Assembly (NCBI GenBank): GCA_017483305.1
Contig: JAFULC010000009.1
Location: 7,337 to 71,336, forward strand
Length of the DNA: 64,000 nt
Direction: 5' to 3'
Source: Clostridia bacterium
GTDB taxonomy: Bacteria; Bacillota; Clostridia; Oscillospirales; CAG-272
Of the stretch, positions 1 through 64,000 are shown one piece after another. The notes beneath the pieces are model-generated. The model was given only the letters and a program-made list of their open reading frames with translations, was not told where the DNA came from and did no database searches. Numbering within the stretch: the first letter of the stretch is position 1; every line of letters begins with the position of its first letter. A program made the translations under genes and the position numbers.

Positions 1-675
1 TCCACCATTCTCGCACTTCTCATCGCGGTAGGACTTCACTCCATCAAGCCTCTGCAGAAGCTCCTGCAGACGATCTTCTTCCTGCCCTACGTTACCAACT
101 CTATCGCAATAGGAATGGTATTCGCGGCAATGTTCAATATAGTTGGTATCAACTCCACGCAGGAGTCTGTCGGTATCATCAATAATATATTGGGAGTATT
201 TGGAGTAGAAAGAATCAACTGGATCAACTACGGTGCAGAAACCTGGGCAAGCTTCACAGCCCTTATCGTGTACATCGTATGGAATGCTCTCCCCTTCAAG
301 ATACTCATTCTTCTCGGCGGTCTTCAGAGCATAAACAAGCAGTACTACGATGCGGCTAAGATCGATAGCACTCCCAAGTGGCGCGTTCTTACCAGAATCA
401 CAGTTCCGTTGCTTTCCCCCATGCTCACGTATACTGTCATCACCAGCTTTATCGGCGGATTCAAGGAATACTCCAGCGTCGTCGGTATCTTCGGTGAGGA
501 TAAAGCAGTTGCGGGCGGTGCGAATATGAATACCATAGTAGGACATATTCAGAATCACCTTACAATTACTCGCGACTACGGTCTTGCAGGCGCAGCGGCG
601 CTTATGCTGTTCGTAATCATATTTATCGTAACAATGATCAACTTGCGTATAAGCAAGAAGAGCACCCATTATTAA
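1..675 (+). CDS. ABC importer permease, CUT1 (MalF/UgpA-like); 5' end lies outside the window
   Basis: Frame 1 is open from nt 1 (STILALLIAVGLHS... precedes the listed Met at 115). Hydrophobic multi-TM protein with the binding-protein-dependent permease loop (DAAKIDSTPKWRVLTRITVPLLSP). A second permease gene starts 19 nt downstream. Confidence 0.85.
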   Translation, partial: STILALLIAVGLHSIKPLQKLLQTIFFLPYVTNSIAIGMVFAAMFNIVGINSTQESVGIINNILGVFGVERINWINYGAETWASFTALIVYIVWNALPFKILILLGGLQSINKQYYDAAKIDSTPKWRVLTRITVPLLSPMLTYTVITSFIGGFKEYSSVVGIFGEDKAVAGGANMNTIVGHIQNHLTITRDYGLAGAAALMLFVIIFIVTMINLRISKKSTHY

Positions 676-694
676 GAGAGGAGGCACGTCTAAT

Positions 695-1738
695 ATGGAA
701 AATAATTCTAACTCCTCGTTGAAGGTAATGAAGGAAAAGGATATCCGCAAGGTTGCCTCTACCCAGAAGGTTGCTAAGGTCTTTGGTCAGATCCTCGTTT
801 ATACCTTCCTCGGTATAATGGCTCTGATAGTGCTTTTCCCCTTCTACTTCATGATAATTTCTTCACTGAAGTCTCTTGAAGAATACAGATTGGCTGTTCC
901 CACTCTGATTCCTCAGTCCTGGAAATTCCAGAACTATACCGACATACTCATCCCGTTTGAAATGGCAGAGGCTAACGGTTGGGTAGGAACGCTCGTTTCT
1001 CCCGAAGCCGCAACCAACGATTTCGACCTTTTCACTCTTTTCAGAAACACCATGTTCGTAGGTATCGTTTCAACGATACTGTCATTGGTCATCACCGTGC
1101 TTTCCGCATTTGCCTTTGCAAGACTTAACTTCAAGGGTAAAAACGCGCTCTTTGCAGCGCTTCTCGGAACTATGATGATCCCCGGTGAGCTTTTCACCAT
1201 CACGAACTACGCAACGGTTATGACTAAGGGCGGTTGGTTCCCCACCTTCTTTAACGGTCTCGGAAATATGTTCGGTCTCTTTGGTCCTGATTTCCGTATC
1301 CCGTTCGTTGATTCGAGCTTTGCGGCTCTGATCGTTCCCTTCTTGGTAAGTGTGTTCTATATTTACCTTCTCAGACAAAACTTTTTGCAGATACCCAACG
1401 AGCTTTACCTCGCCGCTAAGGTAGACGGTACCAGCGACATCAAGTATCTCTGCAAGGTTATGATCCCCCTTGCGCTCCCCACCATTATTTCTATCACGAT
1501 ACTCAAGATGATGGGCGCTTGGAACTCTTACATGTGGCCCCGACTCGTTGCAAACGACGATGCTCACAGACTTATTACGAACGGTCTGAGAAACGCGTTT
1601 AACGACGTTTCAGGTAACACAGACTACCCCCGTCAGATGGCGGCGGTCGCACTCGTTTCGCTTCCTTTGTTCTTGGTGTTCATTTTCTTCAGAAAATACA
1701 TCATGAAGGGCGTAAGCCGAAGCGGTATCAAGGGTTAA
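695..1738 (+). CDS. ABC importer permease, CUT1 (MalG/UgpE-like)
   Basis: ATG at 695 preceded by GAGAGGAGG. 347 aa, multi-TM, with permease loop LAAKVDGTSDIKYLCKVMIPLALP. Confidence 0.85.
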   Translation: MENNSNSSLKVMKEKDIRKVASTQKVAKVFGQILVYTFLGIMALIVLFPFYFMIISSLKSLEEYRLAVPTLIPQSWKFQNYTDILIPFEMAEANGWVGTLVSPEAATNDFDLFTLFRNTMFVGIVSTILSLVITVLSAFAFARLNFKGKNALFAALLGTMMIPGELFTITNYATVMTKGGWFPTFFNGLGNMFGLFGPDFRIPFVDSSFAALIVPFLVSVFYIYLLRQNFLQIPNELYLAAKVDGTSDIKYLCKVMIPLALPTIISITILKMMGAWNSYMWPRLVANDDAHRLITNGLRNAFNDVSGNTDYPRQMAAVALVSLPLFLVFIFFRKYIMKGVSRSGIKG

Positions 1739-1804
1739 TCGCTTTTTCGACCAAAAGAAAGAGCTTAACACAAATATAATTTTATTATATGGAGGACAAA
1801 AACC

Positions 1805-3376
1805 ATGAAAATGAGAATTCTTGCGCTTTTGATGGCGGTATTCTGTTGTTTGGGCTGCTTTTCGTTCGTAGCGTGTGATAACGGTTCTTCCGAAGAAATC
1901 ACAACAGTTCCCGACAACGACGAAACTACAGTAGCCGACGGCGACGAAACCACCGTTACAAACGGTGACGAAACCACCGTTGCAGGCGGTGACGAAACCA
2001 CCGTTGGTGGCGATGAAACCACCGTTGACGGCGGCGACGAAACCACCGCAGGTGGAGTGGCAAATCAGGATGAAGGCTATGATGGAAGCGCAGTAACCAT
2101 TACCTTCTATCACACTATGGGTCAGAACCTTCGTGAAGTTCTCGATGCTTACATCGTAGAATTCAACGCACTCTACCCCAACATCACCATCGTGCATGAG
2201 CAGGTTGGTAGCTACGACGACGTTCGTGACCAGATCAGTACCGAGATCACCGTTGGTAACCAGCCCAACATCGCGTACTGCTATCCCGACCACGTTGCAG
2301 TCTACAACATCTCCAAGGCAGTTTATCCGCTTGACGCGCTCATCGACAATATGGCAGAGGTAACCCGTGCAGACGGCACCACCGAGCGTATGGGTCTTAC
2401 ACAGAAGCAGATCAACGACTTTATCCCCGGCTACTACGCTGAGGGTAAGCAGTTCGGTGACGGCAAGATGTATACACTTCCTATGTCCAAGTCTACCGAG
2501 GTTCTTTACTACAACGCTACCTTCTTTGCAGAGCACGGTCTCACTCCTCCTACCACTTGGGATGAGATGGAGGAGCTTTGCAAGAAGATCAAGGAGATCG
2601 ATCCCACTTGCATCCCCCTCGGATATGACAGCGAAGCTAACTGGTTCATCACTATGACCGAGCAGCTCGGTACTCCCTACACCAGCGCAACAGGCGAACA
2701 CTTCCTCTTCAACACTCCCGAAAACAGAGCGTTTGTTAAGGAATTCAGAAGCTGGTTCGAGGCTGGCTACGTAACCACTCAGGATATCTTCGGTGCATAC
2801 ACCTCTGGATTGTTTGTAGAACCCGATCCTTCCAAGCAGAGAAGCTATATGTCCATCGGATCCTCCGCAGGTGCTACCCACCAGCGTCCCGAAAAGGTTG
2901 ACAACGAGTATCCCTTTGAGGTTGGAATCACCAGCATTCCTCAGGCTAACCCCGATCAGCCCAAGGTTATTTCTCAGGGTCCCTCGCTCTGCATCTTCAA
3001 CAAGGCAAACATTCAGGAGGTTTATGCTTCTTGGCTCTTTGTGAAGTACCTCACCACCACCATTGAATTCCAGGCAGAATTCTCTATGGTATCGGGTTAC
3101 GTTCCTGTTCTTAAGTCCGTTGCAAAAAATGAAACCTATGCAGCTTGGCTCGATAAGGCTGACGGCGGTGCAAACATTGCAGCGCTCTCCGCAAAGGTTT
3201 GTCTTGATCAGGCAGACGCATACTACACCTCCCCTGCATTCAACGGCTCCTCCGTTGCTCGTGACGAGGTTGGTAAGCTTATCAAGGACTGCTTCTCCGC
3301 AGAAACCGACGACGTTGATGCTATGATCGCAAAGGCGTTTGAGGATGCGGTAGAAAAGTGCAAGTACCTCTCTTAA
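1805..3376 (+). CDS. ABC importer extracellular solute-binding lipoprotein (family 1)
   Basis: ATG preceded by GGAGGA. Signal peptide plus lipobox (CFSFVAC|DNG), an acidic DETT(V/A) x6 tether, then a ~430-aa solute-binding-protein-like body. Sits directly after the two permease genes. Confidence 0.8.
   Translation: MKMRILALLMAVFCCLGCFSFVACDNGSSEEITTVPDNDETTVADGDETTVTNGDETTVAGGDETTVGGDETTVDGGDETTAGGVANQDEGYDGSAVTITFYHTMGQNLREVLDAYIVEFNALYPNITIVHEQVGSYDDVRDQISTEITVGNQPNIAYCYPDHVAVYNISKAVYPLDALIDNMAEVTRADGTTERMGLTQKQINDFIPGYYAEGKQFGDGKMYTLPMSKSTEVLYYNATFFAEHGLTPPTTWDEMEELCKKIKEIDPTCIPLGYDSEANWFITMTEQLGTPYTSATGEHFLFNTPENRAFVKEFRSWFEAGYVTTQDIFGAYTSGLFVEPDPSKQRSYMSIGSSAGATHQRPEKVDNEYPFEVGITSIPQANPDQPKVISQGPSLCIFNKANIQEVYASWLFVKYLTTTIEFQAEFSMVSGYVPVLKSVAKNETYAAWLDKADGGANIAALSAKVCLDQADAYYTSPAFNGSSVARDEVGKLIKDCFSAETDDVDAMIAKAFEDAVEKCKYLS
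1919..2050 (+). repeat. In-frame degenerate tandem repeats encoding (x)GDETTV x6
   Basis: gacgaaac(c/t)ac(c/a)gt units recur six times. They translate as DETTVADGDETTVTNGDETTVAGGDETTVGGDETTVDGGDETTA. Confidence 0.75.
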
Positions 3377-3406
3377 TTTCGAATTATTACACAGGACAAA
3401 TTAATA

Positions 3407-4891
3407 ATGAAAAAAATCATTAGCAATTTGCTTGTAGTTGCATTGCTGATAGGCTCCCTTCTCGGTTGCCTGTCAGCCTGCAACTCCGCAGGCAACACAG
3501 ACGAAACAACCGTCACCGAGGAGCAGACCACCGAGTCTGTAATTCAAGACGGTGAAGACACCACGAGTAGCGAGCAAAGCACTACCGAGGGTGAAACAAC
3601 CGAGGGTGAGACAACCGAGGGTGAAACGGAAGATGAAACAACAGCTGCCGACGTTCACGTTGACTATGCCGCTGAGGTAAAGCTGGATATGAACTCCGAC
3701 ACTCTTAAGCAAGAGGTAACGGTAAAGGCGTTCATCGACGGTGACACCACTCACTTCAACGTGCCTACCTCGGTTATTGAGACAGGCGTTATCAAGGCGA
3801 GATATCTCGCCATCAATACTCCCGAGTCAACAGGTAAGATCGAGGAATGGGGCAAAACAGCAGCCGCATTCACCAAAGAAAAGCTTTCCACAGCTACTTC
3901 TATCATTATCGAATCGGACACTGAAACACTCAATGCAGACTCCACCGGAGACAGATATATGCTTTGGATCTGGTACAAGACCGCTGAAAGCGACGAGTAC
4001 CGTAACCTCAACATTGAAATTCTCCAGAACGGATTGGCAATCGCATCTAACTCCTCAAACAACCGCTACGGCGACACCTGCATGGCGGCTATCGCCCAGG
4101 CAAGAGCTGAAAAGCTGTGTGTTTATTCAGGAGTAAAGGATCCCAACTTCTACTATGGCGAGTCGGTAGAGCTCACACTCAAGGAGCTCCGTTGCAACAT
4201 TGAAAGCTACAACGGTATGAAGGTTGCCTTCAACGCGATCGTAACTCAGGACCATGATAACGCGGTCTACGTCGAAAGCTACGACGAGGAAACCGGCGTT
4301 TGGTACGGAATGTACATTTACTACGGCTTCAATATGAATGGTGATGCCCTTGAAATTCTTTCCGTAGGCAACGAGGTAAGAATCGTAGGTACCGTTTCCT
4401 ACTATGAAACGGGTAATACATATCAGGTGTCGGGACTTTCTTACCGTATGATGAAGCCCGACGATCCCTCTAATATCCAGAAAATAAGCGACGGTCACGA
4501 GCCCGTATATCTTCCCACCTCCCCCGAGCGTTATGCAAACGGAAAGGTTGACGTAACACTCACGGATAGCGAAGATAACGTAACAACCAACACCTATGAT
4601 TACGCTGCCCTTGCGATCTATTCCTCCATCTCCATGGAAGGACTTTACGTAAAGAGAGCGTATGCCACCACTAATCAGGCAAGCGACGACTTCGGAGCAA
4701 TGACTCTTATCTGCGAAGCCAACGGTGTAACCGTGCAGATTCGCACCACCGTATTCAGAGATGAAAACGGCGAGCTCGTCACCACCGATTACTACGTTGG
4801 CAAGACCATTGACGTAAAAGGAATCATTGAATATTTCAGTGGCGACTATCAGATCAAGGTCTTTAATCAGAATAATATTACTATCAAGTAA
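3407..4891 (+). CDS. Secreted lipoprotein thermonuclease (staphylococcal nuclease fold) with C-terminal OB-fold-like region
   Basis: Lipobox LGCLSAC|NSAG and a GETTE repeat tether. SNase motifs in the correct order: FIDGDTTHF, ARYLAINTPES, GKTAAAFTKEKL, GDRYMLWIWY, ILQNGLA, AQARAEKLCVYSG. Confidence 0.7.
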   Translation: MKKIISNLLVVALLIGSLLGCLSACNSAGNTDETTVTEEQTTESVIQDGEDTTSSEQSTTEGETTEGETTEGETEDETTAADVHVDYAAEVKLDMNSDTLKQEVTVKAFIDGDTTHFNVPTSVIETGVIKARYLAINTPESTGKIEEWGKTAAAFTKEKLSTATSIIIESDTETLNADSTGDRYMLWIWYKTAESDEYRNLNIEILQNGLAIASNSSNNRYGDTCMAAIAQARAEKLCVYSGVKDPNFYYGESVELTLKELRCNIESYNGMKVAFNAIVTQDHDNAVYVESYDEETGVWYGMYIYYGFNMNGDALEILSVGNEVRIVGTVSYYETGNTYQVSGLSYRMMKPDDPSNIQKISDGHEPVYLPTSPERYANGKVDVTLTDSEDNVTTNTYDYAALAIYSSISMEGLYVKRAYATTNQASDDFGAMTLICEANGVTVQIRTTVFRDENGELVTTDYYVGKTIDVKGIIEYFSGDYQIKVFNQNNITIK

Positions 4892-4927
4892 TATATAAGT
4901 AAAAAATCATAATTAAAAGGAGACGTT

Positions 4928-7255
4928 ATGAAAAAACTACTTGCACTTTGCTTAGCACTTCTCTTGTGCATGTCTGTTTTTGCAGCTTGTGGTACAGGTA
5001 ACTCCGGTGAAGATGGCACCACAGACGGCAACGAGCAGACCACCACAAAGGAGGATGAAACCACCGCAGGCGATTCCGAGGAAACCACTGTAGGTGATTC
5101 CGAGGAAACCACTGTAGGCGATTCCGAGGAAACCACTGTAGGTGACTCTGAAGAAACAACCGTAGGCGATTCCGAGGAAACTACTGCTTCCGAGTCCGCA
5201 TACGACGTTAACGCAGCGATTGAATTCCTTAACTCTCAGTACAAGGGTAAGGACCAGACTACCCCAGCTGACTATGAGCTTTACGGTCAGGTAATGGTCG
5301 GTCTCGACAAGTACATGGTTACTTGGACAGTCGACAGCGATAAGGTTAACGCAGTAGAGGGCAGCCCTAAGTGGACTATCGAGGTTAACGAGATGTCGCT
5401 TGAGACTGTTAACTACAAGATCACCGCTACCGTTACCGCACCCGACGGAACAACCGCTACCGTTTCCTACGATCGCGTAGTTCCTAAGTTTGAAGTTACC
5501 TCCTTCGAGGACTATATGGCAGCTACCGAGGGCAACGTTACCGTTGCAGGTATCGTTGTCGGTATCAACGCTAAGAGCGCAGGCAACACCAGAAACCACC
5601 TCTTCCTCGCTGACGTTGACGGCAAGGGCGGTTACTACTGCTACCAGCTCGACAGTGATCCCCTTGAGGCAGGTGTTGAACTTGGTATGACCGTAGCCGT
5701 TACCGCTCCCGTATCTCCCTACAGCGGAATGCAGGAGACCAAGGGTGGAGCCTTCGTAATCATTGACGAGACCATCAAGGATATTCCTGTTTTTGATATC
5801 ACCGAAAAGTTCGCAGCAGGCGAGAGCCTCAAGAACTACGTAGGTCTCGTAGTAACCATTAAGGGTGTTACTATCTCCAACCAGGAGCTTGGCGGAACCA
5901 GCGAGTACCTTAACTTCGAGCTTAACGGTCAGAAGGCATACGTAAGAACCTACGTAACCGACTTCCCCACCACTCTTAAGGCAGCAGACAAGGCTACCAT
6001 CGATGCAGCACATGCAGCTAACTTTGGTAACACTGCAGATGCTACCGGTATCCTCGTTCTTTACAGCGGCAAGCCCTACCTCATTCCTACCAGCACCGAT
6101 TGCTTCTCTAACTATACCGTAGTTACTAAGACCGATGCTGAAAAGGTTGAGGCTGAGCTTGAGGAGCTTGTTGTTTCCGGAGATATTACTGCTGATACCA
6201 CTCTTGCTCTTCCTCTCGTTGGTCAGTTCTACGACGACGTTAAGTTTGCTTGGACCGTTGACAATGCAGAGTATGCTATTGGCGAAGACGGCAAGGTTGA
6301 AATTGTACTTACTGCTAATGCAGTCGTTCTCAAGTTCACTGTTACTGCAACCTGCGGCAAAGTTACCGAAACCAAAGAATACACCGTAAACGTTGCTGCT
6401 AACTTTGTAATGTCCACAACTCGTCCCTACACACCCTATATTAACCAAGTAACCGCAGGCAAGGTTCTTTTCCTTGACGGTGGCGTTAGCGGCAGATACC
6501 TCACAACCACCACCGACGTGGCTAATGCTGTTGCAGTATATGCTGAGCAGGCTGAGGGCGGCTACAAGTTCTACATCCTCGTTGATGGCGCAAAGCAGTA
6601 CATCACCATTTATAACAATGCTGATGGAAAGACCTCCGTTAACTACGATGCAAACGGAACCACTGTATTCTCTTATAATCCCACTGTAAACGCCTTCACA
6701 ACCAACTTTGGCGGTAATGACGTTTACCTCGGCACATACAACAACTTTGAAACAATCAGCGTATCCAACCTTTCCTACATCAATGCAGAGAACACCGGCG
6801 TAAGCCAGTTCCCCCTTGAGCTCCTCGCAGCAGCTCCCGGCGCTTCCTACACCGGATCTCTTACTCAGGTTAATCTTGAGAACAAAGTTCTTTATCTCGA
6901 CGGTGGCGTAAGCGGCAGATACCTCACCACTACCGAGAATGTTGCAAATGCTGTAGCAGTATATGCTGAAAAGGTTGATGGCGGCTTCAAGTTCTACATT
7001 ATCGTTGAGGATGCAAAGCAGTACATCACCGTATACAACAATGACGAGGGCAAGCTTTCGGTTAAGTACGATGCTGCAGGCACCTCCGTATATGAGTACG
7101 ATGCAACTGTTAACGCTTGGGTCACCGTATTTGAGAATGCCGAGTACTACCTTGGAACCTACAACACCTTTAACACCATAAGCGCTTCCAAACTTTCTTA
7201 CATCAGTGCAGAGAATACCGGCGTAAGCCAGTTCCCCCTCGAATATAATAATTGA
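4928..7255 (+). CDS. Secreted lipoprotein of unknown function (OB-fold-like N-terminal half, tandemly duplicated ~120-aa C-terminal domain)
   Basis: AAAGGAG SD, lipobox SVFAAC|GTGN and a GDSEETTV x5 tether. No enzyme motif recognised. The antisense 785-aa ORF is a shadow. Confidence 0.7.
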   Translation: MKKLLALCLALLLCMSVFAACGTGNSGEDGTTDGNEQTTTKEDETTAGDSEETTVGDSEETTVGDSEETTVGDSEETTVGDSEETTASESAYDVNAAIEFLNSQYKGKDQTTPADYELYGQVMVGLDKYMVTWTVDSDKVNAVEGSPKWTIEVNEMSLETVNYKITATVTAPDGTTATVSYDRVVPKFEVTSFEDYMAATEGNVTVAGIVVGINAKSAGNTRNHLFLADVDGKGGYYCYQLDSDPLEAGVELGMTVAVTAPVSPYSGMQETKGGAFVIIDETIKDIPVFDITEKFAAGESLKNYVGLVVTIKGVTISNQELGGTSEYLNFELNGQKAYVRTYVTDFPTTLKAADKATIDAAHAANFGNTADATGILVLYSGKPYLIPTSTDCFSNYTVVTKTDAEKVEAELEELVVSGDITADTTLALPLVGQFYDDVKFAWTVDNAEYAIGEDGKVEIVLTANAVVLKFTVTATCGKVTETKEYTVNVAANFVMSTTRPYTPYINQVTAGKVLFLDGGVSGRYLTTTTDVANAVAVYAEQAEGGYKFYILVDGAKQYITIYNNADGKTSVNYDANGTTVFSYNPTVNAFTTNFGGNDVYLGTYNNFETISVSNLSYINAENTGVSQFPLELLAAAPGASYTGSLTQVNLENKVLYLDGGVSGRYLTTTENVANAVAVYAEKVDGGFKFYIIVEDAKQYITVYNNDEGKLSVKYDAAGTSVYEYDATVNAWVTVFENAEYYLGTYNTFNTISASKLSYISAENTGVSQFPLEYNN
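5069..5188 (+). repeat. Five tandem 24-bp in-frame repeats (GDSEETTV)
   Basis: The unit ggcgattccgaggaaaccactgta is repeated head-to-tail five times with a few substitutions. Confidence 0.9.
6458..7252 (+). repeat. Intragenic tandem duplication (two ~120-aa domain copies)
   Basis: VLFLDGGVSGRYLTTTTDVANAVAVYAEQAEGGYKFYILVDGAKQYITIYNN...NTGVSQFPLE (6458-6825) recurs as VLYLDGGVSGRYLTTTENVANAVAVYAEKVDGGFKFYIIVEDAKQYITVYNN...NTGVSQFPLE (6880-7252). Confidence 0.85.
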
Positions 7256-7338
7256 TTTGTAAACAAAAAAACACAAAATCCAAATTACAGCTATTGACTT
7301 TGTTAACAAATAAGTCTCTACTGTAAAATAAAAATTAT

Positions 7339-7367
7339 GGCACTCGCTTTGCGAGTGCCATTTTTTT
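7339..7367 (+). terminator. Rho-independent terminator
   Basis: ggcactcgc-tttg-gcgagtgcc followed by attttttt, 84 nt after the stop at 7255. Confidence 0.75.
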
Positions 7368-7387
7368 GATTTCTTTTCATAAAGATA

Positions 7388-7416
7388 TTGATAAAAGTCG
7401 AAAAATGTAGTATAAT
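7388..7416 (+). promoter_or_regulatory. SigA-type promoter for the RNase lipoprotein gene
   Basis: TTGATA - 17 nt - TATAAT. Confidence 0.5.
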
Positions 7417-7449
7417 TATTCCATCGATATTAATTTGAAAGGTCAAAAT

Positions 7450-8883
7450 ATGAATTCAGGCAAAAAACTACTATCGCTATTACTTGCATTAGTAATTTTC
7501 ATCACCGTCCTTACGGGTTGTGATCCTTTTTCGGATTTCAACGATTTGCCGAGTGAAACTACCGGTGAAAGCTCGAGCGAAACCTCTGATAATTTTCCCT
7601 CCGATGAGACGTCGGAAGAATCCACCGAGCAGGAATCGATGCAGGGAGACGAAACGACGACAGAGGTCGAAAATAACGGCAGTATTGCCATTCTCCAAGG
7701 CAGCGAATACACTTTAGAGGTTGGCGACAGTATAAGATTGACGGTTTACAAGTCGGCTTCTATCAAAGATACTGTAGGCTGGTTCGCCGAAGGTCAAACC
7801 GTATACGTTGATGAAAACGGACTTGTAACTGCCCTTTCCGTAGGTGATGCGACCGTTACCGCGTTTGTAGGCAGCATCTCCGACAGTATCGTAATTCACG
7901 TTGTTGAAAAGGAGATCGAGACCACCGAATCAGTCACGACAGAAGCAACCGAAGAAACTACTGAATCCGTCGAAACCGGAGAACGAGATGAGCTTGAAAA
8001 GCGTCCCGTTGACGAAATCTTTGAGGCGGTCAACTCTCCCTCGGACTACACTCCCGCAGGAAGCTACGAGGATGCGCTGGATCGTTCTCAAAACGGCGAG
8101 CTTTCGGGTTATCCCTTTGTCCCTGATCAAGCTCCGATCATCTCGGAATATCAACCGATGAAGGACGGAAAATTCATTAAAAACAACGATTCGTATTATA
8201 TTGATTATAATACGTACGTAGTCATCGACGCTTATGGGCGCGAGGTCTTCCGCATCTACCGCGGAGGCGCATACATAACGCTTGAGGAGGTTGCGGCGTA
8301 CGTCTATGCCTTTGGATCTGTGCCTGCAAATCATGCCTCAGGTAAGAGCACCAAGCCCACGTCAAGCATCTGGGAATCATATTTGCGAGTCAACCACACA
8401 AGATTCAGCGGAGACACCTCACGCTACCCTTATGAGCCCGAGCTTCCGCGCATAAGCGGATGCGGCGGAGATCTGCAATATTGGGAAATGGACATCGGAA
8501 CCACAGGTACCGACTGTGATCCCTCTTACCGTCCTGCACTGTATAATAACGGATCAAAGATAACTCGCGGCGCGGCAAGAATCGTTTATACCTGGAACGA
8601 CCTTAACAACAACGGCATAAACGACGGAAACGACGTAGTTTTCGTCTTCTACACCTACAACCACTACAATGATTTTCAGGAATATCTCAATTATTACGGT
8701 GGATGGGGAGAAATGTTTGGAAATATTACGGGTGGCGGAAAGCTTTCCAGCAAGACCAACTACAATCCCACCGAATACGTGCCCGTATATTCGGGATACC
8801 TTAAAGACGGAATATCCAAGGCTGAATACGTAGTATTGGCGTGGGTAGACCGCCGTGCATTCGAGCTTTTGTTGAATGCATAA
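7450..8883 (+). CDS. Secreted lipoprotein with Ig-like (Big_2-type) domain and C-terminal barnase/N1/T1-family ribonuclease domain
   Basis: The track start at 7435 is TTG, so I prefer ATG 7450 (MNSGKKLLSLLLAL...LTGC|DPF lipobox). Big_2-like stretch: TLEVGDSIRLTV...VTALSVGDATVTAF. C-terminal alignment to barnase landmarks: VAAYVYAFGSVPANH, YWEMDIG, RGAARIVY, TYNHYNDFQEY. Confidence 0.65.
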   Translation: MNSGKKLLSLLLALVIFITVLTGCDPFSDFNDLPSETTGESSSETSDNFPSDETSEESTEQESMQGDETTTEVENNGSIAILQGSEYTLEVGDSIRLTVYKSASIKDTVGWFAEGQTVYVDENGLVTALSVGDATVTAFVGSISDSIVIHVVEKEIETTESVTTEATEETTESVETGERDELEKRPVDEIFEAVNSPSDYTPAGSYEDALDRSQNGELSGYPFVPDQAPIISEYQPMKDGKFIKNNDSYYIDYNTYVVIDAYGREVFRIYRGGAYITLEEVAAYVYAFGSVPANHASGKSTKPTSSIWESYLRVNHTRFSGDTSRYPYEPELPRISGCGGDLQYWEMDIGTTGTDCDPSYRPALYNNGSKITRGAARIVYTWNDLNNNGINDGNDVVFVFYTYNHYNDFQEYLNYYGGWGEMFGNITGGGKLSSKTNYNPTEYVPVYSGYLKDGISKAEYVVLAWVDRRAFELLLNA

Positions 8884-8890
8884 ACGCAAA

Positions 8891-8924
8891 AACACCGACG
8901 AACATAGTTCGTCGGTGTTTTTTG
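8891..8924. terminator. Bidirectional intrinsic terminator between convergent genes
   Basis: aaaaacaccgacgaac-ata-gttcgtcggtgtttttt has a 12-bp stem with an A-tract 5' and a T-tract 3'. Confidence 0.75.
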
Positions 8925-9015
8925 ATTTATTTCCTGATTTTTTGGATTTCAAACTTCTTACAAGCCTTGTAACTTCCCGAATAATGAGGAAAAACATATT
9001 GAAAACCGTGCAGGT

Positions 9016-9726
9016 TTATTTATCAAGACTCCATCCGTGGTCACCGTGATAGATCATCTGACGCGTCATACCGCCGTCAACGCAAATGTTTTCTCCGCTG
9101 ATAAATCCCGCCATGTCCGAGCAAAGATAAAGCACGATATTGGCGATATCGGGGGGATTTCCCACTCTGCCAACGGGCTGCTGAGTAGCATCCGCGCCTG
9201 TGTAGACCGTGTAATCGTTGTCGATCCATCCGGGAGAGACCGAATTTACACGCACCTTCCCTGCAAGACTAACCGCAAGCGCGTGTGTCAGAGCGAAAAT
9301 TCCACCCTTTGCTGCGGTATAGCTCTCGGTCTCGGGCTGACTCATTCTGTCGCGCGACGAGGAGATGTTGACGATACTCGCGCCTTCGACAAAATACGGA
9401 GCAAAAAGCTTTGCAAGGTAAAACGGTGCGGTCACGCCAACCTTCAAGGCGTATTCAAAATCCTCATAGCTACAGCTTGTAATACCGCACATTTTAGGCG
9501 CGGCGTTGTTGATAAGACAGTCAACGCGTCCGTGCTCTTTTATTACCTTTTCGGCGAAGACCTCAAGCGTTTTCTTGTCGGCAAGATCGCCCACGAAGCA
9601 ATCGTTATCAAGCAGATCGATAACACAGACCGTTGCTCCCGCCTCCTCGAATTTTTCGCGTATGCACTTGCCAATTCCTCTTGCGCCACCCGTTACAACG
9701 ACAACCTTTCCTTTAAAATCAAACAT
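9016..9726 (-). CDS. SDR-family oxidoreductase
   Basis: VVVVTGGARGIGKCI glycine-rich loop, NNAA, and the YTAAKGG catalytic Y-x3-K. SD is AAAGAGG. Confidence 0.85.
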   Translation of the reverse strand: MFDFKGKVVVVTGGARGIGKCIREKFEEAGATVCVIDLLDNDCFVGDLADKKTLEVFAEKVIKEHGRVDCLINNAAPKMCGITSCSYEDFEYALKVGVTAPFYLAKLFAPYFVEGASIVNISSSRDRMSQPETESYTAAKGGIFALTHALAVSLAGKVRVNSVSPGWIDNDYTVYTGADATQQPVGRVGNPPDIANIVLYLCSDMAGFISGENICVDGGMTRQMIYHGDHGWSLDK

Positions 9727-9750
9727 TTTTAAACCTCTTTACGATATCTT

Positions 9751-10416
9751 TTACCAAATAAACGGCAACAATCTGTATTTAACGCGTTTTTTATACTCCG
9801 TATAGCCCTCAAGCCCTGCTTCAAGCACCTTTTCCTCGTTAAGTATACGAACAACGATCACAACAATGTACGGTGCGAAGCAAAGGAGCGCCCACCACGA
9901 TCCAAGCACAAGCGGGATCGAAAGAAAGAGCCAGATAGTCACCGCATACATTGGATGACGGACGATGCCGTAAAGTCCAGTATCGATCACCTTTTGGTTC
10001 TCCTGAACCTCGACTGTTCTTGAAAGATAGGCGTTTTCCCGCGTCACCTCGGCGTAAAGCGCGTAAGAGATCAGCAATATGACCGACGAGGCGATTACGA
10101 CCCATATCGGAACCTCAGACCATACGAAGCGAAAGTCAAGTCCCGCAACGACAAATCCTGCAACGAACAATAATCCCGAAACGGCGACAACTCCCTTTTG
10201 CGTGTTCTGCTTTTCCTTGACTGAAATTCGTTTTTCAAGCAATTCGGGAGCTTTTATCAGAAGAACAACGCCAAGAATGAGCATCGGCACAAATAAAAGT
10301 CCGATAAACAGCCACCCATTCAGATATTCTATGCTCCCTGCAGGCAGGAACAGTAACGCTCCCACTAAAATCAAACCGAAAATGAATTTTACCAAGGCCC
10401 TGAATGCAAGCTTCAT
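9751..10416 (-). CDS. Membrane methyltransferase, isoprenylcysteine carboxyl methyltransferase (ICMT)/phospholipid methyltransferase family
   Basis: Polytopic protein with the family motif GLYGIVRHPMY...LNEEKVLE...Y. Confidence 0.7.
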   Translation of the reverse strand: MKLAFRALVKFIFGLILVGALLFLPAGSIEYLNGWLFIGLLFVPMLILGVVLLIKAPELLEKRISVKEKQNTQKGVVAVSGLLFVAGFVVAGLDFRFVWSEVPIWVVIASSVILLISYALYAEVTRENAYLSRTVEVQENQKVIDTGLYGIVRHPMYAVTIWLFLSIPLVLGSWWALLCFAPYIVVIVVRILNEEKVLEAGLEGYTEYKKRVKYRLLPFIW

Positions 10417-10446
10417 TTGAGATATCCTTTCGCTAATATATCCATT

Positions 10447-11568
10447 TTATTTGTCTTGCGCTGCTCTGTATTTTTCGTCAGCGCAGGATTTGCCGAAATA
10501 CATCAGCTCCCACACCGCAGGATCACTGACTCTTTCAACAACCTCACCTTTTTCGAGCTTCTCTACGGTTGCAACGCCCTCGAATCGCAAATATCCACCG
10601 TCGAACCCGATCATTTTGGCAAGAAGACCGAGAGGCTTTGGCAAAACGTCAACGAAGCGAGTTTTATTGATATCTCCGCTACGCTCGTAAATAATTCGAT
10701 ATTCGTCGCCCGATTCGGTCGTATATTCGTAAATAACCTTATTGTACACAGGCTTTCCGGTATATTCGTCGATATATCTATCCTCGGGCATAAATTTCAA
10801 AGTGTGATTTGAGTTATCACCAAGTATCTCGCCATCCTTTGCGATCATAAATACGTCGTGATCCTTGTATCCGTATTTCTTTTCTGCGGTTATCCACGAG
10901 GAGATGACCTTATAATTTCCGATCTTTGCCCTACCCCAATACCAATGGTGCATAAGCTTGGGCATTGAGATATTTCCCCAATTGTGATCGTGATATCCGG
11001 AGCCCTCAAGGTGCAATTCCTTCCCACCGTCATAGACAACGTCAGCCACTGCAACGCCCTCGGGTATGGAAGGCAACCAAGCAAAATAATACTCCTCATT
11101 GTCGCCGAAAAAGATGCTTCCCGTCTGCGAACGCCAGGCTCTTATCGTGCCGTCAAGCGTGAGATGGGCGCTCATTGTCTTACCCTTAAAGACAACGTCA
11201 TAATGCTTGAGGTCGCCGCTGCATCGGCATTCGCCGATCCTTACGTCACACTTATCCTTCGCGTAGTGGCTTTCCTCAATCGTTGCATAGACCTCCTCGG
11301 AGAACTTTCTTCCGTCGGGGAGAGTCAGCTCCATCGTGGATATCGGCTTTATCGGACCGTCAACGTCGATCGGCATTTTCGAGAAGAAAAAGATAACAAG
11401 CACCGTTCCGTCGGGATAATGTGAATCGTAGTACCACCATTCATAGCAGCCCTTTGAGCCGTCAACGCGCGACCCGTCCTCCCATAGCTCGACCTCATTT
11501 TTCTTCAATCCCATTTTTTCATAATGGAAGGTGTCGTCGGGATGTATTGATTTCTTTATGTTTTTCAT
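10447..11568 (-). CDS. Hypothetical protein, possibly CrtC/AttH-like lipocalin-domain family
   Basis: Good SD (AGAGGAAAAGGA). YEWWYYDSHYPDGTVLVIFFF and HHWYWGRA are reminiscent of the CrtC N-terminal domain. The call is from memory only. Confidence 0.4.
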   Translation of the reverse strand: MKNIKKSIHPDDTFHYEKMGLKKNEVELWEDGSRVDGSKGCYEWWYYDSHYPDGTVLVIFFFSKMPIDVDGPIKPISTMELTLPDGRKFSEEVYATIEESHYAKDKCDVRIGECRCSGDLKHYDVVFKGKTMSAHLTLDGTIRAWRSQTGSIFFGDNEEYYFAWLPSIPEGVAVADVVYDGGKELHLEGSGYHDHNWGNISMPKLMHHWYWGRAKIGNYKVISSWITAEKKYGYKDHDVFMIAKDGEILGDNSNHTLKFMPEDRYIDEYTGKPVYNKVIYEYTTESGDEYRIIYERSGDINKTRFVDVLPKPLGLLAKMIGFDGGYLRFEGVATVEKLEKGEVVERVSDPAVWELMYFGKSCADEKYRAAQDK

Positions 11569-11608
11569 TCCTTTTCCTCTTTTTGAAATAAAAATGAAAT
11601 TGCTTGTT

Positions 11609-11863
11609 TTATTTCGTGAGCTTATCTATTCTCTCTAGGTACCGGCGGTACTCTGCCTCAGGCAATCTGCCGCCCGTTCTGTCGGAAACCTCATCAGAGT
11701 TCATCTCTCTGAATTCATAATCGTGTCTGAATTGCATAAAGGTTATGCCGCAATCGACCCACTTTTGTTCTTTCTCGTTGTAAATAACAAAGAAATCATA
11801 CGTCTTTTCGTGTGCAAGTAGAAATCCGTTGCGCAGATCCTCGTAGTAGTTTATAGTGCTCAT
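11609..11863 (-). CDS. Hypothetical small protein (84 aa)
   Basis: ATG with a GGAGGA SD. No recognisable motif. Confidence 0.5.
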   Translation of the reverse strand: MSTINYYEDLRNGFLLAHEKTYDFFVIYNEKEQKWVDCGITFMQFRHDYEFREMNSDEVSDRTGGRLPEAEYRRYLERIDKLTK

Positions 11864-11973
11864 ATTGTTCCTCCGTTCAAATCGATTACTTGTTCTTTTC
11901 TTGGGACATTCTCGTTATCAGCATCATCCTCACACCACTGGCGCAGAATGAGACGATTTGTTTCAACAATCAT
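11860..11973 (-). pseudogene. 37-codon remnant of a GNAT (RimJ/RimL-type) N-acetyltransferase N-terminus
   Basis: Not in the ORF track because it is under 60 aa. Reads ATG...MIVETNRLILRQWCEDDADNENVPRKEQVIDLNGGTI*. The first 19 aa match the typical GNAT N-terminus (ET-RLILR-W--DDA). Its stop overlaps the next ATG (ATATGA). Confidence 0.35.
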
Positions 11974-11985
11974 CGCAAGTCCTTC

Positions 11986-13080
11986 TCAATTGACTCCCAT
12001 TCTCTCTTTAATACGCTTTAATTCGTCCTCAAATTTCGGGTTTCTTAAATCCCCGTCCACCTTCCATTGCGGCATCATATCCCAATAAGGCACATTTGAC
12101 CCCTCTTCAATGCACTTAAGTAATATGGGAAGCTTAATATTTAAGCTCCATCCTATGCCATTATTGCTATAATCGGCTTTAATTGCTAATAAGCTCGCAA
12201 TTTGGGCAAAGACTTTGCCGTTTTGATAACAAAAAACATTAGGATGTTTAATATCAATGCTTCTTCCGTAGTGAACTGTGTAATTATCTTCGTCGGGTGC
12301 AATAGGTATGTTTCCAATTATTTCACATTCACCATAATAAAAAATATTATCCATAATCATTTGTGAAGGCAACATTTTATAGCCAACAAGCTGATCAGGT
12401 GTGAGGGTTTTATCCTCGGTTACAATATGATACACTGCTACACAAAGCGGTTTCCCCATAAATATATCCCAAAATGGAACTCCGTCTTTTCTCATCTTGG
12501 CATAGTCAACAAGAATACGGCCGTATCCGTACAGATGTCGACTTATTTTAAATCTAAAAAAATCTCCCTCCTGATATTTTTTGTGCGTCTTTTTACGCTG
12601 AGAAAACTCATTTATTTCTGACATCTCCTCAACCCCCGTATGACAACACCACATCTCTACCCAATCAGCAAAAGCTTGAAGATCTTTGATCTCATTGGAT
12701 TCGTAATCAGAACGATAATAATTTTGACTGGTATTATTGTTTACTACAACTATTTTGCCACGATTAAATGCAAGCGCCATTCCTACAGGCGTTTTACTTG
12801 TCAGACTTGAAACAGTTAAAATCTGTGGCTTGCCCTTGCTGGTTTTCGGCATTATTTTTGTACAGTCGTCGGATAGGAGCAGATCTACGCCATATTCATA
12901 ATACATTTCTTTTCCTGCAAAATCACATACTTGTATTACTTTAACTATTCTTTTACCATCCAAAAATGCATAGGTAATGAAATCATCGTTTCCCCCTGCT
13001 TTTATCTGAATTTTACGCCACGATTCAAGCACAGGTGTCAAGGCAAAACACTTTCTCTGTTCATTAGTAAGTTCAAACAT
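11986..13080 (-). CDS. Hypothetical protein (364 aa); middle region resembles immunity-protein-like families (weak)
   Basis: ATG with a GAAGGAG SD. The GDFFRFKISRHLYGYGRILV stretch is reminiscent of Imm26-type domains, but this is an unverified recollection. Confidence 0.55.
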   Translation of the reverse strand: MFELTNEQRKCFALTPVLESWRKIQIKAGGNDDFITYAFLDGKRIVKVIQVCDFAGKEMYYEYGVDLLLSDDCTKIMPKTSKGKPQILTVSSLTSKTPVGMALAFNRGKIVVVNNNTSQNYYRSDYESNEIKDLQAFADWVEMWCCHTGVEEMSEINEFSQRKKTHKKYQEGDFFRFKISRHLYGYGRILVDYAKMRKDGVPFWDIFMGKPLCVAVYHIVTEDKTLTPDQLVGYKMLPSQMIMDNIFYYGECEIIGNIPIAPDEDNYTVHYGRSIDIKHPNVFCYQNGKVFAQIASLLAIKADYSNNGIGWSLNIKLPILLKCIEEGSNVPYWDMMPQWKVDGDLRNPKFEDELKRIKERMGVN

Positions 13081-13571
13081 GATTGCAACTCCTTCAAAAA
13101 CTCATCTGCTTCTTCTCGGCTTTTAAAAACGACAATATCTCTGCCATCCCTGTATTTATCGATCAACGCATAGATCGACGGCAAATTTTTGCTTGAGAAT
13201 TCTTCAATTTCCGCCTTCAGCTTCGGATCGAGCTCGGTATCTATCCACGGCATGTCATAGCGATCCTTGCCAAGACGAGAAATAGCTCCGTCAAGACACA
13301 CCTCCGATGGCAGATCAAACAAAAACACAGTATCACACGCCGCGATCCGACTTTCTATTGTTCGACTGTAATTGCCGTCTATTATCCAAGCATCAAGCGC
13401 AAGGATTTCGGCAAGCCGTTTATCGTATTCTTCTCTCGAAATATGTGTTCTGTCGGGCTTGTGCCAAATGGCATCAAGATAAAACAGCGGCAGATTGCTC
13501 TTATCTCTCAGCTTTTCCGCAAAGGTTGTTTTTCCCGAACCCGGACACCCGATCACAATAACCCTTTTCAT
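13038..13571 (-). CDS. P-loop NTPase, adenylate-kinase-fold 'topology modulation protein'-like ATPase
   Basis: MKRVIVIGCPGSGKTTFAEKL Walker A sits at the chosen ATG (13571). The track start at 13625 would overlap the upstream gene. The 3' end overlaps the next gene by 43 nt. Confidence 0.7.
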   Translation of the reverse strand: MKRVIVIGCPGSGKTTFAEKLRDKSNLPLFYLDAIWHKPDRTHISREEYDKRLAEILALDAWIIDGNYSRTIESRIAACDTVFLFDLPSEVCLDGAISRLGKDRYDMPWIDTELDPKLKAEIEEFSSKNLPSIYALIDKYRDGRDIVVFKSREEADEFLKELQSCLNLLMNRESVLP

Positions 13572-13575
13572 TCTA

Positions 13576-14133
13576 TTATTTGATCTTCTTTCCATCCGAG
13601 AACGCCTGACCGACCTTCTCTCCAAAGCTCCAATAAGCGTGCGTTACGCTGTCATAAATTATGGGATCGACCTTTTTCGCATCAATTCTGCCGGTTTCAT
13701 CAAGAACACTCTCGTCGGCAGACACGTTGACTATCTCGCCGATGCAAATACCGTCCTCGTTGAACTTTATAAGCTTACATTCGACAGTCATTGGCAGCTC
13801 GTCGATGATAGGCGCGTTTACAAACTCGCTCCTCGTAGCGTGAAATCCCGCTTTAGCAAATTTATCGGGCACATCGTTTGCCGAAACGATCCCAACGTAG
13901 TCGCAAGGCACGACCTTGCCTGCCGTCGCAAAGCTCAGAGTAAACGCCCCTGTTTTTTTGATGTTTTCCGTGGTTTTATGATCGTGAGCAAGGCAGACCA
14001 TGACCTGATTAGTGTCGTAAATGCCGCCCCAAGCCGCATTCATCGCGTTGGGAGCATTGTTTTCGTCGTAAGTGCCAATAATCAGCACGGGCATAGGATA
14101 AAGCCATGTTTTTGCGCCGAAATTCTTTCTCAT
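13576..14133 (-). CDS. Flavin reductase-like (FMN-binding split-barrel) protein
   Basis: YPMPVLIIGTYDENNAPNAMNAAWGG is typical of the family. ATG 14133 has better spacing to AAGGAGAG than ATG 14139. Confidence 0.7.
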   Translation of the reverse strand: MRKNFGAKTWLYPMPVLIIGTYDENNAPNAMNAAWGGIYDTNQVMVCLAHDHKTTENIKKTGAFTLSFATAGKVVPCDYVGIVSANDVPDKFAKAGFHATRSEFVNAPIIDELPMTVECKLIKFNEDGICIGEIVNVSADESVLDETGRIDAKKVDPIIYDSVTHAYWSFGEKVGQAFSDGKKIK

Positions 14134-14204
14134 ATCCATCTCTCCTTCGTTTCCATAAAATCTTCCAACTTAATTATAACAAAATACTCTGGAAAAGTCA
14201 ATCC

Positions 14205-14249
14205 TAAAAAAGAATACGCCGATGAGGTTTCTCGCGATTCCCCATCGGC
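14205..14249 (-). terminator. Intrinsic terminator after the ABC ATPase gene
   Basis: On the minus strand, gccgatgggg-aatcgcgagaaa-cctcatcggc is followed by gtattctttttt. Confidence 0.55.
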
Positions 14250-14269
14250 TGTTTCGTTATTCAATTAGA

Positions 14270-15394
14270 TTATACGAGAAGGTTAGCCTGCGTTTCGGGA
14301 TCAAAGAAATGCATTACCTTTCCTTCAAAGGTTACGTAAATGGTGCTGCCGTAAACGAGCGAGGCTCTCTGCTCATCGCTGAGCGAAACGGTAGGAATAC
14401 GAACGATGAGCTTATCACCGTTGTCCTCTACCACGTGGAGATGAAGCTCGCTTCCCATCATTTCGTTTACCACGATCTTGCAAGGAATAGCCTCAGGGTT
14501 GTCGGAGCTTGAAAGAACGAAGTGCTCGGGACGAACACCGAGAATGACCTCGCGAGATCCGATTCTCTTACCCTTGAGCATTTCTGCCTTCTTGCCGGTC
14601 ACCTCTATTTTTGCGCCGTAGGGATTGACGTAATACTTATCGCCCTCACAAACAAGCTTGGTCTTAAAGGTGTTCATCTTGGGAGCGCCGATAAATTCCG
14701 CAACGAAAAGGTTGAGCGGCATATCAAACACCTCTGTGGGAGTGCCTACCTGCTGAATGAATCCGTCCTTCATGATAACGATTCTGTCTCCGAGTGTCAT
14801 AGCCTCGGTCTGATCGTGAGTTACGTAAATAAATGTAGTGTCAATCTTCTGACGGAGCAAAATGATCTCTGCTCTCATCTGGTTACGGAGCTTAGCGTCG
14901 AGGTTGGAGAGCGGCTCATCCATAAGGAATACCTTACTGTCTCTTACCATTGCGCGTCCGATCGCAACTCTCTGTCTCTGATCGCCCGAGAGAGCTCTGG
15001 GCTTTCTCGTCAGATACTCGGTGATGCCCAGTATCTCGGCTGCCTTGGTTACCTTTTCGTAAACGATCTCGTTGGGAACGTTCTTGAGACGGAGGCTGAA
15101 CGCCATATTCTCAAATACCGTCAGGTGAGGATAGAGCGCGTAGTTCTGGAATACCATCGCGATATTACGGTCACGGGGCTGAAGATCGTTAACGACTACA
15201 CCGTCGATCTCAACAGTACCCTCCGAAATATCCTCAAGACCCGCGATCATTCTAAGCGTGGTGGACTTACCGCATCCCGAAGGACCTACGAAAACGATAA
15301 ATTCCTTGTCGGCAATATCAAGGTTGAATTCCTGAACCGCAACCGTGTCCTTGCCGTATATCTTCTTTACGTTAGTTAATTTAACACTTGCCAT
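14270..15394 (-). CDS. Sugar ABC transporter ATP-binding protein (MsmK/MsmX/UgpC/MalK type)
   Basis: GPSGCGKST Walker A, LSGDQRQRVAIGRA signature and FLMDEPLSNLD Walker B, plus a MalK-type C-terminal regulatory domain. ATG 15394 with GGAGGAAAAT is preferred over the TTG at 15406. Confidence 0.9.
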   Translation of the reverse strand: MASVKLTNVKKIYGKDTVAVQEFNLDIADKEFIVFVGPSGCGKSTTLRMIAGLEDISEGTVEIDGVVVNDLQPRDRNIAMVFQNYALYPHLTVFENMAFSLRLKNVPNEIVYEKVTKAAEILGITEYLTRKPRALSGDQRQRVAIGRAMVRDSKVFLMDEPLSNLDAKLRNQMRAEIILLRQKIDTTFIYVTHDQTEAMTLGDRIVIMKDGFIQQVGTPTEVFDMPLNLFVAEFIGAPKMNTFKTKLVCEGDKYYVNPYGAKIEVTGKKAEMLKGKRIGSREVILGVRPEHFVLSSSDNPEAIPCKIVVNEMMGSELHLHVVEDNGDKLIVRIPTVSLSDEQRASLVYGSTIYVTFEGKVMHFFDPETQANLLV

Positions 15395-15406
15395 ATTTTC
15401 CTCCAA

Positions 15407-16291
15407 TTATCCTTTTACTGCTCCGCCGGTTACGCCCTCAACGTAGTACTTCTGTAATGCGAGGAAGACCGCAACTACGGGAATCGCCACGATAACGCCC
15501 GCGGCACAGAACATAGTGTAATGCGTGTTCATATTAGTTCGCGAGAGCCATTCGTACATACCGACCGCAACGTTCATACCCTGACTGTTCTCATGAATGA
15601 GATAGCTGGCAAGAACAAAGTCTCCCCAAGGAGCCATAAAGCCCATAAGGATAGTGTAAATAACGATCGGCTTGGAAAGCGGCATAATAACCTTGTAGAA
15701 CACCTGGAAGCGCGTTGCGCCGTCCACTCTTGCCGCCTCGTCAAGGCTCTTCGGGATCGTATCGAAAAATCCCTTCGATACGTAGTATCCCATAGCACTG
15801 CTCGCACAGTAAACGATTATAAGTCCCAAGGGAGCCATTTCCTCGATCAAATGTGCATCCGCAAACACCTTGTAGATAAGGATCATAGTAAGGAATCCGG
15901 GAAACATTCCGAGAATGAGCATCATATTCATCAGCGCCTTTCTTCCCTTGAAGCGAAGTCTGGAAAGAACGTAGCTCATAGACAGAATAAATATCGTCTG
16001 AAGCACTGCGGTAGCAACGCCCATGATCGCGGTGTTGCCGAACCACTTAAGGAAGTCGGTCTTTGTAAAGAGCTTGACGTAATGGTCAAAACCAAATTCC
16101 TTTGGGAAAAGGTAAGGAGTCTGCATATTTGTTTCGGTCTTAAAGGATTCAAGAAGGATACCGACAAACGGAAAAAGCCAAACTATCGTGATAATAATGA
16201 GCACAATATAAATTATCGTGTTGCTTATTCTTCTGCTTGCACGCGCACCCAGCCCGGTTTTTCTGATTTTGTTATCGTTTTGTTTTTTCAT
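15407..16291 (-). CDS. Sugar ABC permease (MalG-like)
   Basis: DEAARVDGATRFQVFYKVIMPLSKP permease loop. ATG 16291 overlaps the upstream TGA by 1 nt, with GAGGAGGA upstream. Confidence 0.85.
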   Translation of the reverse strand: MKKQNDNKIRKTGLGARASRRISNTIIYIVLIIITIVWLFPFVGILLESFKTETNMQTPYLFPKEFGFDHYVKLFTKTDFLKWFGNTAIMGVATAVLQTIFILSMSYVLSRLRFKGRKALMNMMLILGMFPGFLTMILIYKVFADAHLIEEMAPLGLIIVYCASSAMGYYVSKGFFDTIPKSLDEAARVDGATRFQVFYKVIMPLSKPIVIYTILMGFMAPWGDFVLASYLIHENSQGMNVAVGMYEWLSRTNMNTHYTMFCAAGVIVAIPVVAVFLALQKYYVEGVTGGAVKG

Positions 16292-17850
16292 CACTTGTAA
16301 TCCTCCTCATTTCTGGTTGACGGAATTACGTTATAGACGATCAAGGACAGTACCGCGACCACAAGGAAGACAAGAATACCGATAATTGATGCCATATAAT
16401 ACTTACTCTCCGTGCTTCCAAGTGTCATCTTGAAGAGCCAGGTGATAAGCAAGTCAGTGTGACCTACCGACGCTCCTCCCGCCGTTCCCTTGATCGGGTT
16501 ACCGCCCGAGAGAAGATAAATAACGTTAAAGTTGTTAAGGTTACCTACGAAGCTCGTAAGCAGATAGGGACCCGTAACAAAGAGCATATAAGGAAGCGTG
16601 ATCTTCGTTAACTGCTGAACCGAGCTCGCGCCGTCTATCTTTGCGGACTCGTAAAGGTCCTGAGGAATATTCATCAATATTCCCGTTGCCATCAGCATGA
16701 TATAAGGAATACCTATCCAGATATTGATAACGATAAGCAAGATCCTCGCAACTGTCGGCGAATCCCAGAGGGATACGAAATTATTTGCAACTCGCCAGTT
16801 GTGAATGAAGGGTATCTGCTCGAGAACTCGGCCTATAAGTCCTGAGGTCGTAAAGAGCTTCGAAACGTAAAGCAGAGATACGAACTGCGGGATCGCGATA
16901 GTCATAACGAGAACCGTTCTCCAGAATTTTTTGATCTTGATTCCCTTCTTGTTGATCATGATCGCAACGAACATACCAAGGAAATAGTTAGTAAAGGTTG
17001 CGAAGAACGCCCACATAAGAGTCCAGGAAAGGATCTCACCAAAGGTAAGACCAAGACCACCCTGGCTGAAGTTAAAGAGCTCGTTAAAATGATCGAGACC
17101 TACCCAGCTGAAGAGGTTGGAATAACCGTCGTGTGCTGCATCGTAGCTTGTGAAGGCAACGAGCACCATGTAGATAATGGGAAGCACGGTAAACGCCAGA
17201 ATTCCCGCCAATGGAAGAGCCAGAAGCGTCTTGTGGAACTGATCGTCGAGCAACGATTTCACATCGTCCTTGCCGCTTCTTATCTTTTTGCCCTTTGCAG
17301 TGATATCCATACAGATACGGCACTGCTTTACCTGAAGTCTCCATGTGTAGATAAAGGCAAAGATAAATATGAAGGTAAGAAGTCCGTAGAGCATTACCTT
17401 TACAGAGTCATCTCCCGGTACCCAAACGTCAGTGTCGAAAACCTCATTGTACTGGAATCCGCCCTGAACGGTACCAATAGTTGCACCCTTTTGAAACCAA
17501 TTTCCCTTCGAGAGCCAATATATACCGCCCGTAGGAACGACCATATACGCGATAAACACAAGCTCGAACAAAAGGAATAGGATTCCACGCATTACCTGTC
17601 CGTAGAACAGGTTTCCAAATCCAAAAATAAAGAAGGATAGCTTTACCGCCCAGTTTCCGCGCTTGAAGGTTGATCCGATGTCAACGAATTCGTCTTTGAC
17701 CGCGATGCCGCAGTTTTTGAAGAATCCACCTATCTTCTTTATTCCCTTCCATAAAGCCGACGGAATAGCGCAAAAGAATAACGCAAACTTATACCAGAAA
17801 GCCTGCCATTTATTCAGTTTTAAATAATCCAGATCGCTTAGTCTTTTCAT
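16291..17850 (-). CDS. Sugar ABC permease (MalF-like, long N-terminal extension)
   Basis: 519 aa, multi-TM, with loop ESAKIDGASSVQQLTKITLPYML. Confidence 0.85.
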   Translation of the reverse strand: MKRLSDLDYLKLNKWQAFWYKFALFFCAIPSALWKGIKKIGGFFKNCGIAVKDEFVDIGSTFKRGNWAVKLSFFIFGFGNLFYGQVMRGILFLLFELVFIAYMVVPTGGIYWLSKGNWFQKGATIGTVQGGFQYNEVFDTDVWVPGDDSVKVMLYGLLTFIFIFAFIYTWRLQVKQCRICMDITAKGKKIRSGKDDVKSLLDDQFHKTLLALPLAGILAFTVLPIIYMVLVAFTSYDAAHDGYSNLFSWVGLDHFNELFNFSQGGLGLTFGEILSWTLMWAFFATFTNYFLGMFVAIMINKKGIKIKKFWRTVLVMTIAIPQFVSLLYVSKLFTTSGLIGRVLEQIPFIHNWRVANNFVSLWDSPTVARILLIVINIWIGIPYIMLMATGILMNIPQDLYESAKIDGASSVQQLTKITLPYMLFVTGPYLLTSFVGNLNNFNVIYLLSGGNPIKGTAGGASVGHTDLLITWLFKMTLGSTESKYYMASIIGILVFLVVAVLSLIVYNVIPSTRNEEDYK

Positions 17851-17912
17851 AATACAAATATAAACCGAGTTTATATAACTCCTTTCCGATCAGAGTGCTC
17901 ATAACGAGAAGA

Positions 17913-18005
17913 CATTGTTAGCCGACACACAAGACAAGTGTCCGTCCTATGCATCGGCTAACAATGCCTTTGTCGAGGATAGCGGATCGCAAGGATCCGC
18001 TATCC
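17913..18005 (-). other. Two strong hairpins in the binding-protein/permease intergenic spacer
   Basis: A 13-bp stem, cattgttagccga (17913-17925) / tcggctaacaatg (17954-17966). A 12-bp stem, ggatagcggatc (17977-17988) / gatccgctatcc (17994-18005). Neither has a U-tract. Confidence 0.6.
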
Positions 18006-18033
18006 CTTAGATAAATATCAACTTAAACCGATA

Positions 18034-19575
18034 TCAGCTTACCTTTGTGATTTCAACATTAACGTCACCGTAGTTGCCGCCATCCCAAGAGAATACGATC
18101 TTGTAAGTTCCAGCCTCTTCAACCTTAAAGTTTGCACCCTGGTTATCTGTAAGATCCACACCAAAGTTGTGTGTCCATGCATAACCCTGACGAACCTTAA
18201 ATTCACCACCCTCAGGAAGCTCAACTGTAGCCGTCCAGGTGTTTTCGGGGCTTTCAACCATCGCTACGTCAACGTCCCAGTTGGAACCGTTAACCTGACC
18301 GATAACTGTCCAAGCTCTTCTCTGCTCGGGAGTGAGATCGAGCCATGCACCGATAGCAGTATCATAGTTGTTAAGAGCGTTCTGGATATCTTCATCGGAT
18401 TTAGCATTCTTAGCCTCTGCGCCAAGAACCTTTGCGATATCCCACCAAGAACCGCCTATCTGACACTGAGGGATCGCATGCTCGTTCTGCATTGCAAGTG
18501 CTGCAAGGGACTCGTTAGACTGAACTGCTTCAGATGCCTGAGCATTCTTGTTGGAGGGACCCCACTCGAAGCTCTCGAATCTCTGCTTCTGGCACTCTTC
18601 ACCGGTGAGGTACTGAGCGAGGAGCGAAAGAACTGCTGCCTTCTTAGCATCGGTCTGAGGCTTAACACCCATAAGCTTGTTACCGGAGTAAGAGCCGAGG
18701 TGATAGGAAGTACCGTCAACAGTGAAAGAAGGAAGATCGGTAGCACCGAGGTTTTCGCCAAAGTGCTCTGCTGCTGCGCCTGCATTCCAGATACCGGTAA
18801 CGATAGCGCCTGCGTCTGCAAATGTATCAGCATCGGAGTCGTAGCAAGAAGACTTAGCAAGCTTCTGCATACCCTTCATAGCAATGATACCCTCAGCGGA
18901 ATTGAAGGTGTCGTCAATAGAAACGAATTCGCCACCCTCATCCATAGTCCAGTTGGAGTGACAACCGGTTGCGAAGAAGAAGGAAGCGGTGTACCAAGCG
19001 TTCTCAAGAGCGAAGCGGAACTTCTTGCCGTTTGCTTCACATGCAGCGATAATAGCCTCGAGACTATCAGCATCCTCTTCAGAGATGATGCTCTTATCGT
19101 AGTAGAGGTAGTAACCGTTATCACTGGTCATAGGATAAGCATAGATAGTACCTGCAACGGTTGCTGCTGCAACGGAGCCTGCATCGTTGTTAGCCTTGAT
19201 AGCGTCTGCTGCTGCCTTACCGGGAGCTGCAAGAGCTGCTGCCTGAACAAGACGAGCGAGCTGGTCCTGTGCGAAGCAGTAAATGTCGGGAGCAGTTGCA
19301 ACGTCTGCAACTACCTTGGAGCCTGCATCAGCCTCGGTTACGCCCTCGATAGAAGCGTTGATGATGATGCCGGGGTTAGCTTCCATAAAAGCTGCGATCT
19401 GCTGCTTGAACTGGTCTGCAACGCCTTCTTTTTCAGAAACCCACATGGTAATATCGTAAGTACCAGCAAGCTCAGAATTGTCGTTTGTTTGGCCACCGTT
19501 GTTATTACATCCAACGAAGCATGCAACAAGCATCATAGCCGCCAGAACAAGAGCTAAGATTTTACTCATTTTCAT
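18034..19575 (-). CDS. Maltodextrin/oligosaccharide-binding lipoprotein (MalE/CycB-like) with extra C-terminal beta-sandwich (starch-binding-CBM-like) domain
   Basis: ATG 19575 with an AAGGAGG SD and lipobox ACFVGC|NNNG. MalE-like body. The last ~95 aa (WTVIGQVNGSNWDVDVAMVESPENTWTATVELPEGGEFKVRQGYAWTHNFG...) show the aromatic pattern of starch-binding modules. Confidence 0.8.
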   Translation of the reverse strand: MKMSKILALVLAAMMLVACFVGCNNNGGQTNDNSELAGTYDITMWVSEKEGVADQFKQQIAAFMEANPGIIINASIEGVTEADAGSKVVADVATAPDIYCFAQDQLARLVQAAALAAPGKAAADAIKANNDAGSVAAATVAGTIYAYPMTSDNGYYLYYDKSIISEEDADSLEAIIAACEANGKKFRFALENAWYTASFFFATGCHSNWTMDEGGEFVSIDDTFNSAEGIIAMKGMQKLAKSSCYDSDADTFADAGAIVTGIWNAGAAAEHFGENLGATDLPSFTVDGTSYHLGSYSGNKLMGVKPQTDAKKAAVLSLLAQYLTGEECQKQRFESFEWGPSNKNAQASEAVQSNESLAALAMQNEHAIPQCQIGGSWWDIAKVLGAEAKNAKSDEDIQNALNNYDTAIGAWLDLTPEQRRAWTVIGQVNGSNWDVDVAMVESPENTWTATVELPEGGEFKVRQGYAWTHNFGVDLTDNQGANFKVEEAGTYKIVFSWDGGNYGDVNVEITKVS

Positions 19576-19608
19576 AAGTAAACCTCCTTGAAATAAATAA
19601 TTGTTATT

Positions 19609-19623
19609 TGCGTGTCTCACGCA
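19609..19623. promoter_or_regulatory. Perfect palindrome TGCGTG-aga-CACGCA at the predicted transcription start (candidate operator)
   Basis: A 6-3-6 inverted repeat lying 7-21 nt downstream of the -10 box at 19630-19635. Confidence 0.3.
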
Positions 19624-19629
19624 CATATT

Positions 19630-19658
19630 ATTGTATCATTTTTTATACGATTTGTCAA
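19630..19658 (-). promoter_or_regulatory. SigA-type promoter of the binding-protein/permease operon
   Basis: Minus strand: TTGACA - 17 nt - TACAAT, with a TGa extended -10. Confidence 0.6.
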
Positions 19659-19738
19659 CTACAATATAAACTTTTAGTTGATTTTTGGCACATTTAACAA
19701 AAAACAGTGCCAATTTTTAACAAATTGCCGAAATTACT

Positions 19739-21334
19739 TTACTTGATTAAAACACTGGTCTGCGGACCTAAAGTCAAAACAGTACCGTTCAATTTAGCCT
19801 TTCCCTGCCCAATATAATCGCAGATCTTCGAGAAATCCACGTCCTCAAGCTCGGGACATTGGCTCAGATCGTATGACAGCTCCTCCATAGAGGTATTGTG
19901 TATCAGAATAAGGCTCTCTCCCTCGTAATCGATCACAAAGCCACCAAGATTTTTGTGTCCGCAATCGATCGCCGTGTATACACCACGCGCGATAGCGGGA
20001 TACCTGTGGCGTATCGAAAGCAGCTTGCAGTAATATCTGTAAAGACTGTTCTCATCCTCCATCTGATCCTCAACCGTAGAGCTGATCTGCTTGTCGGAGG
20101 CATAACTCGATCCAACGGGATTCTTGACCGTGTCTCCATCGCCCCAAAGCATCGCAAGACGGCGGTTCGCATCTGTATTTGCACTTCCTCGCGAGCCCCT
20201 CATACCGAGCTCCTCGCCATAATAGATCACAGGCGAGCCACTGCACAGAATATAGAGATTTGCCGCCATTCGCATGTTGTTTTCGGTAACGAAGGTTCCC
20301 GCAATTCTGTCCATATCGTGATTTGACAGGAACGGCATCACCATTCCGTCGGGATTTCTCGCAAGCACCTTGCTCTGATAAGACTCAACGTAGCCTGTAA
20401 ACTTGGAAATGGCTGAATTGCCCTTTGCGGCAGTCGAAACCACGCCCTCCGCCTGCGCCATTGCGAAGTTAAAGCAATTCATAGCGCTATAATAATCAAG
20501 TATTTCCGTCTCACCCGACCAACATTCGCCGACGCAGTAAATATCGGGATTAATTTTATAAAGCTCATCCATATACCATTCCCAGAACTCAACCGACTTG
20601 GCGGTGTCTCCGTAGTATATGTACTTGACCGCATCAAAGCGGAAGCCGTCGACTCCAAGCTCAAGATAATATTTTGCCACGTCAAGCATAACTTCCCTGA
20701 CCTTCGGATTGTCGTAATTAAGCTCGGGCATAGCGCCGTCGAAATTACATTCGTACCAAAATTCGCCCGTCAGCTGTCTGTAGCTGATACCACCCACCTT
20801 TTCGTCGGCGGTCACACAGGAATAAAAATCGTAGTATTCGTTTTCAACGTCACCGCTCAGGCGCGCCTCCTTGAATTTAAGGAACCACTCGTGCTGATCG
20901 GACGTGTGATTGATCGCAAGGTCAAGTATAATCTTAACGTTGCGTGAGTGACAAAGCTCGATCAGCTCCTTAAGATCCTTCTCCTCTCCGAATCGCCGAT
21001 CTATCTTATAATAGTCCTTTGCATCGTACTTGTGATAGGTAGGCGACGAGAAGATGGGAGACAGCCAGATCCCCTGCACTCCAAGGCTTGTTTCGGAGTT
21101 GACGTTTCCGTCGTTGAGATAGTCGAAGCGGTTGATGATGCCGCGGATATCTCCGAATCCGTCACCGTTTGAATCCGAGAACGAGCCAACGAATATCTGA
21201 TAAAACGATCTGTAATTATCGTCCACCGTATCGGGAGCCGCCTCGGGCGTTTTATTGCATCCAACGGTAAAAATCGAAAGCATCATAGCACACACCAAAA
21301 CCAATACTGTCAAAAATATTCTCTTTTTAGTCAT
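19739..21334 (-). CDS. GH13 alpha-amylase-family glycosidase, lipoprotein
   Basis: ATG 21334 (MTKKRIFL) with a GGTGGAG SD and lipobox FTVGC|NKT. GH13 regions present: DLAINHTS, GVDGFRFDAVKY, VGECW, FLSNHDMDR. Confidence 0.85.
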   Translation of the reverse strand: MTKKRIFLTVLVLVCAMMLSIFTVGCNKTPEAAPDTVDDNYRSFYQIFVGSFSDSNGDGFGDIRGIINRFDYLNDGNVNSETSLGVQGIWLSPIFSSPTYHKYDAKDYYKIDRRFGEEKDLKELIELCHSRNVKIILDLAINHTSDQHEWFLKFKEARLSGDVENEYYDFYSCVTADEKVGGISYRQLTGEFWYECNFDGAMPELNYDNPKVREVMLDVAKYYLELGVDGFRFDAVKYIYYGDTAKSVEFWEWYMDELYKINPDIYCVGECWSGETEILDYYSAMNCFNFAMAQAEGVVSTAAKGNSAISKFTGYVESYQSKVLARNPDGMVMPFLSNHDMDRIAGTFVTENNMRMAANLYILCSGSPVIYYGEELGMRGSRGSANTDANRRLAMLWGDGDTVKNPVGSSYASDKQISSTVEDQMEDENSLYRYYCKLLSIRHRYPAIARGVYTAIDCGHKNLGGFVIDYEGESLILIHNTSMEELSYDLSQCPELEDVDFSKICDYIGQGKAKLNGTVLTLGPQTSVLIK

Positions 21335-21344
21335 TACTCCACCT

Positions 21345-23360
<2,016 letters not shown>

Positions 23361-23369
23361 CTATCGGGA

Positions 23370-26030
23370 TTATTGAGCAAGCTCGTCGTTCACGTATACC
23401 CTCACGCTTATCCTATCCACAGTGATATCACCGCTCTCACGTGCGATTACCGCAGAGCCGGCACTCTGACCGTCCGCAACGAGATTCCACTCGCCCTCGA
23501 TCGTGCAAGGCAGATTCGTGTTATGGGGATTGACAACTACCATAGCCTTGCCGCCGTTTCCGTCGTCATAGGTAATGACAAGAATTCCGCTTCCAAGCTC
23601 CTCGTGAGTGATCACAGTGGAGTTATCCGTGAAGATACCGTATACCTTGCGCATCTCGATAAGTCCCTTGTAGTAGAGCATGGTTTCGTATTCTCTGCTT
23701 CCGCTCTTGAGAACCGACCAATCAATATTATTGACCGCATCGCTCGATTTATAACTGTTCTCATCGCCGCCCTTGGTGCGAAGCATTTCCTCGCCCGCCT
23801 GCCAGAAGGGCGTTCCCTTGGATATCATAAGGATCGCCGCACCAAGATTATTCATCCTATTGCGATCGCCGTCGGAATTGTCGGGATTTGATAGCAGAAG
23901 CTTATCCCAAAGGGTGTTGTTGTCGTGTGCACTCATATAGTTTATTACCATAGAGTCGGTAACTCTCCAGGTAGTACCCGATACCGCACCGCCGTTGACA
24001 CCGAACATAACCTTTATAAGATTAGCCTTCGCAGCGCCGCTTATAAAGCCCTTCGACTTTGCATCAAACACGCTTCCCTTCAAGCCATCGCGAATAGCAT
24101 CGTTGAATACCGCGATAGAGCCGATCGCATCGCCCGTAGGTGTGATCTGACTGATATTCGACTGATTTGCCTGTTTGCTTCCGTCAATGGTAGAGCCCAT
24201 AGTCCAACCCTCGCCGTACAGAATGGCGTTGGTATTGACGGTATGAACCGCGCTCTCAACCTCCTGCATAGTCTGAAGATCGTGGAGACCCATAAGGTCG
24301 AAGCGAAGTCCGTCAAGCTTGTATTCCTCGACCCAGTAAGCCGTGGAGTCGACCATAAACTTACCGTACATATATCTTTCAGATGCAGTATCGTTTCCGC
24401 ATCCGCTCGCAGAGGAATTCGCGCCCGACGAGGTGTATCTTTAATAGTAGTAAGGAACTATCTTGTTAAACGAGCTGTTAGCATCGTAGGTATGGTTGTA
24501 AACCATATCCATAATGACACCGATGCCTGCCTCGTGCAGAGCCTTCACCATCTCCTTGTATTCGCGGATTCTAACCTCGCCGTTATAAGGATCGGTGGAG
24601 TAGCTTCCCTCGGGAACGTTATAGTTTTCGGGGTCGTATCCCCAGTTGAACTGATCGTCGGGATGAGTCTCGTCAACCGACGCGTAGTCGTATACGGGAA
24701 GCAGATGCACGTGAGTGATACCGAGATTTACAAGGTAATCAACACCGACCGCCTCTCCGTGTTCGTTAACGAGTCCTCTCTCGGTGAACGCGAGATATTT
24801 GCCCTTGTACTGCGAGGATGCGATCTTATTGGAGAAGTCTCTTACGTGAACCTCCCAGATGATAGCATCGGAGTATTTTTCGATGGGAGAAGCAAGGATA
24901 GCATCATCCCAACCCTCAGGATCGGTAAGCGAAAGATCAACGACCATTCCGCGCTTACCGTTAACGCCTGCCGCCTTTGCGTAGGGGTCGACCGCCTCCT
25001 GAGTACCGACCGCGGTAGTAACCGTATAGGTGTAGTATGTGCCGTGACCGCACGCCTCTGTGTGCGACCAAACTCCCTTTTCACCCCTGACCATCTCAAC
25101 GGTCTTATAAGCATCAACGCCGTTGCCCTTCTCAAAGAGATTGAGCACCACCTTGGACGCCGTGGGAGCCCATACCTTGAACGTGGTGTTGTCGCCGTCT
25201 ATGATAGCTCCGAGATCGTTGCCGTCGTAGTGATAATTTTCAGCGAAATACTCGCTATCAAAAATGCCGGTAGGAACAACCGCCTTCTCGCCGTAGCCCT
25301 CGATAACTACGCGATAATTCTTCGACAGATCAAGAGTCTCGCCGACTACGATATATCCCATAGCCGCTTCCTTGCCGAGAGTGGAAATGCTTTCAACTGC
25401 TATCTCTCTGTCGCCCTCGTAGACCTTGACCCTGCTAAGCTCAGATATGGTATCCTTGGGTGTGATCCTGTACTGGATCTTATTTTCCTCGACCATACCT
25501 GCCATTGAAAATTTCTTTATCATTGTAAGAGTTTTTCCTCCATCGTTGCTACTGTACTGCTCAGGATCGCCGGGCTTGAGATAAATAAACGTCTCCTTGC
25601 CCTCGATGATCGCAAATCTGTCCTGCTCAAAATCCTTGGTTGCGCTGCCCCATGAGCTTCCTCCGGGCTCGGAGCAATCTCTGCGGACGATAAATCCGAC
25701 CTCCTCTACGCCCTCGGGCACGTTAATTACCACCTTCGCGCCGTAAGAGCACTCGTGGAAGGTATATCCCTGACCCGCCTTATCGCCCCACCAGATCCAA
25801 ATATCGCAGTTTTCATAAGTGCCGTTATAGGTCCAGTAAAGCGTCAGCTGATTATATCCGTCCTCAAGAGGAAGCTTATACTCATCCTCGGGATTCCAGG
25901 TCTGTCCGGTGGTCGTTTCCTCGGTTGTCTCCTCACCGTTTCCGACGTGATTGTCACACGCGGTCAATATCAGGGAGAATATCATCAGAAACACCAGGGT
26001 CATCGAAACGAAACGAAGTGTCTTTTTCAT
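23370..26030 (-). pseudogene. pulA: Type I pullulanase (GH13) interrupted by a single in-frame TAA at 24441-24443
   Basis: Track ORFs 24441..26081 and 23370..24371 are in the same frame. Read-through gives ...DMVYNHTYDANSSFNKIVPYYY*RYTSSGANSSASGCGNDTASERYMYGKFMVDSTAYWVEEYKLDGLRFDLMGLHD.... Lipobox LTAC|DNH follows ATG 26030. Confidence 0.8.
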
Positions 26031-26052
26031 AGTATGCCTCTCTTTTTCAATT

Positions 26053-27546
26053 TTATTTGTTTCTCTTGGTGCGTGTTGCAAGTGTGAGCATCTTTTCTCT
26101 CAGCTTCCCTGTGTTGTAGCGAGGATTGATCCTCCAGGTCCAGTTGCCTGCCGCGGTTGCGGGCGTATTCATTCTGCCCTCCTCGTTCGAGAGCTCAAGA
26201 TAGTCCTGCATAGGAACTACCGCAAGGTTGGCAATGCTGTTGAACGCGAATTCGATAAGATCGCAGGTGCGACTCTGCGCCTTGTTTCTCGGGCACTCAC
26301 GCTCAAATCTCTCCTTGGCATCTCCCTCAAGATTTTTGATCCAGCTATACGTACAGTCGGAATCGTGGGAGGATGCGTATACTACGCAATTCTTGGTCTC
26401 AAACATCCTCGGCAGATACTCACTGTCCTCGTCATAGAAAGCGAAATGCAGCATCTTCATTCCGGGGAATCCGGCATCCGACAGAAGCTCGCGAACGTCA
26501 TCGGTGATAAATCCGAGATCCTCTGCAATGATCTTTGCCTTCGGGAAGACCTTTGCAATAGTACGGAAAAGCTCTATGCCGGGTGCACTGTCCCACTTGC
26601 CGTTTTTCGCAGTAGACTCGCCGTAAGGCACGTTGTAATATCCCGCAAAGCCGCGGAAATGGTCTATTCTCAAAATATCGTAGAGCTTGAATGCCGCGCC
26701 TACTCGGTCAACCCACCAACCGAATTTCTGCTCCTTCATAAGCTCCCAGTTGTATATGGGATTTCCCCAAAGCTGACCGTCGGGCGAGAATCCGTCGGGA
26801 GGACAGCCCGCAACAACAGTGGGATTGTAGTTTTCATCAAGCAGGAACTGCTCGGGAGCCGCCCAAACGTCCATACTGTCGTGAGCCACGTAGATCGGCA
26901 TATCTCCAATGATCATAATTCCCTTTTTATGAGCGTGATCCACTATCAGCTGCCACTCGCGTGCGAATTCATACTGTACCCAACGCCAGAATGCCATCTC
27001 GCCCTCGAACTCCTCCTTGTGAAGCAAGGCCTTCTTGTAATCGCGGTGCTCCTCGCTCCAAAGCGTCCACTGGCAGTAGTTATAGTTGACCTTGAGCGCC
27101 ATAAATAGCGCGTATTTTTCAAGCCACTCCGAGTTTTCCCTCACAAAGCTCTCATATTTTGCGTTGGGAGTAAAACGTGAGAAAGCGAGTCTAAGCGCCT
27201 TGTATCTCGCGTTAAAGAGCCAACCGTAGTCGATCTTTTTAGAGTCGTTTTTCTGCTCCTCAAGCTCCTCCTTTGTCAAAAGTCCCTGCTTTGCGAGAGT
27301 GTCAAGATCTATAAAATATGGATTGCCCGCAACCGACGAGGGTGACTGATACGGGCTATCTCCGTAAGACGTAGGGTTGAGCGGCAACACCTGCCAGCAC
27401 TTCTGAGCGGTAGCATCGAGAAAATCAATAAAAGCGTGCGCCTGTCTGCCAAAGCTTCCGATACCGTACTTGGACGGAAGACTGCTTACGGGCATGATCA
27501 CGCCCGCCTTGTGTTCAAAGCCAAAATTCTTGGTGTAACTCTTCAT
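26053..27546 (-). CDS. malQ: 4-alpha-glucanotransferase (amylomaltase, GH77)
   Basis: GVIMPVSSLPSKYGIGSFG, WQVLPLNPTSYGDSPYQS, LRIDHFRGF, IIAEDLG and SHDS are typical MalQ blocks. ATG 27546 is preferred over TTG 27564. Confidence 0.9.
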   Translation of the reverse strand: MKSYTKNFGFEHKAGVIMPVSSLPSKYGIGSFGRQAHAFIDFLDATAQKCWQVLPLNPTSYGDSPYQSPSSVAGNPYFIDLDTLAKQGLLTKEELEEQKNDSKKIDYGWLFNARYKALRLAFSRFTPNAKYESFVRENSEWLEKYALFMALKVNYNYCQWTLWSEEHRDYKKALLHKEEFEGEMAFWRWVQYEFAREWQLIVDHAHKKGIMIIGDMPIYVAHDSMDVWAAPEQFLLDENYNPTVVAGCPPDGFSPDGQLWGNPIYNWELMKEQKFGWWVDRVGAAFKLYDILRIDHFRGFAGYYNVPYGESTAKNGKWDSAPGIELFRTIAKVFPKAKIIAEDLGFITDDVRELLSDAGFPGMKMLHFAFYDEDSEYLPRMFETKNCVVYASSHDSDCTYSWIKNLEGDAKERFERECPRNKAQSRTCDLIEFAFNSIANLAVVPMQDYLELSNEEGRMNTPATAAGNWTWRINPRYNTGKLREKMLTLATRTKRNK

Positions 27547-27604
27547 AATGAAAATCCTTTCCAAATTTATATAAATGCAACAAGAAATTTATTCTGCACA
27601 TAAT

Positions 27605-27633
27605 ATTATACCATCATATTAACCAAAGAGCAA
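27605..27633 (-). promoter_or_regulatory. Candidate promoter upstream of malQ
   Basis: Minus strand: TTGCTC - 17 nt - TATAAT, with a TGg extended -10. Confidence 0.4.
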
Positions 27634-27711
27634 GGTGTTTGAGCTAAATTTTTCAAAAAAATTATGGCAAAAACACAAAATGACACTATTCGACACCGCT
27701 CATTTACAATT

Positions 27712-27747
27712 AAAAATCCGACAGATTCTCAAATCTGTCGGGTTTTA
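27712..27747 (-). terminator. Intrinsic terminator after the PNPOx-like gene
   Basis: The ccgacagat-tctcaa-atctgtcgg stem is flanked by an A-tract and a T-tract. Confidence 0.65.
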
Positions 27748-27755
27748 TCATTCAA

Positions 27756-28181
27756 TTACGTAAAATCGATCTCATAACGAGCACCGTTTGAAAACAAAAT
27801 TCCCTCGGTTAGCCTTATACGGAGAATGCAGGTGTTTATATCGTCAAAATTGTTGTGGCCGTTATCGATCCACGAAGAAAATATATCTCTCATTTTGCTC
27901 GCAATACGCAAATTCTCCGATTTGCCGAAATACCCTAAATTCTCGCCTATGCCCTGCGCGGTGAACCATTGACCCGAGATCGCAACCGTCGGGTTTTGCT
28001 CTATCTGCTTCATTTTTCCCGACAAGGCGTGAGTAAGCACGTAAAAAGCTCCGTTTTCGTAAAAAGCGTCAACCTGGCGAACAAACGGCTTATTATCAAT
28101 GGCGGTCGCCAGCGCAATTATACTGTCCTTACCAAACCTCTCAAGCAATACTGCGTTGGTTTTATCAGATAGCTTTTCCAT
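27756..28181 (-). CDS. Pyridoxamine 5'-phosphate oxidase-family (split-barrel FMN-binding) protein
   Basis: 141 aa with an AAGGAGAG SD. Pattern PFVRQVDAFYENGAFYVLTH...NPTVAISG is typical of the general-stress-26/PNPOx-like family. Confidence 0.65.
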   Translation of the reverse strand: MEKLSDKTNAVLLERFGKDSIIALATAIDNKPFVRQVDAFYENGAFYVLTHALSGKMKQIEQNPTVAISGQWFTAQGIGENLGYFGKSENLRIASKMRDIFSSWIDNGHNNFDDINTCILRIRLTEGILFSNGARYEIDFT

Positions 28182-28194
28182 AACGCTCTCCTTT

Positions 28195-28722
28195 TTACTC
28201 CAGCACCTTTACAAGCTCGTCAGTGTCCTTTCGCTTTTTCGAGCGAAGCTTATCGTCCTTGGCATATCCGACCGTGATAACGAGTCGGACCGCTCCGTCA
28301 AGACCACAGATCTCTCGGATTTCGGCATCGTCAAGCCAACCGAGAATACAGCTTCCGAGACCCAAGGCGGTTGCCTCCGCGGTAATGTATGCCGCCAAAA
28401 TTCCGATATCGATCGAGCGGTAGTCGTTTCCCTTCACCTTTGCGCCGAGCGCCGCAGACGGCACGTACGGCTTTTCCGACAAAACGAGAAGAACGGGAGC
28501 GTCAGATGCAAATTTGTTCATTCCCATTCCCTGAACTGCCTTAGCTACCCTCCCCGCATACTCACCCTTACAAACTGTGATATGGTAAGGCTGACCGTTG
28601 CACGCCGACGGCGAAAGTCGGGCGGATTCAAGTATGCGGTCAAGCTTTTCCTGCTCAACCTCTCGGCTTGGGTCGTAGCTGCGGCAGGACTGCCGCGACT
28701 CTGCAATTTCGGTAAAATTCAT
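28195..28722 (-). CDS. Nitroreductase-family protein
   Basis: RQSCRSYDP...LDRILESARLSPSACNGQPYH is the canonical N-terminal nitroreductase motif. Confidence 0.8.
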   Translation of the reverse strand: MNFTEIAESRQSCRSYDPSREVEQEKLDRILESARLSPSACNGQPYHITVCKGEYAGRVAKAVQGMGMNKFASDAPVLLVLSEKPYVPSAALGAKVKGNDYRSIDIGILAAYITAEATALGLGSCILGWLDDAEIREICGLDGAVRLVITVGYAKDDKLRSKKRKDTDELVKVLE

Positions 28723-28747
28723 AACTATCTCCTCAATCGTCTGACAC

Positions 28748-29674
28748 TTATTTTTTATTCTTTTCCTTTGCTCTTTTATCCTGAATGATCTGCATATGCT
28801 CTGCCGTGATCAGCTCAACTCCGTTTTCCTTTGCCCAATCAACGCATCCCTTGAGCACGAGAGGCAAAAATACTCTCGGCACTGCAAGAACGGTCTTGAG
28901 CGCATCGTCGGTGAACTTGACCTTATCGTCTGCTCTGTCTGCGGCATAGCGAACCGATTCAAGAGATGCCTGGCGCATCTGAAGAAGCTCCGCTCTCATC
29001 TTGGTCTTTCTGTGGAACCAGAAATTCTTGGAATCGCGGTATCCGTAGTCAACGGGCAGAGGCGGAAAATCCTTTGCACGCACGCCGTTGATGATAGCGT
29101 CGCGGTACTTCTTTTTCATCAATATCTTGTCAACTCGGAGAATGAAATGGGCTCCGAATTTACTTGTAATACCGTTAAAATCGTGATACGGTCCCTCATA
29201 TCCGTTAAGCTCTCCTGCAACGTCCTTGTCCGCGCCGTCAAGCTCGCGCATCCACGTGCATTCGATCGCCTCGATCGCGTCGGTCAGTATCATAGGTCTT
29301 GCCTCTCCGCTCTCTTCCTCGATCAAGCTCTTTTCAAGCTTGAAATTGCATCGGGGCATCTTTTCCGAGGGCTTGTCGCCGGGCCAGGAAAGCTTTACCG
29401 CTTCCTTAAAGGTAGACGGCTTATCGTCTATGAAATTGAGGGAGCATTTGCCGTTGCGAAGAATATTCTTCGCCGTGTTGGACGAGTTTCTGCAGCACAG
29501 AAGCATAGCGTAGTAATCCTTGCCTGCCACGTAATAGGGCTGAACGAGAGAATACGGACCGAGATTGGTCGTACCGTCCTCGCAAAGCGTGCTGATGATG
29601 ACCGTGGGCATCGGGAAATAAAGTGACGTCTGATAAAAATTGTCAACGATTCTAAGATTTTCAAAGCTACTCAT
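28748..29674 (-). CDS. Flavin-reductase-like domain protein with C-terminal extension (function unknown)
   Basis: ATG 29674 with an AAGAGG SD. FPMPTVIISTLCEDGTTNLGPYS resembles FMN-binding split-barrel reductases. Confidence 0.5.
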   Translation of the reverse strand: MSSFENLRIVDNFYQTSLYFPMPTVIISTLCEDGTTNLGPYSLVQPYYVAGKDYYAMLLCCRNSSNTAKNILRNGKCSLNFIDDKPSTFKEAVKLSWPGDKPSEKMPRCNFKLEKSLIEEESGEARPMILTDAIEAIECTWMRELDGADKDVAGELNGYEGPYHDFNGITSKFGAHFILRVDKILMKKKYRDAIINGVRAKDFPPLPVDYGYRDSKNFWFHRKTKMRAELLQMRQASLESVRYAADRADDKVKFTDDALKTVLAVPRVFLPLVLKGCVDWAKENGVELITAEHMQIIQDKRAKEKNKK

Positions 29675-29760
29675 AATCAAACCTCTTTCAAAAATATTTT
29701 TACTACACCTTATTGTAGCACATTTATCGCAAAATGTAAATATAAATTTCAACCAAATTG

Positions 29761-29792
29761 AGAAAAAGCCGAAGGGAAAGGCTCCCGTCGGC
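29761..29792 (-). terminator. Intrinsic terminator after the ADP-ribosylglycohydrolase gene
   Basis: Minus strand: GCCGACGGG-agccttt-CCCTTCGGC (one mismatch) followed by TTTTTCTC. Confidence 0.5.
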
Positions 29793-29800
29793 GACCAAAA

Positions 29801-30583
29801 TTATCTGCTTTTGAATTTCAGCACGACCTCACGCATGGGCTCGTCGAGATATGAAAGAGCCTTTTTCCTTTCGCCCTCGCTAATGCCGTAATAAGCCTCG
29901 GCAACCGCCCCGCAGATAGCACAAAGCGTATCACTGTCTCCGCCGATCGAAATTCCGTTGCGGATAGCATCCTCAAACGACACAGACTCAAAAAATGCCT
30001 GCATAGCCTGCGGCACCGTGCCCTGACAGGTCTCGTTGAATCGGTAGTTCGGACGTATTTCGTCAAGCGTGAAGTCCATTTCGTAATAGTCGCTTACAAA
30101 ATTCTTTATCTCCTCCACGACTGCACCCGTACGCGCAAGATAGGTTGCCCCCGCGGTTACGACCGCGCCCTTGATGCCCTCGGGGTGATTGTGAGTAACC
30201 TCAGCAGACGCCTTAGCCAAAGCCAGAGCCTCATCGAGAGATCTCGCATACCACGCCACAGGCGAAACTCGCATAGCCGAGCCGTTTCCGTAGCTGCCAT
30301 AAGGCTCTGTCTCCTCAGTCGTCAACCACAAGCCAAAATGACCGCCATAGCTCGCGTAAGGATACTTCTTTCCGTATCTGTGAAAGGTCTTCACCAAGGC
30401 CCTCTTGAATTCTTCCACGTCATTTATCTCATCAAACTGCATAAGTGTATCCGCAAGCGCAACCGTCATCACGGTGTCGTCAGTATATTCGCACAAAGGC
30501 GAAAAAAGCGGAAAATCTTTTGTCTTTATGTTGTCAAATTCGTAAACCGATCCTACGATATCTCCAAAAATTGCACCTATCAT
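29801..30583 (-). CDS. ADP-ribosylglycohydrolase (ARH/DraG family)
   Basis: MIGAIFGDIVGSVYEF...YTDDTVMTVA...GNGSAMRVSP...GGDSDTLCAICG are the family's metal-binding blocks. The start overlaps the upstream stop (ATGA). Confidence 0.85.
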   Translation of the reverse strand: MIGAIFGDIVGSVYEFDNIKTKDFPLFSPLCEYTDDTVMTVALADTLMQFDEINDVEEFKRALVKTFHRYGKKYPYASYGGHFGLWLTTEETEPYGSYGNGSAMRVSPVAWYARSLDEALALAKASAEVTHNHPEGIKGAVVTAGATYLARTGAVVEEIKNFVSDYYEMDFTLDEIRPNYRFNETCQGTVPQAMQAFFESVSFEDAIRNGISIGGDSDTLCAICGAVAEAYYGISEGERKKALSYLDEPMREVVLKFKSR

Positions 30584-31233
30584 TTTTTCTTTCCTCCCTT
30601 GTTAGCCTTATCGATCTTTTTTCTCCAACACGCGTTATCAAGATCACCTCCGTCTCTGAGGGTTACGATCGCATCGCTCATCGTCTCATAGGTAAGCTTA
30701 ACTCCCTTTGAATCCTGACGGTAATTTGCCGCGCGTTCCCTTCTGATTCCAATGCTCTCCGCAGTCTCTACCGCGTCGATATTTGCGGCGAGAAATATAA
30801 ACTCCCAGCCAAGCTCCTCGCGCTGACGCTCGATCTGAGCCTTTACCGTGCGGCTGTCATATCGGTGACTTGCATTCTCCATACCGTCGGTCGTGATAAT
30901 AAAGATCGTATGCTCGGGAACGTCCTCGGGACGCGCGTACTTATGAATGTTTCCGATGTGATGTATCGCGCCGCCGATAGCGTCGAGAAGCGCGGTGCAG
31001 CCCCTGACCTCATAATCCTTACGTGTCATAGGCTCGATCTCACCGATATCCACGCGGTCGTGCAACACCTCGCTGTAATTGTCGAAAAGGACTGTCGAAA
31101 CATAAACCTTACCCTCCTTTTCCTTCTGCTTTTCAATCATAGAATTGAAGCCGCCGATTGTGTCCGCCTCAAAGCCCGACATAGAGCCGCTGCGGTCAAG
31201 AATAAATACGATTTCTGTAATATTGTTTTTCAT
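30580..31233 (-). CDS. Cytoplasmic von Willebrand factor A (vWA) domain protein
   Basis: MIDAS motif FILDRSGSMSG ... GCTAL ... TTDGMEN. 217 aa with no signal peptide. Confidence 0.8.
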   Translation of the reverse strand: MKNNITEIVFILDRSGSMSGFEADTIGGFNSMIEKQKEKEGKVYVSTVLFDNYSEVLHDRVDIGEIEPMTRKDYEVRGCTALLDAIGGAIHHIGNIHKYARPEDVPEHTIFIITTDGMENASHRYDSRTVKAQIERQREELGWEFIFLAANIDAVETAESIGIRRERAANYRQDSKGVKLTYETMSDAIVTLRDGGDLDNACWRKKIDKANKGGKKK

Positions 31234-31240
31234 AATAAAA

Positions 31241-31288
31241 ACCTCCCTTTGCTTTTGTGCTTTAATTATAGCACAAGCAAAAGGAGGT
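31241..31288 (-). promoter_or_regulatory. Long imperfect hairpin whose downstream arm contains the vWA gene SD and whose loop contains TATAAT
   Basis: acctccctttgcttttgtgct (31241-31261) pairs with agcacaagcaaaaggaggt (31270-31288). On the minus strand the hairpin is followed by TTTTTATT-ATG. Confidence 0.5.
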
Positions 31289-31310
31289 GTGGTCGCTCGT
31301 CGGGAGACTT

Positions 31311-32351
31311 TTAAACCCCCAGCGTTACCTGATCAAATTGATACAAGGTCTCGTTAACGTCGAAAATATCCTTATAATTACCCGTCATAATGAAATATTC
31401 AATTATCACGTCGAATTTATTGCTTCTCGAGAGAGACATCCCCACGGTGTTCAGCAGGTGATTGGTCTGTTCAAGGTTCAACCGCAGCGCGATCGCAAAG
31501 GATATCGCTGTGACCTTGCTGGGCTTGTAATTCTTGTTACATTTGATCTTTGAAAAGGTCTTTTTGTCGACGTTGGCACGCTTGTAGCACTCCACGTCCG
31601 AGATCCCCTTTTCATCTATATACCCAAACAGAGTCTCGGCAAAGCCCTTGTCCATTTCTTTTAGCATCTCGTCAAGACTTTTCGCGCTCTCAAAATCACA
31701 TTCGCTCGCAAGCGCGCGGGAGACCGAAAGCGATTCACTTCTGCAAATTTTCGACCGCGTTGACTTACTGTATTCCTCAAAATTGTAACTTTCCCTGAGC
31801 GAATCGTAAAATGGCGCGCGGCACTCCGAATAAGCATCGTCAATAAATGCAGAAACGTCGGAAAACAACCTCTCACTTATCGAATACGCGGTCTTGTCGA
31901 AGACCACGAGATAAATCAGCATCTCATTTTCAAAAAGAAAGTCGCCGATCACGTCCACCGCGATCTTAAGCACCCTGTCCTTTGGAAACCCGAATGTTCC
32001 CGAAGCGATCAGAGGAAATGCCACGCTTTTGCATTTGTTTTTCACGGCAAGCTCAAGGCAAGACGAGTAGCAGGAGCGCAAGATTGCCTCCTCGCCGTAA
32101 TCTCCGCCTTCCCACACGGGTCCTACGGTGTGTATCACGTATTTGCACGGGAGTGAAAACGCGGGAGTTACTACCGCTTGACCCTCCAGAAGATCTCTCT
32201 GCTTCAAGCAGGCGCGGTAAAGCTCCTCACCCGCCGCCTCGTGTATCATCGCATCGACTCCTCCGCCGTGTGAATAATACGTATCGGTAGGATCGACTAT
32301 CGCATCGCATTTTATTTTGGTTATATCCTGTCTGATTATCTTAAGCGGCAC
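31311..32351 (-). CDS. Macro-domain (ADP-ribose-binding/hydrolase) protein with C-terminal HTH-like domain
   Basis: GTG start with a GGAGGTGA SD. DAIVDPTDTYYSHGGGVDAMIHEAAG...VIHTVGPVW...SVAFPLIASGTFGFP are macro-domain blocks. The C-terminal KRANVDKKTFSKIKCNKNYKPSKVTAISFAIALRL looks XRE-HTH-like. Confidence 0.8.
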   Translation of the reverse strand: MPLKIIRQDITKIKCDAIVDPTDTYYSHGGGVDAMIHEAAGEELYRACLKQRDLLEGQAVVTPAFSLPCKYVIHTVGPVWEGGDYGEEAILRSCYSSCLELAVKNKCKSVAFPLIASGTFGFPKDRVLKIAVDVIGDFLFENEMLIYLVVFDKTAYSISERLFSDVSAFIDDAYSECRAPFYDSLRESYNFEEYSKSTRSKICRSESLSVSRALASECDFESAKSLDEMLKEMDKGFAETLFGYIDEKGISDVECYKRANVDKKTFSKIKCNKNYKPSKVTAISFAIALRLNLEQTNHLLNTVGMSLSRSNKFDVIIEYFIMTGNYKDIFDVNETLYQFDQVTLGV

Positions 32352-32490
32352 AGTCTCACCTCCATTCGAAATATACGTGTGCTATCAGATATCCTCGATC
32401 TTGATCAGATTCGTCTTGCCCAACTGACCCACAAATGATCTTGTCTCCGCTTCTATTATACCACGATATTGCAATTAGTTCAATAGAGTT

Positions 32491-32538
32491 TTGCAAAATA
32501 AGCGACCGTCTTTCTCCAAAGGAGAGAGACGGTCGCTT
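32491..32538 (-). terminator. Intrinsic terminator ending the tubulin-like operon
   Basis: Minus strand: AAGCGACCGTCT-ctctcctttggagaa-AGACGGTCGCTT followed by ATTTTG, 17 nt after the cvpA-like stop. Confidence 0.65.
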
Positions 32539-32554
32539 TGTCCGCGCTTATTTA

Positions 32555-33289
32555 TTAACGCAGTGATTTAAGTACGTGACCTATTGCACCAAGCGTATCA
32601 AATTCATTTAGGAACTTGAATACGTAGGATTTTTCATAGATCGTCATTACGCCTGTGCTTGTATCAAACGCAAGCGACACCTGGAATCCCGTGTACAGCA
32701 GGAGTGCAACGCCAAGCGCCGCCATATATCCCACCACAGCACCCGAAACGAATCCGGTAACATGATCGAAGAAGGTCAGAATGACGTGATCGTCACTGCG
32801 GTCAACCTTGCGCTCGATCCACCAGAAGAATACTCTCGGGATCACGAAACAGACGATGTAACCGATGATAGTAGAAACCATCGCGATACAGGGGGTTGCG
32901 ATCTGAATTGCCATACCGTTTAATATCTCGGTGCTGGCCTCGGAATAGCTACCGTACTGTGCCTCAAGCTCCGCAAGACTGATTCCCTGATGATTGAGGA
33001 AGTTTACGAAGTTTTCGGGCAGATTTTCAAACAGCTGCACAAGATCGTAGCCGTTCGCATTTTTCTCAACGATGCTGGTAAGTGTCTTAAGCACTCCGCC
33101 AACGATCCAATCGTGAAGGAACAGGTCTGTAAGCAGGCCCGCAAGCCAAGGACCGAGAATAACCGAGCAGAAAACTGCAAGCCAGGTCTTTCCGATCTTT
33201 CTAACCGTTTTTGCAAATCCGAATTTTGTAAAAATGATTACGAATATCAAAAACAGTACTACGAGTATAGCATCAATTACAATTGACAT
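32555..33289 (-). CDS. cvpA: CvpA-family (colicin V production-like) membrane protein
   Basis: 244 aa, 4-5 TM. The N-terminus MSIVIDAILVVLFLIFVIIFTKFGFAKTVRK is typical of CvpA proteins. SD is GAGAGGAAA. Confidence 0.6.
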   Translation of the reverse strand: MSIVIDAILVVLFLIFVIIFTKFGFAKTVRKIGKTWLAVFCSVILGPWLAGLLTDLFLHDWIVGGVLKTLTSIVEKNANGYDLVQLFENLPENFVNFLNHQGISLAELEAQYGSYSEASTEILNGMAIQIATPCIAMVSTIIGYIVCFVIPRVFFWWIERKVDRSDDHVILTFFDHVTGFVSGAVVGYMAALGVALLLYTGFQVSLAFDTSTGVMTIYEKSYVFKFLNEFDTLGAIGHVLKSLR

Positions 33290-33324
33290 TTCTTTTTCCT
33301 CTCTATCAAATAATAATGCTAAAA

Positions 33325-36300
33325 TTACTTCTTGCTTCTCTTGTCGTTCTTTTTAGGCGACTCGAAAGCAATATAAAGCACACCTGCATCGGTAACGTAG
33401 AATCCGTATCCTCTTTCAAGAAGCTTCTGGGCGTTCTTGCCCTTCTTGCCAAGCTGATTGCGAGCAAGCGCAACCAAACGGGACGCGTTTCCGTTCTTGC
33501 ACAGAGTTTCCATAGCATACTTGGCCTGAGCCTTGGTGCTGAATCTGATTCCGACAACGAAATCACCCATTTCACCAGCGTTATATCTGAGTGCGGATTC
33601 GGAGAGGATACGAACGATCTCCTCTTCCTTGTAGGACTGCAAATATGCGTTGTGGTATCTGAAATACTCGTGGTTGGTATTATGGAACTTCTCAAGAGTC
33701 GGATACAAGGACTCTCTGGGATAGTGGAGAGGCTCCTGACCCTCGGGCGTGCGGATAAATTCCTCGAAAGGAGTACAGCAGTAGTCGTACCAAACCATAT
33801 CCTTCATTCTGTCGCCGCTCTTGGTGTTGGAGGAATCTCCCCAGGTAGCGTCGATATAGTAGCAATACTTGCCTATCTTCAGAATGTTGAATGCGTGGCA
33901 GCTGCCGCCGTCGTTGCTTACACGGCTTATCGTGTAACCGCAAACGATACCTACGGACTGCAACAGATACTGAAGCGCCGCAGCGTATCCCGCACAAACG
34001 ACCTTGTGCTCAACGAGTGCGCTATGCAACGATCTGAGCTTGTCATCCTGCTTTGTATCGCGATCCAATCCCGCGTCAAGACCAATGCCGTCATAATCAA
34101 GCGTCAGAATAAGTCTGCGGTAGATCGTCAGCAATGCCTTGTAAGGATCGGTCTTCTTGGTTATGCCTCTTGTAAAGGTCTTAGCTCCCTTGCGAAGCTC
34201 TGCCCTCTTCTTGTTGATCTGCTTGACGTCAAGCACTCCGTTTGCATTCTTGCAACGGAAATTATGTCTGACGGTCTCGCTGGTGTACATATAGGAGTTC
34301 AGCCAGAAGAGCTCGGGATAGTCACCCTTTATGTAGATAAAGACCTGCTCAAGCTCGGAGTCGGTAATTCCCTTACGGGATATAGGCTCCTCGCTATAGT
34401 TATAAGCGGCTCTCACGAGATCGTTATAAACACGGATCTTAGGATTGGTCTTCTCGTCCTCCTCGTAAGGAACGATGCGCTCACCGGGAGTGCCCTTCTT
34501 CTTAAGCAACGAGGAGAGCTTCTTGCTGCTCTTCTTTTTCTTGTCCTTCTTTTGAGACTTCTTCTTTGCGCTGTCGTCGTCCTCATCGGAGGTCTGATCG
34601 TCGTCAAGAGCGGGATCTCCGTCAACTACGTCATTATCAGTATTCTTATCGTCTTCAACGACCTTGTTGTCATCATCGACAACCTGATCATCGTCAACAA
34701 CAGGCTCTTCATCCACGACAGTATCGTCCTTTTTCTTCTTTTTAAAGAGATCGCGCAGAGAGAACTTCTTCTTTTCCTTCTTTTTCTTGGTGTCCTTATC
34801 GTCCTCCTCGGGAGTCTGATCGCCATCAACCACGTCATCAGTGACGGTGTTATCCTCATCGGAGATTTCGTCCTCGGCATCGCCAAGAAGCTCGTCAAAG
34901 TCTGTCTCGTTAGGCGCATTGATGTTATCGGTCATGAGATCGTTCGAGAATTCGCCGTCTCCGACATCATCCTCTTCCTCATCTCCGTCCTCGTCCTCGG
35001 GAAGCTCCTCCTCCCTGCCGTCCTCTGCCTTCTGATTGCGCAAATAACGCTTCCAGAATCTCGGAACCTTGTTGGGATCGTAGAGTCCGTCGGAGTAGTC
35101 CTCGTCGGTCTCATCCTCACCGTCATCCGACTGACCTCCGCCAAGCTCCTCGTACTTCATACGCAGGAAGCTGAAGCTGGTTCTTCTCGGACGGTCGGCA
35201 TCATTTACGGTGTCCTTCTTATCTTCGCTCTTTTCTTCGTCCTTATCCTTGGGAGTTTCGTTGGTATCCTCCTCGGTATTTTCATCCGACTCAGGAGTCT
35301 CGTCCGTGGATTCGTCCCCCGAATCCTTCTTCTCGTCAAGATCGTTGCAAGCTATATACTCCGCGATCTCGTCGAGCTTGGATTTAATAGTGACGTCGAG
35401 AGCCTCGAGTATCCAGTCTGCCGACTCGTCTTTTCCGATCGAGCGCAGATACAGAAGCTCCTCGTAATAGAGCTGAGCCGCCGCATAGTCGATCATAAGC
35501 TGATTATCCGACTGCCACATTCCGATAAGACCTCTGAGCAAGGACACACGGACGTTGGTAATAGGATCGTCGCGCTCGACGAATACGGTACGCTCGGTTG
35601 TATCCAAGCGATAATAATATTCACTGAGCGACTGCTCCTCCTTAAGATCGCCAACGGGATCAAACGCGGATTTAAGCACACCGATAGAGATCTCAGGATA
35701 AGTCTTCTTGAGATATTCTCTCATTTCGGCAAGCATATCGTCGAGCTTGTCGGGATCGTCAACTGTCTCGAAGCAATCAGCACAAATATAACGATTGTTA
35801 TCAAAGAGCGAATATCTGCCGCTCTCCATAACCTTGTGACAGAATGCACAACGCTTGGGCTTTTCGTCCTCAATATCGTCTCCCGCGGTCTCAACGTCGT
35901 GCTCTCCGAGGTCGGAAAGAAGGAGGTTGTATCCCTCGAGGAGCTTACAGCAGCCCTCAAGATCATAGCACTCGGGCAACTGATCGCCGCCGAAATAGAT
36001 GTAATGCTCAAGCTTAGGTCTTATCTTCAGCCAGTGGAGGTAGGAGTAGATATTTGCAAGGAATTCCTGCATATATCTTCCCGAAGGGTCATAAAGCCAA
36101 TCGAAAACGCCAACGTCCTCAAAGCAATCGTTAATAACGAAGAAGGTGATGCGGTTGGGATCGGTCTCGATGAACTCCTCACCGGGATGCTTCAGATAAG
36201 GATAAAGTGCCTTGATATGCTCTATCTCGGTCTCAGGCTCGACCGTTTCATCAAACGGCAGAGGCTCTGCAAGCACGGGACAGAAGGATATACAATGGTA

Positions 36301-39300
36301 AGATTTCGGGAAGATCGTTTTTGCGAACTCGTTGAATGCAGCAGCAAGGAGCAATCTCATGCCGTCCGTACACTCCATACGGGTCTCAAACTCGACCTTG
36401 AGAATACGTCCGTCGCCGATCTGTCTGGTGTGAGGATGCGGCACGTGGGGATTACCGTCGATACCGTCCTTGTGATAGAAGTCAAGAGTCTGCTTGTCGC
36501 TCGTAAGACCGTAGAAGCCGTACGTCTCGCCGATAAACTTGGCCTGACACTTGGTAACACGGATCTCCTCAAGCATAAGCTTTGTGTTGTGAAGAATACC
36601 GACCTTCTCGAAAGGAACGACCGAATCAACGCTGTATCTACGGAGATGAACGGTATCAAGACAGTTGCGGAGCTTGACGTTTTCGTGTCTGAGACAGATA
36701 ACGCGTCCGTCTGCCGAAATATGCTCGATCTCATACTCAGCGTTGTTATAAAGTATGCTCTGTCCAACGATATATTCAAGATGAACGCGACTCGGGAAGG
36801 AATCGAGCACACCGATGGTCTTATCGTTAAGACGAAGCTCAACGCGATCGTTGCAGTGAAGCAGACGGTCGAGAATCTCATGCATTCTGTTGAATACGAT
36901 GGTCTTCTCCTTCGTCAGCGTGTAGGAATCGACCTTTGCGGGATCGATAACGAGGTAAAAGTCCTTCGCACGATGTCCGATACTCTCTGCGAAGCATCTG
37001 TTCTCCTCCTGCTCGCTGTAATAAATGTCGGTGTCGCAGAGACCTGCAACAAGATATGCGGCAAGCTCACCGAGCTTAAGCTCATTTACAGGCTTACTTG
37101 CAACCAGACGCTTACAGAATACGGAGGAAATAATATCTCCTCTTTCAAGGCTGAAGGTGATGACCTCTCGCATCTTCTTCTCAAAATCCTTGACAAGAAT
37201 ACCGCCGTCGAGATCGAAGCTACAGAAAACGCGCATCAAGGAGAGCTTGTGGCGCTCAATATGCTCGGTAACTCTGGGCTGGATGAACGAAGAACGGTTG
37301 ATAAAGTCCTCCGTAGCCATCTTGGAGATATAGTATTCACGGAGCAAGTAGGGCTTGCTCAGAATGTGAACTATCGACTTTTTCTTTCCACGGAAACGTG
37401 TGCAGGCATAGATCGATGCAGAAAGGTTGCATCTGTGGTCCGAGTAGACCATGTAGTTTACGTCGGCAACGTCGCGGTGGAATTTATTGATCTCAACGTT
37501 GTGGCTTGCGAGTATCTTCTTCTCTGCGTGGTCGAGAGGAGATTCCGTGATAACTCTTACACCGTCAACGTTGTATTTGAAAGCAAGATTTGCGATGATA
37601 AACTCAAGGCTGGTCAGCTTCTGACCGTACTTGCTATAAATTCTGTGGCTCTTACTCTCCTTGTTCCACAGAACGTAGGATACCGACTCGTTTTCCTTTG
37701 CGCTACTGAAGGATAGCACGTGCTCAACGCCAAAGAATTTGGGCAGGCTGCTCGCCGCAAAGCCCTGATAGTAGTCGAGAGTAAGGAATGCGAATCTGAT
37801 ACGTCCCTCGGTAGCCTTAATAAGACTGTTGGAGATAAGCGAGCAGAGGTAGCTGTCGAACGAAATAACGCGGTCAGCATCAACGAATATTGCATCGGAT
37901 ACCTCTTCAAAGAACGCAGGATATCTCGAAACCATAGCTCCGTCGCGGAAATCCTGAGGCGACGCTATAAGTATGTCTGCCTGATCAAGTCTCTCCTCGG
38001 AGGTGTAAACTCGCCAGTTATGCGCCGCGGAGCTACCCGTGAGTCTCATAAGACGCTCGCAGATAAATCTGCGAAGGGTTATTCTCTCCTCGGGGTCCTC
38101 GACTACGAAGATCAAACGCTCGCCCGAAAGCAGACGTATGTACGTATATGCAACCAGATATTCACCCAGCTCGGAATAGAAGGACGCCGCAAAATAGACG
38201 TGCTCGTCGTTAAACATAGCGTCGATGCACTCCATATAGCTCTCTACGGTGTGTCCCGCATAAGAATCCATCTGCTTACGGATGTATTCGAGAGCACTTG
38301 CGTAGGTGCTGCTGGTAGGCTTATACTTGGTTACCTTGTCACGCTTTGCCTCGGGATAGTAGCGCAAAGAGTGCTCGCCGTCAAAGCGTTTTTTGAGCTC
38401 GGAGAGGACCTTGCGAAGACGCGCCTCAAGCTTATTGTCGGCAACGGCCTTCTTTTCCTCCTCCTTCTTCTCTTCCTCCTCTTCCTCAGGCTTCGCGGTA
38501 TTGAAAATATTGCAAAGCTCCTGAAGGAAAATTACCGAGAATACGGGATACAGATACCAATCGCCTATCTTAAATACGTTTATAAGCATATCGTAGAGCA
38601 TCTTCGGCAACGGGAAGAAGACCGAAAGAAGAACTACGCCTATAAAGAACAGATACAGGATCTCAACAAGCACAATAAAGCACTGGAGAACCATTCTCGT
38701 GCGAACTACCCAGCTGCGCGCGTACTGGAACTGGTCTCCCTCAAAGAAGAGACCCAAGAAGAACGAGGATACGGGACCGTAAAGCTTTTCCTCAGGCTCG
38801 TTTTTGTCCTCACCGTCGCCCTCGGTGCCCTCGGGCTTCTCCTCATCCGTCTCCTCCTCGTCATCATCGTCCTCAAGAGTATGAAGGAACATGGCGATTC
38901 GGTTGTTCTTGCGCTTCTTTTTGCTGTCCTCCTCGGAGGGTGTTTCCTCCTCGGTGACCTCGGCTGCCTCTTGATCCTTTTTCTTGTCAAGATGCTTTTT
39001 GGTAAGCTTGAACAAGGGATCGACAACAAGCTTCTTAAGCAATATCTTAAGGAATACGAATGCATAAAGAGCAAGAAGATTTACGATCACAAGCTTGATC
39101 GCGAAAATGATGAAATCCACCTGCGAATTCAAGGAATTGACCGCATTCGTGATCAGCTTACCGACAAACGGTATTCCGCCGATAAACGCCGAAAGCTTAT
39201 TGAAAAGCGAGAAGATTATTGCAAATACAATAAACTCAACGGCAATAAGAATAAGGAAAAATACGTTTTTTCTGTTATGCGGCGTGTGATACTTTACCGA

Positions 39301-39405
39301 CGACGCAAACGAAAGCTTCTTGAGCTTTCCGGGAAGCGGAATGAACGGATATGATAAGATGAGCAGTATGCCGATAGTTAAAATGACCTTTATCGCTGTT
39401 ATCAC
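33325..39405 (-). CDS. Giant (2026 aa) polytopic membrane protein: N-terminal TM region, degenerate SF2-helicase-like core, Cys4 ribbon, acidic/basic disordered region, C-terminal transglutaminase-like Cys-His-Asp domain
   Basis: GTG start is the first possible start after an in-frame stop and overlaps the upstream TGA (GTGA). TM helices in aa 1-330. ILIASPQDF / AIFVDADRV resemble helicase motifs Ib/II, but no Walker A is present. CAFCHKV...YICADCF lies at 35770-35860. VCAGYAAALQYLLQSVGIVCGY...SCHAFNIL...YYIDATWGD gives C1804/H1837/D1852. Confidence 0.85.
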   Translation of the reverse strand: MITAIKVILTIGILLILSYPFIPLPGKLKKLSFASSVKYHTPHNRKNVFFLILIAVEFIVFAIIFSLFNKLSAFIGGIPFVGKLITNAVNSLNSQVDFIIFAIKLVIVNLLALYAFVFLKILLKKLVVDPLFKLTKKHLDKKKDQEAAEVTEEETPSEEDSKKKRKNNRIAMFLHTLEDDDDEEETDEEKPEGTEGDGEDKNEPEEKLYGPVSSFFLGLFFEGDQFQYARSWVVRTRMVLQCFIVLVEILYLFFIGVVLLSVFFPLPKMLYDMLINVFKIGDWYLYPVFSVIFLQELCNIFNTAKPEEEEEEKKEEEKKAVADNKLEARLRKVLSELKKRFDGEHSLRYYPEAKRDKVTKYKPTSSTYASALEYIRKQMDSYAGHTVESYMECIDAMFNDEHVYFAASFYSELGEYLVAYTYIRLLSGERLIFVVEDPEERITLRRFICERLMRLTGSSAAHNWRVYTSEERLDQADILIASPQDFRDGAMVSRYPAFFEEVSDAIFVDADRVISFDSYLCSLISNSLIKATEGRIRFAFLTLDYYQGFAASSLPKFFGVEHVLSFSSAKENESVSYVLWNKESKSHRIYSKYGQKLTSLEFIIANLAFKYNVDGVRVITESPLDHAEKKILASHNVEINKFHRDVADVNYMVYSDHRCNLSASIYACTRFRGKKKSIVHILSKPYLLREYYISKMATEDFINRSSFIQPRVTEHIERHKLSLMRVFCSFDLDGGILVKDFEKKMREVITFSLERGDIISSVFCKRLVASKPVNELKLGELAAYLVAGLCDTDIYYSEQEENRCFAESIGHRAKDFYLVIDPAKVDSYTLTKEKTIVFNRMHEILDRLLHCNDRVELRLNDKTIGVLDSFPSRVHLEYIVGQSILYNNAEYEIEHISADGRVICLRHENVKLRNCLDTVHLRRYSVDSVVPFEKVGILHNTKLMLEEIRVTKCQAKFIGETYGFYGLTSDKQTLDFYHKDGIDGNPHVPHPHTRQIGDGRILKVEFETRMECTDGMRLLLAAAFNEFAKTIFPKSYHCISFCPVLAEPLPFDETVEPETEIEHIKALYPYLKHPGEEFIETDPNRITFFVINDCFEDVGVFDWLYDPSGRYMQEFLANIYSYLHWLKIRPKLEHYIYFGGDQLPECYDLEGCCKLLEGYNLLLSDLGEHDVETAGDDIEDEKPKRCAFCHKVMESGRYSLFDNNRYICADCFETVDDPDKLDDMLAEMREYLKKTYPEISIGVLKSAFDPVGDLKEEQSLSEYYYRLDTTERTVFVERDDPITNVRVSLLRGLIGMWQSDNQLMIDYAAAQLYYEELLYLRSIGKDESADWILEALDVTIKSKLDEIAEYIACNDLDEKKDSGDESTDETPESDENTEEDTNETPKDKDEEKSEDKKDTVNDADRPRRTSFSFLRMKYEELGGGQSDDGEDETDEDYSDGLYDPNKVPRFWKRYLRNQKAEDGREEELPEDEDGDEEEDDVGDGEFSNDLMTDNINAPNETDFDELLGDAEDEISDEDNTVTDDVVDGDQTPEEDDKDTKKKKEKKKFSLRDLFKKKKKDDTVVDEEPVVDDDQVVDDDNKVVEDDKNTDNDVVDGDPALDDDQTSDEDDDSAKKKSQKKDKKKKSSKKLSSLLKKKGTPGERIVPYEEDEKTNPKIRVYNDLVRAAYNYSEEPISRKGITDSELEQVFIYIKGDYPELFWLNSYMYTSETVRHNFRCKNANGVLDVKQINKKRAELRKGAKTFTRGITKKTDPYKALLTIYRRLILTLDYDGIGLDAGLDRDTKQDDKLRSLHSALVEHKVVCAGYAAALQYLLQSVGIVCGYTISRVSNDGGSCHAFNILKIGKYCYYIDATWGDSSNTKSGDRMKDMVWYDYCCTPFEEFIRTPEGQEPLHYPRESLYPTLEKFHNTNHEYFRYHNAYLQSYKEEEIVRILSESALRYNAGEMGDFVVGIRFSTKAQAKYAMETLCKNGNASRLVALARNQLGKKGKNAQKLLERGYGFYVTDAGVLYIAFESPKKNDKRSKK

Positions 39406-41471
39406 CGATCATCACTTCCTTTCTTCGGGAACATAGCCTCGATCGTCTCGATCGAGAATACCCTGTAAACTTTGTTATCCTTGGATCTGATAGGCTTGTT
39501 GACGTCGAACTCGCCCTCAACAGACTCATAAGGATCGAATATAGGCTCAACGTCGAGGTTATTAAGGATACCTGCAATGCGGTCCTTGACCTCGCGAAGC
39601 ATATCTCTGTGTCTCTGTATGTTGCGGTCTATAGCAACGTTAGCATCGTAAAAACGCTTCAACTGACGGATAGCGTATCTCTGACGCTCTATGTTAATAA
39701 GATCGATCTCGTAGCGGTGACGGATCTTGGACATCGAATAGGATTCCTTGCGTCTGCACTTTGCATAGCAAAGATTCATAGCCTCCTTGCACTTTCTCAG
39801 CTTACCGAGTATCGGAGCAAGGCGAATGATCGCCGCCAGAACGTAAAGACCTGCAAAAAGCATCAGCATATTGATCGCCAACAGCCAAACATTGATTCCC
39901 GAGCCGTAGTGAGCAAGCTGAAGCACGGTATAGGGCACGAATACGGCAATCATCGCGAGCAGCATTATGATAAGGTCGCCAAGCATCTTTTTGGGCAGGC
40001 AAGCCTTCGCGTTTACGTATTCGCGGTATATCTTGGTCGCGTTCTTCTTCTCTTCCTCAAAGTCAACGCTGATATAGTCGGCATCAAGAGCATCGGCAAA
40101 CAGATCCGATATCTTCTTCTGCTTGTCAGCAACAAGAGCGTCAAATTCTGCCTTGGAGGGACAGTAGGAGGTCTTTTTCAAAGCACCCTCGTGAATTCTC
40201 TCCTCAAATTCGATCTCCATGTTTCTCTCACGGGTCTCGTCTCTGCTGACAAGATATTTTTCCATTATATCGTCAAAGTCCTTGCGGTGATCCTCTGCAA
40301 CCTGCTCGGGAGTTCTCTCTGCCAGATAGCAGATCTTTTCATAGGTCTGCTCGACCGTGAGATTTTCCTTACCCAAGGAAAGAGGAATAGTATCCTGAGC
40401 GACTGCAGTGCCAAGCACCTCGTCGTAATCAGCTCCGAGATTGTCAGACAGTGCAATATATTTGGAATCGTTCGATTTAGCCACCTCAGATGCGATGCAG
40501 ACCTTGATCCACGCGGTCTCAAGCACTTCTTTAAGACGGTTGGCGTCAAGTCTGGATATCTTGATCTCGCCGTCTCGATCGAAGGACTCTTCTCTTTCAT
40601 ACATACGTATCAGATACAGCGACAAGGACAGAGTATCAAAGGCAAGTCTTGCCTTTCCTCCGCCGTAGCTCGTAACGTAATAGTAGCGTCTGATAGTAGA
40701 GCGAACGCCCATACGGTCGCGCAGCGCCTCAAAAAACTGACCGAGAGTCATCTTTGTCGAGCCGTAGGGATAGTCCTTCAGATAGAAGTTAAGTGACACC
40801 GTCGGGGTGCAATAGAGCGAGAAGGAGCTATACTGTACAAGGTCCTGCACCTCGGGGACAACGAATTCCTCGTCAACCTCATCGTCATAGCGCACGACGG
40901 GAAGATCCTCCGCGCCGTCCTTGGACTTATCCTTCTTTTTGGATTTTTTGTCACCCTCAAGCTCTTCCTTCTGCTTGTTCAGCTCCTCGACCTTAAGGCG
41001 CGCCTCCTCCTCAGAGCCCTCTACAACGTCAAGTCCTCCGAGCACCTGCTTAAGCTGCTCCTCAGCACCCTGAACGAACTCGTAGCGCTCGAGCTTGGAG
41101 TTCTGAACGTAGTAGATCTCAAAATCCTCGGCATAAAGCTCACGAAGCTCGAGATATGCGATCAGATTGTCCATCAGATACGCCTCGATATAGGGCATAT
41201 AAAGGCTGATGTCAACACCGGACTCACCGCCAAATCCAAGTCTGCCGTAAGGAACTCTTACACGGTCAAAGCCGTAAAAGTCGATAAGCACGGCAATTCT
41301 GAATCTGTCTGCGCCAAGAATATTCTGCTTTTCGAATATTTCCTGAGCGCACTGCTTTATCTCAGAAAGCAAACAGTTATGCCAACGGATCTTGTTGTAT
41401 CCGGCAAGGTCGAACAGTCTGTCACTGTCAAACGTTTTGTTCTCGGACGTATTTATTACATACGTTAACAT
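39402..41471 (-). CDS. Hypothetical 689-aa protein with central acidic coiled-coil-like segment and a TM hairpin near residue 500-560
   Basis: ATG with a GGGGA SD. Two hydrophobic helices (LIIMLLAMIAVFVPYTVLQL / VWLLAINMLMLFAGLYVLAAIIRL, nt ~39807-39985). No known motif recognised. Confidence 0.8.
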   Translation of the reverse strand: MLTYVINTSENKTFDSDRLFDLAGYNKIRWHNCLLSEIKQCAQEIFEKQNILGADRFRIAVLIDFYGFDRVRVPYGRLGFGGESGVDISLYMPYIEAYLMDNLIAYLELRELYAEDFEIYYVQNSKLERYEFVQGAEEQLKQVLGGLDVVEGSEEEARLKVEELNKQKEELEGDKKSKKKDKSKDGAEDLPVVRYDDEVDEEFVVPEVQDLVQYSSFSLYCTPTVSLNFYLKDYPYGSTKMTLGQFFEALRDRMGVRSTIRRYYYVTSYGGGKARLAFDTLSLSLYLIRMYEREESFDRDGEIKISRLDANRLKEVLETAWIKVCIASEVAKSNDSKYIALSDNLGADYDEVLGTAVAQDTIPLSLGKENLTVEQTYEKICYLAERTPEQVAEDHRKDFDDIMEKYLVSRDETRERNMEIEFEERIHEGALKKTSYCPSKAEFDALVADKQKKISDLFADALDADYISVDFEEEKKNATKIYREYVNAKACLPKKMLGDLIIMLLAMIAVFVPYTVLQLAHYGSGINVWLLAINMLMLFAGLYVLAAIIRLAPILGKLRKCKEAMNLCYAKCRRKESYSMSKIRHRYEIDLINIERQRYAIRQLKRFYDANVAIDRNIQRHRDMLREVKDRIAGILNNLDVEPIFDPYESVEGEFDVNKPIRSKDNKVYRVFSIETIEAMFPKKGSDDR

Positions 41472-41569
41472 TTATGTTTTTCCCCTTTCCAAAGCGGCAC
41501 GGAGCATCCGTAGCCGTTTTGAAGTACTCATTCCGCTTTCGCGGATAAAATAATTTCGATTGATTTTAT

Positions 41570-44386
41570 TCAAACTGCGGAGGGATCGATGTGCGGAAGC
41601 ATACCTTCCTTCGAAAAGCCTCTCTGCAGATGAGGATCCCACATATCCGTGGATTGCTCCTCCTTAATAACGAGCGTTTTCTTATAAGCCCTGTAATACG
41701 AAGGATCTGCCGAGCATTCGCAGAACGCCTCGAGATAGCAAAGCTTAAGCTGAGTAATATCCCTGAAAACGTAGATCGTATCCTTGGATACCGTACTGCT
41801 GAACGCCGCCTGTCCGTCAGACTCTCCCGCAAGAGCAAGAAGCGATACGATCGCAGCCTCTCCGACTCGTCCGCGGAAAAGCTCGGAATTTTGCTCGATA
41901 TACTCACGTATCTCCTCGGAAACGAGCGATACCGTGCGATGCTTGATAGCTCTTATCGCCTTGTAGGAATCATAAGCATCTGGAACCTGATACAGAAGCG
42001 CGGGGGTCTTCGCCAAGAACGCCTTGTTGAGAGCGCACGAGCTATCCTTCTGAGTCAGAATGACCTCAAGAACGTTTCTGTCAAGCTCCTTTGCATAAAA
42101 TCCGCTATCGTGACACTCAAACGCAATTCTGTCCGCCAAAGCGTTGGTCAGACAGACTGCGACACCGTCGCTACCCAGATTTCTGAGCGTAAGCTCGCCG
42201 AGCAGAGCATCTTGCTGTCGAATATAGTCGACCTTTTTGTCGCTATCCTTTATAAATTCAGCAAATTTATCGAAGAAAGCGAGCTTCTCTTCCTCGGAGG
42301 TCCCCACGTAATAGGTCAAGCCTCTGTCCCCGATACATCTGCGAAGCGCCGTGGTAACGTCCGACTCAAGCTCTCCAAAGCCAACTGAAAGCGATGCAAA
42401 TACCTTGTGATACGCCATAATAACGTCGCCAAGCACATCAAGGAATGCTTCTCCGCGCAGAAGTCTGAAGATATCGCGAAGATGCTCGTAAGAGCTTCCG
42501 AGATCGTATATAAACATACGTCTATCGTTGATCGAGCCCTTAACCATTCCGCCCTGACCGCCTGTCAGAGCCAAAAATCTTCCCGAACCGTATTTTTTCG
42601 AAGCATATTTGCAATCGAGCGCGACGTTCTGGTTTGCTTTCATTATCCACTGTGGGAACTCGTTTTCCGTGATCGGATCGCTCTGATTTATAAGTCTCAG
42701 CGGAGCGATCTCGCCATCGATCTCCCGATAAAGTGTGCAGAGACGGACAAGCGCGAAAACGGGATTGATAAACGCTCCGTCATCCTTCAAAAGCTTATCG
42801 ACAAGTGAGATTCCGCACTCCTCCGAGCCGTCCGCGTCAAGCTTTGCACGTATTCTGTCTCGGAATTTAGCCTCTCCCTCGATAACGCGCTTAAATCCGA
42901 CTGCATAAACGTCCTGAAGCCACTCGGCGCAGTTTATTGCGGTCTCCTCGAGTCTTACTCGCTCCTCGGCATTCGCCTTGACCAGCCTTCTCTTCTTCTC
43001 GTCCGCCAATTGCTCAAGCTCCTCGGATTCCTCAAGCACAGCCTGAATATTCATCGCGCTTTCACTGTAAAATTCTCTGTCGATCTCGTCAAGAAGCTCG
43101 CCGACAAGCTTTTTGGGCAGGCGATCTATCGGAGCGGTATCATCTTCGGCGTTCTCAAAGACACGACCAAGCAACGCGCTATCGCTTTCGCCGTCCTCAA
43201 CCACCGTCGATGCGGCGGTAAGAATAGCATCGACGTAAGCGTCCGCCTTTCTGTCAAATTCCTTGCCCTCGTCAAAGCAATTCTGACGTTTTCTTGCCAA
43301 TTCCTTAAGCACCTTTTCGTGAAGATACGAAAGCTCACCGCTCTCCTTCTCAAAGGCGTTTCGGATGGCGATATATGATACGATGCTGTCTGTGGCATAT
43401 ATAGTCCTACATAGAGTCATACCGCCGTAGATCGCATCGGTCGTATTCAAATTTTGGTTATTTTGGTTGGAGGTCTCGGTGCTCTGAAGCTTACCCGTAG
43501 CGCAAAGCGTGATAATTGAATCTGCAAGCATCTCGGTATAGAGCGCAAGCTGTCTGACACCGGGCATACGGCGCACAAGATAGACCCTTCCAAACGGTTT
43601 CTTTTCATTTTTATTATACTCGGGAACAGAAGAATCGAAAAGCAAGCCAAGATACGGGTCGTCGTTTGATCCGATCCTGATAGGCTCATCCGAAGCCTTA
43701 TCTCCCGAAAGATTGATTGCCTGAAGCTCGCGAAGTGAAGCATACGCATTAGCTTTCGCCTTGACGCGTTGCTCGGGAGTCATAAGATCCTCGCAAACCT
43801 CGGGGAGAGTCAGTATAGCGGTCGACGTATCAACGACAGCACCCTTCTCCTCCAGATATTTTTTTACGTACATTACGACGGGCATAAACAATCCCGATCC
43901 GGTGCCTCCCGCCAAGGAAGCAACCGTGTATATTTCGACGTGAGTCGGCTCAACCTCAACGTTTTCGTCGGACTCCTCTCCGTCGCTCTCTTTGGCAACC
44001 AGAGCATCAAGGTTAGAGTGCAGCATCTCTGCGTTCTTCTCTTTTGAAAGGAAAGAGGTAAACGATAAAAGCGCCTTCATTCTCCACTGATTCGAGCCCT
44101 CGTTCATCGCGAGACCTTCAAAATACTCTACGCCGTCACTGTTACGGTCACAAGGAAACCACTCCTTCAAAATCTCGGGATCGAGAGTGTCGAGCACACG
44201 TCCGAGATTGGAGGCTTCAACCATAGGAATGATCACCGCATCGGAAATCTCTTCTAAGGTTCTTTCATCAGTATCAATAGCCAAAGCGTGTACAGCTTGC
44301 CCCTCTTTGCCCATTTTGCGCGCAAAAAGATCTGCAACCGCACATCCCATCTGACCTAATCCAAGCAAAAGAATTTGCTTTCCCAT
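41570..44386 (-). CDS. Tubulin/FtsZ-superfamily protein, 938 aa (tubulin/TubZ-type T1 loop)
   Basis: N-terminus ILLLGLGQMGCAVADLF (G-Q-x-G as in tubulin/TubZ/BtubAB). Exact tubulin signature AGGTGSG at aa 159-165 (nt ~43892-43912). Paralogous to the upstream gene (EWFPCD, QWRxK, DMWxPHL). Confidence 0.8.
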   Translation of the reverse strand: MGKQILLLGLGQMGCAVADLFARKMGKEGQAVHALAIDTDERTLEEISDAVIIPMVEASNLGRVLDTLDPEILKEWFPCDRNSDGVEYFEGLAMNEGSNQWRMKALLSFTSFLSKEKNAEMLHSNLDALVAKESDGEESDENVEVEPTHVEIYTVASLAGGTGSGLFMPVVMYVKKYLEEKGAVVDTSTAILTLPEVCEDLMTPEQRVKAKANAYASLRELQAINLSGDKASDEPIRIGSNDDPYLGLLFDSSVPEYNKNEKKPFGRVYLVRRMPGVRQLALYTEMLADSIITLCATGKLQSTETSNQNNQNLNTTDAIYGGMTLCRTIYATDSIVSYIAIRNAFEKESGELSYLHEKVLKELARKRQNCFDEGKEFDRKADAYVDAILTAASTVVEDGESDSALLGRVFENAEDDTAPIDRLPKKLVGELLDEIDREFYSESAMNIQAVLEESEELEQLADEKKRRLVKANAEERVRLEETAINCAEWLQDVYAVGFKRVIEGEAKFRDRIRAKLDADGSEECGISLVDKLLKDDGAFINPVFALVRLCTLYREIDGEIAPLRLINQSDPITENEFPQWIMKANQNVALDCKYASKKYGSGRFLALTGGQGGMVKGSINDRRMFIYDLGSSYEHLRDIFRLLRGEAFLDVLGDVIMAYHKVFASLSVGFGELESDVTTALRRCIGDRGLTYYVGTSEEEKLAFFDKFAEFIKDSDKKVDYIRQQDALLGELTLRNLGSDGVAVCLTNALADRIAFECHDSGFYAKELDRNVLEVILTQKDSSCALNKAFLAKTPALLYQVPDAYDSYKAIRAIKHRTVSLVSEEIREYIEQNSELFRGRVGEAAIVSLLALAGESDGQAAFSSTVSKDTIYVFRDITQLKLCYLEAFCECSADPSYYRAYKKTLVIKEEQSTDMWDPHLQRGFSKEGMLPHIDPSAV

Positions 44387-44509
44387 GAAGATTTCTCCCT
44401 TCGTTTCCCTGTTTTTTCCCCGCCTCGCCCCCGAGAATAAGGATCCTCGGGAAGCGAAGCGTTTTTGCTATGAGGCGAAAGCCTCACGGCTTATGTAGTG
44501 TTGTGGCAA

Positions 44510-47500
44510 TTATGCCTTAGCATCCTCAGCGGGTGCGGATGCTATCTTCTTGGAGCGATTCTTTATAGCATTAAGAACGCTCTTGACCTTAGAGGAAGGT
44601 CTGTTGTAATCGAATACGGAATTGATAAGCACCTTACCGGTTTCATCCATGGGCATATCATCCGAAATAGTATAGAATACGTCTGCTGCCTGGAGCCAGT
44701 TAACAAGCTGAGTAAAGTGAGCTGCACACTCGTTGCCTGCTCTGCAAACGATCTCTGCGCCTGCGAAGGACTCGTATACCTTGCTGAGCTGCTGCTTGTA
44801 AACCTGAATGAAGCGCTCGGGTGTAGTCTCGGGGCTGGTGCGGTGAGAGATCATCTCCTTGAAGGTCTTGTAAAGAACTCTAAGGATTCTCTCTGCATCG
44901 TCACAGTCTCTGCCAAGCTCTTCGCTTGTCTTGATCATGTAAGCAAACTCAAGTGCGGTAGGACCTACGCGATCGTTCCACTCACCGTCAGCGGTGGGTC
45001 TCTGCTCTGTCTTTCTCGAGGAATCAGCGTAGAGGCTCTCGGTCAGGATTCTGATGATAGGCGAGTTGGTAAGAGTCGCCTCAAGATTTCTGACCTCACC
45101 CTCGTTGTCGCTTGCAAGGCTGGGAAGCGCATTCTTCTGACGGAGGACGTCAGCATCAAAGCGTGCACTCCACTTTTCAACCAGCTCATCCTCGTTACGC
45201 ATCCAAGCGAGAAGCTGAGCGATGTTCTTGTTGTTGATCCACTTTCCTTCAGGATCGGTGATCTTAGTACCGTTGCAGGAGAAGTAGTAGCGTCCGCGAG
45301 CCTCACCCATACCGTCGGTATAACGGATAGTGCCGCTCTGGAAGCCGTAGATAAGAGCCTTAACCATCTTTTCATCGCAAGCCTGCTCCATCTTTGCGTT
45401 CATGTAAGGCAGGCAGCCACGCTTGTTGAGGTTGTTGCCGAGGTGGGGGTTCCACATATCGGTCTCATATCTCTTATATCTTGCAAGAGCCTCGGTGTAG
45501 TTCTTGAAGTATACACAGTCCTCGCCAAGCTCGTTGAACTTCGCAATGCGGAGAGGAGTAATATCCATAACCTCACCGGTGCAATAGAGAACCTGATCGG
45601 GGATAGAATCAACGATAGCAACTCTTGCAGAGCTGTTACCCGAGAAGTCGCGGATGAACGCCTCTGCGCAAGCCTTGAGCATAGCGCCCTCGCTGTTCTG
45701 ATCGTTAGGAATGCTCAGACCGAACTTTTCAGCATTTCTCTTAATGTATCTTGCAGTGTTCTTGGACATCATGAATACCATAATGTGAGAAGGAACTACG
45801 AGATCGTCCTCAACAGATGCAACGTCGAGTCTGAGAGAAGGAATAGCAAGATCCTGAGCTACGGAGAAGGATACGCGAAGCGCGTCGTCGATCTCCTTGG
45901 AGGAAGCGCCGTCACCGCAAGAGGTAACGATAGCTTCAACTACGTTGTAGGAAGCAATATTGCCAAAGAGCTCACTCTTAGCGATAGAGGTGCGGTAAGC
46001 CGCGATCATGCTGGAGAAGAGCGAACGGTAAGCGCTGGAGTCCTTATCGTTGAAGCCTGTATCCTCAGAGCGCTCTGCAACTGCGGATGCGAATACGGAA
46101 GCGAATACGCCTCTACCAACGATATCGTCGGTATCAGCAACAGCCTCGCTGGTAACAGGTCCGTTACCCTCTTCAAGAGTAAGTCTGATGCTTTCCTTGT
46201 TCTTCTGCGAGCAATATACGTTGATGATACTGTCGATAGCATCCTCGTCCTTACGGAGAGCATCCTTCGTAAGATCCTCAAGCATTTCCTTTTCCTTCTC
46301 AAAGCGATTGAAGAAGTTACGGTACTTAGCGATAAGAAGGTCGACGTCAGCTGCAATGCGGGAGTATACCTGGAAGGAAACGAGCTCATAAGCCTCGTTA
46401 GCAACGTTGTTCGCGATCTGCTGAACGTCGTTGTGAAGCGCTTCCATATCTGCCGTTGCATTGGTTCTCTTGGAGTTGTACTCCTCAGGCTCTACGTCAG
46501 CATCGGAGATCTCTGCGAAACGGGTCTTTCCAAGTCCGAGATATGCGCTCTTGGTGCGTCCGCCCTTGTCATCAAGAGTAAGGAAGCCCTCAGGAAGCGC
46601 GGGAGCCTTGCGGAGCTTGAGCTCAGGCCAATCGTTAGGCTCTACGGAAAGCTTTTCGCTAAGAGCGATTCTGAACTGGCACAAACGGATCATAGCCGCA
46701 ACGGGATGTACCATCTTGCCGTTCTTGGTCTCGAGAAGGTTCTTAACAACCGAATACTTATCGCCGATAACGCCGATCTTCTTCTTTTCAAGAGTGATGA
46801 TAGCGTCTGCGGTGCTGGTAGGAATGCTCTTAACAGTATCGAAGCATCTGCGGTAGAACTTGTCGAGAATAGGACGGGAGTCTACAGCCGCGCTGATTAC
46901 GTTGGACTTGTCGAAAGTACCGCCGGAAAGATCTCTGGGGAATATGCCCTCAAGCTCTGCATCGATAGATGCCGCAACGGGAACCTTGCTGGAAATATAG
47001 CCTTCAATTGTCTCAAGGAAGAGCTCGCCGATAGTTTCGGAGCGGCGCTCGCCCTTTTCGTTGTACTGGTCAACACCGCGCTCAACGAGAGAGATGACCT
47101 CGTCGCAGTTTTCATCCTGCTTCTCCTCAACCTTCTCGATAAGCATTCTTGCATAAGCGTCGTTCTCCATAATGAAGGTACGCTTCATTGCCTTTGCTTC
47201 TCTGCCCTTTTCGGCGATAGCATTTTCAACTGCCTGGTGAATGATCAGCCATTCGCCGTTGCAGGAATCGTATGTCTTCTTGCATGCGAGATACTCAAGA
47301 ACCGAATCCTTGGGGAAGCGGATCTGCGAGGTAGAAATACCGGCGTAGATAGCGTTGCTACCGTTGTTCTGCGAACGAACGAGCTCGTGGTTGGAGAATT
47401 CGCTGTCGAAGGCAGCGCCGATCTCGGTACAAATAATGGTATAAAGCGAGTTAGCAAGCACCATGTCGTGTGCTGCAACAGAGTTCAGACCGGGGATACG

Positions 47501-48301
47501 GTCAAGCAGGAATACCTGCGAGAAGGGTGCAGCCTCAGGAGTCCAGAAGCGCTTGTCGGAAGCATCAAAGAGTACGCCTACGTTAGGCTCATCGGGGCTA
47601 CCGATACGGAAGCGGATGGGAGCCTTCTTCTTAGCCGCGAGACCTGCGTTGTAGTTGCGGGAAACGAGGTTGATAGCGTTAAGCTCACGAAGGATTGCAT
47701 ACGCGTTGGAATAAACCTTGATACGGTTTTCGGGAGTCTGGGAGTCTGCATAGATGTCAGGAAGAGCGATCATAGCGTTAACTATGGGGTCCTTACCGAG
47801 AGCCTTGCGGATGTAGCGCTTAGCATAGAGCGCGATCGGGATAAACGAGCCCGAGCCTGTACCGCCCGCAACGGATGCGATAACGTAAACCTCGCAGGAA
47901 GCACCGGGATCCTGAACCATATCCTCAAGCGCGCTGATGAATACGGAACGCTCAGCGGACTTGTTCATCAGGTTGAGGAATGCGAGATAGGACTTCTTAC
48001 GCCACTGGGATGCACCGCGGACCATCTCCTGAGAACGAACTGCCTGTACGTCGCAGGGGAACCACTCTCTGAGATGCTCTTTGCCAAGTCGGTCACAAAT
48101 GGTACCAACGCTTGCGGTATCGGACATCGCAACCGTCTTTGCAGCGGTGATTCTCTTCAAATCGCCGGCATCGGTATCGAATACAAGTGCCGTAACCTTG
48201 TTGTCGGTCTGATTTCCAAGCTCGTGATACTTTTTAAAGAAAGTATCAACCGCGTTACTACCGGTTCCGCCAACACCGATCAAAAGAATGTTCTTTTTCA
48301 T
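44510..48301 (-). CDS. Tubulin/FtsZ-superfamily protein, 1263 aa (FtsZ-type T1 loop)
   Basis: AAGGAGA SD. N-terminus ILLIGVGGTGSNAVD (compare FtsZ GVGGGGxNAV). Exact tubulin signature AGGTGSG at aa 145-151 (nt ~47849-47869). The antisense 1272-aa ORF is a shadow. Confidence 0.85.
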   Translation of the reverse strand: MKKNILLIGVGGTGSNAVDTFFKKYHELGNQTDNKVTALVFDTDAGDLKRITAAKTVAMSDTASVGTICDRLGKEHLREWFPCDVQAVRSQEMVRGASQWRKKSYLAFLNLMNKSAERSVFISALEDMVQDPGASCEVYVIASVAGGTGSGSFIPIALYAKRYIRKALGKDPIVNAMIALPDIYADSQTPENRIKVYSNAYAILRELNAINLVSRNYNAGLAAKKKAPIRFRIGSPDEPNVGVLFDASDKRFWTPEAAPFSQVFLLDRIPGLNSVAAHDMVLANSLYTIICTEIGAAFDSEFSNHELVRSQNNGSNAIYAGISTSQIRFPKDSVLEYLACKKTYDSCNGEWLIIHQAVENAIAEKGREAKAMKRTFIMENDAYARMLIEKVEEKQDENCDEVISLVERGVDQYNEKGERRSETIGELFLETIEGYISSKVPVAASIDAELEGIFPRDLSGGTFDKSNVISAAVDSRPILDKFYRRCFDTVKSIPTSTADAIITLEKKKIGVIGDKYSVVKNLLETKNGKMVHPVAAMIRLCQFRIALSEKLSVEPNDWPELKLRKAPALPEGFLTLDDKGGRTKSAYLGLGKTRFAEISDADVEPEEYNSKRTNATADMEALHNDVQQIANNVANEAYELVSFQVYSRIAADVDLLIAKYRNFFNRFEKEKEMLEDLTKDALRKDEDAIDSIINVYCSQKNKESIRLTLEEGNGPVTSEAVADTDDIVGRGVFASVFASAVAERSEDTGFNDKDSSAYRSLFSSMIAAYRTSIAKSELFGNIASYNVVEAIVTSCGDGASSKEIDDALRVSFSVAQDLAIPSLRLDVASVEDDLVVPSHIMVFMMSKNTARYIKRNAEKFGLSIPNDQNSEGAMLKACAEAFIRDFSGNSSARVAIVDSIPDQVLYCTGEVMDITPLRIAKFNELGEDCVYFKNYTEALARYKRYETDMWNPHLGNNLNKRGCLPYMNAKMEQACDEKMVKALIYGFQSGTIRYTDGMGEARGRYYFSCNGTKITDPEGKWINNKNIAQLLAWMRNEDELVEKWSARFDADVLRQKNALPSLASDNEGEVRNLEATLTNSPIIRILTESLYADSSRKTEQRPTADGEWNDRVGPTALEFAYMIKTSEELGRDCDDAERILRVLYKTFKEMISHRTSPETTPERFIQVYKQQLSKVYESFAGAEIVCRAGNECAAHFTQLVNWLQAADVFYTISDDMPMDETGKVLINSVFDYNRPSSKVKSVLNAIKNRSKKIASAPAEDAKA

Positions 48302-48381
48302 AATTTTTCTCCTTAAAAATTATATCAAAAATTTTAATTTCATTAATTTATATAGACCTTGAATGTATTTTCACATTCCGA

Positions 48382-51300
48382 TCAACGAAAACGTCTCTTG
48401 CGACGTACAAATGTTATCGCATATTGCAATACTACGCGATCGTCGAGATTCTTTGCAAATCCGCCGTACCAATCGCCTATGCAATTACAGTTGGAATCCT
48501 TGTTGATTACGTTGTTCTTCTTCATAAAGACCTTCTTTATTTCGGGAAGCTTGGTCGTGCTCTTGGTGAGTCGGATTCCCTTTGAAACGTCATTTATGAT
48601 AGAATCAATGCTCTTCTTCTGAGCAGCGTTGAGATTGAGTGCCCAGCAAGCGTTGACCTTAGTAACTCTGAGACCGAAATCAATGTTGCCGTTCTGAGAC
48701 TTGCAATGCTGGATCTTGTGAGCCGAGAAGGATCTCGCCTCATTTCCCCTCTTTCTCTTGAGAGGCTGAACGCTCCAGATCTTCCAGATAAGAAGTCTGG
48801 TCAAATGCCAGCCGATAACTCTGAGCCAGGAGTTGTTGATCTCAACCGTATTCACACGGCAGGAGCCCATTCCGTCATCCTTAATAATAACGAACGTACC
48901 GTTGGGCAGAAGCGCCGTTTTTCTGAAGCCGATAATATAAATAATAATGTAGATAATGAATCCGATTATCAGAAGTATTACGAGAATACGGATCAGATAC
49001 TCAAACAGCGAGCTGTTTGTGATCACGAAATCCGCAGTGGTGTCCACATCCGAATAGGATACCGTAACTCCCTTCTCGCTTCCAAAGAGAAGCATCGATG
49101 TGAACCACGCGGGCAGATCCTTCATATCCTTGACTGCTCGTATCGCGATTACCGCCTCTCCGTTGAGCTCCTCAACCGAGATCTCAACTCCTACGGGGAT
49201 CAGTCCAAAGGTGAATGCTCCGGGGAGGTTTATTCCGATCATTCCCTTGTCGTAGGAGTCCTGCAGCTCTTCAAGGGTAAACACCCTTCCGTCTCTGAGG
49301 ACCTTGAAGTAGAGCGCCGCCTGCGTTTTGCCAATATTGAATCGGTCAATACTGCGGCTTCCGTAAGTGACTGCCTCAACCGTGTAAGCGGTCTTAATTA
49401 TAGTCAGCTTTGCGGTAGTTGAGGTGTTGAGCGAGGTCATCTCGGGATATTCAACCGTAAGCACCACGTCGTGATCGCCTACCGAATTGATTATACTGAG
49501 CAGACTGTCCTCGGTCGGTATGTATGTAAGAGCCCCCTCGTTCACCGTCGTATACTCGGTGACGTCAACTCCTCCAACGGTCAGCTTATATGTAACCAAA
49601 CCGCTATCAAACGGGAAAGGCTTTCCCTCTGCCGAAAGATCGAAGATGAATGGCTCGGTGTTGTGCTTCAGATCGTACTGCGTGATCGACAGGTGATCCG
49701 ATCCGCTCACGCCGACCGTCATAGATGCAGGAGCAACCGTGACAGTATATTCAGCGCTACGCGTCGTTCTGTACTCTGACGTGATCGAGAAGCTTATGTT
49801 GTATTTACCGAAAGCTCCGCTGTTCTCGCTGATCGAGGCAACGATCTTACCGTCGCTTTGGACCGTAACGGGAATATTTATCTCACGTCCGTCGGGCGTG
49901 AACATCGTTGCGGAGTAGGTGTAGGTAGCAAGATCGGCAACGGTTGCGGGGTGGTTATCAATAAATACCGTGTAGGTCACGTCTCCGGAGAAGCCCGACG
50001 AGGTAACCGTCTCGTTATGGTCACACTCAACTCGGTAGTAGCTCGGATTCTGCTCAACCGTGCAAAATTCACTTGATACCAGGCTGTAAGCGCCGTCCAT
50101 AACACTGACAGCGATCCTTATTTCGTGCGTACCGGCAACCAAGGGGATCTTGTCTCCGATTTTATATACGTTACCGCCGTACGTAACACTCTCCTCTGCT
50201 TTTCCGAATATCGAGGTAAGATCAATGGGGTCGCCGCTTGCTTGCTCATACACCTCGTATCCCACACGGATCTGATCGCCGGGAGTGAGATTTTCATTGA
50301 TATACTGTATATCAACTCTTATCCAATCAGAGCCATCCTGGTACTCCATATAAGGAACTATTCTCAAAGCAGGCTCTGCAAAAATTGAAAGCATATTCGC
50401 ATCAACATTTCCTGAATACGTCAGTTCAATAGTGCCCTCGTAGAAATAGTCGTTTCCGTCAAGCAACGCCGAGTGCGCACTCTTAAGTCCATCAATGCCT
50501 TTGGGCTCAATTACGCATCCGTTCGTTATAGTAACGGACTGGTCCTGATAGATTGCCGACGTCATCGTCGCTCCGCAGTTCTGAGCTATGACCGAAACAG
50601 ACGACAGCGCAAATCCGAGGTTATCAAGATTTATCGTAACCCTGTTTCCGTTTACCGTATAATCGGCATCCTTCTTCAGTGTGTAGCGTCCTGACATCTT
50701 GTTGGAAATCTCCTGCATTACACTGACAAGAGTATCCTGATCGGCGTTATATGCGTCAAAGTGTAAGCCGCTATTATCAAGATCACTGCCCTTAAGATTT
50801 ACCGTAGGATTGTCAAGTGAAAGAAATATGGTATTGAGCGAGGGGTAGTCACTCACCGCAGCGCTGATAGAGGGCTCTGCTCCTCCATCGATATCACCGT
50901 CGGTCATTACGATCAGCCAATATTCCTTGTTATCCTCGGCCTCGTACAGATGATCTGCATCCTTAAGTCCGCGGTTGATCAATTCACTGACCGCCAGACC
51001 TATCGGCTCAGACGGAGTTCCTCCGTTTTCGGTAAAAATACCCGAAGTGTTAACGACTCTGTTGATCTCTGCCTCACGGTCGGGGGCGGCAAGGTTGACC
51101 TCAACTCCGTACCCCGGCACCGTAATTACGTTACCGTTCAGGTCGTTCATAGGTGTTATCACCAAAGTATCTCTCTCGTCGAACATCGCCATCAGCATTC
51201 TCATTGAGTAGGTGGCAAGCTCTCCTCGATTTCCGTAGGACATCGATCCCGAGTTGTCATACACAACAGAAACGATCTTCTGCGTGTACCTGACCTCGCT

Positions 51301-51399
51301 CGAATCAGTGTCCACAGCAAACGAGGTAAACACCGTCATGGTGGATAACAAGATGACGAACGCGCATAACAACGCCGTCATCCTCACGGTTCGTTTCAT
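48382..51399 (-). CDS. Surface vWA/MIDAS protein with Ig-like repeats, single C-terminal TM anchor and ~180-aa cytoplasmic tail
   Basis: Strong SD (AAGGAGG). Signal peptide MKRTVRMTALLCAFVILLSTMTVFTSFA. MIDAS motif VVYDNSGSMS (nt ~51241-51267) ... NGGTPS ... VMTDGD. TM helix LIRILVILLIIGFIIYIIIYIIG (nt ~48928-48999). Confidence 0.8.
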   Translation of the reverse strand: MKRTVRMTALLCAFVILLSTMTVFTSFAVDTDSSEVRYTQKIVSVVYDNSGSMSYGNRGELATYSMRMLMAMFDERDTLVITPMNDLNGNVITVPGYGVEVNLAAPDREAEINRVVNTSGIFTENGGTPSEPIGLAVSELINRGLKDADHLYEAEDNKEYWLIVMTDGDIDGGAEPSISAAVSDYPSLNTIFLSLDNPTVNLKGSDLDNSGLHFDAYNADQDTLVSVMQEISNKMSGRYTLKKDADYTVNGNRVTINLDNLGFALSSVSVIAQNCGATMTSAIYQDQSVTITNGCVIEPKGIDGLKSAHSALLDGNDYFYEGTIELTYSGNVDANMLSIFAEPALRIVPYMEYQDGSDWIRVDIQYINENLTPGDQIRVGYEVYEQASGDPIDLTSIFGKAEESVTYGGNVYKIGDKIPLVAGTHEIRIAVSVMDGAYSLVSSEFCTVEQNPSYYRVECDHNETVTSSGFSGDVTYTVFIDNHPATVADLATYTYSATMFTPDGREINIPVTVQSDGKIVASISENSGAFGKYNISFSITSEYRTTRSAEYTVTVAPASMTVGVSGSDHLSITQYDLKHNTEPFIFDLSAEGKPFPFDSGLVTYKLTVGGVDVTEYTTVNEGALTYIPTEDSLLSIINSVGDHDVVLTVEYPEMTSLNTSTTAKLTIIKTAYTVEAVTYGSRSIDRFNIGKTQAALYFKVLRDGRVFTLEELQDSYDKGMIGINLPGAFTFGLIPVGVEISVEELNGEAVIAIRAVKDMKDLPAWFTSMLLFGSEKGVTVSYSDVDTTADFVITNSSLFEYLIRILVILLIIGFIIYIIIYIIGFRKTALLPNGTFVIIKDDGMGSCRVNTVEINNSWLRVIGWHLTRLLIWKIWSVQPLKRKRGNEARSFSAHKIQHCKSQNGNIDFGLRVTKVNACWALNLNAAQKKSIDSIINDVSKGIRLTKSTTKLPEIKKVFMKKNNVINKDSNCNCIGDWYGGFAKNLDDRVVLQYAITFVRRKRRFR

Positions 51400-51453
51400 C
51401 GTAACCTCCTTAAAAAAGTGAATAATTCGACATTATAGATTATAATTATATAA

Positions 51454-51482
51454 ATTATATACCCTTTTTTTTCACAAGTCAA
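51454..51482 (-). promoter_or_regulatory. Consensus SigA-type promoter of the vWA/tubulin-like operon
   Basis: Minus strand: TTGACT (51482-51477) - 17 nt - TATAAT (51459-51454), about 55 nt upstream of ATG 51399. Confidence 0.6.
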
Positions 51483-51624
51483 CATAAAATTCACATATTC
51501 TTCAATTTTGTGTAATATGCCAAAGTTATTCGTCATATTTTACCTAAAAACGCCCTCAAAAGCCGGGTTTGTCCCTCAGATAAATAATATGATCGATATA
51601 TCTCCCATATTTCTCAAGTCAAAA

Positions 51625-51664
51625 ATAATAAAAAAACTCGGCACTGCAAAGGCGCAGCACCGAG
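51625..51664 (-). terminator. Intrinsic terminator after the SDR gene (insulates the operon promoter)
   Basis: Minus strand: CTCGGTGCTGC-gcctttg-GCAGTGCCGAG (two G-U pairs) followed by TTTTTTTATTATTTTT. Confidence 0.55.
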
Positions 51665-51673
51665 CCACAATAT

Positions 51674-52327
51674 TTAGTTCTTCCAAACGAAATTATAGTT
51701 GATCGACTCGCCGCCGTCGACAAGTATGCTCTGCCCCGTGCAAAAGCCGTTAACTACCGTCAGGAAATACGCCCACTCGGCGATCTCCTCGGGTGTCGCC
51801 CATCTTTTCAGCGGAGTTTCATCCATTATCTCTGCCCAAAGCTCGGGATCACTCATAACGCACTCGTTAAGAGGCGTAAGCACACCGCCCGGGTCAAGAC
51901 TGTTGCAGGTCGCTCCGAATTTTGCGACCCTCATAGCCACGTTTTTGGTGTAAGCAAGAACGCCTCCCTTGCTCGCGCAGTATTCGGGAAATTCCGCGCC
52001 CGTGTGCGCGCTCGCCGAACCAATGTTGAGAATTGACCTTATCCCCTCTCTCACGCCGTATTTTTCGGTAATATGGATCAACGCCTTGAGATTTATGTCA
52101 ATATCCGCCTCGTTTTGCGTACCCGCATTGTTTATAAGTATCTCAACGCCGTCCACGTCGGGTAATTTTTCATAATCTCGAACGTCACAAACGTAATGAA
52201 CGTATCCCTCGTGAGTAATTGTCGCAGGCTGTCTGTCTATGCCGACCACGACGTGTCCTTTATTCAAAAAGGCCTCTGCTATCGCCTTTCCGATTCCCTG
52301 CGAGGTGCCTGTAATCAAAACCTTCAT
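51674..52327 (-). CDS. SDR-family oxidoreductase
   Basis: ATG 52327 gives MKVLITGTSQGIGKAIA, with NNAG and YCASKGG. This start removes the overlap with the upstream gene. Confidence 0.85.
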   Translation of the reverse strand: MKVLITGTSQGIGKAIAEAFLNKGHVVVGIDRQPATITHEGYVHYVCDVRDYEKLPDVDGVEILINNAGTQNEADIDINLKALIHITEKYGVREGIRSILNIGSASAHTGAEFPEYCASKGGVLAYTKNVAMRVAKFGATCNSLDPGGVLTPLNECVMSDPELWAEIMDETPLKRWATPEEIAEWAYFLTVVNGFCTGQSILVDGGESINYNFVWKN

Positions 52328-52328
52328 T

Positions 52329-53075
52329 TCAGCTTTTTCTCCCTTCAACATACTCAAGATATTCGTGTCCGACACGGTTCGTCTTCCACTTTTTGACCAA
52401 GCGATATCCAATGGGCGAGAAGGCTATCTCCATTATCAGCTCTGCTACAGCGCCCGTCAATGCGCACATCGCGCACTGTAGAACCGTCCAGTGAAAGCCG
52501 TCCCAGAAGATCGGGGCGAAACCAACGAAAACGATGATTGAAAAAATAAAATTATCCAAAAACTGACCGATAAAGGTCGATATGTAAGACTGCATAGCAT
52601 ATGCAAGCTTGCCGTCAGGATTTTTTCTGAACGCCCTGCCGATCGCAAAATTCAGCATATTGTTGATTATCGCGGAGGACAAAAACGCGATCGTACTTCC
52701 AAGCAGAATGAACCACGTGCCGCCGAAAATAGAGTTGAACGCGCTGTAATCGTCGGCGGTCGACGGAATGATGCTCGCCACAAAAAATATAAGACAAGTC
52801 AACAGATTTATCATCGCCGCGAGTATCGAGATCTTGTTTGACGCCTTAGGACCAAAATGCTTGGTGATTATGTCCATACACATAAACGACAGCCACGAGA
52901 TCAGAATACCGCCGTCAAGCGCGATCCAATCGAGCTGTAAAAGAGTTTTGTTCGCAAGCAGATTCATGCAAACAACGCTCACAACGAACAGAGTCACGAC
53001 AGTCGCGGGAATGCACCGCAGCAAAATCGCCGTCTCCTCTTTTTCCTTCCGTAACCAGTTTTTTATCTTAATCAT
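52329..53075 (-). CDS. VUT/YhhQ-family membrane protein (queuosine-precursor transporter family)
   Basis: Polytopic protein. FMCMDIITKHFG and STFIGQFLDNFIFSIIVF match the YhhQ pattern. ATG 53075 with a GGAGA SD lies downstream of the predicted promoter. Confidence 0.7.
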   Translation of the reverse strand: MIKIKNWLRKEKEETAILLRCIPATVVTLFVVSVVCMNLLANKTLLQLDWIALDGGILISWLSFMCMDIITKHFGPKASNKISILAAMINLLTCLIFFVASIIPSTADDYSAFNSIFGGTWFILLGSTIAFLSSAIINNMLNFAIGRAFRKNPDGKLAYAMQSYISTFIGQFLDNFIFSIIVFVGFAPIFWDGFHWTVLQCAMCALTGAVAELIMEIAFSPIGYRLVKKWKTNRVGHEYLEYVEGRKS

Positions 53076-53121
53076 TAAAATTCTCCGTAAAAAGTCTCTT
53101 GCTTTTTCATTCACACTAACA

Positions 53122-53150
53122 AGTATACCATAGCTTTCACTTTTTTTCAA
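53122..53150 (-). promoter_or_regulatory. Candidate promoter of the YhhQ-like/SDR unit
   Basis: Minus strand: TTGAAA - 17 nt - TATACT, with a TGg extended -10. Confidence 0.45.
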
Positions 53151-53210
53151 CCCAAATTTATTCAAACACCGCATTTTTCAAACAAAATTTGATTTTTTAG
53201 TCTTTTTCTC

Positions 53211-53239
53211 TTGCCCGCCGAACGCTTGTGTGGTATAAT
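53211..53239 (+). promoter_or_regulatory. Candidate promoter of pepT
   Basis: TTGCCC - 17 nt - TATAAT, with a TGg extended -10. Confidence 0.45.
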
Positions 53240-53272
53240 TAACTTTATAAACACTCTATACGGAGGCATAAT

Positions 53273-54487
53273 ATGACGATCAGTGAAAGATTTTTAAAAT
53301 ACGTATCCTTCCCGACCATGTCGGATGAAAATTCCGAAACCGTGCCCAGCACGGATAAGCAGCTTGTACTCAGCCGTTATCTTGCCGAGGAATTGAAAGC
53401 CCTCGGGCTTACAGACGTCGAGCTCGACGATAAGGGCTACCTCTACGCCACTCTCCCCGCAAATGCCGAAAGTAGCGTTACCGTCGGTCTTATAGCGCAC
53501 GTCGACACCTCGGATGCCGTCAGCGACGGACCTATCAACACGAAAATTGTAAAATACGAGGGCGAGAGTATCTGCCTCAACGAAGAAAAGAATATCTGGC
53601 TTTCTCCCGAGGAATACCCCTCTCTTAACAGATACGTCGGTAATAATCTTATAGTCACCGACGGAACTACCCTGCTCGGCGCAGACGATAAGGCAGGCGT
53701 ATGTGCAATAGTATCCGCCGTTGAGAAGGTCATAAAGAGCAACCTCCCTCACGGATGTATAAAGATCTGCTTTACTCCCGACGAGGAGATCGGCAGAGGC
53801 GCAGACCACTTCGACGTTAAGAAATTCGACGCGGATTATGCCTACACCGTCGACGGTGGCGGACTTGGTGAGCTTGAATACGAAAACTTCAACGCCGCAT
53901 CGGCAAAGGTCGAGCTCAGAGGTGTCTCTATACACCCGGGCAGCGCAAAGGACAAGATGAAAAACGCACAGCTTATGGCAATGGAGTTCAATTCTCTGCT
54001 CCCCGCAGATCAGACTCCCGCCGCGACCGAGGGCTACGAGGGATTTTTCCACCTCATCGAATCCCACGGCGACTGCGAATACGCCGAGCTGATCTATATC
54101 ATCCGCGACCACGACAGAGCGAAATTTGAAGAAAAGAAAGCACTCCTTTCTGAAATCTCCAAAAAGATAGAAGAAAAATACGGCGCAGGCTCCTGCACCG
54201 TTGCGATCAAGGACTCCTATTACAACATGAAGGAGATCATCGACCAAAATATGTACACCGTCGAGCGTGCAATTGCCGCAATGAAGGCGGTCGGAGTCGA
54301 GCCCGAGATCGTGCCGATAAGAGGAGGCACAGACGGAGCGCGCCTCTCCTTTATGGGCTTGCCCTGCCCCAATATCTGCACGGGTGGCGAGAATTTCCAC
54401 TCAAGATTCGAGTATATCCCGATAGAATCTCTTGAGAAGGTCGTAGATATCGTCGAAAGACTTATTCTCGACACCGCCTCGTTCTGA
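53273..54487 (+). CDS. pepT: Peptidase T (tripeptide aminopeptidase, M20B)
   Basis: ERFLKYVSFPTMSDE...GLIAHVDTS...TTLLGADDKAG...FTPDEEIG...IRGGTDGA are canonical PepT blocks. 404 aa. Confidence 0.9.
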   Translation: MTISERFLKYVSFPTMSDENSETVPSTDKQLVLSRYLAEELKALGLTDVELDDKGYLYATLPANAESSVTVGLIAHVDTSDAVSDGPINTKIVKYEGESICLNEEKNIWLSPEEYPSLNRYVGNNLIVTDGTTLLGADDKAGVCAIVSAVEKVIKSNLPHGCIKICFTPDEEIGRGADHFDVKKFDADYAYTVDGGGLGELEYENFNAASAKVELRGVSIHPGSAKDKMKNAQLMAMEFNSLLPADQTPAATEGYEGFFHLIESHGDCEYAELIYIIRDHDRAKFEEKKALLSEISKKIEEKYGAGSCTVAIKDSYYNMKEIIDQNMYTVERAIAAMKAVGVEPEIVPIRGGTDGARLSFMGLPCPNICTGGENFHSRFEYIPIESLEKVVDIVERLILDTASF

Positions 54488-54562
54488 CCGCTATGGCTAC
54501 TTGACAAAAAGCCACCCAAGGATGTATAATAAAATCAATAATAACAGAAAAGAGGTCAAAAA

Positions 54563-55678
54563 ATGGCTTTTGAAAACGTAAAGAAGAATTTTGGATTCGG
54601 CTGTATGCGCCTGCCCATGAACGGCGATGAGGTCGATTACGCCGAGTTTACCCGTATGGTAGACACCTTTATTGAAAACGGATTTAACTATTTCGACACC
54701 GCGCACGGCTATCTCCGCGGAGCAAGTGAGATCGCGCTCGAAAAATGCCTCACCTCCCGCTATCCCAGAGATAGCTATATCCTCACCAATAAGCTCTCGG
54801 TCAACTATTTCGACTCGAATGAGGAAATAAGACCCCTCTTCGAAGAGCAGCTCAAAATATGCGGCGTCGACTATTTTGACTTCTATCTTATGCACGCGCA
54901 GAACCGCGGCTCTTATGAAAAATACAAGAGATGCCGCGCGTATGAGACCGCATTTGAGCTTAAGGCAGAGGGCAAGGTCAAGCACGTAGGACTTTCCTTC
55001 CACGATACCGCCGACGTTCTCGATCAGATCCTCACCGAATACCCTGAGCTCGAGGTCGTGCAGATACAGTTCAATTACCTCGACTACGACGATGCCGCAG
55101 TGCAGTCTCGCCTCTGCCTCGAGGTCTGTCGCAAGCACGGCAAGCCCGTCATAGTTATGGAGCCCGTAAAGGGCGGTAGCCTCGTCAATCTCCCCGACGA
55201 TGCAAAGGCAGTGCTCGATGCACTCGAGGGTGGCAGCTATGCAAGCTACGCGATCAGATTTGCCGCAAGCTTCGACGGAATTAAAATGGTTCTTTCGGGC
55301 ATGGGCGATATGAATATGATGAACGACAACCTCAGCTACATGAAGGATTTCAAGCCCCTCGACGAGCGTGAGCGCAAAGCCATCGACAAGGTCTGCGCAA
55401 TCCTCCGCGGCAAAGGACTTATCGCCTGCACAGGATGTAGCTACTGCACCGAGGGTTGCCCCAAGCAGATCCCGATACCCAACCTTTTCGCGTGTATGAA
55501 CGACAAAAAGATCTGGCAGAACTGGAACTCCGATTATTATTACGGCATACATACCAAAGACAAGGGCAAGGCAAGTGACTGCATCGGCTGCGGTAAGTGC
55601 GAAAGGATCTGCCCCCAGGGTCTCCCCATTAGAGAACTTCTGAAGCAGGTCGCCGAGGAGTTTGAGAAGAAAGAATAA
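54563..55678 (+). CDS. Aldo/keto reductase with C-terminal 4Fe-4S ferredoxin-type cluster motifs
   Basis: FGFGCMRLP...FDTAHGY AKR N-terminus. The C-terminus has CTGCSYCTEGCP and CIGCGKCERICP. Confidence 0.85.
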   Translation: MAFENVKKNFGFGCMRLPMNGDEVDYAEFTRMVDTFIENGFNYFDTAHGYLRGASEIALEKCLTSRYPRDSYILTNKLSVNYFDSNEEIRPLFEEQLKICGVDYFDFYLMHAQNRGSYEKYKRCRAYETAFELKAEGKVKHVGLSFHDTADVLDQILTEYPELEVVQIQFNYLDYDDAAVQSRLCLEVCRKHGKPVIVMEPVKGGSLVNLPDDAKAVLDALEGGSYASYAIRFAASFDGIKMVLSGMGDMNMMNDNLSYMKDFKPLDERERKAIDKVCAILRGKGLIACTGCSYCTEGCPKQIPIPNLFACMNDKKIWQNWNSDYYYGIHTKDKGKASDCIGCGKCERICPQGLPIRELLKQVAEEFEKKE

Positions 55679-55730
55679 ACCGCTTGACATTATGTCTGAA
55701 AATCAACGGTAAAACGCAATCAAATAACGA

Positions 55731-55775
55731 AAGGCGGGATCCATTTTGCTTGTAAATGAAATCCCGCCTTTTTTA
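55731..55775 (+). terminator. Rho-independent terminator
   Basis: ggcgggat...atcccgcc stem followed by tttttt. Confidence 0.65.
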
Positions 55776-55804
55776 AAATTTTTTTATTATCTTTTGTTTT
55801 TATC

Positions 55805-55835
55805 TTGACATTGACGCCGCGTCAAGTGATATGAT
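55805..55835 (+). promoter_or_regulatory. MerR-type promoter: TTGACA - 19 nt spacer containing dyad TTGACG-ccg-CGTCAA - TATGAT
   Basis: -35 at 55805-55810, dyad at 55811-55825, -10 at 55830-55835. Lies directly upstream of a MerR-family gene. Confidence 0.5.
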
Positions 55836-55852
55836 ATAGAGGGGGTGAGTAA

Positions 55853-56554
55853 ATGAACCAAAACCGTCTTTACGATATAACAGAGGTGTGCACTATGCTT
55901 GGAACAACCTCAAGAACGCTTCGTTTTTACGAGGAAAAAGGCCTTATACAAAGCACGACGGAGGGAATTTCTTCTCGCCGTAAGTACACAGACGATCAAT
56001 TATTTCATATTAAAAATGTTTTGATACTCCGAGCTCTTGGATTATCTATCAGGTCAATTGTGGAATTGCAAAACCAAGAAACAGATCTAAAAAATGCAGT
56101 TTTATCAAAGCGCGCAGAAATATATGCACACATTGATTCCCGCATCCAAGAAATTAATCTTATCAATGAAGCTCTTTCCGCAATAGAGTCCGGCAAAGAT
56201 ATATTCAATCACGATTGGCAGCACTCGCCTGAAGTTAAATCTAATGAGAAAGAAATTGCAAGGATCTGCACTGATGCAATTCTTCTCAATGATAGCGATA
56301 CACTTTACCGTTATTTGAGTCCGAGGTTAGCGGAATATATGCCTAAAGACGTTTTTACCACTGTCAGAAAAGACACCATGTTCCCTCTTGGTTCATTCGT
56401 TGAGATCGATAAAACAGTAATTGATGAAAAATATAAAAATCAAATATTTTATTTCATTAAATTCTCAAAATTGGGGCTAAAAATAACCTTTGTCTTTCAC
56501 GGTGGACAAATTGACGGCCTTTGGCTCGGCTATTATGATATTAAAACGAGGTGA
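55853..56554 (+). CDS. MerR-family transcriptional regulator with uncharacterised C-terminal domain
   Basis: YDITEVCTMLGTTSRTLRFYEEKGLI HTH, followed by a coiled-coil and a ~110-aa C-terminal domain. Confidence 0.85.
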   Translation: MNQNRLYDITEVCTMLGTTSRTLRFYEEKGLIQSTTEGISSRRKYTDDQLFHIKNVLILRALGLSIRSIVELQNQETDLKNAVLSKRAEIYAHIDSRIQEINLINEALSAIESGKDIFNHDWQHSPEVKSNEKEIARICTDAILLNDSDTLYRYLSPRLAEYMPKDVFTTVRKDTMFPLGSFVEIDKTVIDEKYKNQIFYFIKFSKLGLKITFVFHGGQIDGLWLGYYDIKTR

Positions 56555-56559
56555 TCAAA

Positions 56560-56889
56560 ATGAAAAAGAAAATTTTTCTCATAGCTGTTCTGATATGCAT
56601 AATGATTCTTTCGTTAACCTCGTGCCAGGTGAATTGGTTTGATCGCCATTACGACGTTCCTTGGTGGATGATCGCCATTCCCGTAGTTATATTTTCTTTA
56701 ATCGTCTGGATCGTTGCAGGCAAATGTATCGCGTCCAAAAAATATATCTGCCCTAAATGTAATAAAACATTCTATCCAGAGTGGTGGTCGGCGGCAGTGT
56801 CTATTCACATCAATAATAACCGCGTTTTCAAATGCCCTAATTGCAAAACAAAAAGTTTTTGTCGCATTTCAAAAGAAACGGAGGAGTAA
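56560..56889 (+). CDS. Small lipoprotein/membrane protein with CxxC...CxxC zinc-ribbon
   Basis: ATG 56560 (GAGGTGA SD) is preferred over GTG 56551. MKKKIFLIAVLICIMILSLTSC lipobox, one further TM, then CPKC...CPNC. Confidence 0.55.
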   Translation: MKKKIFLIAVLICIMILSLTSCQVNWFDRHYDVPWWMIAIPVVIFSLIVWIVAGKCIASKKYICPKCNKTFYPEWWSAAVSIHINNNRVFKCPNCKTKSFCRISKETEE

Positions 56890-56891
56890 CT

Positions 56892-57338
56892 ATGCTTATA
56901 TACTATTGCATAGCAATTATTGCAAACATTGTTGCCGCATTTGTTTTCCATAAAAGTATAAATATTACCGTGTTATCAATTATACCCCTGTTCTTGATTG
57001 CATTGATGATTTTTCAAGCAAAATATTTCAAAAGCGAGAAGGTAGAAAATAGCTCCAGAACAGCATACGGCTCGAATCTGACCTCTGACGAGGAAAACGA
57101 TCTGCTTGACAGCGGTTCAAAATTTCTCTTTGCAACAATTCCGTGGATGATTCCATTCGTTATTTTCTTTCCGTCATTTGTGAAAGCACTTTCGATTTTG
57201 GTTTACATTGTTGGTTTGGTCGTTGGACTTCTCATATATCGAATCAAACATAAAGGAAAAATAAACGGTCGTATGTGTTCTGAAGACCAAGAGCGTAAAG
57301 ATCAAGAGAAAAAAGAAGAACTTGGCAAATGGAAATAA
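56892..57338 (+). CDS. Small multi-TM membrane protein, unknown function
   Basis: ATG 56892 with a GGAGGAG SD, 3 nt after the previous stop. About 4 TM helices and a charged C-terminal tail. Confidence 0.55.
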   Translation: MLIYYCIAIIANIVAAFVFHKSINITVLSIIPLFLIALMIFQAKYFKSEKVENSSRTAYGSNLTSDEENDLLDSGSKFLFATIPWMIPFVIFFPSFVKALSILVYIVGLVVGLLIYRIKHKGKINGRMCSEDQERKDQEKKEELGKWK

Positions 57339-57363
57339 AGATAAAAAAACGCATCAACAAAAC

Positions 57364-57486
57364 AAAAGCCTTCCCCAGTGGGGGAAGGTGGCACGCGAAG
57401 CGTGACGGATGAGGTGTTTTTACACTTAAACTTACTCCTCATCCACCACTATCGTGGTCCCCCTTCTCCCACAGGAGAAGGCTTTT
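57364..57486. repeat. Inverted pair of ~50-bp GC-rich repeat units between convergent genes
   Basis: The left unit (57364-57413) and the reverse complement of the right unit (57437-57486) align at roughly 75%. Each unit contains its own hairpin (ccttcccc-agtg-ggggaagg; ccttctcc-caca-ggagaagg). Confidence 0.65.
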
Positions 57487-57544
57487 ATATCTCTCTTTGG
57501 TTTAAAATTTAATGTTCATTTTTCTCTCAACATTAAATCCAAAA

Positions 57545-58834
57545 TCAAACAGTTTCCTTCCTCACCGACCGCTTCTCTGCCCTTACGATCTTATAAAGCT
57601 CCTCTGCGGCAAGACGCGTCTTCGCAACCACGTCACCGCAATCCTTCGGGAAGCAGTAATAAAGCATCTTCTTGTCGCCAATGCAGATTATATCGCCAAG
57701 CTTGTACCAATAATAATCGGCATATAAGCTGTACGACGAAAGCGGCGACTGAACATAATCAAGCTCACCGTCACATCCGACCAGGTGGAATCCCTCGCGG
57801 TTGTGCGTAAGTCTGCCCTCTCCAACCGAATAAATGCAATCGGTATCCACCATAGCGTAAATATCCACCGCTACGTCAAGCGAATAAGTGCCGTCCTCGA
57901 GCTCGCGTCTTACGTTCTCGCGCTCCCAGGCGTACCAATCGGGAATGTGATCGAATTCAGTCTCGCCCTCAATAGCGCGCATAAATCCGTCCTCGGTAAG
58001 CTCGTATTGCTTGCCGCAGGCGTGGCAGGTCAAGGTAGTTCCCTTGCCCTCGGTCTGACCCTCGGCAAGGCAGTGAGGACACTTGTAAAGCACACGGTTG
58101 AGATGATCCGCGCGGAAATCCTCGTCTATCTTAACACCCTTTTGCTGCTGCGAGCGGAAGTTGTCAAACAAGAACTTTTCGCGCAACAGCTCGTTGATCT
58201 GACATGGCGTCATTTCCTTTATCTGCTCGGGAGACAAAAGATACTCGACCTGTGCCGTCACCTGAGTTTTGCGAAGCTGAAGATTATTGTAAAGCGGATC
58301 GCGCAAAAAAGCGCCGTCTGTCCTGATAGTCACCACGGGAAGACCAAACATCTTCACGCACCGTCCAAGACTCTCGGGCAGAGGCGTAGCAGTGCCGTCA
58401 AAGCTGTAGCTCGCCTCGGGGTACATAAGTATTGACGAATTGTATCGCTTCACGGCATAGAGCATATCGTGAAGCAGAGACACCTCGCTGACAAATTTCT
58501 TCGTAGGTATACAGCCGATCTGTCTCATAAGCCAATTCTTGCCTATAAAGCCGTCGGAGGTGCAAACGATATTATATTTTCTCGGGTAAAGTATCCTCGA
58601 GGCTATCTTCAGATCGATAAAGCTCGAGTGATTCATCAGAATAAAGCAGGGCTCCTTTTTTGAGAGCTTCTCCATTCCGACAGAGGTATATTTGAATTTT
58701 GTCGCAACAAGATCGGGGATCGAGAGCGTGCGAATAAGCGTGCGGAAGAAAAAGCTCGGTCTGCTCGGCTTTTTTTGCTTCTTTTCGGGCTTTTCCAAAA
58801 GCTCCTTGTAACTGACACCGTATTTTATCTTCAT
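57545..58834 (-). CDS. Lysophospholipid/1-acyl-sn-glycerol-3-phosphate acyltransferase-family protein with C-terminal extension
   Basis: The NHSSFIDL (H-x4-D) acyltransferase motif sits near the N-terminus, and a CPHC...CHAC ribbon sits mid-protein. SD is GGGAGAG. Confidence 0.7.
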   Translation of the reverse strand: MKIKYGVSYKELLEKPEKKQKKPSRPSFFFRTLIRTLSIPDLVATKFKYTSVGMEKLSKKEPCFILMNHSSFIDLKIASRILYPRKYNIVCTSDGFIGKNWLMRQIGCIPTKKFVSEVSLLHDMLYAVKRYNSSILMYPEASYSFDGTATPLPESLGRCVKMFGLPVVTIRTDGAFLRDPLYNNLQLRKTQVTAQVEYLLSPEQIKEMTPCQINELLREKFLFDNFRSQQQKGVKIDEDFRADHLNRVLYKCPHCLAEGQTEGKGTTLTCHACGKQYELTEDGFMRAIEGETEFDHIPDWYAWERENVRRELEDGTYSLDVAVDIYAMVDTDCIYSVGEGRLTHNREGFHLVGCDGELDYVQSPLSSYSLYADYYWYKLGDIICIGDKKMLYYCFPKDCGDVVAKTRLAAEELYKIVRAEKRSVRKETV

Positions 58835-58954
58835 AAGATACTCTCCCGTAAAAAAACTTCACAATATTAACTGAATTTTAACTTTATATATATTTTACCA
58901 CCGTGCAGGGCAAATGTCAATATACAAAAAATCGAAAAATCCCCCGATTGACTA

Positions 58955-58983
58955 TTGACTAACAAAAAATATTATGTTACAAT
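58955..58983 (+). promoter_or_regulatory. Near-consensus promoter of the ThyX-like gene
   Basis: TTGACT - 17 nt - TACAAT, with a TGt extended -10. Confidence 0.55.
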
Positions 58984-58989
58984 TAATCA

Positions 58990-59183
58990 GATGATATCAA
59001 ATCTTGTCAAAAAGGAGCCCAGCGTGAAAATTGCTTTCATTTAAACGTGGGGCGAACTGTTTCACGCATGAATTTCGCCGATGGCAAAATTCATCGACTA
59101 TTATTTATGCCGCCACGGGGTTCCCCGAAGCGAATTAAGTGAGCTTTGGGGGTTTCCGTCTGCGGCGGAATGGAGATTAATAT
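58990..59183 (+). promoter_or_regulatory. ~190-nt structured 5' leader with 6-codon uORF (candidate attenuator/riboswitch, class unknown)
   Basis: uORF: AAAGGAG - 6 nt - GTG AAA ATT GCT TTC ATT TAA (59024-59044). Stems: gcgtgaaa/tttcacgc (59022-29/59060-67), atgaattt/aaattcat (59068-75/59087-94), and ccgcc..acgg/ccgt..ggcgg (59110-18/59156-68). Confidence 0.3.
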
Positions 59184-59729
59184 ATGGATTTCACCGTTGA
59201 ACTTTTAAAATACCCCACCGAAGAGGATTGGATGCTGTGTAAGCTCTGCACTCTCAACACCGTTGGCAAGACCAGCACGAAGCTTCCCACAGAGGAATGG
59301 AGAAAAAAGCTCCTTCTGAGTGAGCATAGCCCGATAAGAACTCTCAATTTCTGCATCAAAATGGTAATTCCCTACTACGTTTCGGTCCATTTTTGCCGCC
59401 ATTTCATCGGAGTAACCCACTTCGTGCAGAGCCAGAGAAACGACCGTCAGGAAAACTACGACCGCACCAAAGCGCCGCAGGATTCCCCCGTTTCTCACAT
59501 GATGTACATAAACGCGCAGGAGCTTATGTTTATGGCTCGCCGCCGTCTGTGCATGCAGGCAGACCCCGCGACCCGTAAGGTAATGAATGAGATAAAGAGA
59601 ATAGTTGAAGAACAGTGCCCCGAATTTATCGGCACTCTCGAGCCTATGTGCTCGTATCGCGGAGGCAGATGCACCGAATTCACCTCTTGCGGACTTAACA
59701 AGCAGTTTCTGACAGGCAAGGAAGACTAA
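59184..59729 (+). CDS. Divergent ThyX (Thy1)-fold protein, 181 aa
   Basis: Aligns to ThyX landmarks (EHSPIRTLNFCIKMVIPYYVSVHFCRHFIGVTHFVQSQR; INAQELMFMARRRL...CPEF). However, the RHR motif reads RHF and the protein is shorter than canonical ThyX. Confidence 0.55.
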   Translation: MDFTVELLKYPTEEDWMLCKLCTLNTVGKTSTKLPTEEWRKKLLLSEHSPIRTLNFCIKMVIPYYVSVHFCRHFIGVTHFVQSQRNDRQENYDRTKAPQDSPVSHMMYINAQELMFMARRRLCMQADPATRKVMNEIKRIVEEQCPEFIGTLEPMCSYRGGRCTEFTSCGLNKQFLTGKED

Positions 59730-59744
59730 AATAAGATAAAGAAA

Positions 59745-59766
59745 CGGCAACGCACTCGCGTTGCCG
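59745..59766. terminator. Shared hairpin terminator between convergent genes
   Basis: cggcaacgc-actc-gcgttgccg is a perfect 9-bp stem with T-rich runs on both strands. Confidence 0.6.
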
Positions 59767-59771
59767 CTTCT

Positions 59772-61073
59772 TTATCTCCGCTTCAGATCCTTATTCGCAG
59801 GATTATTGATCACCCTGCCATTCTCATCAAATCGCGAGCCGTGACAAGCACAATCCCAACTCTTTTCGGCACTGTTCCACTTAAGCGCACACCCAAGATG
59901 AGAGCACCGTGGCGCCGTCGGGCGAAGAATATTAGTCAATGTCTCAAAAGCATTTACAAAAAGCTGACCGTGCAAAATACTTCTCGAAGGATTCAGCACT
60001 TCACAAAGCTCGTTTTTCTCACCGCATATCATGTCGCAAAGCAGCGTTGCCGCCATCATAGAACCAACCATTCCCCACTTGTTAAAGCCAGTAGCCACGT
60101 AAAGATGGGGCGCGCTTTCCGAATACCGCCCAACGTAAGGGATCCCGTCAAGCGTCATGCAGTCCTGCGTTGCCCACGCGAATTTTTCTCTCGCATCGGG
60201 ATAATTATCTCTCGCAAAATCTCGCAAGCAGGCGTATCCTCCGCCGCGCTTTCCCGTTCTATGACCTCCTCCCCCCAACAGCAAAAGATTCTCATAGCCT
60301 CTAAATGACAACCCATCTCCGCTTTCGTCAACGTACATTCCGTCGAGCTTCCCTGCTCCCTCTAGTGCAGTCACGTAAGAGCGATGCTGATACATTTTTA
60401 GAAAAAAGCCACCGTATCGGTCAATAAACGGAAAGTGCGACGCCATAATGATTATCTCTGCATCAATGTAATATTTGTCGGTAAAAGCGCGCGATCCTTC
60501 CACGTCTATAACCTGCGTATGCTCGTAAATATTAAGATCCTTTGCGATCTCCGAGATAAACTTCAAGGGATGAAACTGCGCCTGATCATGACATCTCACC
60601 GCACCGACAGTATCTATAGGCAAAGGTAATTTTTCGCAAAGATCGGCATCAAATCCAAGCCTTTCAAGCGCCAACACCTCATTCTCAAGCTTTTGCCGAT
60701 CGTCAAGAGAATAAACGTAATTATCCCTTGCCTCGTAATCGCAATCTATATTCTGACAAAGCTCCTCGTATTTGTTCAACGCCGTCACGCATCCGCGCAG
60801 ATATGAAGCCGCAACATCGACCCCGTATTTCTTAATTATTTTACTGTAAATCAATCCGTGCGACAGGGTCAGCTTTGCCGTGGTATATCCCGTCACACCG
60901 CTGCAAATGCGATCCTTTTCAACCAGAATGTAAGGAATATTTCTCTCTTTCAAAAAATATGCCGTCAATATACCCGACATACCGCCGCCGACGATCAGAA
61001 CGTCGGTCTTTTTATTTTCATTAAGCGACGAAAAAACGGGCAGCTCTGATCCGTCATACCAAAGTGAACTCAT
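59772..61073 (-). CDS. FAD-dependent oxidoreductase fused to a C-terminal Rieske [2Fe-2S] domain
   Basis: DVLIVGGGMSGILTAYFL dinucleotide-binding motif. C-terminal CSHLGCAL...CACHGSRF Rieske motif. ATG 61073 (GAGAGG SD) is preferred over TTG 61088. Confidence 0.8.
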   Translation of the reverse strand: MSSLWYDGSELPVFSSLNENKKTDVLIVGGGMSGILTAYFLKERNIPYILVEKDRICSGVTGYTTAKLTLSHGLIYSKIIKKYGVDVAASYLRGCVTALNKYEELCQNIDCDYEARDNYVYSLDDRQKLENEVLALERLGFDADLCEKLPLPIDTVGAVRCHDQAQFHPLKFISEIAKDLNIYEHTQVIDVEGSRAFTDKYYIDAEIIIMASHFPFIDRYGGFFLKMYQHRSYVTALEGAGKLDGMYVDESGDGLSFRGYENLLLLGGGGHRTGKRGGGYACLRDFARDNYPDAREKFAWATQDCMTLDGIPYVGRYSESAPHLYVATGFNKWGMVGSMMAATLLCDMICGEKNELCEVLNPSRSILHGQLFVNAFETLTNILRPTAPRCSHLGCALKWNSAEKSWDCACHGSRFDENGRVINNPANKDLKRR

Positions 61074-61183
61074 AAAATAACCTCTCAAAATCTATTTTAA
61101 GAATTATTTTCTCACAAATTCAACTTTTAATACAAAATCAAAGCTGCCCTGCATTTTTTATTAACAAAAAGAGAAACCAATCG

Positions 61184-62458
61184 TCAGCATCCCGTCATGA
61201 TCTCAATGATCTTTCGGTCTGTTTCCTTCATTCCGTCGTGACCGAGAATCGAAATATTTCGGATCGTATTTTCAACGCCCTTGCTCACAAGACCGTCGCC
61301 ACCGTAGAATTGACAGCCCTCCGAGAACATCTCAAAGCCCATAATACCGGCATCGACCGCCATAGCGATCTTTGCCGCACAGCTCGCCTTCGCGCCGTCG
61401 CAAACGATACCGCTCGAGATAGCCAAAGCATTGACGAGAGTATGATTTATCGCGCGAAGATCACGCGTAAGCAAATATGCAATTCCCGCCCCTGCTCCTG
61501 CTCCCGCGCTGACCGCGCCGCAGTATGCAGACAATCTGCCTATTCCGCTCTTGAGATGCAGCGTGACAAGATTCGATAAGGTCAAAGCGCGCAACAGCTC
61601 CTCGCGGCTCTTTTCGTGATATTCCGCATAAGCGATAACGGGCAAGCTCGCCGTCATTCCCTGATTACCGCTTCCCGAGTTAATAACGACGGGCATATCG
61701 CAGCCGCTCATTCTCGCATCCGAGCCTGCCGCCGCGTAAGCCTTTGCTCGAGTGCGGATACTGTCGTCGCGCTTCATAAGAAGCTGACCGATCCGCGCCC
61801 CGTAATTATTCGTCAAGCCCTCGCGGGATATAGCGGTATTGTAATCTATCTGCCGCTGCAGAATAGCCTCCACGTCGGCGATATCAACAGTCTCGGCAAA
61901 ATCGAAAATATCTGACACACTAAGCAGACTGTGATCGGGCTTCGCCTCATCCTCACAAGCCTTTTCTCTTTCGAAGAACACACACTTGCCATTGTCAATT
62001 ATCTGTGTGATATTGGTGTGCTCGTCCTCAATGTGCACAGACACCGAGCACTCTCCCTTAGTGACCGTTATGACAAGATCGAGCAGGTGTGTAGTATCAA
62101 GCGGCGAGACCTTGATTTCAAAGTCCTTCATTCTCTCGGCAAGAGAGAGCTCCTGCTCTGCCGTCACCGAGGAGATCACCTCAAGCTGCTTGTCCGCGTC
62201 ACCGAACAAAATGCCTACCGCCGCCGCGGCTTCAAGACCGCGCAAGCCGTTTGTGTGCGGCACGATAACGCTTTTCACGTTTTTGATAATGTTGCCGCTC
62301 GCCTGAATATGCACGTGCTCGGGCAAACCTCCCAAGACCTCCCGCGCTTTAGCCGCACAAAAAGCGACCGCGATCGGCTCAGTGCAGCCCATAGCTGGCA
62401 CAAGCTCACATCTCATTATTTCAACGTAGGTTTTATATATTTTTGACTCTTTTTTCAT
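61184..62458 (-). CDS. UPF0597/YhaM-type L-cysteine desulfidase (serine dehydratase alpha-like) family protein
   Basis: The MGCTEPIAVAFCAAKA N-terminal motif and glycine-rich GSGNQG / AGAGAGAG segments are typical of the family. Confidence 0.75.
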   Translation of the reverse strand: MKKESKIYKTYVEIMRCELVPAMGCTEPIAVAFCAAKAREVLGGLPEHVHIQASGNIIKNVKSVIVPHTNGLRGLEAAAAVGILFGDADKQLEVISSVTAEQELSLAERMKDFEIKVSPLDTTHLLDLVITVTKGECSVSVHIEDEHTNITQIIDNGKCVFFEREKACEDEAKPDHSLLSVSDIFDFAETVDIADVEAILQRQIDYNTAISREGLTNNYGARIGQLLMKRDDSIRTRAKAYAAAGSDARMSGCDMPVVINSGSGNQGMTASLPVIAYAEYHEKSREELLRALTLSNLVTLHLKSGIGRLSAYCGAVSAGAGAGAGIAYLLTRDLRAINHTLVNALAISSGIVCDGAKASCAAKIAMAVDAGIMGFEMFSEGCQFYGGDGLVSKGVENTIRNISILGHDGMKETDRKIIEIMTGC

Positions 62459-62490
62459 ACAAACCGTCTGCCTTTACGTATTATGACATC

Positions 62491-62519
62491 ATTATACTAA
62501 AATTTTCAGAAATTGTCAA
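62491..62519 (-). promoter_or_regulatory. Consensus promoter of the YhaM-like gene
   Basis: Minus strand: TTGACA - 17 nt - TATAAT. Confidence 0.6.
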
Positions 62520-62549
62520 GAAAAAGAGCCTCCTTAAATCATAAAAAGA

Positions 62550-62584
62550 CAAAAAATCGGCGCATATCGCGCCGATTTTTTTTA
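62550..62584. terminator. Intrinsic (bidirectional-looking) terminator after guaB
   Basis: aaaaaatcggcgc-atatc-gcgccgatttttttt. Confidence 0.75.
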
Positions 62585-62586
62585 TA

Positions 62587-64000
62587 TCACTTCAGAGCCG
62601 TTTTATCCTTCTGAATAACGTCATGTGCGCCGCCCTCAACGATACTCGTTGCCGAAACGAGAGTGAGAGTTGCCTTTTCCTGAAGCTCAGGAATAGTCAA
62701 AGCGCCGCAGTTGCACATCGTCGACTTGACCTTCGCCAAGGACATAGCAACATTATCCTTGAGGCTTCCCGCATAAGGAACGTAGGAGTCAACGCCCTCC
62801 TCAAAGGAAAGCTTCTTATCTCCGCCGAGATCGTATCTCTGCCAGTTGCGCGCTCTTGCCGAGCCCTCGCCCCAGTATTCCTTATAGTAAGTGCCGCCAA
62901 TGCTTACCTTGTTTGTGGGCGACTCATCAAAGCGTGCAAAATATCTGCCCAGCATAACGAAGTCAGCACCCATAGCAAGCGCAAGAGTGATGTGATGATC
63001 GTAAACGATACCGCCGTCCGAGCAAACGGGAATATAAACGCCGGTCTCCTCAAAATATCTGTCTCTCTCCGCGCAGACCTCGATGAGCGCAGTTGCTTGA
63101 CCGCGACCGATACCCTTGGTCTCACGGGTAATGCAGATTGATCCGCCGCCGATACCGACCTTGATAAAGTCCGCACCGCAATCGGCAAGGAATCTGAAGC
63201 CTGCCGCGTCAACGACGTTTCCTGCGCCAACCTTTACACTGTCGCCGTATCTCTCACGTATCCACGCGATAGTTCTCTGCTGCCACTCGGAAAAGCCCTC
63301 GGAGGAGTCAATGCAAACTACGTCAACGCCTGCCTCAATAAGCGCAGGAACGCGCTCCGCGTAGTCACGGGTGTTGATGCCCGCGCCAACCACGTATCTC
63401 TTCTTGGAATCAAGAAGCTCGTTGGGATTTTGCTTGTGAGAATCGTAGTCCTTGCGGAAGACGAAATAGCAGAGCTTCTGCTCGTCGTTAATAATGGGAA
63501 GGCTGTTAAGCTTGTTATCCCAGATAATATCGTTTGCTTCCTTAAGCGTAGTTCCCTCGGGAGCAGTAATGAGCTTTTCAAAGGGAGTCATAAAATCAGC
63601 AACCTTGGTATCGATAGACATACGGCTTACACGGTAGTCACGTCCGGTAACGATACCGACGAGCTTACCGTCGGGAGTTCCGTCCTCGGTAACCGCAACG
63701 GTCGAATGACCGGTCTTTTCCTTGAGCGCGATAACGTCCGCAAGAGTAGACTCGGGGCTCACGTTGGAATCACTGCGAACAAATCCTGCCTTGTGAGTTT
63801 TTGCGCGCTTGACCATAGCCGCCTGATCCTCGATCGACTGCGAGCCGTAAATAAAGGACACGCCACCCTCGGTCGCAAGCGCGACTGCGAGTCTGTCGCC
63901 CGATACCGACTGCATGATAGCCGATACCATAGGAATATTCATAGTAATTGCAGGAGCTTCACCCTTCTTGTATTTGACCAAAGGCGTTTTAAGGCTTACG
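62587..64000 (-). CDS. guaB: IMP dehydrogenase (5' end outside the window)
   Basis: The frame stays open to nt 64000, and the listed 'M' at 63981 is a TTG inside the gene. CBS-pair region, catalytic loop [12 protein letters not shown], and GAD...MLG. Confidence 0.85.

Follow-up and report, generated by a model that had tools for sequence, protein, structure and literature searches.

The FtsZl1 (Tubulin_2) proteins form the branch of the tubulin/FtsZ superfamily that has diverged furthest, and no experimental study of them was found in the literature searched. Operons in which an FtsZl1 gene accompanies a vWA gene with an intact MIDAS, carrying signal peptides or TM segments in some members, were described by Makarova and Koonin (2010; PMC2875224), who proposed a role in membrane remodelling. 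Their vWA - FtsZl1 - B5 - B12 type is found in Ruminococcus lactaris ATCC 29176 (RUMLAC_01526-01529) and in Bacteroides (Pseudoflavonifractor) capillosus ATCC 29799 (BACCAP_04121-04124), and for B. pseudomycoides their table lists the vWA-FtsZl1 pair only. Firmicute systems with two tubulins and a TM-anchored extracellular vWA were described by Kaur, Burroughs, Iyer and Aravind (2020; PMC7159879), who class these neighbourhoods among NTP-dependent conflict systems.

The link between vWA and FtsZl1 genes is therefore already published, although uncharacterised, and the locus presented here, found in a window of 64,000 nucleotides (the whole stretch of DNA analysed), is a variant with two FtsZl1 genes and a distinct tail on the vWA protein, g1. 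Compared by published description, it shares with the R. lactaris/B. capillosus type a vWA gene in first position followed by FtsZl1, a protein of about 660-690 aa and a very large protein, associated with the membrane, that combines a Zn finger with a peptidase-like domain, as well as the intact MIDAS and, in some members, the signal peptide and TM segment. Again from published descriptions, the B5- and B12-like accessories agree with g4 and g5 in size, order, membrane association and Zn ribbon. It differs from that type in having two FtsZl1 paralogues instead of one, a longer vWA protein (1005 aa versus 732-861) and a larger g5 (2026 aa versus about 1420), with a transglutaminase-like core where a zincin was noted in 2010. 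With the GAP1-N2 DO-GTPase tubulin theme of Kaur et al. it has in common two tubulin-domain genes and a TM-anchored outside vWA; however, g1-g6 yielded no DO-GTPase, no GAP1, no vWA fused to YtkA and no separate protein of FNIII repeats, and g1 has a signal peptide and one TM helix, whereas their proteins have several TM helices. The locus is a compact, well-defined and widely conserved gut-Clostridia version of the FtsZl1 operon with a clear predicted topology, and it gives experimentally specific form to predictions that have been vague ("membrane remodelling", "conflict system").

Organisation of the operon

Co-transcription of g1-g6 is predicted from the terminator, promoter-like site and strong ribosome-binding site upstream of g1, the short intergenic gaps and the overlap between g4 and g5 (Table 1). 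The terminator of the upstream SDR gene is predicted to isolate the operon from upstream transcription, and the promoter-like site, close to consensus, is the top-scoring one of a 20-kb scan. These two signals precede g1, in line with its placement as the first operon gene in an earlier sequence-only reading of this DNA. No strong terminator was found between g1 and g2/g3, which lie directly downstream. At the other end, g6 probably closes the operon: a promoter-like site (32483-32455) lies past it, and a g6 homologue, 50% identical, adjoins the 3' side of g5 in locus L011.

Table 1. Positions in the window of the operon signals, the genes g1-g6 and the segments of g1.
Feature	Position	Strand	Description
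Intrinsic terminator of upstream SDR gene	51635..51666	-	14-bp stem, 7 G-C pairs, then T-run
Promoter-like site TTGACT-17-TATAAT	51454..51482	-	11/12 consensus matches; consensus match only
Ribosome-binding site AAGGAGG	51405..51411	-	7 nt before ATG at 51399
g1	48382..51399	-	predicted type I membrane protein: signal peptide, vWA, five Ig-like domains, TM helix, cytoplasmic domain
g1 signal peptide, aa 1-28	51316..51399	-	MKRTVR n-region, hydrophobic core, cleavage-like junction SFA|VD
g1 divergent vWA domain, aa 36-240	50680..51294	-	complete MIDAS: D48-x-S50-x-S52, T128, D167
g1 stalk of five Ig-like beta-sandwich domains, aa 247-795	49015..50661	-	AF2, Foldseek
g1 single TM helix, aa 798-827	48919..49008	-	47% mean pairwise identity; R804 at least 90% conserved
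g1 cytoplasmic alpha/beta domain, aa 828-1005	48385..48918	-	net charge +23; AF2 fold
g2	44510..48301	-	FtsZl1/Tubulin_2, 1263 aa; AGGTGSG tubulin signature at residue 145; Pfam PF13809 E = 3.6e-35
g3	41570..44386	-	second FtsZl1/Tubulin_2 paralogue, 938 aa; AGGTGSG at residue 159; PF13809 E = 1.7e-26
g4	39402..41471	-	689 aa; 2-TM hairpin (~aa 499-549); large N- and C-terminal parts predicted cytoplasmic
g5	33325..39405	-	2026-aa polytopic membrane protein; start overlaps g4 end by 4 nt
g6	32555..33289	-	244-aa CvpA-like polytopic membrane protein; weak Pfam Colicin_V match

Two PF13809 genes, g2 and g3, thus lie in the predicted operon of the vWA gene; their products are 29% identical to each other and have no TM segment. 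The g4 protein gave no significant match in Pfam, and in loci with a single tubulin gene the next gene after it encodes a product related to the g4 N-terminus (hhalign 86.5%). At its N-terminus the g5 protein carries at least four TM helices, and about 1700 aa of it are predicted to lie in the cytoplasm. It contains a conserved Zn ribbon (~aa 1186-1211) and a transglutaminase-like cysteine-peptidase core (~aa 1743-1865) whose Cys-His-Asp triad is kept in 5/5 sequences. Searches of the operon for a zincin HExxH motif and for a sortase signal found neither.

Domain architecture of g1

The open reading frame of g1 occupies exactly 48382-51399 of the minus strand. Its vWA assignment appears real, although the domain is divergent. 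The five MIDAS residues, of which DNSGS forms positions 48-52, are invariant in an alignment of 60 homologues, and so are K41, V43, V45, P129 and G168; of the 64 clusters of g1 homologues, only the N-terminally truncated P0037 lacks the DxSxS motif, which otherwise lies at about residue 41-114. No vWA domain was recognised in g1 itself by Pfam (full protein, or isolated N-terminus at E ≤ 10), by NCBIfam, by phmmer against the PDB or by the 60-sequence profile against the PDB, where the sole match, PHIKZ128 (E = 0.046), fell in the stalk region and was taken as noise. Membership of the vWA family rests instead on transitivity, since the N-terminus of the homologue P0049 matches Pfam VWA_2/VWA with 28.7 and 26.7 bits, over the gathering cut-offs. 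Sub-threshold matches to the same families were obtained for P0058, P0064 and four further homologue N-termini, and five of the eight N-termini tested matched VWA or VWA_2 at E < 0.03. In the AF2 model, strands and helices alternate over residues 40-236 in a Rossmann-like beta-alpha order (pLDDT about 90). Foldseek with the full-length model returned a list filled by Ig arrays, in which no direct superposition on a solved vWA structure was seen.

In Foldseek the stalk was closest to proteins that carry Ig-like domains in tandem, with S-layer proteins, PrgB, RTX adhesins and cadherins as the best matches (lowest E = 5e-12). Extra insertions occur in its third domain in g1 homologues. Neither an LPxTG-like sortase motif nor a recognised wall-binding module was found in g1. 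The TM helix is the best-conserved segment of the protein, and the vWA head is its most conserved extracellular part (43-44% mean pairwise identity).

Export through a Sec-type signal peptide, with the metal-dependent (MIDAS) vWA head at the end of the five-domain stalk, outside the cytoplasmic membrane, is strongly predicted. Almost all g1 homologues have a hydrophobic segment at the N-terminus, and residues 21-35 are disordered in the AF2 model. The outward orientation is supported by the agreement of four features, namely the signal peptide, the single TM helix, the positive-inside rule (net charge +23 in the tail versus -61 in the ectodomain) and a stalk resembling those of adhesins and S-layer proteins. 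The sequence-only reading had anticipated much of this: the signal peptide, the complete MIDAS, the vWA domain outside the cell and the single TM helix, then placed at 48928-48999, all stand. Its estimate of about 600 aa of beta-rich, Ig-like repeats holds as to fold, with five Ig-like sandwiches over about 550 aa (247-795), but not as to repetition, as no sequence repeats were detected among the five domains.

Extracellular MIDAS vWA domains carried on Ig-like domains are also found in the Gram-positive pilus tip adhesins RrgA, GBS104 and SpaC, and this arrangement, in a Gram-positive envelope, is the one predicted for g1. However, g1 lacks their LPxTG, its TM anchor is followed by a 178-aa folded cytoplasmic domain in the model and not by a short basic tail, and its operon contains no pilin or sortase genes. 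Integrins, the alpha-I/beta-I domain receptors of animals, are alpha/beta heterodimers and combine a MIDAS head, beta-sandwich legs and a single TM segment with a tail linked to the cytoskeleton through actin adaptors. The likeness of g1 to them, comprising the MIDAS vWA-fold head, beta-sandwich legs, single-pass TM segment and a tail that would be linked to a cytoskeleton, is a functional analogy only: no homology was detectable past the vWA fold, g1 is a single chain, its tail is a 178-aa domain modelled as folded, and its associates are tubulin-superfamily GTPases instead of actin adaptors.

The cytoplasmic tail and conservation of gene order

The tail of g1 is, according to its model, a folded domain confined to the g1 family and previously undescribed. 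The AF2 prediction is confident (pTM 0.80, pLDDT 85), no Pfam family was matched and Foldseek yielded no credible structural counterpart (best E = 0.62 in PDB and 0.028 in BFVD). BLAST at 1e-4 retrieved nothing, close loci included, and a profile was required to find relatives; with it, 103 matches were obtained among 1.84 billion representative proteins, every one of them C-terminal. Of all parts of g1, conservation is lowest in the distal tail, where mean pairwise identity is 16%, versus 43% for the vWA domain. As had been read from the sequence, the tail is about 180 aa long (178-181 aa) and contains Cys and Trp, with 5 Cys and 6 Trp in g1; nevertheless, the counts range from 0 to 7 across homologues, so that Cys/Trp content is not a conserved feature.

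Judged by sequence family, the type of tail changes with the type of system. Tails of two- and one-tubulin systems are of equal length and are borne by proteins with homologous vWA heads, but the g1 tail belongs to a different sequence family: an hmmsearch with the two-tubulin profile recovered no one-tubulin tail, and hhalign left the two families unlinked (0.2% probability).

A genome scan identified 116 relatives of g1; the 80 listed were all from Clostridia assemblies, nearly all of them MAGs from gut, rumen or faecal samples. For 58 of the scanned vWA genes, all from Clostridia MAGs, the sequence extends 1 kb or more past the gene. The next gene was tubulin-like in 55 of these, usually at a distance of 100 nt or less; two of the other three have a second vWA paralogue downstream and one is a truncated vWA copy. 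A tubulin-like gene was also directly next in each of five loci fetched through vWA homologues, and the five-gene core g1-g5 was present in every one of the nine loci that were read completely or almost completely, g2 being strongly similar across loci (BLAST E-values down to 0). Outside this set, a gene for a signal peptide-vWA-TM-tail protein lies directly 5' of a Tubulin_2/tubulin-like gene in Bacillus sp. N5-665, and likewise in a scaffold whose genes are ordered as in R. lactaris. The co-conservation of g1 with the tubulin-like genes downstream, which the sequence-only reading required, is very strong.

Possible partners and functions of g1

Whether g1 serves as the membrane-spanning receptor or anchor subunit of the vWA-FtsZl1 system is, in our judgement, evenly balanced. 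Since FtsZl1 has no TM segment and g1 has no sizeable part in the cytoplasm other than its tail, the two could touch directly only through the tail or through the cytoplasmic end of the TM helix. The vWA head may bind a conserved extracellular ligand, for example a peptide or a component of the wall or matrix, and the TM helix and tail would couple this event to a membrane-proximal assembly of the two tubulin-like proteins, which probably form a heteromer, with g4 and g5. The output could be either remodelling of the envelope or membrane or a conflict/immune response. An "outside-in coupler" of this kind fits the predicted topology and the synteny. If the coupling is real, the system would be a prokaryotic analogue of the integrin-cytoskeleton linkage; if not, the locus would still be a well-annotated case of a catalogued gene neighbourhood.

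An identity of 16% in the distal tail is unexpected for an interface with g2, given the strong similarity of g2 across loci. Conservation is as high for g4 and g5, which sit in the membrane with most of their mass in the cytoplasm, and they are equally plausible as partners of the tail. The tail might then couple to g4 and/or g5, with g1 as an extracellular arm and FtsZl1 docking on g4/g5. The 2-TM hairpin of g4 and the long cytoplasmic part of g5 are consistent with such an arrangement, as is the occurrence of both genes in each of the nine two-tubulin loci that were fully read, and the identity of the TM helix together with the retention of R804 suggests intramembrane helix-helix contacts. 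On the other hand, the pair in Bacillus sp. N5-665 is followed by an unrelated permease and, on the 3' side viewed, by no gene of g4 or g5 size, and B. pseudomycoides is listed with the pair only (PMC2875224). These Bacillus pairs point to a direct vWA-FtsZl1 partnership, and we consider docking through g4/g5 somewhat unlikely.

In a second alternative, the cassette would be a conflict or immune system in which the vWA domain senses a phage or competitor surface, FtsZl1 acts as a nucleotide-dependent threshold or assembly switch, and the transglutaminase-like peptidase, together with TIR proteins where present, are the effectors. This would agree with the classification of Kaur et al. (PMC7159879), with the TIR or TIR-LRR genes found beside the cassette in seven loci (L005, L007, L009, L020, L023, L025 and L026) and with the conserved triad of g5. 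The genes flanking the cassette also vary between genomes, but differing flanks are expected anyway between different species. Several results argue against an immune role. PADLOC-DB 2.0 assigned none of the nine proteins g1-g9 to a defence family (E ≤ 0.01), and the DO-GTPase and GAP1 that define the class of Kaur et al. were not found. Pfam and NCBIfam scans of the operon revealed no P-loop GTPase family; the Walker A motif [AG]xxxxGK[ST], expected of a TRAFAC DO-GTPase, is absent from g1 and g3-g6, and its single match in g2 (residue 586) lies outside any recognised GTPase domain. Neither g4 nor g5 matched a GAP1 family in Pfam, a library that may lack GAP1 models. Moreover, the putative sensor head is the most conserved outside part of g1 and not hypervariable, and no verified phage or plasmid record matched the cassette. 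Two partial matches, one to a 5.5-Mb record labelled as a plasmid and one to an "UNVERIFIED" phage scaffold with the R. lactaris vWA-FtsZl1 gene order, were rejected as evidence of mobility. Taken with its supporting points, an immune role seems rather unlikely.

Coupling could also run from the inside out or be purely structural, with FtsZl1 polymers positioning, clustering or tensioning g1 as an adhesin or wall-binding protein and no signal passing inwards. The resemblance of the ectodomain to adhesins and S-layer proteins is compatible with this, as are a conserved head, which would suit binding to a housekeeping ligand, for instance the wall of the cell itself, and the membrane-remodelling proposal of Makarova and Koonin (PMC2875224). 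The lack of a sortase motif and of a recognised wall-binding module speaks against it, and the sequence data are equally compatible with either direction of coupling; we regard this alternative as rather doubtful too.

The most elaborate version of the receptor reading, an integrin-like receptor in which MIDAS binding at the tip of the stalk would control, through the TM helix and a tail of new fold, a heteromeric FtsZl1 polymer that activates the g5 peptidase and, in some genomes, TIR effectors, appears quite improbable as a whole. If true, it would define an uncharacterised class of trans-envelope signalling in which a surface sensor is directly linked to a prokaryotic tubulin-superfamily cytoskeleton. 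That g1 is an independent surface adhesin, upstream of the tubulin genes by chance, is very hard to credit despite its adhesin-like architecture, as the order is kept at short gaps in nearly all scanned loci, across several Clostridia families and a Bacillus genome, and the tail domain occurs only in the g1 family.

A second, cytoplasmic vWA gene had been pointed out 17 kb away, at 30580-31233. It was dropped as a partner or paralogue of g1, and is not a conserved component of the system: a counterpart is absent downstream of the cassette in L008-L011, a promoter-like site separates it from the operon, and in hhalign it has the DxSGSM motif alone in common with g1 (3% probability). Its only database support is a sub-threshold Pfam VWA match (E = 0.023). 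Its product contains DRSGS...GCT...TTDG and has neither signal peptide nor TM segment.

Architecture, topology and genomic context of g1

The reading frame of g1, which encodes the 1005-aa vWA/TM/tail protein, was confirmed as real, and so was its position as first gene of a transcription unit (see table). The latter is supported by the terminator of the upstream short-chain dehydrogenase gene, by a near-consensus promoter and a ribosome-binding site preceding g1, and by the fact that no terminator as strong as the upstream one was found on the g1 strand through g5, the gene for a giant protein. The intergenic gaps from g1 to g6 are 80, 123 and 98 nt, a 4-nt overlap, and 35 nt. Given the start signals at g1, the lack of a strong terminator through g5 and a promoter-like site ahead of the downstream Macro-domain gene, the operon most simply comprises g1 to g6, at 33-51 kb of the window. 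On the opposite strand, two ORFs of great length without stops cover g2 and part of g5, which is unusual at ~50% G+C; since the family matches belong to the minus-strand genes, these ORFs are presumably composition artefacts.

Hydropathy analysis of g1 revealed just two hydrophobic segments, at residues ~7-29 and ~801-826, the first with a basic n-region and a cleavage-type site between SFA and VD, the second directly followed by FRK. The net charge is +23 in the C-terminal 181 residues and -61 in the 772-residue middle part so that the positive-inside rule firmly predicts an extracytoplasmic middle part and a cytoplasmic tail, with or without signal-peptide cleavage. An AF2 model (60 homologues, mean pLDDT 86) resolved four regions. 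When the whole model was compared with the PDB by Foldseek, tandem Ig-like arrays of surface proteins were retrieved (E down to 5e-12), including the S-layer proteins Sap, EA1 and SbsB, the Ig-like domains of PrgB, an RTX adhesin and cadherins, and the Ig-like stalk is regarded as firmly established. The beta-rich "repeats" proposed in the sequence-only reading hold in structure, as five Ig-like domains, but not in sequence, since no similarity is detectable among the five.

The g1 head itself is too divergent for recognition by Pfam, NCBIfam or PDB sequence profiles. The N-terminus of the homologue cluster P0049 (E = 3e-152 to g1) scored above the gathering cut-offs of VWA_2 and VWA, and those of clusters P0058 and P0064 and of four other homologues gave below-threshold vWA matches. 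In a 60-sequence alignment, the MIDAS residues D48, S50, S52, T128 and D167 were all invariant, together with K41, V43, V45, P129 and G168. On the basis of motif, predicted fold order and transitivity through homologues, the head is accepted as a predicted vWA domain, and its MIDAS is, judging by these residues, firmly considered intact.

Modelled alone (36 sequences; pLDDT 85, pTM 0.80), the tail comprises nine strands and three main helices, one short near residue 954. Foldseek found nothing credible for it in the PDB (best E = 0.62, TM <= 0.31) or in BFVD (best E = 0.028, TM 0.19), and a HMMER search of 1.84 billion representative proteins with the tail profile (E <= 0.001) retrieved only 103 proteins, mostly ~900-2300 aa long, the short ones resembling fragments. 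The match lay at or beside the C-terminus in all but a 5830-aa protein, in which only short internal stretches matched. The tail is firmly identified as a folded, family-restricted cytoplasmic domain. Its conservation peaks beside the membrane (K-C-K-x-L-P-x-G, N855, W864-H865, R868, QP); the distal part is very poorly conserved (16% mean pairwise identity). The emphasis previously placed on its Cys and Trp residues does not generalise, as their number varies between 0 and 7 from one homologue to another.

Coordinates of features in the window, in operon proteins (aa) and in related loci of other genomes
Feature	Location	Strand	Description
Upstream terminator	51666-51635		strong hairpin + T-run
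Promoter of g1	51482-51454		TTGACT-17-TATAAT
Ribosome-binding site	7 nt 5' of g1 ATG		AAGGAGG
g1	48382-51399	-	1005 aa
g1 head	aa 40-236		alternating beta/alpha domain (AF2)
g1 stalk	aa 247-795		five beta-sandwich domains (AF2)
g1 TM helix	aa 798-827		30-residue helix (AF2)
g1 tail	aa 834-999		compact alpha/beta domain (AF2)
g2	44510-48301	-	tubulin-like
g2 Walker-A-like string	aa 586-593		AYLGLGKT
g5	33325-39405	-	giant protein
g5 best-conserved part	aa 401-700		~62% identity
g5 Zn ribbon	aa ~1186-1211		CxxC...CxxC
g5 low-complexity stretch	aa ~1340-1640		acidic, lysine-rich
g5 transglutaminase-like core	aa ~1743-1865		C-terminal
Antisense ORF, g2	44498-48316	+	1272 aa
Antisense ORF, g5	33283-37716	+	1477 aa
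Promoter-like site	32483-32455		ahead of Macro-domain gene
Three adjacent genes	29801-32351	-	downstream of operon, after promoter-like site
TIR or TIR_2+LRR, ~550-800 aa	L005 6337-9617; L007 6030-7688; L009 19789-21438; L020; L023; L025; L026		beside cassette
Accessory protein	L006 7633-9726; L007 7743-9800; L009 17951-19771; L010 18292-20049; L015; L019; L025; L026; L032; L052; L057; L086		flanks cassette
Tandem vWA paralogues	L040 49-5679; L045 2-8632		Christensenellaceae

Conserved neighbourhood and its two types

The g1 family comprises 64 clusters (90% identity), none of which bears an informative name. A genome scan yielded 116 relatives, the best 80 of them all in Clostridia assemblies; among these 80 listed matches, nearly all are MAGs from gut, rumen or faecal samples, belonging to Oscillospiraceae, Christensenellaceae, Acutalibacteraceae, Lachnospiraceae, Anaerovoracaceae and other families. 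Gene order is constant in the nine loci read wholly or nearly so: a vWA-TM-tail protein (~1000-1600 aa), two Tubulin_2 proteins (~1260-1310 and ~940-1170 aa), and proteins of 640-870 and 1950-2230 aa. ORF and BLAST analysis assigned the loci to a window-like two-tubulin type (L004-L052) and a one-tubulin type (L053-L091), the latter with a vWA protein of ~810-1016 aa, mostly 870-900, and a tubulin of ~1120-1230 aa. The vWA protein is built alike in the two types, with a signal peptide, DxSxS at residue ~40-110, a single TM helix and a tail of 155-192 aa (124 aa in one locus, owing to an extra hydrophobic peak).

Among the vWA genes whose downstream DNA extends for 1 kb or more, 55 of 58 have a tubulin-like gene next, the exceptions being L040 and L045, where a tandem vWA paralogue follows, and a truncated copy in L048; L084, a truncated vWA gene with < 1 kb downstream, falls outside the 58. 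The g1-FtsZl1 gene linkage is firmly near-obligate. The second tandem paralogue, cut by the contig end in both cases, has a minimum length of 883 aa (L040) or 1868 aa (L045); the tandem pairs suggest duplication and diversification of the surface component.

An N-terminal motif of g4 is shared with the gene after the single tubulin gene (hhalign 86.5%, E = 5e-6), so the two types are versions of one system. No relation is detectable between two-tubulin and one-tubulin tails, whereas the heads are homologous; the tail family therefore tracks the cytoplasmic machinery.

Outside Clostridia, Bacillus sp. N5-665 has a gene for an SP-vWA-TM protein of 730 aa, including a tail of 118 aa, directly followed by a Tubulin_2 gene (E = 5e-81; 1123 aa) and an unrelated amino-acid permease. 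Its record (NZ_CP093325.1, 'plasmid p1') is 5.5 Mb long, is labelled a plasmid and carries 25 annotated features; most likely it represents the chromosome. A 9794-bp scaffold labelled 'UNVERIFIED: Bacteriophage sp.' (MT836542.1) shows this design too, with a tail of 137 aa: it carries the genes for a 739-aa protein and the 732-aa vWA protein and, at its beginning only, a tubulin-like gene (LLVGLGGTGSK). Sizes and order equal those that Makarova's table gives for Ruminococcus lactaris RUMLAC_01530, 01529 and 01528, and the scaffold is probably a bacterial chromosomal fragment, not phage.

FtsZl1 was defined by Makarova and Koonin (2010; PMC2875224), who found a vWA gene in most FtsZl1 operons, its product often having its MIDAS intact and carrying a signal peptide or TM segment, and who proposed a role in membrane remodelling. 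For R. lactaris and B. capillosus, their Additional file 5 lists vWA - FtsZl1 - B5 - B12, the same order as in the window but with one tubulin gene. Kaur et al. (2020; PMC7159879) assigned neighbourhoods that contain tubulin genes to the GAP1-N2 DO-GTPase conflict systems; in firmicute versions, a pair of tubulin genes accompanies a vWA protein that is TM-anchored and extracellular. No DO-GTPase or GAP1, the defining features of such a system, is recognisable in the window operon. The vWA-FtsZl1 association has therefore been in the literature since 2010 and the kind of system is known but uncharacterised, no experimental work on vWA-FtsZl1 systems having been found in the literature searched. 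The window carries a new version of it, with two tubulin genes, a distinct tail domain and a transglutaminase-like giant partner.

Partner proteins and a putative coupling role

Both FtsZl1 paralogues, g2 and g3, lack TM segments and retain the tubulin signature AGGTGSG (mutual identity 29%). A single Walker-A-like string in g2, which falls in the C-terminal extension and not in the tubulin domain, is probably incidental. In g4, a 2-TM hairpin is flanked on either side by basic residues, which should place both large parts of the protein in the cytoplasm. The giant g5 protein combines at least four N-terminal TM helices, a best-conserved part without recognised domain, a conserved Zn ribbon and, beyond a long low-complexity stretch in which homologues are down to 18% identity (aa 1501-1600), a transglutaminase-like core; 5/5 sequences share its Cys (VCAGYA), His (HAFN) and Asp (D-x-TWGD). 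The CvpA-like membrane protein encoded by g6 is found again in L011.

We propose that g1 could couple an extracellular binding event to cytoplasmic FtsZl1 assembly. The tail is the sole sizeable cytoplasmic part of g1, and FtsZl1 lacks TM segments. What chiefly argues for a direct g1-FtsZl1 partnership, which we infer, is the Bacillus locus, where the vWA and tubulin genes are adjacent and no g4- or g5-like genes lie downstream. Alternatively, g4 and g5 may be the partners of g1. The fast-evolving distal tail counts against certainty about g1-FtsZl1 coupling. Overall, the observations of the sequence-only reading (topology, MIDAS, stalk, first position in the operon, tubulin-like genes downstream) were confirmed and its interpretation is supported in part. 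With its integrin-like design and undescribed tail domain, g1 may open the way to concrete experiments on a long-unexplored branch of the tubulin superfamily.

Variable neighbours and a possible conflict role

No operon protein was matched by PADLOC. The recurrence of TIR genes speaks for a possible conflict role of the system: TIR or TIR-LRR proteins are encoded beside the cassette of vWA, tubulin-like and partner genes in seven loci, directly adjoining it upstream or downstream. The window contains no TIR or TIR_2+LRR gene. The best-conserved extracellular part of g1 is the head, taken as vWA together with Ig domains one and two (43-44% identity), which favours a conserved ligand over an arms-race target.

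An accessory protein of 585-704 aa, absent from the window by tblastn, flanks the cassette in 12 loci of both types; in the members read, ~4 TM helices at the N-terminus are combined with a GxGxxG region of Rossmann-like type and, at the C-terminus, a conserved EHxRWNAY...SEGY motif.

The three genes downstream of the operon encode a 346-aa Macro-domain protein (O-acetyl-ADP-ribose deacetylase-like), a 217-aa cytoplasmic protein with a vWA-like MIDAS (DRSGS...GCT...TTDG; Pfam VWA just E = 0.023) and a DraG/Tri1-like ADP-ribosylglycohydrolase. They look like an ADP-ribose-processing module, which is not conserved beside the cassette in other genomes and is curious given the TIR (NADase-type) neighbours that the cassette has there.
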